IMG/VR virus record: IMGVR_UViG_3300044580_000030
Location: 1 to 36,425 of that record
Length of the DNA stretch: 36,425 nucleotides
Source of the DNA: a virus
Taxonomy: Duplodnaviria > Caudoviricetes
Reading direction: 5' to 3' (one strand)
This document shows, piece after piece, positions 1 to 36,425 of this stretch. The translations under genes were made by a program, and so were the position numbers. Numbering within the stretch: the first letter of the stretch is position 1; each line of letters starts with the position of its first letter. Under the pieces are notes generated by a model. The model was not told the DNA's origin and did no database searches. It worked only from the letters and a program-made list of their open reading frames with translations.

Positions 1-55
1 TGGCAACGCTAATACCGATTGCCGTCTTATCGTCAATATCTATTGCTCTATCGTT
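1..55. repeat. Terminal direct repeat (55 bp), identical to 36371-36425; circular-assembly overlap
   Basis: tggcaacgctaataccgattgccgtcttatcgtcaatatctattgctctatcgtt occurs at both ends; the reading frame is continuous across the join. Confidence 0.97.
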
Positions 56-70
56 AATACGGATAATCAT
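1..70 (-). CDS. 5' part (MIIRINDRAIDIDDKTAIGISVA) of the tail protein that continues at 36371->34848 across the circular junction
   Basis: ATG at 70 overlaps the TGA of 67..543 (ATGA); 23 codons run in frame into the ATG at 36371 (= position 1). Confidence 0.85.
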   Translation of the reverse strand, partial: MIIRINDRAIDIDDKTAIGISVA

Positions 71-543
71 CGTTTGATTGTTTGATATTCGCTCAAGTTG
101 AATTGTACGTCAACAATTATACTTCCTCCCTTGCCCTTGCGGATAACGTAATTGCCATCGGCAATGGTTGCGCTTACCCATACGCCATCAATCAATAGCT
201 CAATAGTTGGCGAGACAAACAGCCACTTCACCACACCAATAAATTGCTCATCGATGTAAGCATTGGCAACGATTATTCGTGTTGCATTACTGCCGATTGA
301 TTTCTGCATGTTACCCTCGAAGTCAATCACATTGCCCACACGCTTAACATCAACCTTATCCGTATATCTGGATGAGAACGGATAAAACCTGAACAGTCCG
401 TCACCGTCAAGATACTTGCAGATAATCATGTTGTCGCACGCAGGCAGAACAATGACTTGCTTGGTTATCGGTTGCCCGTCAATCGTGGCCGTGTAGGATT
501 GGCTGCCCAATGAATTGAACGTTGTCTTTGCTCTGTATATCAT
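67..543 (-). CDS. Putative tail/structural protein
   Basis: 158-aa ORF coupled within the tail gene run; function inferred from context only. Confidence 0.55.
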   Translation of the reverse strand: MIYRAKTTFNSLGSQSYTATIDGQPITKQVIVLPACDNMIICKYLDGDGLFRFYPFSSRYTDKVDVKRVGNVIDFEGNMQKSIGSNATRIIVANAYIDEQFIGVVKWLFVSPTIELLIDGVWVSATIADGNYVIRKGKGGSIIVDVQFNLSEYQTIKR

Positions 544-546
544 AGC

Positions 547-1158
547 TTAAAACCCTATAAACAACAAAAACACCCCCTGACTATTGACAAGGTCATTAGG
601 TGTATTATCATCGCCGACGTTGAATTGGATTAAATTAGCAGCCCTATCAACTTCAGCGATTTTATTTTGCAGGGAACCCGACCAGCCACCAACTACTTGT
701 CCAATTACCATGTAGCCATAATGTCCGAAGTTATGCACAAGCTCGTAACGTCCTTGCGATATCCGGTTGAAGTTGGCTGTTGTTACATTGATGGCACCGA
801 ACAGTACAGTAACAGTCTTATTACCGTCACTATCATAACCACAATGCACGCCTCCGATTATCGACGCCCCACCAAACTTGTTGTCCATCTGATTAACCTG
901 ATAATCGACCTCACTCTTATTGTACGTCTCGTCCTTGCTATAGACGTTGAGGTTGTTTCTGGCGCTCGCCTTGTTGGCCACATCATTAAGGTTGCTCGAT
1001 GGCTTAAGGAAGGATAATTTTCCGTTCAACCAACTGACAAGGTTATTGAACGTCATGTTTTTAGTCGCTACGCCACTTCTGCCGAACGCTATTCGATTCT
1101 CCATGCCCTGATTTTCAGGAACTTCAATCGGTTGTTCAAACAATTTTTTATCAGCCAT
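547..1158 (-). CDS. Putative minor tail/fibre-associated protein
   Basis: SNLNDVANKASARNNLNVYSKDE motif typical of fibre proteins; beta-rich C-terminus (ISQGRYELVHNFG). Confidence 0.55.
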   Translation of the reverse strand: MADKKLFEQPIEVPENQGMENRIAFGRSGVATKNMTFNNLVSWLNGKLSFLKPSSNLNDVANKASARNNLNVYSKDETYNKSEVDYQVNQMDNKFGGASIIGGVHCGYDSDGNKTVTVLFGAINVTTANFNRISQGRYELVHNFGHYGYMVIGQVVGGWSGSLQNKIAEVDRAANLIQFNVGDDNTPNDLVNSQGVFLLFIGF

Positions 1159-1176
1159 ATGTTTTGAATTTAATTG

Positions 1177-1755
1177 TTAATCAATTGTAAACTTATCTCC
1201 GTTGTAATCAAGGAATACTCCATCGTCATAATCAAGCGCATAGCTTGTTTGTTTAAATATTTCGCTTCCGTAAAAATAAATATACACAGGATAACCCTGT
1301 ATTGCTATGTAAGGTTGCTCGCTGTTTGCTGCAAGCTCCGTCAGTGCTGCTTGCTCATACGATTGTCGAACGGCGTTAATTGCCTCGAACTGAAACGACT
1401 GCTGAACAGTGCCTGCCAGGTCCGACTTCACGACAACCGTTACAACTCGACTTACGTTTGTGTCAATTATCGAATCATTAGGCTGCTCGAAGTCGTCTAT
1501 TGCGTCGGCAACAAGTGAACGAACGAACTCGCTTGCGTTGAATTGAAAGCGCCTTTTATTTGCCGAAATGTCCTTCAGGAAAATCGCCTTGCCTGTTATG
1601 TACGACACACCGTCAACCGTTGCCTCGACAATAAGATAGTCAGGCACTGTGCCTGAATACGTGGCATCGAAGTAAAAAATCAAATCTGACTGCACGGCCA
1701 GAAGTCGGCAGTCACCGATGAAGTTGTCTCTTGTAATGTCAATTGCGGTTATCAT
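1177..1755 (-). CDS. Putative structural protein
   Basis: 192-aa ORF with ATGA overlap in the tail run. Confidence 0.5.
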   Translation of the reverse strand: MITAIDITRDNFIGDCRLLAVQSDLIFYFDATYSGTVPDYLIVEATVDGVSYITGKAIFLKDISANKRRFQFNASEFVRSLVADAIDDFEQPNDSIIDTNVSRVVTVVVKSDLAGTVQQSFQFEAINAVRQSYEQAALTELAANSEQPYIAIQGYPVYIYFYGSEIFKQTSYALDYDDGVFLDYNGDKFTID

Positions 1756-2219
1756 CGCATAAACTCTTTAATCACGTCGCTGTACACCGTCACGCTTGCC
1801 TTGTTCTGCAGCTGCTCCTTTAACTCGTCAACTTCTGCCTCAAGCTCGGCCAGTAGTGTGCCGTCGTTGTATTTGTTCGGTACTTTAATTCCTCGCTCAT
1901 CGATTTTCCTTGCCACAAGGTACGCAAAGCGCTTTTCATTGTCAACTTTTATACCCTTGTCTTTTACCCACTGCAGAATAACGCCGTATAACCTTCCTCG
2001 CCTCTGTGGCGCTGTCGGTCGTCTTCCATGCACGAGCTGGTAAGTGTAGTTTGTGCCCAATATCGTTACCGTAACCCCTCCTTGTCGCTGCTCTGTTCTG
2101 CCTTCCAGCTCACGCTCCCAACGGCCAGACGCTTTCAATCCCATGCGCCTGTATTTGCTTTTCAGGCCTTCAATTGCCCGCTCAAGCCAATCATTTGCTA
2201 TGTCCGCAAGGTTATTCAT
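1752..2219 (-). CDS. Putative neck/tail-completion protein (HK97 gp10-like, basic)
   Basis: KASG, GRRP, ILQWVKDKGI and FAYLVARKIDERG motifs common in phage neck proteins. Confidence 0.55.
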   Translation of the reverse strand: MNNLADIANDWLERAIEGLKSKYRRMGLKASGRWERELEGRTEQRQGGVTVTILGTNYTYQLVHGRRPTAPQRRGRLYGVILQWVKDKGIKVDNEKRFAYLVARKIDERGIKVPNKYNDGTLLAELEAEVDELKEQLQNKASVTVYSDVIKEFMR

Positions 2220-2640
2220 CTACCAACGTTATTTCGATTGCGACAAAATCAATGTTTGAAGCGAACTCGTTCAATTGCATTATTGCCCGCTCGCTCTTAA
2301 TTGTGTACCCGTACGTGCAAGCAAACTCGCCAATCCAGCTAATAGCAATGTCGATAAGGTCGTTTAGTCGTGCGTTTAGCTTCTCTTCGAACGTCTCGGC
2401 AACGCTGGCAAAGCTCGTTGCTTCAAATTTTCTTCCGACAATGATAACACCATTATAAGTGATTGACTGTACAACATTGTTTGCCCGCTCAATTTCTGCG
2501 TTGAAATCTGCGCCCAGCAGTATTTGCCCTTCGGCCAGTGTCATTTTGTTTGCGTGCAGTGACTGGAAGTAATTGCTGCCAAGAATTAACTTTGCTCCTT
2601 TGGCCGTTGCGAATGCCTTTATGTCGTTATAGATTTTCAT
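2212..2640 (-). CDS. Putative tail-completion/structural protein, first gene after a promoter
   Basis: 142-aa ORF downstream of a TAACTTTG box. Confidence 0.45.
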   Translation of the reverse strand: MKIYNDIKAFATAKGAKLILGSNYFQSLHANKMTLAEGQILLGADFNAEIERANNVVQSITYNGVIIVGRKFEATSFASVAETFEEKLNARLNDLIDIAISWIGEFACTYGYTIKSERAIMQLNEFASNIDFVAIEITLVDE

Positions 2641-2655
2641 CGATTATTTTTTTTG

Positions 2656-2663
2656 CAAAGTTA
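2656..2663 (-). promoter_or_regulatory. Bacteroidota sigma -7 box TAACTTTG for the tail operon
   Basis: Matches TAnnTTTG, 15 nt upstream of the ATG at 2640. Confidence 0.7.
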
Positions 2664-2702
2664 CAACGCATGAACATTGTTTACTGTAATTCAATTTTTT
2701 GC

Positions 2703-2723
2703 AGTGCTTTTGCTATGCAATTG
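2703..2723. repeat. 21-bp exact inverted copy of iteron segment 21843-21863
   Basis: agtgcttttgctatgcaattg is the reverse complement of caattgcatagcaaaagcact. Confidence 0.9.
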
Positions 2724-2734
2724 TTATGTACAAT

Positions 2735-3361
2735 TTAATTTTTAAAAAATCCCGCCCACTGTTCCGCAACAGCCTCGGCAATCCCTTTAAAAGTTTTACT
2801 CCGCAATTTCGCCCTTTCTGGCCCAGGTGGCAAATTGTATAATCGTTGCGCCTGTTTTTTTGGTAATTCCTTCCAAATATGCTTTACATTGTTTGTTTCC
2901 TTCAATTTTGGTAATCCTTCAATCCACAAGCAAGTTGCTTTGCTTTCAGGCTCACCAAACATATACGGCTGTATTAATTGGTCGTATTTTTTGCCAATCA
3001 ATTCTAAAGCATATTTGTGCGGTATTGGGTTCTCAATTACTTTCATCTTCATCGGTGCATCCAGCAACTTTTTAAAGAAGGCGCAAGCATCATTTAAGTT
3101 TTGCCACCTTTCTTCATTTCGGCTCCCGTCTTTATTCCAGAGCCAACGTACGCCACTATTTGTAATAAATGTGCAGGGCGGGTGGGCTATCATTGCAATA
3201 TACTTTCCGCTATAAGCCTCAATAATTGCATCGCCTTGTATATGCCATTCGGGATGCCCACCCGAACACGGTTGCAAATCACAGCTATAAGCCTCAATGC
3301 CTCGCTTTCTTAATTCTATTGTTATTGCCTGACTTTCTTCACAGGCTACTAAAACTATCAT
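2735..3361 (-). CDS. Phage DNA cytosine-C5 methyltransferase-like protein
   Basis: VLVACEESQ (motif I variant), YSCD, IAHPPCT catalytic PC motif, IENP, KATCLW. Confidence 0.8.
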   Translation of the reverse strand: MIVLVACEESQAITIELRKRGIEAYSCDLQPCSGGHPEWHIQGDAIIEAYSGKYIAMIAHPPCTFITNSGVRWLWNKDGSRNEERWQNLNDACAFFKKLLDAPMKMKVIENPIPHKYALELIGKKYDQLIQPYMFGEPESKATCLWIEGLPKLKETNNVKHIWKELPKKQAQRLYNLPPGPERAKLRSKTFKGIAEAVAEQWAGFFKN

Positions 3362-3888
3362 TCTTGTCTGCCTTTTTTCATTTTCACCTCTTGCAACCGG
3401 CGCTGGAAGTCATTGATTCGCTTCTGTGCGACAAGCTCCAACATTGCATCGGCATAACGCATCTGTTTAACTTCTTCAATCTTATAACCAAGCGTTATAG
3501 CTATCTGTCTTATTTGCAAGTAAGCGCCAAGCTCCTCAAGCTCTGCAATACCGGCCAATTCGAAGTCTGCATCGTGCGATGACAGCAGCTCATTTTCCAA
3601 CTCAATCGTTCTGCGCACCTGGTCCAACAGGTAGTTGTAGCACTGAATCGCTCTGAACAGCTCTTTGTCACCGATGTCCTTAACCCCGAAAATATCAAAC
3701 CAATACACTGCCCGGTAAAACGATAGCTCTCTTACCTCTGCCTGCAGTTGCTTTACTGTGTCGAACGGCCAATCATCGAACTTGCCAATGCCAAGTGTGT
3801 CCATTGACTGTTTGGCCAAGTCGCTGAAGCGAATAATCGTGTCAACTTCGCTTTTGTCTTCCAATTCAATGTATTCCTTTACCGTCAT
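3358..3888 (-). CDS. Hypothetical protein (possibly tail-assembly-chaperone-like)
   Basis: 176-aa acidic helical ORF, ATGA-coupled on both sides. Confidence 0.4.
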   Translation of the reverse strand: MTVKEYIELEDKSEVDTIIRFSDLAKQSMDTLGIGKFDDWPFDTVKQLQAEVRELSFYRAVYWFDIFGVKDIGDKELFRAIQCYNYLLDQVRRTIELENELLSSHDADFELAGIAELEELGAYLQIRQIAITLGYKIEEVKQMRYADAMLELVAQKRINDFQRRLQEVKMKKGRQE

Positions 3889-5030
3889 AATGCTCGCACT
3901 CCTTTATATGGCCGTCCAATAAGTTTTGTACATGCATAGATGAGCGCATCAACAAGATGGTCATCGCCATCCTTCGGTGTCTCGCTCTTTTTGTCCAACC
4001 AAATGTAACCGTTCAGTTCTCTGGCAAGGTTATAACTGTCATCGGTAACGATTAACTTGTACTGCTGCATTTTTTTCAGAATTTCAACTTTCCGCATCTT
4101 CTCTACCGCAACAACGTTCATTCCTCGAACCCGCAAATCGTAAACAGTCCTTGCACTTGCACTATCGGCAACAATCAATTTGTTCGGCTCTGTGTGCAGA
4201 ACAAGCTTACGAAACAGCATCTCGGTCGAGTTGCCCGATTCAAACAACTTCTCCTCTGCGTAAATTATCTGTTGTTTATGGTCAATAGCTACACGAACAA
4301 GAGCGTCCTGGTCCCGGTAACCAAAGTCAAGGCCATATATGTATGGCAGCGTCTCGTCGAACTGGCCAAAGTCATACTTAAGAATCGTATCCTCGAGCTG
4401 CCCGAACTCTCCCATGCCATAAACCCGATACCAATTTGCCCACTCTGGTTTATTTTTTCTACTTTCAATAAACTCGAATTCGTTTTTAGCAATAAATGGA
4501 TTATCCTTATAGTTACTGCGAATGATTTTGTAATTCGAATCTTTCCCTAAGATATATTCATTTAGCCAAAACTCGGCCGATGGGTTGAAATCTAAGAAAG
4601 TAACTTGCTGCACACGGCTGTAGAATTGCCGGAAGACATCCCAACTTATACGTCGATTACACTCATTGACAAACAGTATATCTGGCCTTAAAGAGTGCGC
4701 TCGTGCCTCGTTGCCCTCAATGCCAAAGAATTCAACACGTGCGTTGTTGATATAATACGTGTGCTCGCTCTTATTCTTTACAGCTCCAACATTGACGTTC
4801 ATCGCTTCCAGTATTTCGTCAAATACCTTCATCGCTCCGCCCTTTAAGTGTGGCAAGGCGTAGGAAGCGATTACGATGTGCTTCTTCTTCTTTGACAACA
4901 ATGCAATTTGCGCAATAAGCTGCAGGATTGAATAAGTTTTACCGCTACCCTGCCCACCTTGATTGATTATTAGCGGATAGCCAGCAAGATAAGCGTCTAA
5001 ATTCTCGTGATATACACGAGTGTATTTCAT
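3885..5030 (-). CDS. terL: Terminase large subunit (PBSX-like)
   Basis: Walker A GGQGSGKT, LFVNEC Walker B, DFNP, YKDNPF, nuclease GLDFG and DHLVDALIY. Confidence 0.93.
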   Translation of the reverse strand: MKYTRVYHENLDAYLAGYPLIINQGGQGSGKTYSILQLIAQIALLSKKKKHIVIASYALPHLKGGAMKVFDEILEAMNVNVGAVKNKSEHTYYINNARVEFFGIEGNEARAHSLRPDILFVNECNRRISWDVFRQFYSRVQQVTFLDFNPSAEFWLNEYILGKDSNYKIIRSNYKDNPFIAKNEFEFIESRKNKPEWANWYRVYGMGEFGQLEDTILKYDFGQFDETLPYIYGLDFGYRDQDALVRVAIDHKQQIIYAEEKLFESGNSTEMLFRKLVLHTEPNKLIVADSASARTVYDLRVRGMNVVAVEKMRKVEILKKMQQYKLIVTDDSYNLARELNGYIWLDKKSETPKDGDDHLVDALIYACTKLIGRPYKGVRAL

Positions 5031-5452
5031 TTTCCTTCAAGTTTTTTGATTTTGTCTGCTTGCTCCTCGTCCTCAACGACAATCTTAGGTACCTGAATTG
5101 TATGCTCCATCTTTGAACGCAGCGCATATTGGTCAGGATAGTTGCGCTCCAGCCACCATGCGGCCGACTGCCAGCTACCGTCTTCAATGATTCGGCGCTT
5201 GCAGATGTCAGCGATTTTATCGTCGCCGATTTCTTCTGCTTTTTTTACGGCGTCAACAAATTCAGGTTTATTGTCAAGCCATTCGGTAAATGTTTCGTAA
5301 AATATGCCTGCCATCTTACAAGCTCGCACCCTTCCTTGCCCTTCAGCAAGCGCAGTAAGTAAGCGAAGTACAACATCTTTGTTATACTTTTTTCTTTCTT
5401 TTTTAACTATATTATTTACAATTTTTTGTAGATTTATGTTTTTTTTAGTCAT
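5027..5452 (-). CDS. Terminase small subunit-like HTH protein
   Basis: RACKMAGI..TFTEW HTH, AAWWLER motif; directly upstream of terL. Confidence 0.75.
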   Translation of the reverse strand: MTKKNINLQKIVNNIVKKERKKYNKDVVLRLLTALAEGQGRVRACKMAGIFYETFTEWLDNKPEFVDAVKKAEEIGDDKIADICKRRIIEDGSWQSAAWWLERNYPDQYALRSKMEHTIQVPKIVVEDEEQADKIKKLEGK

Positions 5453-6369
5453 AAATCATATTTTTCTCTTTTTGGTTCATTAGTAAAAGGAATATCTTCT
5501 TCAAATGCATCCCAATACATCGTGTTTATACGATAATTTGGGATTTTGAGTATTTTTGGCACAAGAAAATTATAATTAATTCTATGATGCAACCTACCGC
5601 CGATCTTTTTTTGCTTTTCTGCATGAATGCATGAAGGTAACTGAATTGGGCAAATTATTGCCTTCGAAAATAGCTTTGTCTCATTGTATATTTCCGTTAA
5701 TCCGCCTTCTGCTGTTGCAGACATCGTTTGGTCTAAATAGATAGCGCCAAATAGACTGCCGGTAAAAAGTCCATCATTTAATATTGTAACGAATTGCGAA
5801 GTATCGTCGTCATGCAATCCTCTCTCACCTCTATAGATGTATTTTACGTTATAAAAAGAACAATTCATAACCTTGTAGTGAATTAATTTGTCAGTAAAAT
5901 TTACGAAAATATCACCTACTTGTGGCAAGCCGAATAAGCCGATATGATATTTTTTTATAAATTCGGCAATCGCATCAAATGCCTTTATGACATCATCGCC
6001 ATTAGCAAGTCTTTCGTAATGTTGATTTGGCCGTATCGCAAATACTTTAGTATCGTCATCCATTACGCAATAAACTTCAATTCCCATTCCTTTTGCGATA
6101 TCGTAGAACATGTTTCTCGCCATTCCAGCTGCTCTTCTCGATGGCGACTTTCGATGTACGAAATCATATCTTCGCCTTGCCTCATTTATATCGAAGATGA
6201 AAAGGTTGAAACCGTTTTTTTTGGCTTTTTCCTTATAATCTTCAATATCTGGCGTTTCGTTATCGATTACAACATGCACTTTTTGCATGTCGTAGCCAAT
6301 TTTATTTAGAAACTTAATAGTTTTCAATTCTTTGGCTCGCTTATACGATGGGATAAAAATATCAATCAT
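5449..6369 (-). CDS. GT-A fold glycosyltransferase (GREB1-like / TET-associated type), putative DNA modification
   Basis: N-terminal IFIPSYKR, ARN, VMDDD (DxD), HDDD, GGLTEIY; next to ParB and terminase. Confidence 0.72.
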   Translation of the reverse strand: MIDIFIPSYKRAKELKTIKFLNKIGYDMQKVHVVIDNETPDIEDYKEKAKKNGFNLFIFDINEARRRYDFVHRKSPSRRAAGMARNMFYDIAKGMGIEVYCVMDDDTKVFAIRPNQHYERLANGDDVIKAFDAIAEFIKKYHIGLFGLPQVGDIFVNFTDKLIHYKVMNCSFYNVKYIYRGERGLHDDDTSQFVTILNDGLFTGSLFGAIYLDQTMSATAEGGLTEIYNETKLFSKAIICPIQLPSCIHAEKQKKIGGRLHHRINYNFLVPKILKIPNYRINTMYWDAFEEDIPFTNEPKREKYDL

Positions 6370-7078
6370 TGCTCAAAATTTTATTTTTAATTTTTAACAA
6401 TTCGTCCTCAATAAAGCCATCAATACCGTTATCTATCAACACGAGTCGTAATCTTTCGATTACTTTCTTTTCTTCTTCCGTGGCATTATAGGCATAATAA
6501 TTTGCAATTGCCTCATAATCAATTTTTACAAACCGTGTCGCTAAAAGTTGAAAGACTTCTTTAATTTCCGAACTTACGTTTGCCGAATTTACGATTTCCA
6601 TTTTTTTGTCGTATTTTTCGGTATTTACGCAATCTTTCAGTCTAAGTGACGGCTTCAATTCTGGCTCGTAGTATATTGATTCGATTTTCAATTCGCTAAG
6701 TAATTCAGTGGCTGTTTTTTTGGGAATATCCACTCCCCACTCCTCCAGCAGCTTATCGTCCCATTCGTTGGCCAATTTCTCCCAATCCCACTCGCCAAAC
6801 GGAACATTATCCTCGATGATGAACCGCTGTTTCTCTTCATCGGTCAGCTCGCTTGCTTTCCGCACCCATTCGTCCGGTACTTCCTTATAACCCAACGACA
6901 GCAGCGCCCTATATCGCATATTACCGCCAAGTATAGTGCCGTCATCATCGATGACAATTGGCCGTAGCGCCATCATCTTCGGGAATTCCTTCACCGATTG
7001 GACAAGTTTTTTGAATTTCTCGTCCTTTATAATTCTCGGGTTGGATGAATTAGGTTTTAATTGATTTAGCCTTATCAT
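6362..7078 (-). CDS. ParB/Srx-like N-terminal domain protein with a helical C-terminal domain
   Basis: LKPNSSNPR, RPIVID, ILGGNMRYRAL, FIIEDN..GEWD; C-terminal IYYEP..DYEAIANYYA..LVLID. Confidence 0.85.
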   Translation of the reverse strand: MIRLNQLKPNSSNPRIIKDEKFKKLVQSVKEFPKMMALRPIVIDDDGTILGGNMRYRALLSLGYKEVPDEWVRKASELTDEEKQRFIIEDNVPFGEWDWEKLANEWDDKLLEEWGVDIPKKTATELLSELKIESIYYEPELKPSLRLKDCVNTEKYDKKMEIVNSANVSSEIKEVFQLLATRFVKIDYEAIANYYAYNATEEEKKVIERLRLVLIDNGIDGFIEDELLKIKNKILSND

Positions 7079-7096
7079 AATAATTTTGTTTTTTTG

Positions 7097-7750
7097 TTAT
7101 AGATTATATTCCTCGCCAATTTCTGCACATAATGTTCTTCCGAAATTATTCCAGTAGGGCGGGCGCACTCGCACAAGCCTTGTGCCTTTGTCATAAGGGA
7201 GGAAGCGCATCGTTTTGCCATCTTTTGTAAGGCTGTAATCATTTTCAATAATATCAACATCTATCGACAATACTCTGCCTTTTCCATATGCAGCCTTTTT
7301 GCCTAAATATCTTATATGTCTGCGCAATATCTGATGTACTCGTTCACGGTCGCCAACTGCATAAGCAACCATCTTTGTTGCAAGTAGCAGTGGTAATGGA
7401 TGATTATACTCTCGATATATACCACTTTGTAGGTTTGGACTTCCCTGAGTGAGTTCAATTTTACTCTGACGAAACTTCTTACGCCAATATTGTAAACTTT
7501 CAGCCACCTCCCCTTCTGGAAATAGAGCGCTTGCGCACCAACCCCAATGTCCGTTAATATGCCATTTGCCTAATGGTAAAGGTACGTCTATTGGTTCGCT
7601 GTTTCTTGTTGGCGGTTCATCTCCTTTTTGCTGATGAAATGGCATAAGAGCCCATGCCATTAAAGCATCCAAATGAATCGGCTCGTAAGGGTCATAATAT
7701 AATCCGGTACCATCTAAATGAAATGTAATCTTTAAATTTTGTAAGCTCAT
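7097..7750 (-). CDS. csf3: Csf3 (Cas5-like RAMP) of type IV CRISPR-Cas
   Basis: IHLDALMAWA, PLPL, WCASALF, YAVGD, Gly-rich loop LGKKAAYGKGRV, C-terminal RFLP..RPPYW. Confidence 0.85.
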   Translation of the reverse strand: MSLQNLKITFHLDGTGLYYDPYEPIHLDALMAWALMPFHQQKGDEPPTRNSEPIDVPLPLGKWHINGHWGWCASALFPEGEVAESLQYWRKKFRQSKIELTQGSPNLQSGIYREYNHPLPLLLATKMVAYAVGDRERVHQILRRHIRYLGKKAAYGKGRVLSIDVDIIENDYSLTKDGKTMRFLPYDKGTRLVRVRPPYWNNFGRTLCAEIGEEYNL

Positions 7751-8478
7751 AGCAATTCTCTTACTTTTTGGTATAATTCAGGATAATTGGTTCTTAACCA
7801 TTGTATTCTTCCATTATTTTCTCCATCGGTAGACAACCATCCCGTGCTTCTGATTGTCTCTGCCGATTGCCCGCAATTTTCCTTCAAATATATAGGATTT
7901 ATAGGCAAATCATACGCATAATGATAAGCCCAAACATCATTTATTGTGAAATCTATTATAGGGCTTATTCTTTCAATTCCGTTCTTATCAATATATTTAC
8001 GTCCTTTATATTGCAAAAGAGCTTTCCTTCCTAATGATTCTTCTGCTCTCAATCCCCAAAACATGCCTGTAAATTTATTTGCTTTAGCCCATTCGTTTGC
8101 TGGATTCTTTTTTATCATCGATACTACTTTATTTTGGGTATACTTGTCTCTCATATGCGGCAAACCAAATTCTTTGCACAATTCCATGTAATCAATTTCG
8201 ATTTGTAATTCAGTGTAATTTAAATTCATCGATTTTACTATGTTTTGCATAAATTGATATGACTCGGGTATCGCATATCCGCTTTTAATGTATAGGACAG
8301 GTATATCCGAAATAAATGAAGTGCATAGGTGTAATACCACATTACTGTCCTTACCTCCAGACCAACTCACATAGTGCGAATAATCGATATTCTTTTCAAT
8401 TATTCGCTTTGCTCCGTCAACTTTCTTTTTAAAAGAGAGTTCCCTGGCCCAAAGTTGGTATTTTAGCTTGTTTTTCAT
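7747..8478 (-). CDS. cysH: CysH-like PAPS-reductase-family (PP-loop) protein
   Basis: VSWSGGKDS PP-loop, GLRAEES..R, SPIIDFTINDVWAY..LPINPIY. Confidence 0.88.
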   Translation of the reverse strand: MKNKLKYQLWARELSFKKKVDGAKRIIEKNIDYSHYVSWSGGKDSNVVLHLCTSFISDIPVLYIKSGYAIPESYQFMQNIVKSMNLNYTELQIEIDYMELCKEFGLPHMRDKYTQNKVVSMIKKNPANEWAKANKFTGMFWGLRAEESLGRKALLQYKGRKYIDKNGIERISPIIDFTINDVWAYHYAYDLPINPIYLKENCGQSAETIRSTGWLSTDGENNGRIQWLRTNYPELYQKVRELL

Positions 8479-9133
8479 TTTTCATCTCCTCCTGACTTGG
8501 TAATAGGTAGCATAATAATTGATACAATGGGCTCTGATACTTGTCTTTAGCCCAAGATTGAAATGTAAGCCATCGATTAATGCCATATTTGTGCATTACC
8601 ATTGGTGGACAATCTAATGACTCCAATATTGTGCGCCCAAATCCTATGTGCAAATATTCGTTAAGCATATTATACCATTCATTTACTTTTTCCTTATCGC
8701 TGGCATTTACAGTAATATTTTCGAATCGCCATAAACCAAATTGTTTATTATTTACTGGGGCATTCAGCGAACCATGCTTCTTGTAACTTGTAGTAATATA
8801 AGCCGTCCATACATCTCTATCTACTCCATTCAAAACAAAACGTCTAAAGTCAGAGCGTTGTAAACGTTCGAATGTTCTTCCGTCGCATAGCCAGCTACTC
8901 GAGCGCTCCCATTTATAAGATAATGCCAGATAAGCATCAATACCAATTCTGTTACTCTCTGGAGCTTTCAAAACATCGATATTCGTAAATTTCTTTCCAA
9001 ACAGCTCAGAGCGATGAATAGTATCCGTCTCTTCTCCAGTGACGCAGCATATCCCAATTTCAGTTTTTTTCGGAATATCAGGACAATCCGGCAAATTGCT
9101 TATTGCTTTGGCTATCAAGTTTACGCTGTGCAT
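8429..9133 (-). CDS. csf1: Csf1 (Cas8-like large subunit) of type IV-B
   Basis: N-terminal CCVTG..FTNIDVLKAPES motif, SYKKHGSLNAPVN; position between csf2 and cysH/csf3. Confidence 0.68.
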   Translation of the reverse strand: MHSVNLIAKAISNLPDCPDIPKKTEIGICCVTGEETDTIHRSELFGKKFTNIDVLKAPESNRIGIDAYLALSYKWERSSSWLCDGRTFERLQRSDFRRFVLNGVDRDVWTAYITTSYKKHGSLNAPVNNKQFGLWRFENITVNASDKEKVNEWYNMLNEYLHIGFGRTILESLDCPPMVMHKYGINRWLTFQSWAKDKYQSPLYQLLCYLLPSQEEMKNEKQAKIPTLGQGTLF

Positions 9134-9395
9134 TTTTAAGCCTCCATTTCTTTATTTTAAGGGCATTCTTCGTCTTGTGCGTTATTATCTGACTGCAATG
9201 ATTTACAGTAAAGTTTTCAAGGAGAAAACATTCCATTTCTGTGTATCTCGGCCGCTTCTTATATCCATGTCGTAATAGCCAATTATTGACTGTACCTGGA
9301 TTCTTATTCAACATCTTTGCTATTTCCCGAATAGACATGTCTCTGAAATTGCTAATCATCAGCGTCCTCTGTGACAATGGTAGTTTGCCGCTCAT
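9078..9395 (-). CDS. Small basic HTH DNA-binding protein inside the csf module
   Basis: MSIREIAKMLNKNPGTVNNWL HTH followed by a second helical unit (RYTEME...KTKNALKIKKWRL). Confidence 0.7.
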   Translation of the reverse strand: MSGKLPLSQRTLMISNFRDMSIREIAKMLNKNPGTVNNWLLRHGYKKRPRYTEMECFLLENFTVNHCSQIITHKTKNALKIKKWRLKNAQRKLDSQSNKQFAGLS

Positions 9396-10605
9396 ATGCT
9401 CCGATTTTTGTTAAGAATAAAATTATTTTTTCCTTATTCTCTGACAGATATTTTTCATATAGCTCAGGAGATGGGCAATTTTCTATATCAATTTTCACTC
9501 TACCAAACCCTCTATTTGAATTTGCTCCTATATAACCCTTCTGTTGCATAATTTGTAAACCTTTCCCCAGTGCCGATAGCTCAAGGTCAGATATATGATT
9601 GTCTACGTCAATACCTCCCGTAAGAGTTACACCTGGCCGTATGCATTCAGTTATTGCTATCATTGACGCATTTTCGCCATCGTCATGTCCTTCATGGTCT
9701 TCACGCCGTGTCAGGAAATGCCATTCCAGTAGTTCGCTTACAGGTTTATCCCCATTGCCCCATTCAATGCATGATGGTCGATAATCTGCCGATTTGAAAC
9801 GACCTGACAAAATGCGATTACCTAAAGCAACACCAAACAATGATAAAGCTGGCAGTGTGTCTCTGAATTGATATATGCCGTCTGCTTTGACCGCTCCATT
9901 GTCACCCATTAATGATGCCAATGCCTTGCCAGCCTTACTATTTTCTTCAAGCGCCCCGCCGGAATATAATGCATGGAAAAACCATAGTGCAACCTTTGGT
10001 TTGTCTCGGCGTGCCGATATGCCGATTGATTTAAGAAAATGGTCTGCCAAAACGTCCCTTAATTGTCCTCTGAATGCATTACCAGAATAATAAGGTAATG
10101 ATACTACACCATTGTCTGTCATTACTTGCATACGCCTGAATAGTGTTGCGTTGCCTGCCTTTGTATCGCCTCCATGAGACAGTGGACTTAATGTAGTTAT
10201 CGTTATGCCAATATCATATTTTGGCTGAGGCTTTGCTATTCCTTTGGTTGGGTTATAAGGCTCAATATCAACCATATCGCATGCCTTTTTCTGTTCCTCC
10301 CATTTCCCAATTGTCGCAATCATACCAGCTATTTTTGGATAAGTCTTTATCCAATTAAGGATAGAGTGTGCATTTTCTCCAGTTATGGTCACTATCATTT
10401 CAGCTCTCATTTCCGGATGCATATCGTCGAAACTCACATCCATTATAGTGCTGAATTTTTCGACAAATGACAATAGCGTTGGCTCGTTCGCAAGTTGAAG
10501 AAATTTGTCGCTTACGAAATCGGACAAATTACGATTAACTTTAATCGAACCGTTTTGTGCGATGTATCTTAATACTCGCATTACTTGATAAAATTGTTCC
10601 TTCAT
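9352..10605 (-). CDS. csf2: Csf2 (Cas7-like RAMP backbone) with a ~125-aa helical N-terminal extension (putative fused Cas11)
   Basis: ITTLSPLSHG, LPYYSGNAFRGQLRD, LYSGG, LSLFG, TRRED, ECIRPG, Gly loop IGANSNRGFGRV. Confidence 0.88.
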   Translation of the reverse strand: MKEQFYQVMRVLRYIAQNGSIKVNRNLSDFVSDKFLQLANEPTLLSFVEKFSTIMDVSFDDMHPEMRAEMIVTITGENAHSILNWIKTYPKIAGMIATIGKWEEQKKACDMVDIEPYNPTKGIAKPQPKYDIGITITTLSPLSHGGDTKAGNATLFRRMQVMTDNGVVSLPYYSGNAFRGQLRDVLADHFLKSIGISARRDKPKVALWFFHALYSGGALEENSKAGKALASLMGDNGAVKADGIYQFRDTLPALSLFGVALGNRILSGRFKSADYRPSCIEWGNGDKPVSELLEWHFLTRREDHEGHDDGENASMIAITECIRPGVTLTGGIDVDNHISDLELSALGKGLQIMQQKGYIGANSNRGFGRVKIDIENCPSPELYEKYLSENKEKIILFLTKIGAYERQTTIVTEDADD

Positions 10606-10619
10606 AGTTGTTTATTTTA

Positions 10620-10919
10620 TTAGTTGTTTTTTCTTGATTTTATTTCTTTGATTATTTTCTGCTCATGCGCCTTGCGCCGCACTTTCTCCAATAAGATGTA
10701 AAGCTCGTTGTTGTTAAGTTCTTTAAGGTTAATCAAGTTAAACACATTCGGGCAATGCTTAACCGACCAAACGATATGCCCGAAATTCCTCATGTTTTTT
10801 ATTCGTTCCCGAAAGCGTTCATCACGAAAGAACCTCGGACGTTTTTCGAGAAACGCAATGACTTCAGCATCGGTCATTTCATCGATGTTGAATTCAAGTT
10901 TTTTCCTACCTGTTTTCAT
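10620..10919 (-). CDS. Hypothetical protein
   Basis: 99-aa ORF immediately upstream of csf2. Confidence 0.6.
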   Translation of the reverse strand: MKTGRKKLEFNIDEMTDAEVIAFLEKRPRFFRDERFRERIKNMRNFGHIVWSVKHCPNVFNLINLKELNNNELYILLEKVRRKAHEQKIIKEIKSRKNN

Positions 10920-11061
10920 GGCTTTTCGATTTTTGGTTTATTTTTTCGATTTTTTTGATAGCAAACCCAGAGTAACCGAGCGCCTTTGCCTTATATTTCT
11001 CTGGCCGCTCGACATTAACCAGCGTATAAATATAGTCGCCTTTAATTATAATTATTTCCAT
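10906..11061 (-). CDS. Small hypothetical protein (51 aa, MEIIIIKGDYIYTLVNVERPEKY...)
   Basis: Read manually: ATG 11061 to TAG 10906, overlapping the next start; not in the ORF track. Confidence 0.5.
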   Translation of the reverse strand: MEIIIIKGDYIYTLVNVERPEKYKAKALGYSGFAIKKIEKINQKSKSHENR

Positions 11062-11065
11062 ACCG

Positions 11066-11073
11066 CAAATTTA
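11066..11073 (-). promoter_or_regulatory. Bacteroidota -7 box TAAATTTG heading the csf/ParB/terminase operon
   Basis: TAnnTTTG match in the intergenic gap. Confidence 0.6.
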
Positions 11074-11088
11074 ATCGTTTTTGTACGA

Positions 11089-11113
11089 AATTTTGTAAAT
11101 CATTTACAAAATT
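11089..11113. promoter_or_regulatory. Perfect 12-bp inverted repeat, operator candidate
   Basis: AATTTTGTAAAT-C-ATTTACAAAATT, lying over the expected -33 region. Confidence 0.6.
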
Positions 11114-11139
11114 AACTGATTTTTACCAAAATCCGCTTA

Positions 11140-11796
11140 TTATTCATACAATTCAAAATGATAATGCCCTCCAGCTTTCCACGAAACAAGTTTCATCTTA
11201 TAATAGGTAAGATACTTGTTAGATTTAATTGCTGAAATAACAAGCTCATTTCCTCCCCATCCTCCAGTGTGAAGCTCGAGCTTCCGTTTCCCTTTGTATT
11301 TCTTGTGAAGAACAAACCCCCATTCGGCCATGTACCAGCCTTCTGGAAGTATTTCACTGACAAACTTCATCAAAGGCAAGCCATCATCTGGCTGGTAATT
11401 CTCAATGAATTGCAACCATTCTTCTGTCGGATAACCGTTTGCGTCCAATAGCGCATCGGGTAAATTTGGGTTTATATTTTCATTTATTTTCTGCCGAAAT
11501 TCGTCAAAACTCCTTACAACGATGTAAGTGTGTCCAAATTCGGTTATTCGTCGTTCAAATTCCTTCTGAAGCTCGGTTTGTTTGTTCCGTCCAACTTTCA
11601 GCTCGATAAACAATACCTTGCCATTGTTAAGGATAGCGATTAGGTCGGACACTCCAGCCGTTACACCTATGCGCTTCAGCTTTACTGCTTCAGCAACGTT
11701 ACGGCTACCTCCGTTCGGAACGGCGAATATTATTCCGAGACGGCTAAGCCTAAACCATCGAACGCATGCTGCCTGTAAGTTGTCTTCTGCTTTCAT
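11140..11796 (-). CDS. VRR-NUC nuclease fused to an uncharacterised C-terminal domain
   Basis: FAVPNGG, GVTAGVSDL, FIELK..Q..Q PD-(D/E)xK motifs; extra ~105 aa (GYPT..LHTGGWGGNE..GGHY). Confidence 0.82.
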   Translation of the reverse strand: MKAEDNLQAACVRWFRLSRLGIIFAVPNGGSRNVAEAVKLKRIGVTAGVSDLIAILNNGKVLFIELKVGRNKQTELQKEFERRITEFGHTYIVVRSFDEFRQKINENINPNLPDALLDANGYPTEEWLQFIENYQPDDGLPLMKFVSEILPEGWYMAEWGFVLHKKYKGKRKLELHTGGWGGNELVISAIKSNKYLTYYKMKLVSWKAGGHYHFELYE

Positions 11797-12223
11797 GGTT
11801 AACTTTTTTTAAGTATCTTTTTGCAATTTCGGAATTTCTTTTTTCTTTCCATCGGCTTGCGCCAATATGCCAAAGTAATGCCCTTTCCTCCAATGTTTTC
11901 GCTCCGTAGTACTCGCAATACAAACGAAACATTTCAAACGATTTTTCAGGGCAAAACCTATCGGATAACGAATAATTGGTCCTGGCAATTCTATTCACAT
12001 CCTTAACAAGGATTGGCCGAATTTGTGCAATTCCAACGTCAAGGCCTGACTTGTGTACGGCCAATGCATTGCCTCCGCTCTCTACCATGCAGATAATTTT
12101 GAAGTGCTCACGAAGTTCGATTAATTGACGTGCAACCGCAAAGTCAATTGTTGTGCGACTTGGAAAATCAGAACTTATCGGCAGCATTACCGTAATTATT
12201 GATAGGATAATTCGCTTAATCAT
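11750..12223 (-). CDS. Lytic transglycosylase (SLT/lysozyme-like) with an N-terminal hydrophobic anchor
   Basis: ICMVESGG catalytic Glu motif, GIAQI, WHIG. Confidence 0.72.
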   Translation of the reverse strand: MIKRIILSIITVMLPISSDFPSRTTIDFAVARQLIELREHFKIICMVESGGNALAVHKSGLDVGIAQIRPILVKDVNRIARTNYSLSDRFCPEKSFEMFRLYCEYYGAKTLEERALLWHIGASRWKEKRNSEIAKRYLKKVNHESRRQLTGSMRSMV

Positions 12224-12225
12224 AT

Positions 12226-12621
12226 TTACGATTTTATAATTTTAACTTCATATCCGTATGGCTTTATTTTTTCGGCATGTTCGGCTATCTCCTGTAAATG
12301 GTAGTTAATCAGTGTCCTTGCTTCATCGCTACCTGCCGGCGGTTGCTTGTATTCGGCAAAAAGACGATAAATTTCATCATAAAATACAGCAATGTTAACA
12401 TACGAACGGCCGATTAATTTGACGCCAACTAAATCCTCATCATCAAACACTTCATCAAACAGCCGCTCCTTGTAATAATCGTTCAGTATTTTGCCGGCCA
12501 GCATACGAATCGAACAGCCGCTTGTATTGTCGGTTAGGATAACTTCTGGCTTCGTATAACCCATCTTCGTTCGCCGGGCTATTTGCGAAATTAGAAACAA
12601 GTAATCTTTTTTCTTCTTCAT
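12226..12621 (-). CDS. Hypothetical protein
   Basis: 131-aa ORF, coupled. Confidence 0.55.
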   Translation of the reverse strand: MKKKKDYLFLISQIARRTKMGYTKPEVILTDNTSGCSIRMLAGKILNDYYKERLFDEVFDDEDLVGVKLIGRSYVNIAVFYDEIYRLFAEYKQPPAGSDEARTLINYHLQEIAEHAEKIKPYGYEVKIIKS

Positions 12622-13190
12622 AAGTATTTGAGTTTAATTATTTTACAATCAATTATTGCATGTTTTGTAAGCGAATACCATTTGCCATCTTTATTAATTG
12701 CAATGTGGTAGTATTGTTTTTTATCCACAACAATCGCAGGGCGCATAGGTTCTATTTTGAAATTTCTTTGCAAACCGAGCATTATGTCAATATTTTCATA
12801 TTTTTGCTTAAAGAAAGAGAAATAATAATTACCCATTCTAATGTAATAAGTATATATCACTTTATTAATTAGCTCCTTAACATTATACGCCTTATCGGCG
12901 CTCATATGGTAATAATCACCAAACAATCGTATATGTGCATTCATATTTCGATAACCTAATGTCAGTGCCGAGCGCTTTGGCTTATTGTCAAGGTATTCGG
13001 CAATCTTTGTTAATGTTAGGCCAAATTTCTCAAATGCAATCTTTGCCGCTACAAGGTTGCAGAATACCGTTTCATGATATCTTCTGCCATGATTATATGA
13101 TTCAGCTAACTCTGCTGCATCGATTACGCAATCAAGCAACATTTTGAATTCTTCTTTTGTCATTTTTGGTTCTATGTTCTTTTTCTTCAT
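12618..13190 (-). CDS. Hypothetical protein (possible HTH: GLTLTKIAEYL)
   Basis: 190-aa ORF downstream of the helicase loader. Confidence 0.5.
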   Translation of the reverse strand: MKKKNIEPKMTKEEFKMLLDCVIDAAELAESYNHGRRYHETVFCNLVAAKIAFEKFGLTLTKIAEYLDNKPKRSALTLGYRNMNAHIRLFGDYYHMSADKAYNVKELINKVIYTYYIRMGNYYFSFFKQKYENIDIMLGLQRNFKIEPMRPAIVVDKKQYYHIAINKDGKWYSLTKHAIIDCKIIKLKYL

Positions 13191-13192
13191 AG

Positions 13193-13858
13193 CTATACTC
13201 TTTTTGATTTCCCATTATATTCGATGATGTTACACATTTCATACAACCTATCAGCAATGCGATCTCCATACATTGCACGTAAGTCAGCCAACGATAAGTT
13301 GGTTGTAAAGTGAGTCATTATCCCGGTAGCACACCAAAGGTTATACCTGCTTGTTATAAGCATAGATAACGGCAATATTTCATTGCCGAAATACATAACT
13401 TTTGCCTGCTCTGCGCCAATATCGTCAATACATATATTTCTTTTACTAATTTGCGATGCGCTAGCGTAGCAATAATTTACAAAGTCATAACCCATTTGCG
13501 CAGCCTCAACGACATCGTATGAATTAATAACCGTAAAATAACGGTCTAATTCGTCATGGCGAAGTATTAACGATAACGCTTGCATTAGCTTCGTTTTTCC
13601 AACACCTGTGTTTCCAATAAGCATTATCCCTTTGTTTGGCTTTACATCTTCATACACATCAACAACTCCACCATATAACCAAATTGCAAGCCTAATAATT
13701 ACTTCTTTGTTGTCAGTTATAACTTCTTTATTGATAACATGTCTTAACGCCAAACATATACCGTCATAGTTGTTATTAACCGCATGTTTACATTCATCGA
13801 TTTTTTCAATTGTTTCGACTTTATTGTTAAGTCTTATTAATTCTGATAATTTTTTCAT
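13193..13858 (-). CDS. DnaC/IstB-like AAA+ ATPase (helicase loader)
   Basis: GNTGVGKT, ICIDDIG, HFTTNL, YGDRIADRLYEMC, GKSKR. Confidence 0.88.
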   Translation of the reverse strand: MKKLSELIRLNNKVETIEKIDECKHAVNNNYDGICLALRHVINKEVITDNKEVIIRLAIWLYGGVVDVYEDVKPNKGIMLIGNTGVGKTKLMQALSLILRHDELDRYFTVINSYDVVEAAQMGYDFVNYCYASASQISKRNICIDDIGAEQAKVMYFGNEILPLSMLITSRYNLWCATGIMTHFTTNLSLADLRAMYGDRIADRLYEMCNIIEYNGKSKRV

Positions 13859-13873
13859 AACTAATTTTTTAGG

Positions 13874-14905
13874 TTAGCATTTGTAATTATGCCCGTATAG
13901 TTCTTTGAACTCGTTCATTGTTTTAACTTCGCCTTTTTTATAAGCTTCATAGAAATCATTCATCATTCTATCGAACTCTTTACTTTTTTCTTCAGCAATT
14001 TTTTTCGCTTCCTCGTTTTCGCGCCGGCGCCGCTCAAGCTCCTCCCTGTCTTTCTTATATTTTTCTTCCATATTGTCAAGATGTATTACTTGGTTTTTAA
14101 CTTGTAATTTTTGTACGGCTTGCCCGTTTTGTTTTGCGCCTGACGAGTAAGCGCCTTCAAGTACTTTGGCAATATTGCGGTCATTCTCGATTGTCCAATC
14201 GAACGTTGCTGTCCAACCTCGATTATTTTTGCCGCAGAGGAAGTCGTTGGAATTGATTTTCGCAAACGCCTCAAAGATTTTTTCCTTCGGCCAATCTTTA
14301 AGCCGTGCTTTGATTTTCCGCTTTCTGCTCTCTGTTAGCTTTTCAACTTTCGGTAAGTTGGTACAAATAGAGTTCCATTGCTCGGCAAACTCTTTGTAGT
14401 TTATGCTGTTGTCGTGGTTGATGTCGATTTTTTCTTCCTGCTGCTCTGGCTGTTTTTCTTCGGTTGGCTCTTTCGGTTGGTCTGTGGTTGGTCCTGGCGA
14501 TTCTGTTTCTGCCGTATCTACCGGTTGCTCTGGTTCTTTCGGTTCGTCTGTCTCGGCTGGTTTTTCTTTCGGTTGCTCTTTGTGTTTCTGCCAGCGCTTG
14601 CGGGCATTGTCGGCCAGCTTACGGCGCTTATCCTGTTGCTCGATTAGCAACTCGCATGATAATACACCGTCCTCAACGAGGAATAAGCCTGAGCTATTGA
14701 CGACAAAGCTCACCATTTCCTCGCTGCACCTGAACATGTAAGACAGTGTTTCGATGTCTGCATCAATTGCATTATCATTATTAGCCAGATGTTCGACTAT
14801 TGCCCAATATAAGCCATAGCCAGCCATGCCATACTTTGCCTCAAGCCGGGCGACTCGATGGTCGCTCCGGCTGTTGCTTCTATGATTAATGAGTAAGCTT
14901 CCCAT
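13874..14905 (-). CDS. Replication initiator (DUF4373/Lin1244-like N-terminus)
   Basis: KYGMAGYGLYWAIVEHL, NARKRW, C-terminal FLCGKNNRGWTATFDW..KVLEGAY; adjacent to the DnaC-like gene. Confidence 0.8.
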   Translation of the reverse strand: MGSLLINHRSNSRSDHRVARLEAKYGMAGYGLYWAIVEHLANNDNAIDADIETLSYMFRCSEEMVSFVVNSSGLFLVEDGVLSCELLIEQQDKRRKLADNARKRWQKHKEQPKEKPAETDEPKEPEQPVDTAETESPGPTTDQPKEPTEEKQPEQQEEKIDINHDNSINYKEFAEQWNSICTNLPKVEKLTESRKRKIKARLKDWPKEKIFEAFAKINSNDFLCGKNNRGWTATFDWTIENDRNIAKVLEGAYSSGAKQNGQAVQKLQVKNQVIHLDNMEEKYKKDREELERRRRENEEAKKIAEEKSKEFDRMMNDFYEAYKKGEVKTMNEFKELYGHNYKC

Positions 14906-15086
14906 TTTTTAGTGCATTTAATTTGTTGAGGAATATTTCGACAAGCTCGTCGATAGAGTTGATTTTGATTACGTCAATCTTTCGATTGTTGTAGAACACT
15001 TTAACGTGTCCAAATTCCTTGTCATACATACAGATGAGTGAATTTTCCTTCTCATCGTGGTAAGAAATTGTTTGATAACGGTTCAT
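14886..15086 (-). CDS. Hypothetical protein
   Basis: 66-aa ORF overlapping the initiator start. Confidence 0.55.
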   Translation of the reverse strand: MNRYQTISYHDEKENSLICMYDKEFGHVKVFYNNRKIDVIKINSIDELVEIFLNKLNALKNGKLTH

Positions 15087-15113
15087 GGCTTTAAATTTTA
15101 CGGTTAAAGTTAA

Positions 15114-15404
15114 TTATTTCTTAGCAAAAACAGTCCCATCTTCGTTTCTTTTTACAATTTTTAGCCCTAATTCCTCAACAAGTGCGTAAAATTCTTCCCG
15201 TTCGACTTGCCGGTAATATATGCCAAACTTTCTATCCTTACGGGTGTGCGAAATTTTGCTGCGGAAGCAAATTTCGTAGCAAGTCAGAACGTTGCTTCCG
15301 TAACGCAAACCGACATAGTAAATGATGCCAAATACATCATTTCTTTCCTTTATTTTCTCAAGGTTCCATTGTCCGAGAACCTTGTTCTTAAAATAGCTAT
15401 CCAT
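15114..15404 (-). CDS. Hypothetical protein
   Basis: 96-aa ORF with an A-rich leader. Confidence 0.55.
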   Translation of the reverse strand: MDSYFKNKVLGQWNLEKIKERNDVFGIIYYVGLRYGSNVLTCYEICFRSKISHTRKDRKFGIYYRQVEREEFYALVEELGLKIVKRNEDGTVFAKK

Positions 15405-15423
15405 TTTGTTTAGTTTTTAATTG

Positions 15424-16137
15424 TTAAAAAAAATCTGGAAGTTCAATCTCTTTGCCTGCATCGGCAAAGGTTACAACGGCCGACGTTTCTGCTTGTATAG
15501 CCTCCATTGCTTCTGCCTCGTCCATGTTGCCATCACTGGCATGTATAACGACAACACGGCGCAGTGTCTTATCGTGCCGGCGTACGAATTCGATAACCTT
15601 ATTCAGCGACAAGTGCGAGCGACTTATCCGCTCTGCAACGTATGCTGGCAGTTTACCGGCCATTACATTCTGGATGAGTTTATCGTGCGTAAAATTACAC
15701 TCAATCATTACGTTTGTAATGCCATCAAACATGTAGTCAACTTTTGAAGTGTCGGTTATGAATACAAGGTTTCCAAATTCCTTGTGAGTGATAGCAAACC
15801 CGTAACATTCGACATCATGCCAGAGTTGGAATGGCAAAACCGAGAAGCTGCCAACCTTAAATTGCTCACCGTCTCTGTAATGTGTATGAGCAATTGTTGG
15901 GTAAGCAGCCAGCGTGTCAGAATTAACGTACATTCTTGCAAAGTCGGCAAAGTCGGTTAGATATCCGACATGGTCAACGTGTCGATGACTTACTATGCAG
16001 CCAGCAATTTTCTTATTGATATGCTTAGCCGCTTTTTTGAAGGGTACACCGGCCTCGATTATCAGCGTTTCGCTGCTTGTTTCAAGCAGGTAGCAGTTCC
16101 CAGAAGAACCGCTACCTATGATTTTCACCTTTGCCAT
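15424..16137 (-). CDS. MBL-fold metallo-hydrolase (YycJ-like, putative exonuclease partner of RecT)
   Basis: GSGSSGNCY, SHRHVDH, HDVE, FITDT, IECN, SHLS, IHAS. Confidence 0.88.
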   Translation of the reverse strand: MAKVKIIGSGSSGNCYLLETSSETLIIEAGVPFKKAAKHINKKIAGCIVSHRHVDHVGYLTDFADFARMYVNSDTLAAYPTIAHTHYRDGEQFKVGSFSVLPFQLWHDVECYGFAITHKEFGNLVFITDTSKVDYMFDGITNVMIECNFTHDKLIQNVMAGKLPAYVAERISRSHLSLNKVIEFVRRHDKTLRRVVVIHASDGNMDEAEAMEAIQAETSAVVTFADAGKEIELPDFF

Positions 16138-16138
16138 A

Positions 16139-17017
16139 TCAGAAGGGAATTTGCTGCTGTTCGATTTTAGGAGTCTTTGGCTCTTTGCTAACCTCTTCTT
16201 TTGTCTCCTGAATTACTTCCTTGTCCATTACTTCTTCTGCTACTGCTTCAGGCTGCGCAGCTTCATTATCGGCATTGGTCAGTTCGATTACTGTTGCCTG
16301 CTCGTTGTTCGGCTCTAATTCAGTGTATTCATCAGCAATTTCCGTAATACCAACCGTAATATCAGAAGCTGCATTGATGATAAGCTTGCAGGCACGGGCA
16401 ATTACTGTTTTCTTTGCCATCTCTTCCGGGAATTTTGTGTGCACTGTTTCGCCTTGCCCTCCAAACGTCTTACCTTGCGCCCAGGCCTGTCTGATTTGCT
16501 TTATGTTCATGACTTCGCAATCAATTCGGCCGTCAACCTCATAGACGGCATATGCACCGATTATGTCAGTGCCCAATGATTCAAGCCGTTGCTCATGCTT
16601 AATAAGCTTCCGGCGGCCGGTTTCATCGATAGCAAACTCGATTTTGTCACCGGCATAAATCACATTTGCCTTTATCCACTTTAGTCCGCATCGCTTGGCT
16701 ACAGTGATAGTGCCGAAATATGAACGCATAAGCTGCAACTTGTTGCCGTAAGCTACGAAGTAACACTGGCGCTTCATCGGCGACAATCCCTGCACTACCA
16801 TGTCGAGTAAGGCATTAGCGACGCTCTCACGAGTGCAAACTTGCAGCACCGGCTGCTTGTTCTTGTCAAGCGTGTCGGTAAGGATAAGTGCAGCAGAACG
16901 AATAGCCGCTTCGGCGTTGTAGTCTGGGTACGTGTATAACCCGCCCGATTTCGCAAGCTCACTAACCCGAGCAATTACAAGCTCGGTGATTTCATTTGTT
17001 TTTGCAATCTTTTCCAT
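16139..17017 (-). CDS. recT: RecT single-strand annealing protein
   Basis: SVANALLDMVVQGLSP..QCYFVAYG, IIGAYA, HTKFPEEMAKKTVI. Confidence 0.92.
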   Translation of the reverse strand: MEKIAKTNEITELVIARVSELAKSGGLYTYPDYNAEAAIRSAALILTDTLDKNKQPVLQVCTRESVANALLDMVVQGLSPMKRQCYFVAYGNKLQLMRSYFGTITVAKRCGLKWIKANVIYAGDKIEFAIDETGRRKLIKHEQRLESLGTDIIGAYAVYEVDGRIDCEVMNIKQIRQAWAQGKTFGGQGETVHTKFPEEMAKKTVIARACKLIINAASDITVGITEIADEYTELEPNNEQATVIELTNADNEAAQPEAVAEEVMDKEVIQETKEEVSKEPKTPKIEQQQIPF

Positions 17018-17042
17018 GATTTTTTGTTTTAAAGTTATAAAA

Positions 17043-18935
17043 TTATTTGAACAAAACGTTTAATTTCTTGTCTTCTGTGACTTTCAGTAATATTAACTGA
17101 TAGTTCACGTTTGGCAAATTCCAGTCGTTAACGCTCTCGGCGTTATCAACAAACACAGGCACTTGCACATTGTACAGTTTCGAAAGAAGGTCAATCATCT
17201 TAATGCCGAACACTATCCGATGCCCGTTATTAACCGACTGGATAGGTACACCGTGATAGTAGATGTCGCACGTTGCTTCGATGTTGCCGTTCAGAAGCTT
17301 CCGAAACATGCGAATCTCAAAGCCCTCACCGGCGATGTTGGCATTAACCGCTTGCTCCAATTCTTTCGAATATGCTTCTTCATAATCATCGAGCCGTATA
17401 AGCATTTGTTCTACATTCAGAAGTTGTTGGCTGTCTGCCTTCCAACTGGCTTCCAACTGCTGTATGTTTGCCCGCAGCTGCTCTGCTTGCTTTTCGGCCG
17501 ATATAATTTCTCGCAATTGTAAGCGTTCCTCATACAAGGCTTTGCGCTTACCCTCCAAACTTGCAACCTCATTGTCTGCCTCAACGTTCGGCAATACAAA
17601 TTCCTCGAGCTGCTTATTCAACTCGGAAAGTCTTGCCATTTCTGCCGTAACGTCAGCTTCTGCTACTGCCTGAACGTTTAGCTGCTCAAGTTCTTTCTCG
17701 AGTTGCGTTATTTTGGCCTCTAACTGCTGATTTTCGGCGGTCAATCTTTCGATTGATGCCTTTGTGCTCTTTCCTGACTGTTCTATTTCGGCAATCCGCA
17801 TCCTTTTTTCCTCGTTAAACTTTGCTTTTGCCTTGTCGGCAATTTCCAGCGCTTTATTATCAGGCAGTCTCTGCCCGCAATTAAAGCAAATGAATAAGTT
17901 GTCAGCAGGCACAAACGATTTTGTCGTCTCTTCTGCCCATTGCTGCCTAAGTTCGGCCAATTTTTTGTTTAGATTGTCGATTTTTTGGGTATTTTCAGCG
18001 ATTATTTGCCGAAAATTGTCAATTTCTCGCCTTATAGACGACTTTCTGGTGTCTATAGCCGACCTTTTTGCCTCAATTTCATATTTTTTGGCCTTTATAT
18101 CGGCATCTATTTGGCTTATTCTGGCCTTTATCTTGTTTTTTTCGGCCAGTGCAGCTTCGTATTGTCTCATTTTTTCCCGGCTCCTTGCTTCTGCTGCCTT
18201 TATTTGGCTCGATAAGGCCTCGAGCAATCCATCTATTTCGTAAATTTTCTGCTTGGCGTCATTCACACCCGATAAGTCAGGCATCTGAGACTTCAATGTT
18301 TCAATTCTTACCGGATATTTGTCAACCTCGTCCTTTATCGCATTGCGCTGGTTTCGCAATGATTGACGTAGTTCTGAAATTGAATATTTCTGTAGCTTTT
18401 CGGCAAGCTCCTGGAAGGCCTGCAAAACGTTGCTCCTAATGCCTTGCTCATCTACGAGCTCAGAGAGAAGCTTCCGACGCTCTGCCCAGTGCAGGTCCTG
18501 GAAGGCGAACACGTCAGAGAGAATTCTAAATTTGCTTTCGTCTATAATTGACGAAACAAATTCATTATACTTCGTTGCCGAAACGTCAATATCGTCTATT
18601 TGATATTGAGTTTCATGGCCTGTCAATTCAGATTGTCCAGCCCCTCGCTTTTTGTTCCATTTCTCATGGAGTGAACGACGGAGCTTAAAACTATCAAATT
18701 CAGCCTCAACCGAAACCTCTATGTTGGTTTCAGGTTGGCCGTTTTCATTGTAGGGCTTAATTGGGAAATCAGAGCGACCCTCTGAATTTTTCCCAAACAA
18801 AAGCCACAGGTAAGCGTCATAGATAGTGCTTTTGCCTGTGGCATTTGCGCCGGAAATGATTGTAGTTCCGGCAAAACTAACTTCAAGGCTGCGAAGGCCT
18901 TTGAAGTTTGAAATTTTCAATTTTTTTAATTTCAT
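17043..18935 (-). CDS. SMC/Rad50-like AAA ATPase
   Basis: ISNFKG, GANATGKS, long coiled coil with CFNCG hook, VPVFVDNAES. Confidence 0.88.
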   Translation of the reverse strand: MKLKKLKISNFKGLRSLEVSFAGTTIISGANATGKSTIYDAYLWLLFGKNSEGRSDFPIKPYNENGQPETNIEVSVEAEFDSFKLRRSLHEKWNKKRGAGQSELTGHETQYQIDDIDVSATKYNEFVSSIIDESKFRILSDVFAFQDLHWAERRKLLSELVDEQGIRSNVLQAFQELAEKLQKYSISELRQSLRNQRNAIKDEVDKYPVRIETLKSQMPDLSGVNDAKQKIYEIDGLLEALSSQIKAAEARSREKMRQYEAALAEKNKIKARISQIDADIKAKKYEIEAKRSAIDTRKSSIRREIDNFRQIIAENTQKIDNLNKKLAELRQQWAEETTKSFVPADNLFICFNCGQRLPDNKALEIADKAKAKFNEEKRMRIAEIEQSGKSTKASIERLTAENQQLEAKITQLEKELEQLNVQAVAEADVTAEMARLSELNKQLEEFVLPNVEADNEVASLEGKRKALYEERLQLREIISAEKQAEQLRANIQQLEASWKADSQQLLNVEQMLIRLDDYEEAYSKELEQAVNANIAGEGFEIRMFRKLLNGNIEATCDIYYHGVPIQSVNNGHRIVFGIKMIDLLSKLYNVQVPVFVDNAESVNDWNLPNVNYQLILLKVTEDKKLNVLFK

Positions 18936-18976
18936 GGCTGTTTACTATTTTCCGAGTATTGCATCGATACCCGGTA

Positions 18977-19531
18977 TTATTCGTCAATGGCCGGTGCCGC
19001 CTTTCTTGCTGGATAAAGTGGATAAAGGAAATAAAGATTAGAATAAAGATCGCCTTTATATTCTCTAAACAGATGTCGGTTCAGGATAATAAGGTTACCG
19101 TTATGCGTAATGACAACTCGACTGCTACCTATTAACCTTTGTAAGTATAATAGATAGCTTTGGTTGCCCAATTGAGTAACATCTATTTCCTTGGCGAACA
19201 TGTAAGTATCGCTAAACCTGCTATTGCCATAACCGGCGATAATGCCATTATGGACTATTGCAGTGTTTTTGTTTATTCTTATCGGATGGGTATTGTCGAA
19301 ATCAATCCGGCCGTGTGTGGCAACACGGAAGTGCAGGACAATCGTACCGTCAAATTCTTTTCTCAGGTTATAGTATCGCTCTATAACCTTTTCATTTATA
19401 ACATTTTTGAATATATGCAGTCGATTGTCTGCATGCCACATCATACCTGCACCATGTGGATTGCAGCCAGAAGCGAGGGTTAATAATTCCTCGCTAATCG
19501 TTTTATTTTTATTCACAATGATCACACACAT
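18977..19531 (-). CDS. Class II (Ntn) glutamine amidotransferase
   Basis: N-terminal Cys (MC), NPHGAG, HFRVATHG, NTHP, VHNG, SDT. Confidence 0.88.
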   Translation of the reverse strand: MCVIIVNKNKTISEELLTLASGCNPHGAGMMWHADNRLHIFKNVINEKVIERYYNLRKEFDGTIVLHFRVATHGRIDFDNTHPIRINKNTAIVHNGIIAGYGNSRFSDTYMFAKEIDVTQLGNQSYLLYLQRLIGSSRVVITHNGNLIILNRHLFREYKGDLYSNLYFLYPLYPARKAAPAIDE

Positions 19532-20498
19532 AATTTATAATTTTTTTGATTGTTTCAATGTTTCTCAGGTCTGGACTTAGTCCAATATGGAGGGTGTCTC
19601 GCTCTGTCCTTCTATACCTAAAAGACGAATCAACATGAGTTGCACCGATTACATCGGCCAATTCTTGGAGTTGTGGACAATATATGAGGTTATTACCCCT
19701 ATTCCCGTTGAGCCCAAAAATAATAATATCAATGGGTAAACCTTTCTCCGGGATATACGAGAAGTCTCTAACTTCTCTTTCAAAATCATCCCGGAAGGTT
19801 ACCTTTTTTATAAGGTTTATTTTTTTGCCACCCCACGCCGGGTTAATTGCAAGATACCTGTCAGTTCGCAATTTGGTTACAAGCTCAATTAAACGGTTAT
19901 AATCACGTTTGTTGAGCAAATGCTTGTAGCTCTCATACGTAGGAGCTACAGGGTCGCCTGAAGCATCTAACCCATAGCATATAACACTCTTAGCTACCTT
20001 ATACGATAGTTTGAGGGTTAATTTTGCCAGCTCCGGGCAAGCCAACCAGCCGGCAGGCAGGGAACGATATTCGAAACCGTAAGATTTTGTTTCGTAATTG
20101 CCTCGCCTAGCATAGCAACCCCTTGCTCGCCCTTCGAGGGGTTGTAGCAATGGTAACACAAAGCTATCCATTGCCCTTACTATTGGCAGGATCATCGATT
20201 CCTCAATCCCACCGAAATGAATATGTCCGCCAAGGGCGAATGTATCACCCTTAACGGACATGACAATATTTTGCTCGTCCGCCTTACGAATAAGGTAGGA
20301 CAGGCTAAGATATAATTGACCCCAGCTCCCCGGTCGAGGACGCAATTCGCCGGTGGAACTGCACCCATCAAGACCAATGGGGGCAACCCTTTCTGGGTCG
20401 GTTATGTAATTATATGCCTCGACCACACACATATCTATTGGGTCGAGGATATCAAACTCTGGGTCAGCTCCCAGAGTTATTTTTATTTCTTTTTTCAT
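19509..20498 (-). CDS. phiEco32-like COOH-NH2 ligase (type 2 amidoligase)
   Basis: LGADPEF, GLDG, ELRP, GGHIHFG, YGFEYRSL; coupled to the GATase. Confidence 0.82.
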   Translation of the reverse strand: MKKEIKITLGADPEFDILDPIDMCVVEAYNYITDPERVAPIGLDGCSSTGELRPRPGSWGQLYLSLSYLIRKADEQNIVMSVKGDTFALGGHIHFGGIEESMILPIVRAMDSFVLPLLQPLEGRARGCYARRGNYETKSYGFEYRSLPAGWLACPELAKLTLKLSYKVAKSVICYGLDASGDPVAPTYESYKHLLNKRDYNRLIELVTKLRTDRYLAINPAWGGKKINLIKKVTFRDDFEREVRDFSYIPEKGLPIDIIIFGLNGNRGNNLIYCPQLQELADVIGATHVDSSFRYRRTERDTLHIGLSPDLRNIETIKKIINYVCDHCE

Positions 20499-20511
20499 TT
20501 TTTAATTTTTT

Positions 20512-20542
20512 AAAAACCTCGGCCGTTTTTAAGCGACCGAGG
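20512..20542 (-). terminator. Intrinsic terminator upstream of the amidoligase
   Basis: CCTCGGTCG-CTTAAAAA-CGGCCGAGG-TTTTT on the minus strand. Confidence 0.7.
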
Positions 20543-20880
20543 ATGCTTCCGCTTTCCCATCAGCGGTAAGGGGCGGTTAATCCTGCTTGTCCGCCAACAG
20601 GGGCTATGTCGCGATGACCGGCGCCCAACCGCCGCTGACAGCTCACCCTTTCGGGCTTCTTTGTGTTTTTACGCCTCCATCCCTGCGGCGACTTCGGCAA
20701 CTTACCTCCTTCCTCTCATGGTTCCATGCAGTTACTGTGCTTCGCTGCATGAGGCCGGGTAAGCGGCCACACTCTTAACCCTTGTTTTAGTGGATTGTTT
20801 TTTTCCTTGTCCACTCATTGACTACATGTATGTAGTCATGGTGGACTTTTTCGCCGGCGTTGTAGGTGCCGCCGAAAACA
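20512..20880 (-). ncRNA. Putative structured non-coding RNA / leader
   Basis: GC-rich gap with no credible ORF, several stem-loops including a GAAA tetraloop, ending in a terminator. Confidence 0.55.
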
Positions 20881-21198
20881 TTAACCGAAGATATCATCTA
20901 TTGGATATTTCATTATTTCGTACAAATATTCCAGGAATTCATTATAATCTATATAATTATCGTCATCTGCCATGCCATGAATAGTCACGACATGGACAAG
21001 ACTTCTGAGGTATTCGTTTTTTCTTAAATATCTCACTTCAAACTTTTGTTTTTCTTTATCATAATATATTTTCGCCACAACAGGATAATCACTATTATGA
21101 GTATTTACATAATTTAATAATCCTTCAAGCTCATCCTCATTGAACAATGTTTCAATGTCATTTTCAAATTGTGTTAATAATTCTTCTTTTGTTTTCAT
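20881..21198 (-). CDS. Small acidic protein, first early gene
   Basis: 105 aa, about 23 D/E versus 11 K/R by hand count; directly after the early promoter. Confidence 0.7.
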   Translation of the reverse strand: MKTKEELLTQFENDIETLFNEDELEGLLNYVNTHNSDYPVVAKIYYDKEKQKFEVRYLRKNEYLRSLVHVVTIHGMADDDNYIDYNEFLEYLYEIMKYPIDDIFG

Positions 21199-21239
21199 TG
21201 CTTTTTATTTTTTGGTTTAACATTAAATTAATTACAGTG

Positions 21240-21272
21240 TAAATATAATAACATTTTGACCCGATTTGCAAA
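21240..21272 (-). promoter_or_regulatory. Early promoter TTTG-N21-TATATTTA (Bacteroidota -33/-7)
   Basis: -33 TTTG at 21272-21269, 21-nt spacer, -7 variant at 21247-21240. Confidence 0.6.
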
Positions 21273-21576
21273 TTTTTGCCAATTTATTTTTTGGATTTTA
21301 ACATTTTTTAACATTTCAATTTTAGAAACAACATCGCAAAATCAAAAAATCGATTTTAAGGGCCAAAATTTAAACGAAAGCGAAACGATGTATTATTTTA
21401 TTGGCCTAATATATATCGTCGAAATTTAGCCTATAAGACAACGAATTTTAGGCATGTTTAACGATTACTTATTAGCGCTGATTTTTTCAATTTTCAATTT
21501 TCTTCTTTCTTTCTTTTATTTTAATTTTCTTTCTTTCTTCTTTAATTTATCTTTCTTCTTAATATATATATTCTAG

Positions 21577-21611
21577 TAATATAATATAATATAATATAAT
21601 ATAATATAATA
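21577..21611. repeat. (TAATA)7 tandem repeat flanked by CTAG-containing inverted repeats
   Basis: atattctag-(taata)7-ctaggatat. Confidence 0.9.
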
Positions 21612-21672
21612 CTAGGATATTAGTCATATCGCTGCACTATTTCGTATTTTTTCGAAATGAAACAATACTGAT

Positions 21673-21685
21673 TATCAGGCGGTTA
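21673..21685 (+). promoter_or_regulatory. IHF-consensus site (TATCAG-GCGG-TTA)
   Basis: Matches WATCARN4TTR; a second match AATCAA-ATCA-TTA lies on the minus strand at 21759-21771. Confidence 0.4.
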
Positions 21686-22084
21686 TGCAAATGCTATGCA
21701 ATTGCACTGCAATTGTAATGCAATTGCTAAAGGCAATTTTTCGAATTTTGATTTTGCTTAATGATTTGATTTTCAAAGAATTATAATTTATCCTGGCGGG
21801 CGAAAAATGCAATTGAATAGCAAATGAAAAGCAAAAGCAATGCAATTGCATAGCAAAAGCACTACAATTGAAATAGAATTGCAATGCAATCGGTAAAGCA
21901 ATTGCAGCACGAATTATCCGATTGAATTATTTAATTGGGAAAATTACGCAGGGCAATGATGTGAATTGTAAACGAAGAAATTATAACTACTTGTTGCAAT
22001 GCAGAAGCAAAGCAATTGAAATGCAAATGCTATACAATTGTAATGCAATTGCACAACAAAAGCAAAGCAAATGTTATGCAGCTG
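21683..22084. repeat. Three blocks of 11-bp iteron-like repeats (consensus ~CAATGCAATTG); probable replication origin
   Basis: 4 units at 21683-21726, 9 at 21805-21904, 8 at 21997-22084, in 11-bp phase, next to an AT-rich tract. Confidence 0.8.
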
Positions 22085-22089
22085 GAAAC

Positions 22090-22115
22090 AAAAAAGCCGA
22101 ACCTTTCAGCTCGGC
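22090..22115 (-). terminator. Intrinsic terminator ending the late/lysis transcript
   Basis: GCCGAGCT-GAAA-GGTTCGGC-TTTTTT, 6 nt after the endolysin stop. Confidence 0.88.
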
Positions 22116-22121
22116 GGAAAA

Positions 22122-22562
22122 CTATACTTTTAAATTGTTATATCCGTACAACTCGGGCAGCTCGACAATATTCACGTGGCTCGAAGGGTCAGGGATAGAC
22201 GTCCTCGCTTCGATATGCAGGTGTACACCATTGCTCTTGCCGGTATTGCCCATTATACCGATTATTTGCCCAGCCTGCAAGGTTCTTGGCAGGTTAGTTG
22301 ATATCTTCTCAAGGTGCGCATAAACGATGTAAGGATATTTCTCACGTAATTCTTTGTCGGTTGGTCTTACCCATACACGAAACCCGAAACTATCGCTCCA
22401 ACCAGCCGTATACACTTCGCAATCGCAAATTGCACGTACATAACAAGGATGCTTCTTGCTCCCAATGTCGTATCCTCCGTGTATACCCGACTGCGTTGGA
22501 CGCTTCTCGAAATAATCCGATGTGATATAGCCATTGAGAACGGGTTTGATTATTTTTTCCAT
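22122..22562 (-). CDS. M23 family peptidase (endolysin)
   Basis: HGGYD (HxxxD), YAHL, GNTGKSNGVHLHIE (HxH). Confidence 0.88.
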   Translation of the reverse strand: MEKIIKPVLNGYITSDYFEKRPTQSGIHGGYDIGSKKHPCYVRAICDCEVYTAGWSDSFGFRVWVRPTDKELREKYPYIVYAHLEKISTNLPRTLQAGQIIGIMGNTGKSNGVHLHIEARTSIPDPSSHVNIVELPELYGYNNLKV

Positions 22563-22592
22563 AGTTATTTATCTTTTGTTATTTATCTTTTG

Positions 22593-22841
22593 TTATTTAT
22601 CTTTTGTGGCTTCAAAATAACCAAGAAGTTTATTTAGGTTGGCGTTTATTCCCTTTAATTCCTGCTCTAATCGTGCGAAGGTTGTCTCGTTCAAACTTTC
22701 ATGGAGTTTGAAATCCCTGTCCAGCCGCTCAAGCTCGTTTTCGATTACCGATATTCTGCTACCTTGCTTCACGACTATTGTTATTACCGTAATCAATAGC
22801 GCCGCTGCTCCAATTATCACTTCCAATCCTTGCCAATCCAT
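22593..22841 (-). CDS. Single-TM coiled-coil membrane protein (holin/antiholin-like)
   Basis: N-terminal TM (VIIGAAALLITVITIVV) followed by heptads; in the lysis cassette. Confidence 0.55.
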   Translation of the reverse strand: MDWQGLEVIIGAAALLITVITIVVKQGSRISVIENELERLDRDFKLHESLNETTFARLEQELKGINANLNKLLGYFEATKDK

Positions 22842-22845
22842 AACT

Positions 22846-23313
22846 CTATCGCTTTATTGCAACAAACAACAGCGCCAACGCAATTACACCGATAATAATC
22901 AATGTAACGTATAACCACGTTGGCACAACTTTCTTTTCTATGATTACAGGTTTGGTTTCTGTTTTGGTCAATATTTTAGTGATTGTCTTGTCCTTGTAAA
23001 TTGTCCTTATCCTTACTGCTGGCAATGTGTCAATTACCTTCAGCAAGCTGTCCTTTTGCTTCAGGATAACGTTCAAATTGCTATCACAATGGAAAAATGC
23101 TGCCAATGTATACATGTCCGTGAAAGGAAAATAAAGGGTATCGACAATCTTAACCGTATCATGCACGGTTACCGTCGAATCGGTTGCATAAGAGGGCTGC
23201 GATTGGCGCAACCCCCTGCAACCTGCCAAACCTAAAACCAAAGCCATGAAACCAAAAACAAATATCTTACTTATTAACCTTAACCTTGCCGAACGTGCCA
23301 TTTTCGTTTTCAA
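22846..23313 (-). CDS. Putative unimolecular spanin
   Basis: Lipobox LAGC after a hydrophobic signal, beta-rich middle, C-terminal TM helix. Confidence 0.65.
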   Translation of the reverse strand: MKTKMARSARLRLISKIFVFGFMALVLGLAGCRGLRQSQPSYATDSTVTVHDTVKIVDTLYFPFTDMYTLAAFFHCDSNLNVILKQKDSLLKVIDTLPAVRIRTIYKDKTITKILTKTETKPVIIEKKVVPTWLYVTLIIIGVIALALLFVAIKR

Positions 23314-23503
23314 TAAGATTTTTTGACAAATAAGCCAGTAGTGCCGATAATGAAATAGTACCTACGACTTTCCAGTCGATATCTCCTGCGCTAAGTTGCT
23401 GTTGCAGAACTGCAATGCCTGCAGCTAAGGCGCTAACTACTGCGCTTTTGATAATGTCCAGCAAACCAAGTTTCCCGAACTGTGAACGTTGTAATTTTGC
23501 CAT
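23267..23503 (-). CDS. Putative holin (two TM segments)
   Basis: 78 aa with two hydrophobic helices and a charged tail. Confidence 0.65.
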   Translation of the reverse strand: MAKLQRSQFGKLGLLDIIKSAVVSALAAGIAVLQQQLSAGDIDWKVVGTISLSALLAYLSKNLIENENGTFGKVKVNK

Positions 23504-23527
23504 ATTTTTACAATTTTAAAGGTTAAT

Positions 23528-23665
23528 TTAATCATCGTATCCATAACAATTACAATAAACTTCGCCACTTCCACCACACCGCTGACAAACAAGATGTTCA
23601 TCGGCCAGCGGGAACTCCATGTACCTAATAACTGCTCCTTTCCCGTTACATGCCTCGCACTTCAT
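23528..23665 (-). CDS. 45-aa DnaJ-type zinc-finger mini-protein
   Basis: Read manually: MKCEACNGKG...CQRCGGSG (two CxxCxGxG); ATGA-coupled; not in the ORF track. Confidence 0.7.
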   Translation of the reverse strand: MKCEACNGKGAVIRYMEFPLADEHLVCQRCGGSGEVYCNCYGYDD

Positions 23666-24195
23666 TGTTTTATCTTTAATTTATACGTCTCAAAATTACA
23701 AAAATCCTCCGCAATAATATCTGGCGAAACGCTCCACCACTGCTCGTAATCTTTCATATCGAAAGCATACCGAAAGATATAAGCATTGGCCTTGCTACAA
23801 AAAACGTCCTTATCCACTTCTTTATCACCAATCCATTTTTTCCTGTTCTTTATATGCCACCACAATTCGGCCAATAACCCTTCAAATTCGTATTTTGCAC
23901 CTTGCATGTACATAATGCAGGCATATAGGTCCTGGCGGTTGAAGTTGACTTTCGGACGCTTAACAATGACTTCTTTCGTATTTTTTAGGCTATAGTCCAG
24001 TTTGTGGGGTACATAACCCTTAGGGACGGCCTCATGTACAATAACCGAATTTTTCCCGATGTAGCTTACGATAGACGTATGGCTGTATTTACTGCTCGTA
24101 ACTATGCGGATAAGAGCAGCGATAAGCCCTTTCTTGCGATAGCATAACGTATCGCCTACCTTTAATTGGTCGATTGTAATTTCATCGATATTCAT
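23662..24195 (-). CDS. Permuted papain-like NlpC/P60 enzyme (YiiX/YaeF-like)
   Basis: GDTLCY, YSHTSI (His), GAKYEF, VFCS (Cys), VSP. Confidence 0.78.
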   Translation of the reverse strand: MNIDEITIDQLKVGDTLCYRKKGLIAALIRIVTSSKYSHTSIVSYIGKNSVIVHEAVPKGYVPHKLDYSLKNTKEVIVKRPKVNFNRQDLYACIMYMQGAKYEFEGLLAELWWHIKNRKKWIGDKEVDKDVFCSKANAYIFRYAFDMKDYEQWWSVSPDIIAEDFCNFETYKLKIKQ

Positions 24196-24302
24196 GCGTT
24201 TAATAATTTAAACAACAAAAACAAAATAACCACTGTAAATATATATGCAATTAACAGAAAAACGATGAAATAATATATATTTTTTCGCTTCTCATTCTGC
24301 AA
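24192..24302 (-). CDS. Possible 36-aa single-TM peptide (TTG start)
   Basis: MQNEKRKNIYYFIVFLLIAYIFTVVILFLLFKLLNA; its stop overlaps the next ATG. Confidence 0.45.
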   Translation of the reverse strand: MQNEKRKNIYYFIVFLLIAYIFTVVILFLLFKLLNA

Positions 24303-24729
24303 TATTGGATAAACTTACATTATAATGCCTTGCCAGTTGCTCTTTAACCAACGGAGCAATGCCGATGTCGCCAAGTCCTAACCCAACGAACGGCATTCCG
24401 TCAAATTCAAGAAAGAAATCTTTGAGCTTATTCGTTTCCGACCAACGCCCTCGCCTTGCCTCTTTATTGAAATATTCCGAAAACCAAATAATCGTCCGAT
24501 GTGGCTGTGTAATTAGCTGCCCTGCGCTATCCGCACGAAATTCCTGATACTTCACCGTCGCTTGCGTGATGCAAACGGCGAATGTGTCGACTTGAACACC
24601 TTTAATCGTTGTATCCTTAACTATCCAATACCACTTATTTGGGTTGTCAGGCGTCGGACGCCAACCGCCCTGTGCAATTGCATAAGCATTTAAAGCAATG
24701 CTTAAGATAATAGTTACTAATGTTTTCAT
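24292..24729 (-). CDS. Hypothetical protein with a Sec signal peptide (start likely 24729)
   Basis: MKTLVTIILSIALNAYAIA-Q. Confidence 0.6.
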   Translation of the reverse strand: MKTLVTIILSIALNAYAIAQGGWRPTPDNPNKWYWIVKDTTIKGVQVDTFAVCITQATVKYQEFRADSAGQLITQPHRTIIWFSEYFNKEARRGRWSETNKLKDFFLEFDGMPFVGLGLGDIGIAPLVKEQLARHYNVSLSNIAE

Positions 24730-24739
24730 AATCAATAAT

Positions 24740-27205
24740 TTAAAATCCTTCAATAATCAAAAACCCTGTTGAATTGCTGCCCGTAACCGTAACGCTTGTG
24801 GTTGTAAGAGACGTTACAAGCGACGTCGGTAACCCGCTTGTTTGAAGTACTACGGGCGTATAAGTAAATGCCTTAGGAAACGTCCAACTTGCAGTGCCAT
24901 TGAACGCATTGCAATAGATAATTACCTTCTTATAGCTACCCCCGTCGAACGGCATTACAAATTGTGCGCTTCCTGATGTGCTGCCATTGACGGTCGATTT
25001 GCCCTTTTCCGTTGCAAAGCTGCCGTATGTCTTAACTTGCCTCATTGAAGTGTTACCCAACATTACCTGATAACTCGTATCTGCAACTGCTCCACTGCCA
25101 AGCTCAACGCTGCTTGTCCTATCTACGTCACGAGTAAGAGAGAACGTCCCCGAACCAGCCGAACTTATTGTCCCATCGGTTAATTCCAAAGTGTTGGCGT
25201 CGATAATCTTGAAGAAGTAAATTCCGTTGTTGACTAACCCTCCCGGAGCTGTGCCAGATACAACTTTAAACTTCAAATTGATATAGCTGTTTGCGCTTCC
25301 AAAACCATGTGAAGTTATTGTTATGCGGCTGTTTGATGTGTTTACGTTTGCGTCGGTAAATGTTTTGGTCGTATAAGGAGCTTCGATGAACCTTGCTACA
25401 GGATAGGTTATACCTCCAATAGTTACCCTACTTGGCCAGTTGTTGTACATGTGTGCTCGTTTGCCTATGCCAACTGATGAGTGTGCAGTGCTTGCATTGT
25501 GGTATCCTGCATAGTATCCGATAAGGTCTAATGTGTCTGCTTTGTTGTGGTATGCTGCAATATTGCTAATTGCATTAACATATCCACCAGTGTTATAACT
25601 TGCAGCATAATATCCAATTGTGTTAACATGACTGCCAGTGTTATTATAAGCTGCAAATCCACCAAATGCATTAACATATATGCCAGAATTGTTTTCTGCA
25701 GCAAGATATCCAAATGCATTAACATATCCACCAGTGTTATAACTTGCAGCATGCCTGCCAATTGCATTAACATAACTTCCAGAATTACCTATTGCAGCAC
25801 CAATACCAATTGCATTAACAAAATCTTTTTTAATTCCTGTCGTATCTGTTGTTAATCTTCCTATTCCTATGGAAAAGGAACCATTTATCGAATTATAATA
25901 AGTTTCCAATAACGATTTGCTTGTGCTCGTATTATCAATAATTACTCTCTTATACCCGCTTCCCAATTCAGTCATAAGTGCTTTTCCTCCAAGAATACCA
26001 TTGAAGTATAACACACTATCTTTTGGCGTCGAAGCATATAACTGTAATCCTCCTTGCCCATTGAATTGTCCTTTCACTGCCGTTTGTCCATTATACTTCA
26101 CCGCCCCAACCGATATGCTACCTGCGGTCACAAGGTTTGCCGAATACAAGCTATCCGCTGCCTTCCTTGTCAATACCTTTGTCCTTGTTATCGTGTCAGA
26201 AACCTTCAGATACCGCAAGTCATTGTCTCGCCTGTTAGGATAGATACTATCTGCATGTACACCCCCACGATAAGCAAAGCCATTATTTGTGTTGATAATC
26301 AACGGTTGTAGCGTCCTTGCTGCATTCGTAAATCGAATAGCGGTCGAGGCGTCAACTCTCGGACGTATGGTTAACGTCGATGTCCTGCCGTCGAACTCGT
26401 GGTTATAGTTGGTCGTGTCGTTAACAACTCCACCAAGCCTGAACACCCCAACAGCCCTCGCACGCCCGTTGACTTCTAATTCGTGGTAGTTATTTATGTT
26501 CATTGCATTTACAGGGAAATAACTTATTATATTCTTACCTAATAAGAGCATTGAACCCTTATTTACACGATTAGTTGGTTGCTTACCACTTATATATGCA
26601 ACTGGTTCTATTGCACTGGCAGTTGTATATTGAGCAAAAGTAAAACCAGCATTTTGTGAAATATGAGTATTTGTACTAGCAAAGGTTGCAGACCCTGAAC
26701 AACATTGATAATTCCCAAGAAAAACTAATCCAGGTGAGTTGTTTCCTATTGCAGGTATATAACTATTACCATATTGATCGGAATTGTCCCCGTTTAAATA
26801 TAAGTTGTAAACATTGCTATTTGGTGTAGTTACAATTCTAATATTTTCAACACCCTGTATGCTATCCGATGTTGCAAACCACGCTACCTGCCCAGCTGCA
26901 CCAGCGCCTTTTATTCTGTTGGCTGTCTTTGTAAGATATAAGCTATCAGTTACCTTCCTTGTCATTAGCTTTGTTCTTGTTACCGTATCGGCCAGCTTCA
27001 AATACAAGCTATCCGTAGCCTTGCGGGTCATGAGCTTTGTCCTCGTTGCCGTGTCCGATGGTTGTATGCCTCCAATATTCCTTGCGCTTACCCATTTAGC
27101 AGGTATACTACCGATCGCCTTCAAATAGATACTATCCGCTACATACCGCTGACCGTAAACGTTTATGCTAAAAAATGCAAGCGTTATTATTATAATTCTT
27201 CTCAT
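24740..27205 (-). CDS. Fibre/adhesin-like repeat protein with a signal-peptide-like N-terminus
   Basis: [19 protein letters not shown]; three TRTKxxTRKxxDSLY repeats; about six to seven 16-aa VNAxGxxAAxxNxG repeats; Thr/Ser-rich fibre-type C-terminus. Confidence 0.7.
25520..25822. repeat. 48-bp-period coding tandem repeats (beta-solenoid)
   Basis: tgcattaacatatccaccagtgttataacttgcagcat occurs at 25571 and 25715 (3 x 48 apart). Confidence 0.85.
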
Positions 27206-27621
27206 TGCCATATATTTTTTATGTAATAAACATTTATATCAACATTCCCGCCCGTAATAGCTACATCAATCGTGTAGCTATTGATTTTATTACGGTTAAT
27301 AACCAACTCGAAACAACTATTTGAACCTATTTCGAACGAACCAAAGTCAAACTCACTATCGCTACTATTTATAGTTGCAGTTACTTGCACGGCTCCAGCG
27401 TTTCGAATATCAATCGAAATTAACTTCGAATTGGCAGGTATTTCAAACTGCCGAAAATTAACCCCCCTTGCCTTATCCACTACCGTGATGCCATAACTTG
27501 AGCAAAAGCGCCCAAACTCTATGTTGTACGCCCCTGTTAAGCCAGGAATACCTACCGCAATTCTATCGTTATCAGTTAACGTTGACTTTAGCGGCTGGTT
27601 GAACAACTCTTTATTAGGCAT
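27202..27621 (-). CDS. Putative structural protein; N-terminus resembles that of 547..1158
   Basis: KELFNQP..NDRIAVG versus KKLFEQP..ENRIAFG. Confidence 0.5.
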
Positions 27622-27622
27622 G

Positions 27623-28135
27623 TCAGTACCTCCTCAATGTCGTTACGATTGGTTTGATTGTCTTACGACTCTCTGCCGTACAATAGTAAGAATAATTATC
27701 GGCATGGTCGATTATGTATTGCTCGACTTTTGCCCACTCGTCCATAGCATATTGCCGTGCTTCATCGGATAATTGTTTAATATACCCATCCTGCGCTCTG
27801 TCGGCATAATCTGACTTCTGCATTACCGCACCCGTGTAACTCTCGATTACCTGGGAGCGATATAACCACTTGCTGTAATTGATGTAAGCGATAACCGTCT
27901 GTAAGCCATTATGTACATATTTCCTGCCGTTAACTGTCCAACTATCGCCAGCAATTAGCTTCATATACTTCTCATCGGCAATATTGTCGAGCATGTCGTT
28001 ATACATTGCATCGCCCAGTAGCTTGCGAATTTCGAACTGCTGCACCTCGAACGATAGTTGTTCGAATTTGTCAACATCGTCGACTACAACTGTTTTTATA
28101 GTTTGCTGTATAGTTAGTGTTACTATCGGCGTCAT
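27623..28135 (-). CDS. Putative head-tail adaptor
   Basis: Directly downstream of the portal; EIRKLLGDAMY, GLQTVIAY. Confidence 0.55.
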   Translation of the reverse strand: MTPIVTLTIQQTIKTVVVDDVDKFEQLSFEVQQFEIRKLLGDAMYNDMLDNIADEKYMKLIAGDSWTVNGRKYVHNGLQTVIAYINYSKWLYRSQVIESYTGAVMQKSDYADRAQDGYIKQLSDEARQYAMDEWAKVEQYIIDHADNYSYYCTAESRKTIKPIVTTLRRY

Positions 28136-29277
28136 AGCTGTAATGGTTTAATTGTCCAGTCATTATTTTCTTGCAATGTAGGGTTGTCAAAGTCCTGCAG
28201 CAAGCTAACTATCCAGTTTTGGAAGTTTGTCCGTAGCTCCGACGTTATTGCGTTGTAATAGTTGACAGCTTGTGTCAACGCTTCACCGCTCGTTGTGCCC
28301 ATCTTACTTTCATCATACTCGATAAGTAATTGCGGAATAGCAAAGAACGCCTTACGAATACGGTTAACCAGCAGCGGCTCCAACTTATCAAATATCTCTG
28401 GCGTTATGGCGTTGGGTATTTTGTCGATTTTGAAATTCTTGTCCGAAATTACACCCGTCTCATCGACATCGTCCTCGATAATCATTACCGGGTCGCCGTC
28501 GGAAGAAACCAATTGTCTAAGCGCTTCCTTGAGCTCCTCCCTGGCCCTGTCATCAGGTTGCGGCGAAACCCTAAAGATTACTTTCTCGAGCATGCCGTTT
28601 CGAAAAATATTATCTCGCAGTTGCCCAACACCAAACTCTGCGTCGACATCGTGAAATACACTGTCGATTTGCGACAGGGGATAAAGATATTCATCTTCGT
28701 TGAAGAAGAAATCAATCTGCCCACCAAATCGTTCAATTCCTCCAGCTGCCTCTACTCGTTTGGCAAATACAGTCAGGTTAGGCGAATAAATCGGGTAAAC
28801 ACGAATTTTCTCCCGTTCAAACTTGGCAGTTTTCTCCCAATTATCATAAACATGAATGTAAGACGTGTAGCCTAAGTCGTCAACCTTCCCAAATCGGCAA
28901 TTCTTGAACGGAACATACGTCAATTCCTTTATCGCTCCTACAACATTCTGCGCAACATGAACGTAGCAGCCATTATGCTTCGCAATGTCGCCAGCAAGCA
29001 ACGTCATCAACTTCATTACTGTTACCTCACGCCCTCGTAAATCGTAGCCAACAACAATGTTATTTACCTCTTCGTTGAATCCTTTCCCGACGATGAACGA
29101 ACGCAATATCCGTGAGCATGAGCGAGCAGTAACCGATGCATTGATTAACCGCTCAGTCAATTGCGGATAATCATTGTTGTCGCCAAACTGCATTACACCG
29201 TTACTATTGCCGGGGGCAATGCTTCTATTGAGTTTGACTTTTAACCTGGTCCAAATGTCGACAATCGATAGCTTCAT
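28132..29277 (-). CDS. Portal protein
   Basis: QFGDNNDYPQ, GKGF, RFGK, YLYPL, FRNGM; size and motifs typical of Bacteroidota phage portals. Confidence 0.72.
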   Translation of the reverse strand: MKLSIVDIWTRLKVKLNRSIAPGNSNGVMQFGDNNDYPQLTERLINASVTARSCSRILRSFIVGKGFNEEVNNIVVGYDLRGREVTVMKLMTLLAGDIAKHNGCYVHVAQNVVGAIKELTYVPFKNCRFGKVDDLGYTSYIHVYDNWEKTAKFEREKIRVYPIYSPNLTVFAKRVEAAGGIERFGGQIDFFFNEDEYLYPLSQIDSVFHDVDAEFGVGQLRDNIFRNGMLEKVIFRVSPQPDDRAREELKEALRQLVSSDGDPVMIIEDDVDETGVISDKNFKIDKIPNAITPEIFDKLEPLLVNRIRKAFFAIPQLLIEYDESKMGTTSGEALTQAVNYYNAITSELRTNFQNWIVSLLQDFDNPTLQENNDWTIKPLQL

Positions 29278-29708
29278 TTGCTATTTTTTTTGACTTGTGG
29301 TTTCGTTTGTTTGGGTTTTGTTTCCTCAATCAATTCAATCGTATCGTCTTTCGGCTCTTCGGGTAATTTTTCAAAGTCTTTTTCGGTCAAATACCCATTC
29401 TTTAATGCCGATAGCGCTTGTTCGTCGGTTATTGTCTCGCTATCGTATAACGCCCCTTTGACATACTTAACGCCGACCCATTTGGGTTTGCAAGTTCTGT
29501 TCTTCATTGTCTGATAATTTTTGTTTAACTTTTCATAGTTATTGACTATCTGATAGTAATAATCACGCAAACAACTATTGCATATTGCCGGTTGCCCTCC
29601 GCCAAGAAGCAAGGCACTGGCCAATATAAGAAGAGAGCGAAGCGCCACAGGGTCGCCAAGCACCTCATCAACGCTAAGCTCTCTTATCTTATTGTAATGA
29701 TCCTCCAT
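29274..29708 (-). CDS. Hypothetical protein (CxxC)
   Basis: 144 aa, ICNSC; between the tail-tube-like gene and the portal. Confidence 0.55.
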   Translation of the reverse strand: MEDHYNKIRELSVDEVLGDPVALRSLLILASALLLGGGQPAICNSCLRDYYYQIVNNYEKLNKNYQTMKNRTCKPKWVGVKYVKGALYDSETITDEQALSALKNGYLTEKDFEKLPEEPKDDTIELIEETKPKQTKPQVKKNSK

Positions 29709-29721
29709 TGCCGTTAAGTGG

Positions 29722-30294
29722 TTAAGTGGTCAAGCCTTCAAGCAATGACTTCGTTGTTGCGTAATCAGTTGAGAAGACAACCCATGCAGGGTAAGGTTCT
29801 TCGTTGCCGCCAAGCGATTGAAGTTTAATCTTGCGACTTCCGGCGTCGGCATTCCAATCCTGTGTGTCTTCTGTTTTCCATAATCCGTTCTTCACGCCAT
29901 AAGCCAAGAACACACCTTCTCCGGTTGCAGTCTTTGCCTTTGTCTCAACGACTACGATAACATCGTTGAGGCCAGTTAAGTTAAGCATCGCATCGGCCGA
30001 CATCTCGAAGCCCTCGAACGAAACATACTGGCTAAACAAGTCAGGTCTGTTATCGGACACAACAATCGTGTGCCCTGCGTTGATACCCTTCTTGTATGCC
30101 TGAATCTTATAAGCATATTTGCCCGCTGCAAGCGTAATGCCAGCAATCTCGTTCGGAGTCGTTGCCGAAAAGGTTAGCGAAGCATCACGGCGATTGATGA
30201 CGTATGCCGTTGCTTCTAAGCCTCCTGTGTGAGCCGTTGTGCAATTGCTGACAATCGCTTGAAATATTCCATCTGTACAACTTCCTGCTGCCAT
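29722..30294 (-). CDS. Putative major tail (tube) / structural protein
   Basis: N-terminal C..C..GG motif, beta-rich, YGVKNGL; follows the capsid gene. Confidence 0.55.
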   Translation of the reverse strand: MAAGSCTDGIFQAIVSNCTTAHTGGLEATAYVINRRDASLTFSATTPNEIAGITLAAGKYAYKIQAYKKGINAGHTIVVSDNRPDLFSQYVSFEGFEMSADAMLNLTGLNDVIVVVETKAKTATGEGVFLAYGVKNGLWKTEDTQDWNADAGSRKIKLQSLGGNEEPYPAWVVFSTDYATTKSLLEGLTT

Positions 30295-30313
30295 AGTTTT
30301 TCAGTTTTACTCG

Positions 30314-31399
30314 TTAAAAAGCAACTGCAATCAAATCTTCATCAAGCACTTTGCAGTCAACCCTATAGGCAAAGTCGATGAAGTGCTTCTTGCTTACCCT
30401 GTCGTAGAAGCTATCAAGCCTTGTTAAGCTTTCCTCATCAGACGTGCCAATAGGTATGGTGTTAATGTCTGCAAGTATAGCCCGATGTGGTAGATGATAG
30501 GTTGTACCATTGTCAAAATAGGTCTTGATTATCCTATCCCAATCTGGCCGCACAATGATTGGTATGCCTCGATAGCTCCACCGAGTAACATTACCTTGCT
30601 CAGCACGGGTAAGAGTGAAGCCAAGCGACTGAGATTCAAGGTAATCAACCCAATTATTGAATAACGAACGGGTGCATTGGATAACAAGATTGCCACCGTC
30701 AAAAGCCTCAGCCGGTATATTACCGTACAATGCCCGAAAAACCTTCAATGCGGCATCGGCTGCCAAGTTCAGCTGTGCTGTCTTATCTTCTCCGGCGTTC
30801 TCAGAAATAGTGTAACGATAAATCATGTTGTTCGGCGCAAGTGCTGCATCTGCTTCAATTTGTGCCCACATGCCATCAATAACGTTGAAGTAAGCCTTAT
30901 CCGTGCCCGAAGTCAAATTCTCGTCACCGGTATCATCGCCAACGGGCGAATGATTTGTACCTGCGAACTCAGTTATACGGATAATGCTTTCTTTCACGGC
31001 TTCCAATGCCCTATCTTCAACGAATGCAGCTGCTTCATTATCAATGCCTTCCCAAAGGTTGGCTGCAATTCTGTTCTTTTTCCACAATTTTAGCAGATTA
31101 GGCACATCAGCCTCGCAATGTTCAATTCTACCGCTTATCAGCTTAGGAGTCCATTGCTTCTGGCTTACAGGTATACCCGTTGTAATGCTATTCACATTAC
31201 AGCCACCAGGGTCGGCTTTCCCAACAAGGCCAAGACGTCCAAAGATAGGTATATACCTGTCCATGTCGACGCCCGTCTGCACATTGTGCACTTCGGTCAG
31301 GTCAGGCGACAGAAAAGCACGCTTAAACACTGCCTGAGATGTCTCTCTTGCCTCATCGCTGTTAAGCGTCAGTAAGCTATAATCAATAATACTTGCCAT
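30314..31399 (-). CDS. Major capsid protein
   Basis: 361 aa directly after the protease/scaffold; FNVIDGMW, YRGIPI. Confidence 0.75.
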   Translation of the reverse strand: MASIIDYSLLTLNSDEARETSQAVFKRAFLSPDLTEVHNVQTGVDMDRYIPIFGRLGLVGKADPGGCNVNSITTGIPVSQKQWTPKLISGRIEHCEADVPNLLKLWKKNRIAANLWEGIDNEAAAFVEDRALEAVKESIIRITEFAGTNHSPVGDDTGDENLTSGTDKAYFNVIDGMWAQIEADAALAPNNMIYRYTISENAGEDKTAQLNLAADAALKVFRALYGNIPAEAFDGGNLVIQCTRSLFNNWVDYLESQSLGFTLTRAEQGNVTRWSYRGIPIIVRPDWDRIIKTYFDNGTTYHLPHRAILADINTIPIGTSDEESLTRLDSFYDRVSKKHFIDFAYRVDCKVLDEDLIAVAF

Positions 31400-31411
31400 A
31401 GTCTTGATTTT

Positions 31412-32452
31412 TTAAATGTTAAACTTTTTTACGATTTTTTTCTGCTCATTGGTGTCGCTGGCAGGGTTGTTATTGAATTTCTGCCCAACGTACACAGCCT
31501 TGATTTTCGCAATTTCTTTCCTCAGTTCCGTTACCTCTGCCCGCAACTTCTTATTTTCTTCATAAGCCTCCGTGATAATCGTTGCAAGCTGTTCCAATTG
31601 CTGCTCTTGTGCCTGTTGCTGTCCTTCATCTTGCTGCTGCTGCAAGGGTTGGACGTCAATAAGCACGCCGTTCTCGAACGTCAATACCTGCCCAAGCTGT
31701 TCAATAGCAAATTGCCCGTTTGCCGGCTGCCCGTCTACCGTCGCCGTAACGCCAATCACTATTTCTGCTAGGTCAGTAATGTCACCAAAGTCAAGCTCCT
31801 TTCCGTTCACGTCGGAAAGCACAATAGCTTTGACTTTGAATTTGCTGGCCAACATCTTTACCAGCTTCTCAATGCTCGATAATTTCTCTTTTTCCATCTT
31901 TTTATCTATTTTAGTGAATGCCACAGCCTTCCATGCAGGTTTTTGTGCCGTTAACTGTTCATTGGTTATCTTCGCAAACCCCAACGCCTCGATATCGCCT
32001 GCTTCCATGAATATTTCCGAATCCATGTATGACTTCAGAATTTCTGCGCTTGCGTTCGTTCGTGAAGCATACAAGGCAATCAATCGCTTCTCAATGTCCT
32101 TCAGTATCTTTGCCCGCTCAATTAGTTCTCGTGCGTTGCCTGCTGTTTCTGTCCATGGGTTGTGAATCATAAAGCTGCCAAGTGTAGGATTGAAATATCT
32201 TTCGTCAGGCACAAGGAAAATCCCAACTGCAGCACTCATAACATCGCCGATATTCTTCGCAATCATCTGTGCCTTTGCCTTATATTCGTTTAGCAAGTCA
32301 ATTATCGCAAACGATTCGTCCACCTCACCGCCGGGTGAGTTGACAAGAACAGTAATCGTGTCGCCTTCCTTCCAGTTGAGCAATTGCTTGGCAACGGTCA
32401 CCCTTGTGACTTCCTCGCCAATTATGCCCTCGATTTTTACCTGTATATCCAT
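31412..32452 (-). CDS. ClpP-like head maturation protease with a C-terminal scaffold
   Basis: VNSPGGEV, MSAA (catalytic Ser), FMIHNPW, C-terminal coiled coil. Confidence 0.88.
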   Translation of the reverse strand: MDIQVKIEGIIGEEVTRVTVAKQLLNWKEGDTITVLVNSPGGEVDESFAIIDLLNEYKAKAQMIAKNIGDVMSAAVGIFLVPDERYFNPTLGSFMIHNPWTETAGNARELIERAKILKDIEKRLIALYASRTNASAEILKSYMDSEIFMEAGDIEALGFAKITNEQLTAQKPAWKAVAFTKIDKKMEKEKLSSIEKLVKMLASKFKVKAIVLSDVNGKELDFGDITDLAEIVIGVTATVDGQPANGQFAIEQLGQVLTFENGVLIDVQPLQQQQDEGQQQAQEQQLEQLATIITEAYEENKKLRAEVTELRKEIAKIKAVYVGQKFNNNPASDTNEQKKIVKKFNI

Positions 32453-32468
32453 GCCTATAATTTTTGTA

Positions 32469-32476
32469 CAAATTTA
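32469..32476 (-). promoter_or_regulatory. -7 box TAAATTTG for the head operon
   Basis: TAnnTTTG 16 nt upstream of the protease ATG. Confidence 0.65.
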
Positions 32477-32502
32477 CGTGCGCAAAATCAATGTTATCAA
32501 TC

Positions 32503-34845
32503 TTATAGCACTTGCGTTGCGCTTCGCTTGCTTATCTGTGATTGTTTGGCCGTTACATCGTCAATCACCAGCACTGGCTGCAGGTTAATTCTTGCCAGCT
32601 GCTCAGTTATAGACATACCTACGTTATTGGCCGTCTGTCTTGCGACTAATCCTGCACCTGTCTGCCCTGCAATGTTCTGATTTATCGCTTCGGCCGTTTG
32701 CGTAGCTGCTGTTGCTGTCGGAGCTGTAGCGCTCAACGATGATTTGCCTGCTCCTCCTCCATCCTCCGGTAGTCCGCTCTTTGTTGCCCATATTTCACTT
32801 ACCGCTTTAGCGCCTGCTGCTATCACAAGCGCTGCGTTTGCTGCACCTATAATTTGCCCGCCGGGGGGCGGTATAACCTGTGCAGCCGCAAATGCCGATT
32901 GCGCTCCTTTAATTGTCTCAACCACCGTCTGTGCACTTGCTGCCATCTTGCCTGCAATGGTAGCCTTACCGAACAATCGAGCTACGTTCGTAGCAAAGCT
33001 GCTTACAAGCTCCATCTTGGCGTTAAATTCCTGTACGGCAATGTCTCGCTGAAATTTTGCATATTTCTTTTCTATGAGTGTCTTGTCCGCTCCTGTCTTA
33101 TCTGCTGCTGCAAGCTCCATCTGCCGGCGACGCTCAAGGTCCTGGCGGATAAGCTCGAAATACTTTGCTTCATTGTCGTTGTATTGCGCAAGTCGATTCT
33201 GGAAGTTTTCTTCCTCAACCTGCAACTGCTCCATCGCATAGCGATTCTCAAGCTCGGCCACCTGCGCATTATAGCTATCGATAAGGTCGTATTTCTTTAT
33301 CAGGTACTCCTCTTCCTTCATATTGGTCATCGTGCGCTGCATCTCAAGCGCTCCAAGCTCCTGCGCATGTATGGCGTCAAGTCTATCTTTTTCCGCTTGT
33401 AGCATCTCGGCAGTCATTGCCTGCCTGTCGCTTATCAGTGTCTTATGTTGTCGCCTGTACAGCTCGATTTCAAGCTGCATTTGTTTCAGAAGCTCGTCTA
33501 TTTCCTTTTGCTTCCTTTCAACCGCCTGCTTTGTCAACTTCTCTTCCGCTGCTGCTTCCTCTTGCTTCATTTTCATAAGCTCTTCCCGACGCTTCTTCTC
33601 TGCCTCGTGCCTTTGCCTTTCTTTCTCGGCTGCCTTGTCAGCCAGCTCGTCCATCTTGTTTTGTACCTTTTCCCTAATTTTTATGCTCTCATTTTCGATG
33701 TCAAGCAACTTCATCTGTTTGTCGATGAAGTTTTTTACTTCCTCGTCGTTGATGGTCTTTTTGTCTTGCATCTGCTTCAGGTACTCGGCGCCGCCTCGCT
33801 TTATCGTCTCAACATCAATCTTATGCTTATTTGCAATCATCTTTACCGTGTTGTCGTAATCAGCTTGCGCAAGAGCTAATCGCTCTTCATGCATCTTCTT
33901 CTCAAGGTCAAGCGCCTGCTGCATCAGCTCAATTCTCTGCTTCTCGGATAAGGTTCTGTTTTTTGACTTCAGTAACAACTCGTCAATCGCATTACCTGCT
34001 TCCTTCTCTTTTACGGCCATTACCTCCCATGCATCCTCGATGTCTTGTTGTTCTTTCTTTAGTTGTGCTGCTGCTTCGGCTGCATCTTTCATGTCTTTGC
34101 CCAGGCCCCTGAAGACTTGCCCTAACGACTTCGCTCCGGTAATAAGTGCAACGACACTATCCTTAAGCACCGATAATGCAGCGCTTACAGCGGCCGCAGA
34201 TTGTTCAAGCCAGTCCATGAAGGGTTTAAAATTCTTAAGCGCATCGGCTAATAACTTTATGGCGCCTGTTATGGCTGCAATCAATAACCCGATAGGCGAC
34301 ATTAAGAACCGTAACATCTTTACATTCATCATATCAACCGCACCGCCGGCAATGCCAAAATTCTGGCTTATGTCTCTTAGGCCTAGACCCATCTCCTTCA
34401 TTGCATCGACATAACCGCCGACGCTCATTTTATTCTGTTTCAGTTTGTCTGAGTTTTCGAAGATAATCTTGTTGTTCTCGTTCAACTTGGCATTTATTTC
34501 CTCGTTGCGCTTTCGTCCTTCCTCTGTGGTAAGGTTAAGTTTCTTTTGTTCTTCACGTAACTTTGCGTTTTCAGCCTCAAGCTTCTGAATTGTTCCAATA
34601 GTGTCTTTTTGCGCAATAAGCAACTTTTTAAACACGTTTTCCGTGCTTCTAAGCTGTTCTTGCGTTCCTTTTAATTCGTTCGAGATAGTTATATATTCGT
34701 CCGATAATTCGCCCCCACTCTCCTTTGCCTCTTTTTGCGCTTCCTTCAACTCGGCAATGCGCTGCTTCAACGCTTTAATTTCTTCGATCATTGCGTTGGC
34801 ATCAAGGTTTAGCTCAAGAATCTTCAGTTTCTCTTTGTCTGCCAT
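32503..34845 (-). CDS. Tape measure protein
   Basis: 780 aa, long coiled coil, SVGGY, hydrophobic PIGLLIAAITGAI segment, Ala/Gly-rich C-terminus. Confidence 0.82.
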   Translation of the reverse strand: MADKEKLKILELNLDANAMIEEIKALKQRIAELKEAQKEAKESGGELSDEYITISNELKGTQEQLRSTENVFKKLLIAQKDTIGTIQKLEAENAKLREEQKKLNLTTEEGRKRNEEINAKLNENNKIIFENSDKLKQNKMSVGGYVDAMKEMGLGLRDISQNFGIAGGAVDMMNVKMLRFLMSPIGLLIAAITGAIKLLADALKNFKPFMDWLEQSAAAVSAALSVLKDSVVALITGAKSLGQVFRGLGKDMKDAAEAAAQLKKEQQDIEDAWEVMAVKEKEAGNAIDELLLKSKNRTLSEKQRIELMQQALDLEKKMHEERLALAQADYDNTVKMIANKHKIDVETIKRGGAEYLKQMQDKKTINDEEVKNFIDKQMKLLDIENESIKIREKVQNKMDELADKAAEKERQRHEAEKKRREELMKMKQEEAAAEEKLTKQAVERKQKEIDELLKQMQLEIELYRRQHKTLISDRQAMTAEMLQAEKDRLDAIHAQELGALEMQRTMTNMKEEEYLIKKYDLIDSYNAQVAELENRYAMEQLQVEEENFQNRLAQYNDNEAKYFELIRQDLERRRQMELAAADKTGADKTLIEKKYAKFQRDIAVQEFNAKMELVSSFATNVARLFGKATIAGKMAASAQTVVETIKGAQSAFAAAQVIPPPGGQIIGAANAALVIAAGAKAVSEIWATKSGLPEDGGGAGKSSLSATAPTATAATQTAEAINQNIAGQTGAGLVARQTANNVGMSITEQLARINLQPVLVIDDVTAKQSQISKRSATQVL

Positions 34846-34847
34846 AA

Positions 34848-36425
34848 TTAATTGATTGCATATTCAAAGTAATTCCCGGTGCCATCGGTAAAGATGTTTC
34901 CGACACCATCTATCCAATAATTGCTCTGCGTGGGTGTCTTTATCGTTGCATCACTTATCTTCACCAGTGTAACTTTCGTCGGCGCTTTGGCTGTTAGTGA
35001 GAAGCCATCGATTCGGCTAACAATAAAACTTGCGCCAAGCACGTCAATGTAATACTGTGCAAAGTTGCGAAAGTTAGCCACATCCGACAGCGTTAACCAC
35101 TTCTCTATTGTCCACACTTGCGGATATTCGTACACAGAAGCCAGCAAGTTGTATTCATTCGATAAGTCATACAGCGCCGGTATTGACAATGTAACGTTCG
35201 CTTGCTCTGTGTCGTGCTTGCATAACACAGATAGCTTTGCATTGGTCATCACGGCAATAACGACATTCGAATAAGCTGCATCGCTGCTAAGATTTGGAAC
35301 GTATGCCGAACCGTCTCGAACGAAACCAAAGGCAAACGCAGGTATTTCTATGAGCTTACCGGCAGCGTCGATGTTCTTATTCTTGCATATAAGTTGTTTC
35401 CCGGCATATGTAGCCGGAAAACCTTCTGGCACTTCCCTATAAGCTATATCCGATACTTGTTTGACGTTCTCGATTATCGGTCTAAACTCCGTAATCTTTG
35501 CAATATTTCCGCTCCAGTCAATAATTGGCGCTTCGTCAATTATCTTGTCGAAGCGGTAAAGTCTATATTTGTAAGTGCCATCGAAGAAGCCATAATCGAT
35601 GACAATGTTGAACAGCTTTATCGCTGCATCGACTATCGAATATAGTGTTATATCCTTGCCAGCTTCTTTAATGTTGTTAATCGTATGCTCCTCGTCGGCA
35701 GCATCAAAGTAATACCCTCCGTCGTTACGGATAATGATATTTGGCAGTAAAACAACAGCACTTAAGAAATACTCATCGCTAAAGATGTTACCGCCGAAAT
35801 CGTCGGACATGCTGAAACTTACCCCGTACTTATCGGCAACGAACGCAAACACATCGGTAAGCCAAATGAACGCATGCGCCCCGTAAACCTCCTCGCCTTG
35901 CTTCTTGTACACCTGAGTCGCCACGCTCTCGACGTCAGGGTAAAGCGTCGACATCGTGTAAGGTAGGATAACGCCAGAAGTCGCATCGGCATATTTAGAC
36001 AAAAAAGATGTGAAGCTGCCAGCGAATTTGTTGCTGGCAGTGTTTACACCTCGCTTTGTCCTTAACCAATCCAACAATTCCGCTGCAATATCTTTCAGCT
36101 TCAGCGTCTTTATTTCGTCCCAGAAGCTATCTTTCTGATAGATAAGCAGCTCGATTCTATCGTTAATTGCCTCAACTCTTGCCTTGGCGTTCCTGATAAT
36201 AATTTCGTGCTTATCGTATATGGTCACAAACATTGGCTCGTAAGGCAATGAGCTAAAGTAATAAGCACTGCCGGCAAAGCCAATTGCTGCAAGGTTGTTT
36301 GCAGTCTTCGGAATTGAAAAGTTGTTCGACACGCTTACCAGCGGTCGTGCAGGGTTGGCAAGGTCATACATGGCAACGCTAATACCGATTGCCGTCTTAT
36401 CGTCAATATCTATTGCTCTATCGTT
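34848..36425 (-). CDS. Tail protein (hub/baseplate-like), 530 aa including 23 aa across the junction
   Basis: SNNFSIPKTANN motif; adjacent to the tape measure; true start at 70. Confidence 0.65.
   Translation of the reverse strand, partial: NDRAIDIDDKTAIGISVAMYDLANPARPLVSVSNNFSIPKTANNLAAIGFAGSAYYFSSLPYEPMFVTIYDKHEIIIRNAKARVEAINDRIELLIYQKDSFWDEIKTLKLKDIAAELLDWLRTKRGVNTASNKFAGSFTSFLSKYADATSGVILPYTMSTLYPDVESVATQVYKKQGEEVYGAHAFIWLTDVFAFVADKYGVSFSMSDDFGGNIFSDEYFLSAVVLLPNIIIRNDGGYYFDAADEEHTINNIKEAGKDITLYSIVDAAIKLFNIVIDYGFFDGTYKYRLYRFDKIIDEAPIIDWSGNIAKITEFRPIIENVKQVSDIAYREVPEGFPATYAGKQLICKNKNIDAAGKLIEIPAFAFGFVRDGSAYVPNLSSDAAYSNVVIAVMTNAKLSVLCKHDTEQANVTLSIPALYDLSNEYNLLASVYEYPQVWTIEKWLTLSDVANFRNFAQYYIDVLGASFIVSRIDGFSLTAKAPTKVTLVKISDATIKTPTQSNYWIDGVGNIFTDGTGNYFEYAIN
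36371..36425. repeat. Terminal direct repeat copy
   Basis: Identical to 1-55. Confidence 0.97.

Follow-up and report, generated by a model that had tools for sequence, protein, structure and literature searches.

The cassette at the centre of this study, a removable CRISPR-Cas subtype IV-B unit in a phage genome, is tentatively read as an accessory module for DNA modification rather than an immune system or a part of the packaging motor, a reading to which we assign a probability of roughly 0.45. The window, meaning the whole stretch of DNA analysed, is the 36,425-nt record of a complete tailed phage (Caudoviricetes) with direct terminal repeats, and the cassette sits in the gene run leading to its DNA-packaging genes. 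For more than a decade subtype IV-B has had no settled function, and reviews name the CysH partner as key. The phage clade described here provides four handles on this problem. The cassette is compact, with four genes and a Cas11-Cas7 fusion; its enzymes are swapped in nature, which narrows down the chemistry; its predicted clamp-docking tail points to DNA; and naturally occurring kin that have or lack it allow a direct comparison of virion DNA.

Architecture of the gene run

All coordinates and overlaps in 2735..11073 given in the original prediction were confirmed on recheck, and its gene identities hold in PADLOC, Pfam and phrog profile matches. Two small ORFs between the putative promoter box and csf2, absent from that account, are included below.

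11073-11066, minus strand: TAAATTTG box, position confirmed
10620..11073, minus strand: operon head with the TAAATTTG box (putative promoter), 51-aa ORF and 99-aa ORF
11061-10906, minus strand: 51-aa ORF, between box and csf2
10919-10620, minus strand: 99-aa ORF, gap of 14 to csf2
7052..10626, no strand assigned: span of the removable csf cassette; kin contigs skip it and have 26 other letters instead
9352..10605, minus strand: Cas11-Csf2 (Cas7) fusion, 417 aa (PADLOC typeIV_Cas7, structure)
9078..9395, minus strand: HTH protein (PF08281, 1.6e-6), optional cassette member
8429..9133, minus strand: Csf1, Cas8-like (PADLOC typeIV_Cas8, 1e-9), C-terminus QGTLF
7747..8478, minus strand: CysH-like PP-loop ATPase, 243 aa (PF01507, 1e-25)
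7097..7750, minus strand: Csf3, Cas5 (PADLOC typeIV_Cas5, Csf3_0_IV, 3e-37; TIGR03116, 4e-27, below cut-off)
6362..7078, minus strand: ParB-like protein (PF02195, ParB_N) of a ParB-terminase locus
5449..6369, minus strand: TET-associated-type glycosyltransferase, TAGT (PF20691, 4e-14), a separate exchangeable module
5027..5452, minus strand: terminase small subunit, terS (PF20901, phrog_4102)
3885..5030, minus strand: terminase large subunit, terL, PBSX-like (PF04466, phrog_2)
3358..3888, minus strand: 176-aa ORF (phrog_19423 at 6e-4 only; no Pfam match)
2735..3361, minus strand: DNA methyltransferase, separately removable (phrog_757, 4e-54; C5-type motifs PC and ENP)

Overlaps of 44 bp (csf2/HTH), 56 bp (HTH/csf1), 50 bp (csf1/cysH) and 4 bp (cysH/csf3) are followed by an 18-bp gap between csf3 and ParB, an 8-bp overlap between ParB and the glycosyltransferase, and 4-bp overlaps at each of the junctions glycosyltransferase/terS, terS/terL, terL/176-aa ORF and 176-aa ORF/methyltransferase. 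Since overlapping genes are frequent throughout the phage genome, tight spacing alone is no proof of shared function. As originally noted, no terminator is evident: a hairpin scan of 2735-11073 found none at 7078-7097, and the only minus-strand matches, at 5323 and 4347, both lie inside terminase genes (scan background, 23 matches in 1-15500 versus 13.2 +/- 3.7 in shuffles). The TAAATTTG box is weak promoter evidence, because the TAnnTTTG pattern is frequent (15 minus-strand and 26 plus-strand copies) and no TTTG lies 17-23 nt upstream of this copy.

The cassette is one of several removable modules

Comparison with kin phages shows that the gene run is a mosaic of separately removable modules and not one system. 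An empty-site joint from 7051 to 10627, with sides of 103 and 255 letters, is present in X2 and X4 (two public runs of one study), and in this cassette-less variant the 99-aa ORF abuts ParB. The methyltransferase is skipped by joints from 2723/2728 to 3357/3362 in X1 (depth 36-44) and X2, and an X1 contig skips the glycosyltransferase, joining the N-terminal half of ParB to terS. Third-position GC is 0.32-0.35 in csf1, csf2, csf3 and cysH versus 0.44-0.55 in terL, the 176-aa ORF and the portal, Clp protease and recT genes. ParB itself is split, with an N-domain that stays with terS and a C-domain (6362-6723) that moves with TAGT; a GC of 0.47 versus 0.33 is among the bases for this division.

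A ParB-like gene, a glycosyltransferase and a methylase stand here beside terS and terL, as in the phage ParB-terminase large subunit (ParB-Tls) loci of PMC4738411, which are predicted sites of DNA modification; modification of phage DNA during packaging at such loci is a prediction even in that paper. This ParB clusters with the ParB proteins found with methyltransferases and TAGT, and ParB lies directly upstream of TAGT in 47 of 48 TAGT loci. Unlike ParB-Tls loci with dioxygenases, for which ParB-activated T-dioxygenases have been described (PMC13229309), no TET/JBP dioxygenase was detected here. Unlike the other ParB-TAGT loci, all 48 of which (non-redundant) are free of csf, this one holds a csf cassette as a separate insertion; in L172, an 83% identical TAGT copy lies beside terS/terL with no csf. 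We propose that a single ParB-terminase hotspot carries ParB-TAGT and the methyltransferase as cargo in parallel with the cassette, each independent of it.

An array-less type IV-B variant with a fused small subunit

The cassette is an array-less type IV-B variant in which Cas11 is fused to Csf2. The IV-B signature gene csf2 is recognised by the PADLOC typeIV_Cas7 profile (1.9e-47, aa 130-401), with csf1 and csf3 also assigned by PADLOC. Residues ~130-402 form the Csf2 domain, which matches IV-A and IV-B Csf2 structures with VIA Z 16.6-17.2 (16.6 to 7JHY), and residues ~1-112 form a type IV Cas11 small-subunit domain, all-helical in the AF2 model of the fusion (pLDDT 89.9). The small subunit is thus assigned at the family level, as an N-terminal domain rather than a separate gene: the family N-domain aligns with stand-alone Cas11 (hhalign probability 93.6, E 2e-7), and PADLOC typeIV_Cas11 matches the N-termini of 5/5 Csf2 homologs, with no match on the N-terminus of this phage's own Csf2. 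No Cas6, DinG, Cas1/2, CRISPR array, tRNA or Rfam match was found in the phage record, and neither an array or mini-array nor a shared upstream motif was found beside fused cassettes. The CysH-like protein carries SGGKDS and GlRxxESxxR motifs and no conserved cysteine in an invariant-column check across 39-49 homologs, in line with the cysteine-less, PP-motif cysH-like gene that defines IV-B in PMC8175902.

Like the IV-B complex of Mycobacterium sp. JS623 (PDB 7JHY), the phage system combines Csf1, Csf2, Csf3, a Cas11 domain and a cysteine-less CysH-like gene, with no array, Cas6, DinG or adaptation genes, and it is virus-borne as in Fuxivirus IV-B. It departs from known IV-B (csf1-cas11-csf2-csf3 plus a cysH-like gene) in the fusion, in its gene order of csf2-HTH-csf1-cysH-csf3, in a predicted clamp motif at the end of Csf1, and in belonging to a clade found mostly in tailed phages next to the terminase, with an exchangeable partner enzyme. 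Fused-Csf2 cassettes form a broad phage clade (101/127 non-redundant loci) whose core genes are intact and conserved over many phage families and host phyla. The suggestion of an undescribed system is not supported: csf with cysH is already known as subtype IV-B, and a role of that subtype in modifying nucleic acids had been speculated before (PMC8175902, PMC7038947).

The partner enzyme is nearly always present and exchangeable

The enzyme slot is occupied in 71 of 72 complete fused cassettes, by CysH (32), a CysH variant (15), CysH with IbrAB (6), radical SAM alone (6), IbrAB alone (5), CysH with IbrAB and a methyltransferase (4) or a DUF4417-like protein alone (3). Four different contents occur within this phage's own 6-row clade (SH-aLRT 96), and CysH follows the csf core less than Csf1 follows Csf3 (Mantel rho 0.17/0.27 versus 0.64, 39 loci). 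N6/N4 DNA-methylase and GNAT-type genes are also found inside cassettes. The radical SAM family is B12-binding-like (TIGR04013 in 8/8, below cut-off) and dedicated to csf, which lies within 4 kb in 20/20 non-redundant viral loci (13 of them new, none having a CysH or IbrA match at E<0.01). RNA and proteins are also among the substrates of B12 radical SAM and PP-loop enzymes.

The closest PDB sequences to the CysH-like protein are PAPS reductase and the ATP sulfurylase CysD, with the FAD synthase fold also near. It shares the PAPS-reductase/PP-loop fold of Dnd, Ssp, BREX type 4 (BrxP match, 1.6e-16) and Tdp; proteins of this fold modify DNA in Dnd, Ssp and BREX4 (PMC12914056), and the title of the Tdp paper names an adenylated DNA intermediate. 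Unlike Dnd, Ssp and BrxP, it has no conserved cysteine, and profile searches in and beside the cassette found neither a desulfurase nor a P-loop NTPase (DndD/SspC/BrxC), the adjacent partner that phosphorothioation systems require (PMC12914056); phosphorothioation is not expected. The lack of a conserved cysteine also led us to reject a DndC-like identity, and IbrA was rejected as the protein has PF01507 only, without the DUF3440 domain (PF11922) present in IbrA of related loci. An IbrA/IbrB-like pairing of PAPS-reductase-like and ParB proteins, as originally suggested, occurs in related cassettes, with IbrA/IbrB inside 15/72, and does not extend to the pair here: the enzyme does adjoin a ParB-like gene, but this ParB has no BLAST similarity to the IbrB of L001 and was rejected as an IbrB-type partner. 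Stand-alone IbrAB is seldom found with csf (1/75).

A predicted clamp motif and non-random placement

The clamp-binding consensus is QL[SD]LF, and the QGTLF terminus of Csf1 is a predicted beta-sliding-clamp binding motif. Scored in the last 12 residues, with a pattern refined after the tails had been seen, clamp-type motifs occur in 19/112 Csf1 tails versus 6/1065 other proteins, comprising 10/87 fused and 9/25 canonical Csf1; the enrichment in the family has p 2e-8. Long tails carry the motif in 8/21 cases versus at most 2 in 2000 shuffles, and short tails in 0/62. The motif suggests that the complex acts at DNA, with docking optional, since 77/87 fused Csf1 proteins are without it.

Random placement would have spoken against the original prediction; a neighbourhood survey instead showed that the terL side is favoured. 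terL lies within 3 kb of the cassette in 14/26 loci versus 11/85 in three controls (DnaB 3/35, IbrA 7/36, canonical IV-B 1/14; Fisher p 5e-5), with a possible bias toward csf loci, from which the terL profiles were derived; the same profiles still recovered terL within 9 kb in 9/20 DnaB controls. Cassettes are co-oriented in 30/32 cases, and five lie between terL and portal; the 12/26 away from terL include several among replication/recombination genes. Insertions of many kinds gather ahead of terS (TAGT 17/20), so that terL-side placement may mean tolerance, not function.

Proposed function and rival explanations

The near-constant enzyme, the terL-side placement and the predicted clamp motif are consistent with the part of the original prediction that had csf and CysH acting in DNA modification, and we infer such a role, with the substrate (DNA, RNA or protein) and the chemistry putative. 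The proposed coupling to packaging is unsupported, as no link between the packaging motor and the cassette was seen. In the accessory-module model, insertion behind the operon head would give late, co-oriented expression, and the fused subunit would assemble on RNA into a 1:1 Cas7/Cas11 filament with Csf1 and Csf3 as caps, by analogy with the solved IV-B complex. Through its Csf1 tail, this complex could then dock on the host's beta clamp where it remains on freshly replicated phage DNA. There the PP-loop enzyme would activate a group of a base or of the backbone by adenylating it; in other phages, this step may be replaced or extended by enzymes of the radical-SAM, IbrAB or DUF4417-like kinds. 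Progeny DNA bearing the mark would be protected when the next host deploys restriction-type defence. Expression of the cassette is likely late; mom of phage Mu is expressed late. Mu Mom, a GNAT, is an accessory phage enzyme protecting DNA by a base mark (PMC7824862); it serves as a working analogy without homology, the exchangeable enzyme of the present phages being borne by a class 1 CRISPR scaffold. Should the model hold, such a scaffold would have been turned to counter-defence DNA chemistry that involves new enzymes and perhaps modification directed by RNA.

A broader version, which we regard as doubtful, is that type IV-B is a phage DNA-hypermodification platform and not immune, in which an RNA-filled Cas7/Cas11 filament, fixed at 1:1 by the fusion in this phage, would ride the host sliding clamp and bring interchangeable enzymes to progeny DNA ahead of its packaging. 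RNA might select the sites, and the resulting base or backbone marks would be of kinds not yet described. The enzymes in this version are the PP-loop adenylase, B12 radical SAM, IbrAB, DUF4417-like proteins, methylases and GNAT.

RNA-directed counter-defence is unlikely; here host crRNAs or other RNAs would be captured by the Csf filament and then adenylated or methylated by the slot enzyme (an anti-CRISPR sponge or RNA-modifying module). In the solved structure, the IV-B complex is bound to RNA and not to DNA, and it assembles on heterogeneous RNA (PMC7937560), a sponge model has been published (PMC8175902, PMC7038947), and tRNA thiolases and MiaB/RimO are among the closest PDB relatives of slot enzymes; however, the clamp-type motif and the in-cassette DNA-methylase genes would be left unexplained, and expression between terL and portal would be late for an anti-CRISPR. 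Less likely again, the clamp-docked complex would mark or block host or competitor DNA rather than progeny DNA, much as mobile elements are suppressed by type IV-A with no cleavage involved (PMC12669027). Phage and host DNA look alike to the clamp, but progeny DNA fits the head-operon placement better, and the missing array, mini-array and shared upstream motif argue against such targeting. We consider it improbable that the cassette is a neutral or host-fitness moron (for example, one whose chemistry concerns nucleotide second messengers or cofactors) that sits at a site tolerant of insertions and has no nucleic-acid-modifying role: its presence and absence within one phage population, its alien codon composition and the ATP sulfurylase and FAD synthase resemblances would fit, but the widely conserved core, the retained enzyme, the non-random placement and the clamp motif would not.

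That csf, CysH, this ParB, TAGT, terminase and methyltransferase form one packaging-coupled modification machine, as originally proposed, is very improbable: despite the single tight, co-oriented run, ParB genes within 1.5 kb of 8/72 cassettes (beside the 15 with internal IbrB) and csf with ParB-glycosyltransferase also in L102 and L043, each module is separately missing in kin, three unrelated ORFs split csf3 from ParB in L102 (86% identical), no ParB follows csf3 in L082, and at least five terminase families flank csf cassettes. In L082 and L102, the two closest relatives, the HTH gene holds the same place as here and encodes 126 aa.

A subtype IV-B cassette with a Cas11-Csf2 fusion

Combining Csf1, Csf2 and Csf3 with a cysteine-less PP-loop CysH, and having no array, the csf cassette is a subtype IV-B system, a subtype that the available portions of published accounts place on plasmids, in prophages and in one archaeal virus (PMC8175902, PMC7038947, bioRxiv 2023.08.24.554615). 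Unlike the Csf2 of known IV-B systems, that of the window has 417 aa and an extra N-terminal domain, all-helical in a confident AF2 model. The family of this domain aligned with stand-alone type IV Cas11 at an hhalign probability of 93.6, and Cas11 was matched by PADLOC in 5/5 homolog N-termini and not on the window's own Csf2 N-terminus; whole-protein fold searches covered the Csf2 core.

Searches found 456 homologs in the length class of this Csf2. The 171 loci analysed comprised the 80 best of 136 viral loci, the 80 best of 129 metagenome loci and 10 genome loci, together with L001 and L002; with L002 excluded, 127 were non-redundant at 90% Csf2 identity. Neither a separate cas11 nor a canonical csf1 was present in 101 of these 127, 72 of the 101 being complete cassettes, and the 70 fused rows of a quick 94-row tree formed one group (SH-aLRT 98, no bootstrap). 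Genome-borne copies occur in Bacteroidota, Pseudomonadota, Chloroflexota, Thermodesulfobacteriota and others. GenBank phages yielded a single distant match, Skermania phage SPI1, a canonical IV-B sited away from the terminase and excluded from all counts. Three loci (L059, L067, L068) form a separate clade, which may represent an independent fusion: the Csf2 ORF has ~500 aa, csf1 is of canonical type and the partner belongs to an unlabelled family (c154).

Published work (PMC8175902, PMC7038947) already pairs IV-B with CysH and speculates that this protein acts by modifying nucleic acid. In the available portions of the type IV literature (PMC8175902, PMC7038947, PMC7937560, PMC12669027, bioRxiv 2023.08.24.554615) and of further papers (PMC13229309, PMC12914056, PMC4738411, PMC7824862, PMC4158269, PMC9723712), we found no mention of the fused clade, of its exchange of enzymes, of its bias towards terminases or of the putative clamp motif of Csf1; supplementary locus tables may contain them. 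The fused clade turns the open question of IV-B function into concrete tests.

Partner enzymes exchange in one slot

An enzyme slot lies between csf1 and csf3 or next to them, and 71 of the 72 complete fused cassettes have it filled.

Slot contents (number of the 72 complete cassettes)
CysH: 32
CysH variant: 15
CysH with IbrAB: 6
CysH with IbrAB and methylase-like genes: 4
IbrAB alone: 5
Radical SAM alone: 6
DUF4417-like protein alone: 3

Swaps recur across the tree, four contents occurring within the window's own six-row clade, and CysH co-varies with the core less than the core genes do with each other; GNAT genes lie inside three cassettes. The radical SAM slot family resembles B12-binding radical SAM enzymes in profile comparison and, searched alone, had csf within 4 kb in 20/20 non-redundant viral loci (7 known and 13 new), in both fused and canonical cassettes and without CysH. 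In contrast to this csf-dedicated family, IbrAB is mostly free-living, with csf, among the matches listed, in 1/75 loci (best 80 of 409). The DUF4417-like label reflects weak PF14386 matches (E 2e-4 to 1e-3, below the cut-off); an AF2 model from a 3-row alignment reached a pLDDT of 37, and Atlas and PDB sequence searches gave no usable match.

Having no cysteines, the window CysH was ruled out both as a sulfate-assimilation CysH and as a DndC-type phosphorothioation enzyme, and phosphorothioation by the cassette appears unlikely because a partner NTPase is also lacking. The original prediction likened CysH and ParB to an IbrA/IbrB pair, an identity we rejected, since the ParB is not IbrB-like and the CysH is not IbrA.

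Some loci carry further genes: a dual-specificity-phosphatase-like gene inside a cassette (L129, 4641-5327), a ParB-PAPS-reductase fusion just upstream of another (L032, 3372-4718), and an additional B12-binding radical SAM gene that has csf3 on one side and the csf-dedicated radical SAM gene on the other (L256, 8583-10016; L262, 8487-10004).

Fused cassettes lie preferentially near the terminase

Among loci with 3.6 kb of flank on both sides, 14 of 26 fused cassettes, the window's included, had terL no more than 3 kb away (12 by profiles built in this analysis, 2 by PHROGs), as against 1/14 for canonical IV-B, where unlabelled ORFs were checked for terL, 7/36 for IbrA and 3/35 for DnaB, chosen because a RecT control gave no loci and the SSB alignment was too variable. 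The Fisher p against pooled controls was 5e-5, with terL profiles derived from csf loci and loci related to one another. Homologous cassettes are not placed at random; random positions would have counted against the proposed linkage. Five sit between terL and portal, 30/32 are co-oriented with terL, and the flanking terminases belong to several families; the other 12/26 lie away from terL, and the terS neighbourhood is a general insertion hotspot, a caveat on placement.

The gene run is a mosaic

Window features of the run
7052..10626: csf cassette
9078-9395, minus strand: HTH ORF within it
5449-6369, minus strand: TAGT glycosyltransferase

The anatomy first described for the csf-to-MTase run was borne out: every quoted overlap and gap was exact on recomputation, the gene identities hold by profile matches, and a terminator scan found no terminator-like match at the csf3-ParB gap. 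The proposed promoter box is present but weak as evidence, since TAnnTTTG, presumably the Bacteroidota-type promoter consensus, is common (15 minus-strand, 26 plus-strand copies) and the box before the csf operon lacks a well-spaced -33 element; on these grounds the promoter claim was rejected as evidence. A 51-aa ORF and a 99-aa ORF, both small, lie upstream of csf2. The HTH ORF encodes 105 aa against 126 aa in two close relatives (L082, L102), and contigs of kin phages from three public sequencing runs (X2, X3, X5) have one extra letter at 9132, making the 56-bp HTH/csf1 overlap strain-specific.

Kin contigs are unphased, yet every module is missing, separately from the others, from some of them. 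Contigs from X2 and X4, of one study, join 7051 to 10627, exactly omitting the csf cassette, and have the 99-aa ORF directly before ParB. An X1 contig joins the N-terminal half of ParB to terS, with TAGT absent (TAGT absence in X1-X5 was used only at this joint); a second, about 99% identical, spans ParB-csf3-cysH. The MTase is missing at joints in X1 and X2; an X3 joint at 8012-11073 (side 20) was disregarded. Third-position GC is 0.32-0.35 in the csf genes and TAGT versus 0.44-0.55 in core genes.

A reciprocal survey started from TAGT and took the 80 best of 114 loci, of which 48 were non-redundant. It found ParB directly upstream in 47/48, terL within 3 kb in 17/20 with enough flank, and csf in 0/48, or 0/23 with 4.5 kb upstream. 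In L172, which lacks csf, the TAGT next to terS/terL is 83% identical. Among close csf relatives, three ORFs separate cassette and ParB-TAGT in L102 and other genes follow the cassette in L082. The predicted csf/ParB-GT linkage was not supported by the neighbourhood survey. The linkage from csf to MTase is mostly co-insertion into one hotspot. A 120-aa ParB C-domain, with no Pfam match, travels with TAGT, and no TET/JBP dioxygenase, which could account for the TAGT acceptor base, was detected in the genome.

Csf1 tails and a possible function

The window Csf1 ends in QGTLF. A tail motif of this QxxLF type, which we take as a beta-clamp consensus match, occurs in 10/87 fused and 9/25 canonical Csf1 and in 6/1065 other proteins; it is found in 8/21 long tails, for which shuffling never gave more than 2, and in 0/62 short ones. 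It would suggest an association with replicated DNA, not with the packaging motor. The literature searched gave no support for a Mom-clamp link.

Our tentative preference, with a probability of roughly 0.45, is for an accessory, likely late-expressed module that marks new phage DNA against host defence. Expressed late in infection, the Csf proteins would assemble as a filament, optionally docked on the clamp, and contact the slot enzyme; the adenylating PP-loop enzyme would be delivered by this filament to newly made phage DNA, its presumed substrate, and the mark may protect that DNA.

The same Csf core might instead serve RNA-directed counter-defence, which we consider unlikely. In a search for a guide, no CRISPR-like array was found beside fused cassettes, and no 10-mer is shared by more than 4 of their 78 upstream or 53 downstream regions. 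Isolated two-copy repeats occur in L123, L130 and L163, and a few canonical phage IV-B loci have a CRISPR array (L060, L063, L079) or Cas6 (L060, L072, L080) within 8 kb. Action on host or competitor DNA is less likely still, and slightly below it ranks a moron without nucleic-acid chemistry. Since the modules are separately absent in kin, the surveyed TAGT loci lack csf, and the window's ParB and CysH are not IbrAB, the single packaging system of csf, ParB, GT, terminase and MTase first proposed is unsupported and highly improbable.

Other features of the phage genome

The window is a complete tailed-phage record of 36,425 nt with direct terminal repeats and nearly all genes on the minus strand; its genes include portal, Clp protease, tape measure, RecT/SbcC and DnaC/DnaD-like. 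No integrase, CRISPR array, tRNA or Rfam match was found in the whole window, and a Bacteroidota host is suggested by a single hint, the TAnnTTTG boxes. Three further stretches stand out:

18977-20498: phiEco32-like COOH-NH2 ligase adjoining a class II glutamine amidotransferase, a predicted peptide-ligase pair
21684-22106: non-coding, AT-rich stretch holding a GCAATTGC-type repeat family with a period of 11 nt, possibly an origin or protein-binding array
2699-2736: inverted copy of the GCAATTGC-type repeat, just past the MTase

MTase-less kin carry more repeats of this type at the MTase joint.

Follow-up and report, generated by a model that had tools for sequence, protein, structure and literature searches.

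A phage type IV-B-type CRISPR cassette with Cas11 fused to Csf2 and an exchangeable partner enzyme

The function of type IV-B CRISPR systems was still called unclear in a 2026 paper (PMC13676074). The Csf complex of Mycobacterium sp. JS623 (type IV-B; PDB 7JHY; PMC7937560) has Csf1, Csf2, Csf3, Cas11 and a cysH-like gene, with array, cas6 and dinG described as absent. Array-less type IV-B loci on viruses have already been published (bioRxiv 2023.08.02.551345), as in the complete genome of Methanoperedens virus Mp_virus_41kb, which holds csf1, csf2, csf3 and a cysH-like gene with no array. The same four genes are found in complete genomes of the Fuxiviridae, together with a mini-array (PMC10848311). 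In sequence, the solved chains closest to the Cas7 and Cas11 domains considered here are those of type IV-C (PDB 11FS; PMC13676074), which, like the present locus, is mostly array-less; it is described as chromosomal, with a Cas10-like HD nuclease.

The phage locus presented here has the type IV-B parts list in a cassette made up of protein genes only. It differs from JS623 in that Cas11 is fused to Csf2 rather than encoded by a separate gene, and in being carried by a phage rather than a megaplasmid. The gene order is csf2-csf1-cysH-csf3, the partner enzyme is exchangeable within the clade and Csf1 has a clamp-binding-like tail. Unlike here, cas11 is a gene of its own in Mp_virus_41kb and a mini-array is present in the Fuxiviridae; neither fusion nor enzyme swap is described in the accessible text on these viruses. 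None of the papers searched was found to describe the fusion, the swapping of enzymes or the clamp motif. In contrast to type IV-C, the large subunit is a 234 aa Csf1 and a nuclease is absent. The 7:6 pairing of Cas7 and Cas11 reported for type IV-C (PMC13676074) fits a 1:1 fusion.

The window, which is the whole stretch of DNA analysed (36,425 nucleotides), is a phage genome of 36.4 kb that is circular, having a 55-base terminal repeat on the contig and a completeness rated at 100%. Five open reading frames lie within 7097..10605, all on the minus strand, in the order csf2-HTH-csf1-cysH-csf3, with overlaps between adjacent genes of 44, 56, 50 and 4 bases in gene order. These positions, order and overlaps agree with the original prediction, as does the share of the genome given over to the module, computed as 9.6% against the predicted 10% or so. 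All six of the Cas7-like and Csf3 motifs quoted there are present in the proteins. Profile searches likewise match Csf1, Csf2 and Csf3, and Csf2 folds like a type IV Cas7.

The first gene (9352-10605, 417 aa) encodes a two-domain protein. Its backbone domain (9352..10257) matches the PADLOC model Csf2_0_IV at 1.9e-47, and residues 130-400 have the type IV Cas7 fold (Z 18.2-18.9 to 7jhy_e, 8rc3_A and 8rc2_A, the value for 7jhy_e being 18.2). Csf3, a Cas5 protein of 217 aa (7097..7750), matches Csf3_0_IV at 3.1e-37 and NCBIfam cas5_csf3 at 4.2e-27. Scores against the NCBIfam models lie below the curated cut-offs for both Csf2 (44.8 bits against 130) and Csf3 (95.2 bits against 140). On profile evidence, Cas11, the small subunit, is the N-terminal ~115 residues of the Csf2 protein (residues 1-116; 10258..10605) and there is no separate gene. 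The PADLOC model Cas11_0_IV is matched at E≤0.1 by 63 out of 80 aligned N-terminal domains (best 1.6e-7), the domain of this phage taken alone giving no match. A profile of the fused N-terminal domain matches Cas11 where related loci encode it separately (probability 91.9, E 6.8e-7) and the Cas11c chain 11fs_N (E 4.9e-5). The domain is modelled as all-helical (pLDDT 95.6); a Foldseek search with this model gave nothing at E≤0.001, and the protein atlas likewise gave no recognition. The Cas11 overlooked in the original prediction is present, fused to the front of Csf2.

The small HTH protein (9078..9395; 105 aa from the first ATG, likely start 9359) was considered as Cas11 and rejected, as it matches Pfam Sigma70_r4_2 (1.6e-6) and the content of its slot varies among relatives. 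A full-length relative is found in L092 only; L091 and L110 hold a different protein in the slot, with about 20 C-terminal residues in common. By its sequence relationships this protein is judged a variable passenger outside the core. Csf1, a reduced large subunit (8429..9133, 234 aa), matches Csf1_0_IV at 1e-9 and gave no match by sequence among solved structures. No longer, fused forms of Csf1 were found among 7,995 candidates, which is weak evidence. All four core genes are under purifying selection (pN 0.07-0.12, pS 0.62-0.85), and Csf3 and Csf1 are strongly conserved.

The assignment to type IV-B holds. Csf1, Csf2, Csf3, Cas11 and a cysH-like gene are present, and array, cas6, adaptation genes and helicase were not found. 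An array finder run on the circular genome had been proposed as a check; repeat finders and two scripts detected no CRISPR array in it, and an Rfam scan of the genome gave no match at E≤1. Pfam and PHROGs scans of 47 minus-strand proteins, out of 184 open reading frames of at least 50 aa, gave no match to Cas1, Cas2, Cas3, Cas6 or DinG. A candidate array at 21684-22106 consists of 11-base-period repeats without spacers, which also occur at 2699-2727 and in the packaging region of a relative, and it is therefore not a CRISPR array. Type IV-A is rejected as no DinG helicase, Csf5/Cas6 or array was found, and type IV-C as the 234 aa large subunit matches the Csf1 profile and gave no HD or Cas10 match.

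The CysH-like PP-loop enzyme (7747..8478, 243 aa; Pfam PAPS_reduct 1.1e-25) is a predicted ATP alpha-hydrolase or adenylating enzyme. Residues S40, G42, K43 and S45 of the PP-loop are invariant in 50 CysH-like sequences, and no alignment column has Cys above 40%. The same combination, a retained PP-loop and no conserved cysteine, has been described for CasCysH (PMC8175902). A conserved catalytic cysteine is the mark of a true PAPS reductase or a Dnd/Ssp phosphorothioation enzyme (PMC8175902); both identities are rejected, there being no conserved Cys column in the 50 sequences and the NCBIfam cysH and DndC scores lying far below cut-off.

The Cas11-Csf2 fusion is the hallmark of a clade of 99 distinct loci, most of them viral. 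In a tree built without curated IV-A, IV-B, IV-C or IV-D references, the loci with the fusion (72 rows) form a clade with support 99, whose sister group consists of viral loci that bear cysH and have a separate cas11. There are 69 distinct loci with csf2, csf1 and csf3, and 68 of these have an enzyme in the operon, the remaining one being cut by the contig end. The enzyme is CysH-like only in 44, CysH-like with IbrA/IbrB in 10, IbrA/IbrB only in 5, a B12-radical SAM protein only in 6 and a DUF4417-like protein only in 3. Thus in 14 of the 69 complete loci another enzyme stands in for the short CysH-like gene. In the six complete radical-SAM loci, for which 11-21 kb of sequence was covered, a PAPS-family gene is found nowhere. 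The radical-SAM loci fall in several places on the Csf2 tree (7 changes; a single clade is rejected, AU p 1.3e-4), which shows that swaps were repeated. The nearest locus outside the closest group of this phage (L093, Csf2 66%) carries a DUF4417-like gene. Homologues of the DUF4417-like partner match DUF4417 weakly in 25 out of 26 cases, and no solved relative was found. Across 47 loci the core genes co-vary (rho 0.61-0.69) and the CysH-like gene does not (0.18-0.35), a low correlation that may partly reflect saturation (median identity 24%).

Other genes are found inside the operons, namely GNAT acetyltransferases (L014, L124, L128, L158 and L162) and DNA methylases (L014 and L082). The module often sits in the junction between replication and packaging genes, a collecting point of many accessory genes. 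The inserted methylases and GNATs, and IbrA/IbrB, which share a locus with a CysH-like gene in those 10 cases, may therefore be bystanders.

In close relatives of this phage just these five genes are missing. In one contig each from runs X2 and X4 of one study, 7051 is joined to 10627 with 26 other letters between, in place of the 3,575 bases of the movable cassette (7052..10626). The cassette therefore travels as a set of protein genes, without any RNA gene. The ParB-like and TET-associated glycosyltransferase genes downstream were considered as parts of the module and rejected, because relatives gain or lose them separately: run X1 has a joint at 5453-6724 with the module retained, and in L110 three open reading frames intervene between these genes and the module. 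A promoter scan was at chance level, and none of the sequencing runs listed holds RNA.

Csf1 ends in a clamp-binding-like peptide (residues 230-234) that differs at position 2 from the consensus Q-L-x-L-F reported for C-terminal clamp motifs (PMC4549789). The strict pattern, set before the tails were printed, is found in 10 of 86 Csf1 tails and in 7 of 682 other proteins. It is absent from 76 of the 86 Csf1, and a looser pattern, written after the data had been seen, from 65. The enrichment p-values (2e-6 and 2e-10) overstate the signal, since the loci are related.

The best explanation, with a probability of roughly 45%, is that the cassette is a type IV-B-type Cascade scaffold that brings the CysH-like enzyme to newly replicated phage DNA for chemical marking. 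The fused protein would polymerise along RNA, giving a filament in which each Cas7 brings one Cas11 and to which Csf3 and Csf1 supply the caps; its RNA would come from outside the cassette, as host crRNA or ordinary transcripts. Through its Csf1 tail the complex would then bind the host sliding clamp remaining on new DNA. There the scaffold would hold the DNA or open it up and so give the enzyme access to it. The enzyme would adenylate a base or phosphate and then add a group; in other phages, radical-SAM or other chemistry would take place at the same position. The mark would shield progeny DNA from host nucleases ahead of packaging. Among the three roles raised in the original prediction, positioning of the enzyme on nucleic acid is thus the one favoured, as the enzyme is so nearly universal and unrelated families are swapped, and the anti-CRISPR sponge and the phage RNA guide as part of the moving unit are not.

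An adaptor role of this kind has a precedent in a phage ParB that, on dsDNA, switches on an enzyme modifying DNA (PMC13229309). In phages, the reported partners of ParB include DUF4417 and DNA methylases (bioRxiv 2025.10.10.680097). The ParB-linked modules described, i.e. ParB with a T-dioxygenase (PMC13229309) and ParB-methylase and ParB-DUF4417 fusions (bioRxiv 2025.10.10.680097), combine an adaptor with interchangeable enzymes, as here, and share DUF4417 and ParB/IbrB with the present clade. Their scaffold is not homologous, and the likeness would be one of working only.

Some observations run against marking. A simple marking job has no obvious need for an RNA filament. Members of the PP-loop and B12-radical-SAM enzyme families are also active on tRNA, proteins and small molecules, and such non-DNA substrates count against DNA as the target.

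It is somewhat unlikely that the complex is instead guided in trans, loading host crRNAs and binding matching dsDNA, with the enzyme as effector against competing elements or as a shield of phage sites targeted by immunity. Array-less IV-C complexes do bind dsDNA and load crRNA that stems from arrays located far away (PMC13676074). IV-C Cas7c and Cas11c are, in sequence, the solved chains nearest to the two domains, and the strong conservation of Csf3 and Csf1 and the mini-array of the Fuxivirus IV-B system (PMC10848311) are in keeping with guide use. However, the JS623 IV-B complex is reported without enrichment of co-expressed crRNA (~0.12% of reads; PMC7937560), and IV-B is negatively correlated with other CRISPR systems in hosts (PMC7038947).

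Arrays within the fused clade also bear on guidance in trans. Two loci point to guide use, L120 with a degenerate five-repeat CRISPR-like array ~300 bases before csf2 and L044 with a type I-E cas6 inside the operon, yet an array that is plausibly the locus's own is found in only 1 of the 99 fused loci, a count that leaves repeat hits in L002, L014, L034, L036, L045 and L082 outside one-by-one inspection. The repeats of L041 and L139 were rejected as tandem repeats. The two-repeat array of L132 was left out of the count as it follows what is presumably the end of a TnpB/Cas12f-type gene.

Distinctly unlikely is the same scaffold acting on RNA (bound transcript, tRNA or crRNA) or protein, or with an enzyme that makes a signalling nucleotide. 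The CysH-like profile also matches the tRNA-modifying PP-loop enzymes TtuA and TilS, IV-B filaments form on heterogeneous RNA (PMC7937560), and proposals for CasCysH include AMPylation of substrates or production of second messengers (PMC8175902; PMC13676074). Against this, the clamp-binding-like tails point to DNA and the swapped partners overlap the ParB-linked phage gene pool, including DNA methylases. It is improbable that the CRISPR effector has become, in a phage clade, a programmable machine for marking DNA, in which a fused Cas11-Cas7 filament loaded with host anti-phage crRNAs rides the sliding clamp on new phage DNA and marks exactly the host-targeted sites by plug-in chemistry (adenylation, radical methylation or other).

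Quite improbable is an anti-CRISPR sponge, in which the complex would soak up host crRNAs and disarm host immunity, a hypothesis already published (PMC8175902; bioRxiv 2023.08.02.551345; PMC7038947; PMC7937560). The fusion would yield a self-contained filament unit, and among 10 genomes with a fused locus 5 have cas1 (an uninformative survey, as the other 5, without a match, are incomplete), but a sponge leaves the enzyme in 68 of 69 loci and its replacement by unrelated enzymes unexplained, and crRNA preference was absent in the one complex tested (PMC7937560). A phage-encoded non-CRISPR guide RNA elsewhere in the genome is highly improbable, and such an RNA cannot belong to the mobile cassette, since that consists of protein genes. 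Upstream of the gene at 19509-20498, a noncoding, GC-rich stretch does fold better than its shuffled versions (z -4.2; no Rfam match), but it lies 10 kb from the cassette with nothing tying the two and without relatives (the sole pattern hit is an unrelated high-GC phage), while the cassette is gained or lost without noncoding DNA, the flanks differ among the closest relatives with protein genes abutting csf2 and csf3, and 12 related loci hold no Rfam RNA beyond two tRNAs.

The cassette likely serves to mark nucleic acid chemically, probably the new DNA of the phage, and not to cut invaders, since it has no guide array, two of its subunits are joined in one protein and related viruses carry unrelated enzymes in place of its partner enzyme. 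Because these enzymes occupy the same slot, the predicted readout is a chemical modification with a mass that differs by enzyme. The system is compact, with four proteins and a fixed Cas7:Cas11 ratio, and there are natural pairs of phages in which one has exactly this cassette and the other lacks it. Should its targeting be guided by RNA, the complex would be a naturally occurring, programmable modifier of nucleic acid.

Five overlapping genes on the minus strand (7097–10605) follow the order given in the original prediction: csf2 (417 aa), a small helix-turn-helix (HTH) passenger gene, csf1 (234 aa), a cysH-like gene (243 aa) and csf3 (217 aa). All six of the motifs quoted there were located in the module proteins and the module, put at about 10% of the genome, makes up 9.6% of the window. 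Profile searches, which had been proposed as a check, identified type IV Cas7 (1.9e-47), Csf1 (1e-9) and Csf3 (3.1e-37); the NCBIfam Csf2 and Csf3 models also match the window proteins, with scores under the model cut-offs. The cysH-like protein matches Pfam PAPS_reduct (E 1.1e-25). In the AlphaFold model of Csf2 (pLDDT 90), residues 130–400 match the type IV Cas7 fold with Z of 18.2–18.9. Across csf2, csf1, csf3 and the cysH-like gene, comparison of the window with the related loci L091 and L110 gave pN of 0.07–0.12 and pS of 0.62–0.85. The claimed lack of an array was borne out by repeat finders and by two scripts spanning the circular junction. As a control, the array script recovered arrays in the related loci L059, L062 and L078, and shuffled sequences gave none. 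Likewise, no match to Cas1, 2, 3, 6 or DinG was present among 47 scanned proteins (184 ORFs are listed in the window). By every feature testable here, the module is a real member of type IV-B. An array-less IV-B system with cysH on a complete virus has already been published (bioRxiv 2023.08.02.551345).

The predicted parts csf2, csf1, csf3 and cysH-like are all present, and to these is added Cas11, which profile matches place within Csf2. In the predicted structure, Csf2 begins with a distinct helical domain that spans its N-terminal ~115 residues. The type IV Cas11 profile is matched at E≤0.1 by 63 of 80 aligned Csf2 N-terminal domains (best 1.6e-7); the window's own domain by itself has no match to this profile. 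A profile of the N-terminal family matches Cas11 chain 11fs_N of the solved IV-C structure at E 4.9e-5 and, at E 6.8e-7 (probability 91.9), the stand-alone Cas11 encoded in nine related loci. Foldseek and protein atlas searches with the domain returned no significant match. On these profile comparisons, Cas11 is present as the N-terminal domain of Csf2. A 1:1 fusion would be structurally sensible, because the solved complexes hold Cas7 and Cas11 at 6:5 in IV-B (PMC7937560) and 7:6 in IV-C (PMC13676074). In L056, L058, L066 and L067, Csf2 is ~500 aa long and carries N-terminal extensions of other kinds, which may stem from independent fusions.

A protein search with Csf2 gave 456 matches at E≤0.001, the best 120 of which each cover at least 94% of the query. 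There were 136 relatives in IMG/VR, where 49 of the 80 retained align over nearly the whole fused length, and 130 in metagenomes (80 retained), with just 10 among 185,579 species genomes. No full-length match was found in 50,697 GenBank phages (one partial) or 72,556 plasmids (29 partial). Collapsing 141 fused-type loci at 90% Csf2 identity left 99 distinct loci. In a quick Csf2 tree the 72 fused rows are a single group (support 99) whose sister consists of viral loci where cas11 is a gene of its own, and by this tree the Cas11-Csf2 fusion is the mark of a phage clade. One fused operon (L020, 11230–14239) has two csf3 genes.

The tailed phage in the window is complete and circularly permuted. 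Both ends carry an identical 55-base repeat, classed as direct terminal repeats, and the genome is rated 100% complete. Genes for terminase, portal, head protease, tape measure, RecT, a DnaC-like loader and an initiator were seen, all on the minus strand. Replication and lysis genes lie on one side of the module and terminase genes on the other. Elsewhere, a glutamine amidotransferase-like gene adjoins a phiEco32-type COOH-NH2 ligase gene (18977–20498). Three clusters of near-palindromic repeats with an 11-base period lie at 21684–22106 within the large noncoding region, resembling an array of protein-binding sites spaced at helical pitch. An inverted copy at 2699–2727, upstream of the gene at 2212–2640 and about half the circle away, is retained and extended in relatives. 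A GC-rich noncoding stretch of ~370 bases on the minus strand, between the ORFs at 20881–21198 and 19509–20498, has several hairpins and folds well above shuffles (z −4.2); it has no Rfam match and no relative was found, and it is a candidate structured RNA or leader.

Contigs of four sequencing runs were aligned to 2600–20400. In one contig each from runs X2 and X4, which belong to one study, position 7051 is joined to 10627 via 26 other letters and exactly the five genes are gone. Since these joints remove only protein genes, the cassette carries no RNA gene. Run X1 retains the module with 42 differences in 1,723 bases, and one of its contigs skips 5453–6724, which takes out the glycosyltransferase gene together with half the ParB-like gene; three of the four runs skip the methylase at 2735–3361. 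These neighbours are therefore separate passengers, and the cassette is a movable, protein-only unit. The HTH slot is variable among relatives. The ParB-like and TET-associated glycosyltransferase genes (5449–7078) lie immediately before the terminase genes, are gained and lost independently of the cassette, and have no accompanying dioxygenase among the scanned window genes. The DNA methyltransferase gene (2735–3361) is cleanly absent from relatives.

Enzyme content was tallied in the 69 distinct loci with csf2, csf1 and csf3, the other 30 of 99 being incomplete. CysH-like alone is present in 44, CysH-like with a PAPS_reduct-DUF3440 gene and ParB_N gene (the pair IbrA/IbrB) in 10, this pair alone in 5, a B12-binding radical SAM alone in 6 and a DUF4417-like gene alone in 3, with 1 left unassigned; L012 and L152 end shortly after csf3 and could have a CysH-like gene downstream. 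The six radical SAM loci have no PAPS-family gene across 11–21 kb. Nine radical SAM rows, three of which come from partial loci, require 7 changes on the Csf2 tree, and a single clade is rejected (AU p 1.3e-4). Pairwise identities across 47 loci correlate at 0.61–0.69 among the three core genes and at 0.18–0.35 for CysH-like, to which saturation may contribute. The DUF4417-like genes (L093, 529–1530; L152, 995–2014; L169, 2648–3667) occupy the enzyme slot and encode ~335 aa proteins of a family with a cysteine-rich N-terminus, a weak DUF4417 match and 26 homologues. Some operons also hold GNAT and DNA-methylase genes. Judged from gene content and phylogeny, the partner enzyme is swapped between loci of the fused clade. 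Surveys rate the IV-B link to cysH as nearly invariant (PMC7038947), whereas the short CysH-like gene is missing here in 14 of 69 loci. Members of the CysH-like family retain the PP-loop and share no conserved cysteine, in agreement with the description of CasCysH, for which an adenylating role was proposed (PMC8175902).

The C-terminus of the window Csf1 is a five-residue motif resembling the clamp-binding consensus Q-L-x-L-F (PMC4549789). A strict pattern, fixed before the tails were displayed, was found in 10/86 Csf1, 1/97 Csf2, 0/69 Csf3, 0/77 PAPS-family and 7/682 other proteins. A looser pattern, written after seeing the data, matches 21/86 Csf1, including 16 of 23 long-tailed ones, versus 17/554 others. 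The majority of Csf1 do not have the motif, and the loci compared are related rather than independent.

What stays constant in the module is a nucleic-acid-binding scaffold with neither nuclease nor helicase; what varies is the enzyme, always one of group-transfer type. Most simply read, the scaffold would act as a carrier for a modifying enzyme. Both the clamp motif and the overlap of the module's partners with ParB-linked phage genes (bioRxiv 2025.10.10.680097, PMC13229309) suggest that its substrate may be new DNA. The reading of a scaffold carrying a modifying enzyme to new DNA is given a probability of about 0.45; we infer every step past the parts list.

Guidance of the complex in trans is possible but unlikely: IV-C complexes take up crRNA in this way (PMC13676074), yet the sole IV-B complex tested showed no crRNA preference (PMC7937560). 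The best candidate for a native guide is a degenerate five-repeat CRISPR-like array in L120 (595–840), ~300 bases before the fused csf2 and the only array so near csf2 among 99 fused loci. Equally singular among these is a type I-E cas6 right behind cysH-like in the fused operon of L044 (13649–14161), with no array within 21 kb. Multi-repeat arrays lie 5.6–9 kb from csf2 in L059, L062 and L078, which are viral with a separate cas11. It is doubtful that the substrate or product is RNA, protein or a signal, and a role as a sponge, raised in the original prediction, is improbable. Use of the phage's own RNA as guide is very improbable.

In the open full-text literature searched, neither the Cas11-Csf2 fusion, nor a radical SAM replacing CysH, nor a clamp motif on Csf1 was found, and supplements could list such variants. 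The module is set apart by the fused backbone, the phage clade, the exchangeable enzyme, and natural phage pairs with and without the cassette.

What the first reader, a model, noticed from the sequence alone, without database searches (positions are those of the whole stretch)
20512..20880. ~370-nt highly structured non-coding RNA ending in a terminator inside the early operon
Seen on the minus strand: TTTTCG.CGGC/GCCG.CGAAAA hairpin; GTCCAC/GTGGAC enclosing TGACTACA-TACA-TGTAGTCA; a long stem GGC.GCTTACC/GGTAAGT.GCC with CTCATG/CATGAG; GCCC-GAAA-GGGT; TCAGCGG/CCGCTGA and GGCGGTT/AACCGCC; then a U-tailed terminator 13 nt before the amidoligase ATG. Several segments have mutually exclusive partners: AGTGGA can pair with upstream TCCAC or downstream TCCACT, and CCGCT with two AGCGG. 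The region is GC-rich against AT-rich flanks and has no credible ORF. Inference: an antitermination/attenuator switch, a ribozyme, or a free sRNA. It is the best in-genome candidate ligand for the array-less Csf complex, although nothing in the sequence links them directly.
Basis: partly seen in the sequence, partly recalled or inferred. Interest (0 to 1): 0.75.

Follow-up and report, generated by a model that had tools for sequence, protein, structure and literature searches.

The report
New phage early-operon leader RNA
This uncultured phage keeps a folded non-coding stretch, found in no RNA catalogue searched but shared with several unrelated phages, in front of the first predicted stop signal of its early genes, where it likely helps transcription read through; its function is untested and a link to the phage's CRISPR-like Csf proteins is not supported.

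Summary
The structure is real. The 3' ~250 nt (20768-20517, minus strand) are conserved; the 5' ~110 nt are not. I found six other distinct copies. Three sit directly before the same amidoligase gene in phages with different virion genes. Three share only an ~80-nt core and lie beside other genes, two of them divergent from cI-like repressors. Compensatory changes support the fold: 7 of 18 core pairs and 10 of 42 full-length pairs, with 0 of 500 shuffles reaching the covariation score. There is no Rfam match and no conserved ORF. Each copy lies near the head of a predicted early or repressor-divergent transcript; the six intact ones precede a terminator-like hairpin. Best reading (0.45): a cis-acting antitermination RNA working like HK022 put or conAn2, with no detectable kinship to conAn2. 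Main rival: a free phage RNA (0.3). A simple fold-switch is not supported by equilibrium folding. The Csf-ligand idea is weak: four RNA-bearing records lack Csf, and a Csf2-like phage lacks the RNA. The window alone carries a CRISPR-repeat-like 23-mer just upstream of the RNA. No expression data exist.

The parts
21240..21272 (-). Predicted early promoter (TTTGCA ... TATATTTA). It resembles the Bacteroidota housekeeping consensus (recalled) and is the only such match found between 20500 and 21400.
   Evidence: a matching promoter sits at the same place in L003 (9394)
20881..21198 (-). 105-aa first early ORF of unknown function. L003 and L023 carry short ORFs (59 and 70 aa) of different sequence here; L020/L021 carry none.
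20809..20878 (-). Two strong hairpins of the 5' part, not conserved in sequence among homologues
20772..20794 (-). CRISPR-repeat-like segment (stem-loop plus 8-nt handle-like end). 21 of 23 nt match the 3' end of a type III-D solitary repeat; single copy, no array; possibly chance.
   Evidence: CRISPR-DR7, E 0.5; E 0.012, below cut-off; compared by eye
20726..20750 (-). Conserved hairpin with 13-nt loop YGAAGYAYAGUAA; covarying stem; its 3' side may pseudoknot with RGUUGC
20629..20706 (-). Conserved core: invariant GUUGCC; AAGUC; helix 20688-20684 / 20636-20632; GUAAAAAC loop; AAAGAAGC...GUGAGC junction; variable hairpin 20656-20645
   Evidence: 87 bits, single copy in the genome
20572..20595 (-). 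Covarying hairpin whose loop (GACUU in three homologues; GAC plus an insertion here) can pair with AAGUC of the core
20549..20566 (-). Covarying hairpin with conserved loop RAUGGRAA
20512..20542 (-). Terminator-like hairpin (9 bp) with five U; homologues L003, L020 and L023 have 10-11 bp but only three U
19509..20498 (-). phiEco32-like COOH.NH2 ligase (PF14395), first gene after the terminator
18977..19531 (-). Class-II glutamine amidotransferase-like gene; travels with the RNA and ligase in L003, L021 and L023

Best explanation
The conserved 250-nt structure likely acts in cis on the nascent early transcript and would let host RNA polymerase read through the predicted terminator that follows it, as HK022 put and pLS20 conAn2 do. 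Shown: sequence, covarying fold, single copy, position ahead of a terminator-like hairpin, and recurrence in unrelated phages. Inferred: transcription from the promoter at 21272-21240; folding of the ~80-nt core; contact of its invariant unpaired residues with a conserved host target (polymerase or a Nus factor); read-through into the ligase, recombination, replication and Csf genes. The invariant GUUGCC strand may assist by capturing the terminator loop, but that is only a hint. Transcripts that do stop would leave a free RNA as a by-product.
For: Position: all 6 intact copies lie upstream of a terminator-like hairpin, on the strand of the genes that follow. L195 and the degenerate L144 start shortly after promoter-like sites divergent from cI-like repressors. 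The downstream genes differ (ligase; small ORFs then Erf/RecE/SSB; a 130-aa ORF then primase), so the constant feature is the operon head and not a metabolic gene. The window shows no Bacteroidota-type promoter between the RNA and the ligase, and none with a full TAnnTTTG between 9000 and 22200, so the early genes probably depend on read-through. The terminator is predicted to form by default (p 0.94-1.00 in 5 copies, 0.64 in L195; opening it costs 12-16 kcal/mol in those 5), which favours acting on polymerase over strand exchange. L195 has two U-tailed hairpins in tandem (by eye). No N-, Q- or NusG-like protein was found among 50 window proteins. The layout short ORF, RNA, terminator and the size range (about 235-670 nt) match conAn2 (260-600 bp, after a small gene, sufficient alone at a nearby terminator; PMC8191782 passages).
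Against: No RNA data. Promoter, RNA, terminator is also the anatomy of an ordinary free RNA gene. The window's early operon shows no further strong intergenic minus-strand terminators, so processive antitermination has little visible work there. Three homologues have only three U after the hairpin, so leaky termination alone could feed the downstream genes. Each genome or record holds one copy, whereas HK022 has putL and putR. The large variable domains of L094 (z -6.1) look more like an ornate free RNA than the 73-nt put (PMC9378689 passages). No promoter motif was found by script for L020, L023 or L094. Only 7 distinct sequences are known, three of them related.
Confidence: 0.45

Rival explanations
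1. A free, trans-acting early phage RNA of the ornate kind (GOLLD/ROOL-like in habit) that ends at the hairpin and binds a conserved host machine. A sub-case is a P4 CI / P1 C4-type immunity RNA acting on complementary sites (recalled). Downstream genes would be fed by leaky termination.
For: It has its own predicted promoter and terminator with no ORF between them in L020, L094, L195 and L144. It has a conserved core with variable peripheral domains up to about 670 nt and probable pseudoknots. The U tails are weak. GOLLD and ROOL are phage/prophage RNAs of unknown function (PMC12286853 passages).
Against: The copies keep a fixed place at the operon head, upstream of genes the phage likely needs, with 13-25 nt to the next ATG in the four ligase-linked copies. 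They show no free placement and are single-copy. No Rfam match to GOLLD, ROOL or C4.
Confidence: 0.3
2. A ligand- or protein-gated attenuator (riboswitch-like). The folded core holds the terminator's 5' arm and loop through the invariant GUUGCC strand only when a signal is bound.
For: In the window the strand pairs with the arm and loop at -12.2 kcal/mol (shuffle p 0.004; best 3% of 322 windows). The terminator loop holds AACC, the complement of GGUU, in 5 of 6 copies. L195 gives p 0.08. Fisher p is 0.006 over four lineages. The covarying core is not the dominant single-sequence fold, as is common for aptamers.
Against: The pairing is not better than chance in L003, L020, L023 or L094 (p 0.21-0.37). 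Fisher p is 0.11 without the window, and the test was post hoc. Cognate pairs are not better than crossed ones. Ensemble probability of this pairing is 0.00-0.01 in all 6 copies, even before the 3' arm is made (pseudoknots are not modelled). The downstream genes share no metabolic theme.
Confidence: 0.12
3. The RNA is the natural ligand of the phage's array-less type IV-B-like Csf complex: host Cas6 would cut at the repeat-like hairpin and leave an 8-nt handle on the structured RNA.
For: The Csf2/Csf3/CysH-like cluster is real (7097-10605). A repeat-like 23-mer ends 4 nt before the conserved RNA. Solitary repeats act as RNA anti-CRISPRs cut by Cas6 (PMC10651486 passages). The RNA of IV-B complexes is unknown (PMC8175902 passages).
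Against: Csf genes were not found in 4 of 4 other RNA-bearing records searched (all incomplete). No RNA match in the Csf2-like phage KR011061.1. The repeat match is below the Rfam cut-off and was not apparent in the aligned homologues. The 16-mer was found in 0 of 151 sampled genomes of one Bacteroidota-centred search. The RNA lies about 10 kb from csf2.
Confidence: 0.05
4. A self-cleaving or other ribozyme that processes the early mRNA.
For: Compact core with many invariant positions, variable peripheral stems and pseudoknot-like pairings.
Against: No match to any Rfam ribozyme. A fixed position ahead of a terminator is not needed for cleavage.
Confidence: 0.05
5. A DNA-level element (protein-binding or replication site) whose inverted repeats only look like RNA structure.
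For: Folding z-scores do not separate the strands. An origin-like repeat region lies about 1 kb upstream.
Against: One-sided changes keep G-U pairs on the sense strand. The fold is multi-branched with probable pseudoknots, and its orientation to the genes and terminator is fixed.
Confidence: 0.03

Closest known systems
conAn2, RNA part of the conAn processive antitermination system of pLS20-type conjugative plasmids (PMC8191782, passages read)
   Same: A 260-600-nt untranslated element after a small first gene at the head of a long operon of a mobile element, ahead of intrinsic terminators; poorly conserved flanks.
   Different: The core model gives no match in the pLS20 operon head (best 5 bits). 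The 105-aa ORF does not resemble the first pLS20 operon protein, taken as ConAn1 by position (E 0.29). It occurs in phages, and several copies have no upstream ORF.
HK022 putL/putR antiterminator RNAs (PMC9378689, passages read)
   Same: A phage cis element near early promoters, in genomes without a recognisable N-like protein.
   Different: put is 73 nt with two stems and two copies per genome. This core is a multi-branch junction with extra hairpins and probable pseudoknots, in single copy. Binding to the beta-prime zinc domain is untested. No blastn match among 50,697 phage records.
GOLLD and ROOL ornate phage RNAs (PMC12286853, passages read)
   Same: Phage/prophage ncRNA, pseudoknots, conserved core plus variable domains, unknown function; L094 reaches about 670 nt.
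   Different: No Rfam match. Most copies are only about 250 nt. Not in tRNA islands (the one tRNA, near L144, looks like an attachment site).
Solitary CRISPR repeat units / Racr RNAs (PMC10651486, passages and supplement file 3 rows)
   Same: A single intergenic repeat-like stem-loop in a phage early region; 21 of 23 nt match the 3' end of a III-D repeat.
   Different: Only the 3' 23 nt of a 37-nt repeat match; below the Rfam cut-off; not part of the conserved RNA.

Membership tests
Any Rfam 15 family (including GOLLD, ROOL, C4, riboswitches, ribozymes, RNase P, tmRNA) | Covariance-model score at or above the gathering threshold | tested here: not met
   best hits far below cut-off (only a tRNA near L144 passes); ARAGORN finds 0 genes in the window
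conAn (conAn1 + conAn2) | RNA homologous to conAn2 | tested here: not met
   best 5.2 bits over pLS20 1900-6500. conAn2 families are only 30-40% identical among themselves, so remote kinship is not excluded.
conAn (conAn1 + conAn2) | Upstream ConAn1-like protein | tested here: not met
   E 0.29; the ORF is absent in L020/L021, L094, L195 and L144
conAn / put (RNA antiterminators) | Located at the head of the operon, upstream of an intrinsic terminator | tested here: met
   6 of 6 intact copies precede a terminator-like hairpin; promoters found by script for 4 of 7 copies
conAn / put (RNA antiterminators) | Suppresses termination in cis | not testable with these tools
   needs a reporter or in vitro transcription
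HK022 put | Two-stem ~73-nt fold and put sequence | tested here: not met
   multi-branch core; no blastn hit in the phage collection; no direct alignment to put was made
HK022 put | Two copies, one per early operon | tested here: not met
   one match per genome or record; the window has a single early direction and the other records are incomplete
Transcriptional riboswitch / attenuator | Conserved alternative helix that excludes the terminator | tested here: inconclusive
   strong in the window only; ensemble probability about 0
Transcriptional riboswitch / attenuator | Ligand binding | not testable with these tools
   needs in-line probing
Solitary repeat unit / Racr | Full-length match to a known CRISPR repeat | tested here: inconclusive
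   21 of 23 nt at the 3' end only (by eye); RF01320 18.5 bits against cut-off 37; SRUFinder not run
Type IV-B Csf-associated RNA | Co-occurrence with csf genes | tested here: not met
   (incomplete records, small numbers)

The most novel reading that the evidence does not exclude
A portable, phylum-crossing RNA-only antiterminator of a new fold that phages of Bacteroidota-type and Campylobacterota hosts swap as a module. In this phage it has been fused behind a CRISPR-repeat mimic, so that host Cas6 clips it and hands the handle-bearing RNA to the phage's array-less Csf complex, tying early gene expression to the host's CRISPR state and supplying the missing natural RNA of a type IV-B system.
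Probability: 0.05. Interest if true: 0.92.

Novelty: new variant of a known kind. Interest (0 to 1): 0.58.

Why it matters
In 2021 only put, EAR and conAn2 were listed as RNA-based antiterminators (PMC8191782 passage). All come from enterobacterial or Gram-positive systems. A core with a 22-nt stretch identical between this phage and an unrelated one (L094), and nearly identical in Campylobacterota-related prophages, would point to a universal target on the transcription machinery and give a compact, testable element for hosts in which such control is little studied. Even if it proves to be a free RNA, it is an uncatalogued phage RNA family with a defined fold and ready compensatory mutants. 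Not-in-print basis: Rfam 15, paper searches, and the supplement search 128. In one search three files could not be searched, and one candidate, DNAVirus_8016, is listed upstream of a different amidoligase family (Amidoligase_2); its sequence could not be seen.

Tried and rejected
Sequencing runs: 5 DNA runs with a 0.05-0.06 share and no RNA holder listed. Nothing from 4 of them laid on 20525-21200. Neither bears on expression or habitat. Blastn of the window, L094 or L195 regions against phages and plasmids gave only short chance hits. The Pontibacillus hit to the repeat-like segment is not an array. Pattern scans: one search gave 2 loci (1 known, 1 inside a capsid gene); one search gave 7 (L003 record, L094, 5 chance); one search gave 39 (2 known, 37 chance); one search gave 22 (2 known); one search gave 15 (only L144 real); one search matched 21 of 401 genomes (only G003 real). 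Model R1 found the RNA in 0 of 77 more distant ligase loci, many of them short. Model R2 genome samples of 150 each: 2, both known; 2 weak; 1 weak; 0; 1 known, 1 weak; 1 known. The four weak hits (23-25 bits) lie in or across long reading frames and were dropped. In one search the script picked the wrong hairpin for L195; this was redone. L144 was left out of model R2 and of the pair counts because it is degenerate. Resemblances considered from memory and dropped for lack of a model match or correct element order: RNase P, group I/II introns, tmRNA, lysine, FMN and c-di-GMP riboswitches, glmS ribozyme, T-box. The 105-aa ORF gave no family or Atlas hit. My note misplaces the repeat-like 23-mer by three bases; 20772-20794 is right.

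Full report
Setting. The window is a complete 36,425-bp virus record with direct terminal repeats. All long genes lie on the minus strand. The finding sits between a 105-aa ORF and a PF14395 COOH.NH2 ligase plus a class-II amidotransferase-like gene, followed by recombination, replication and Csf genes (Csf2-, Csf3- and CysH-like matches, below curated equivalog cut-offs). A Bacteroidota host is inferred from the promoter motif (consensus recalled) and is not shown.

Observation. The region folds better than 100 of 100 shuffles (z -4.74), is GC-rich against its flanks and ends in a terminator-like hairpin. Rfam gives nothing at E<=1 for the window and only sub-threshold fragments for the region. 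The core occurs once in the genome.

Homologues. Four ligases are 44-48% identical to the window's. All four distinct contigs fetched for such close ligases carry the RNA directly upstream: L003 (=L022), L020, L021 and L023, nhmmer E 1e-15 to 1e-33. L020 and L021 differ by one base there. None of 77 more distant ligase loci does. These phages have portal, terminase or capsid families different from the window's, so RNA, ligase and amidotransferase move as a module. Motif scans then found the ~80-nt core away from any ligase. L094 holds it within a ~670-nt folded region (E 7e-13, z -6.1) ahead of Erf, RecE and SSB genes; its host is unknown. L144, from a Campylobacteraceae MAG, holds a shortened copy between a cI-like gene and tRNA-Phe (32 bits against a background of 23-25). 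L195, from a relative of that genome, holds a full core divergent from a cI-like gene, ahead of a primase in a prophage (E 5e-15). Core identities are 62-90%. The family is rare: further samples of 150 genomes gave no new true copy.

Structure. On six cores, 89% of 108 cells pair, 7 of 18 pairs change on both sides, and 0 of 500 shuffles reach the covariation score; slid controls pair 28-43%. The closing helix reads CCGCA/UGCGG, CCGUU/AACGG and CUCUU/AAGAG in different copies. On the four ligase-linked copies, 93% of 165 cells pair and 10 of 42 pairs covary (unsupervised RNAalifold 14 of 50). The structures were drawn by hand from these same sequences and the shuffle ignores relatedness, so these counts are support and not a probability. 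A long-range pairing AAGUC/GACUU (GAGUC in L023; AACUC/GAGUU in L094; 4 bp in L195 and the window) recurs 99-122 nt downstream of the anchor. The invariant GUUGCC strand has several possible partners (upstream, in the 13-nt loop, downstream YAACC, terminator loop), and six sequences cannot separate them. The 5' 110 nt of the finding are not conserved. Sense frames all contain stops in 6 of 6 copies, and insert lengths differ modulo 3, so there is no conserved peptide. Folding energy alone does not fix the strand, and L195 is not unusually stable; the strand is inferred from G-U-compatible changes, terminator polarity and gene direction.

Mechanism. The constant feature is position: near the head of a predicted early or repressor-divergent transcript, before the first terminator-like hairpin, with different genes behind. 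Promoter motifs were found by script for the window, L003, L195 and L144, but not for L020, L023 or L094. At equilibrium the terminator wins (p 0.94-1.00 in five copies, 0.64 in L195), and the direct antiterminator pairing has probability near 0. That pairing is strong in the window (p 0.004) but not in four homologues (p 0.21-0.37); combined p is 0.006 with the window and 0.11 without it, post hoc. A simple fold-switch is therefore not supported. An RNA that alters the elongation complex fits best, as conAn2 (260-600 bp, after a small first gene, cis-only; PMC8191782 passages) and put (73 nt; PMC9378689 passages) do. Against this: one copy per genome, few further strong terminators in the window, weak U tails in three homologues, and anatomy equally suited to a free RNA. 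I put cis antitermination at 0.45, free RNA 0.3, gated attenuator 0.12, Csf ligand 0.05, ribozyme 0.05 and DNA element 0.03.

Csf link. Csf2 or Csf3 was not found in four other RNA-bearing records, all incomplete. The one Csf2-like phage in the collection lacks the RNA. The window does have a CRISPR-DR7-like stem-loop at 20772-20796 (E 0.012 in the genome, below cut-off). By eye it matches 21 of 23 nt of the 3' end of a III-D solitary repeat in supplement file 3 of PMC10651486 and ends 4 nt before the conserved RNA. It may be a decayed Racr-type unit or chance. For type IV-B background I read passages of PMC8175902.

Comparison and novelty. The RNA is not a member of conAn2, ConAn1 systems, put or any Rfam family by the tests made. 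It may work like them. Papers seen: passages of PMC9378689, PMC8191782, PMC10651486, PMC8175902 and PMC12286853; supplement searches of PMC10651486 and PMC10690425 (three files of the latter not searchable, which could hide a prior listing); search listings only for the rest. An exact-motif paper search found 0 papers. P4 CI and P1 C4 are recalled. Earlier findings of this scan show no sequence look-alike but several RNAs of like position; they pointed me to conAn2 and are not counted as support.

Verdict. A real, uncatalogued, covarying phage RNA family with a small but cross-lineage membership. It most likely controls read-through at the first early terminator; its function is untested. Interest 0.58.

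Noticed in passing
window 7097-10605 (-): Array-less type IV-B-like module in a 36-kb complete phage: Csf2-like (417 aa), a small HTH ORF, a 234-aa ORF in the Csf1 position, CysH-like and Csf3-like, next to ParB-like, glycosyltransferase and methyltransferase genes. Only 1 of 50,697 phage records has a Csf2 tblastn match.
   Followed up: partly
window 20772-20796 (-): Solitary CRISPR-repeat-like stem-loop (type III / I-B family) between the 5' hairpins and the conserved RNA; possible Racr-type unit.
   Followed up: partly
window 21680-22106: Three clusters of 11-bp-period GCAATTG-type repeats plus ATT and purine runs at 21480-21620, after a strong terminator at 22115-22096; origin- or operator-like.
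   Followed up: no
L094 2745-3415 (+): About 670-nt highly folded region (z -6.1) closed by a 10-bp long-range helix, containing the core; no Rfam match; may be an ornate RNA in its own right.
   Followed up: partly
L003 9983-11459, L021 6335-7829, L023 9989-11492, window 18977-20498: The ligase plus amidotransferase pair is the first early module in phages with different virion genes; the amidotransferase is 65% identical between the window and L003.
   Followed up: partly
L214 556-14007 (+): 4484-aa DarB-like protein in the G001 phage; the same record has its own sigma factor and a RadC-like DNA repair protein.
   Followed up: no
L144 2202-2700: Prophage remnant: cI-like gene, divergent promoter-like site, shortened RNA copy with many G-U pairs, then tRNA-Phe.
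   Followed up: partly
L020 380-700 and L023 9030-9350: A second conserved hairpin-rich non-coding stretch upstream of the RNA in these two phages, following a strong U-tailed terminator.
   Followed up: no
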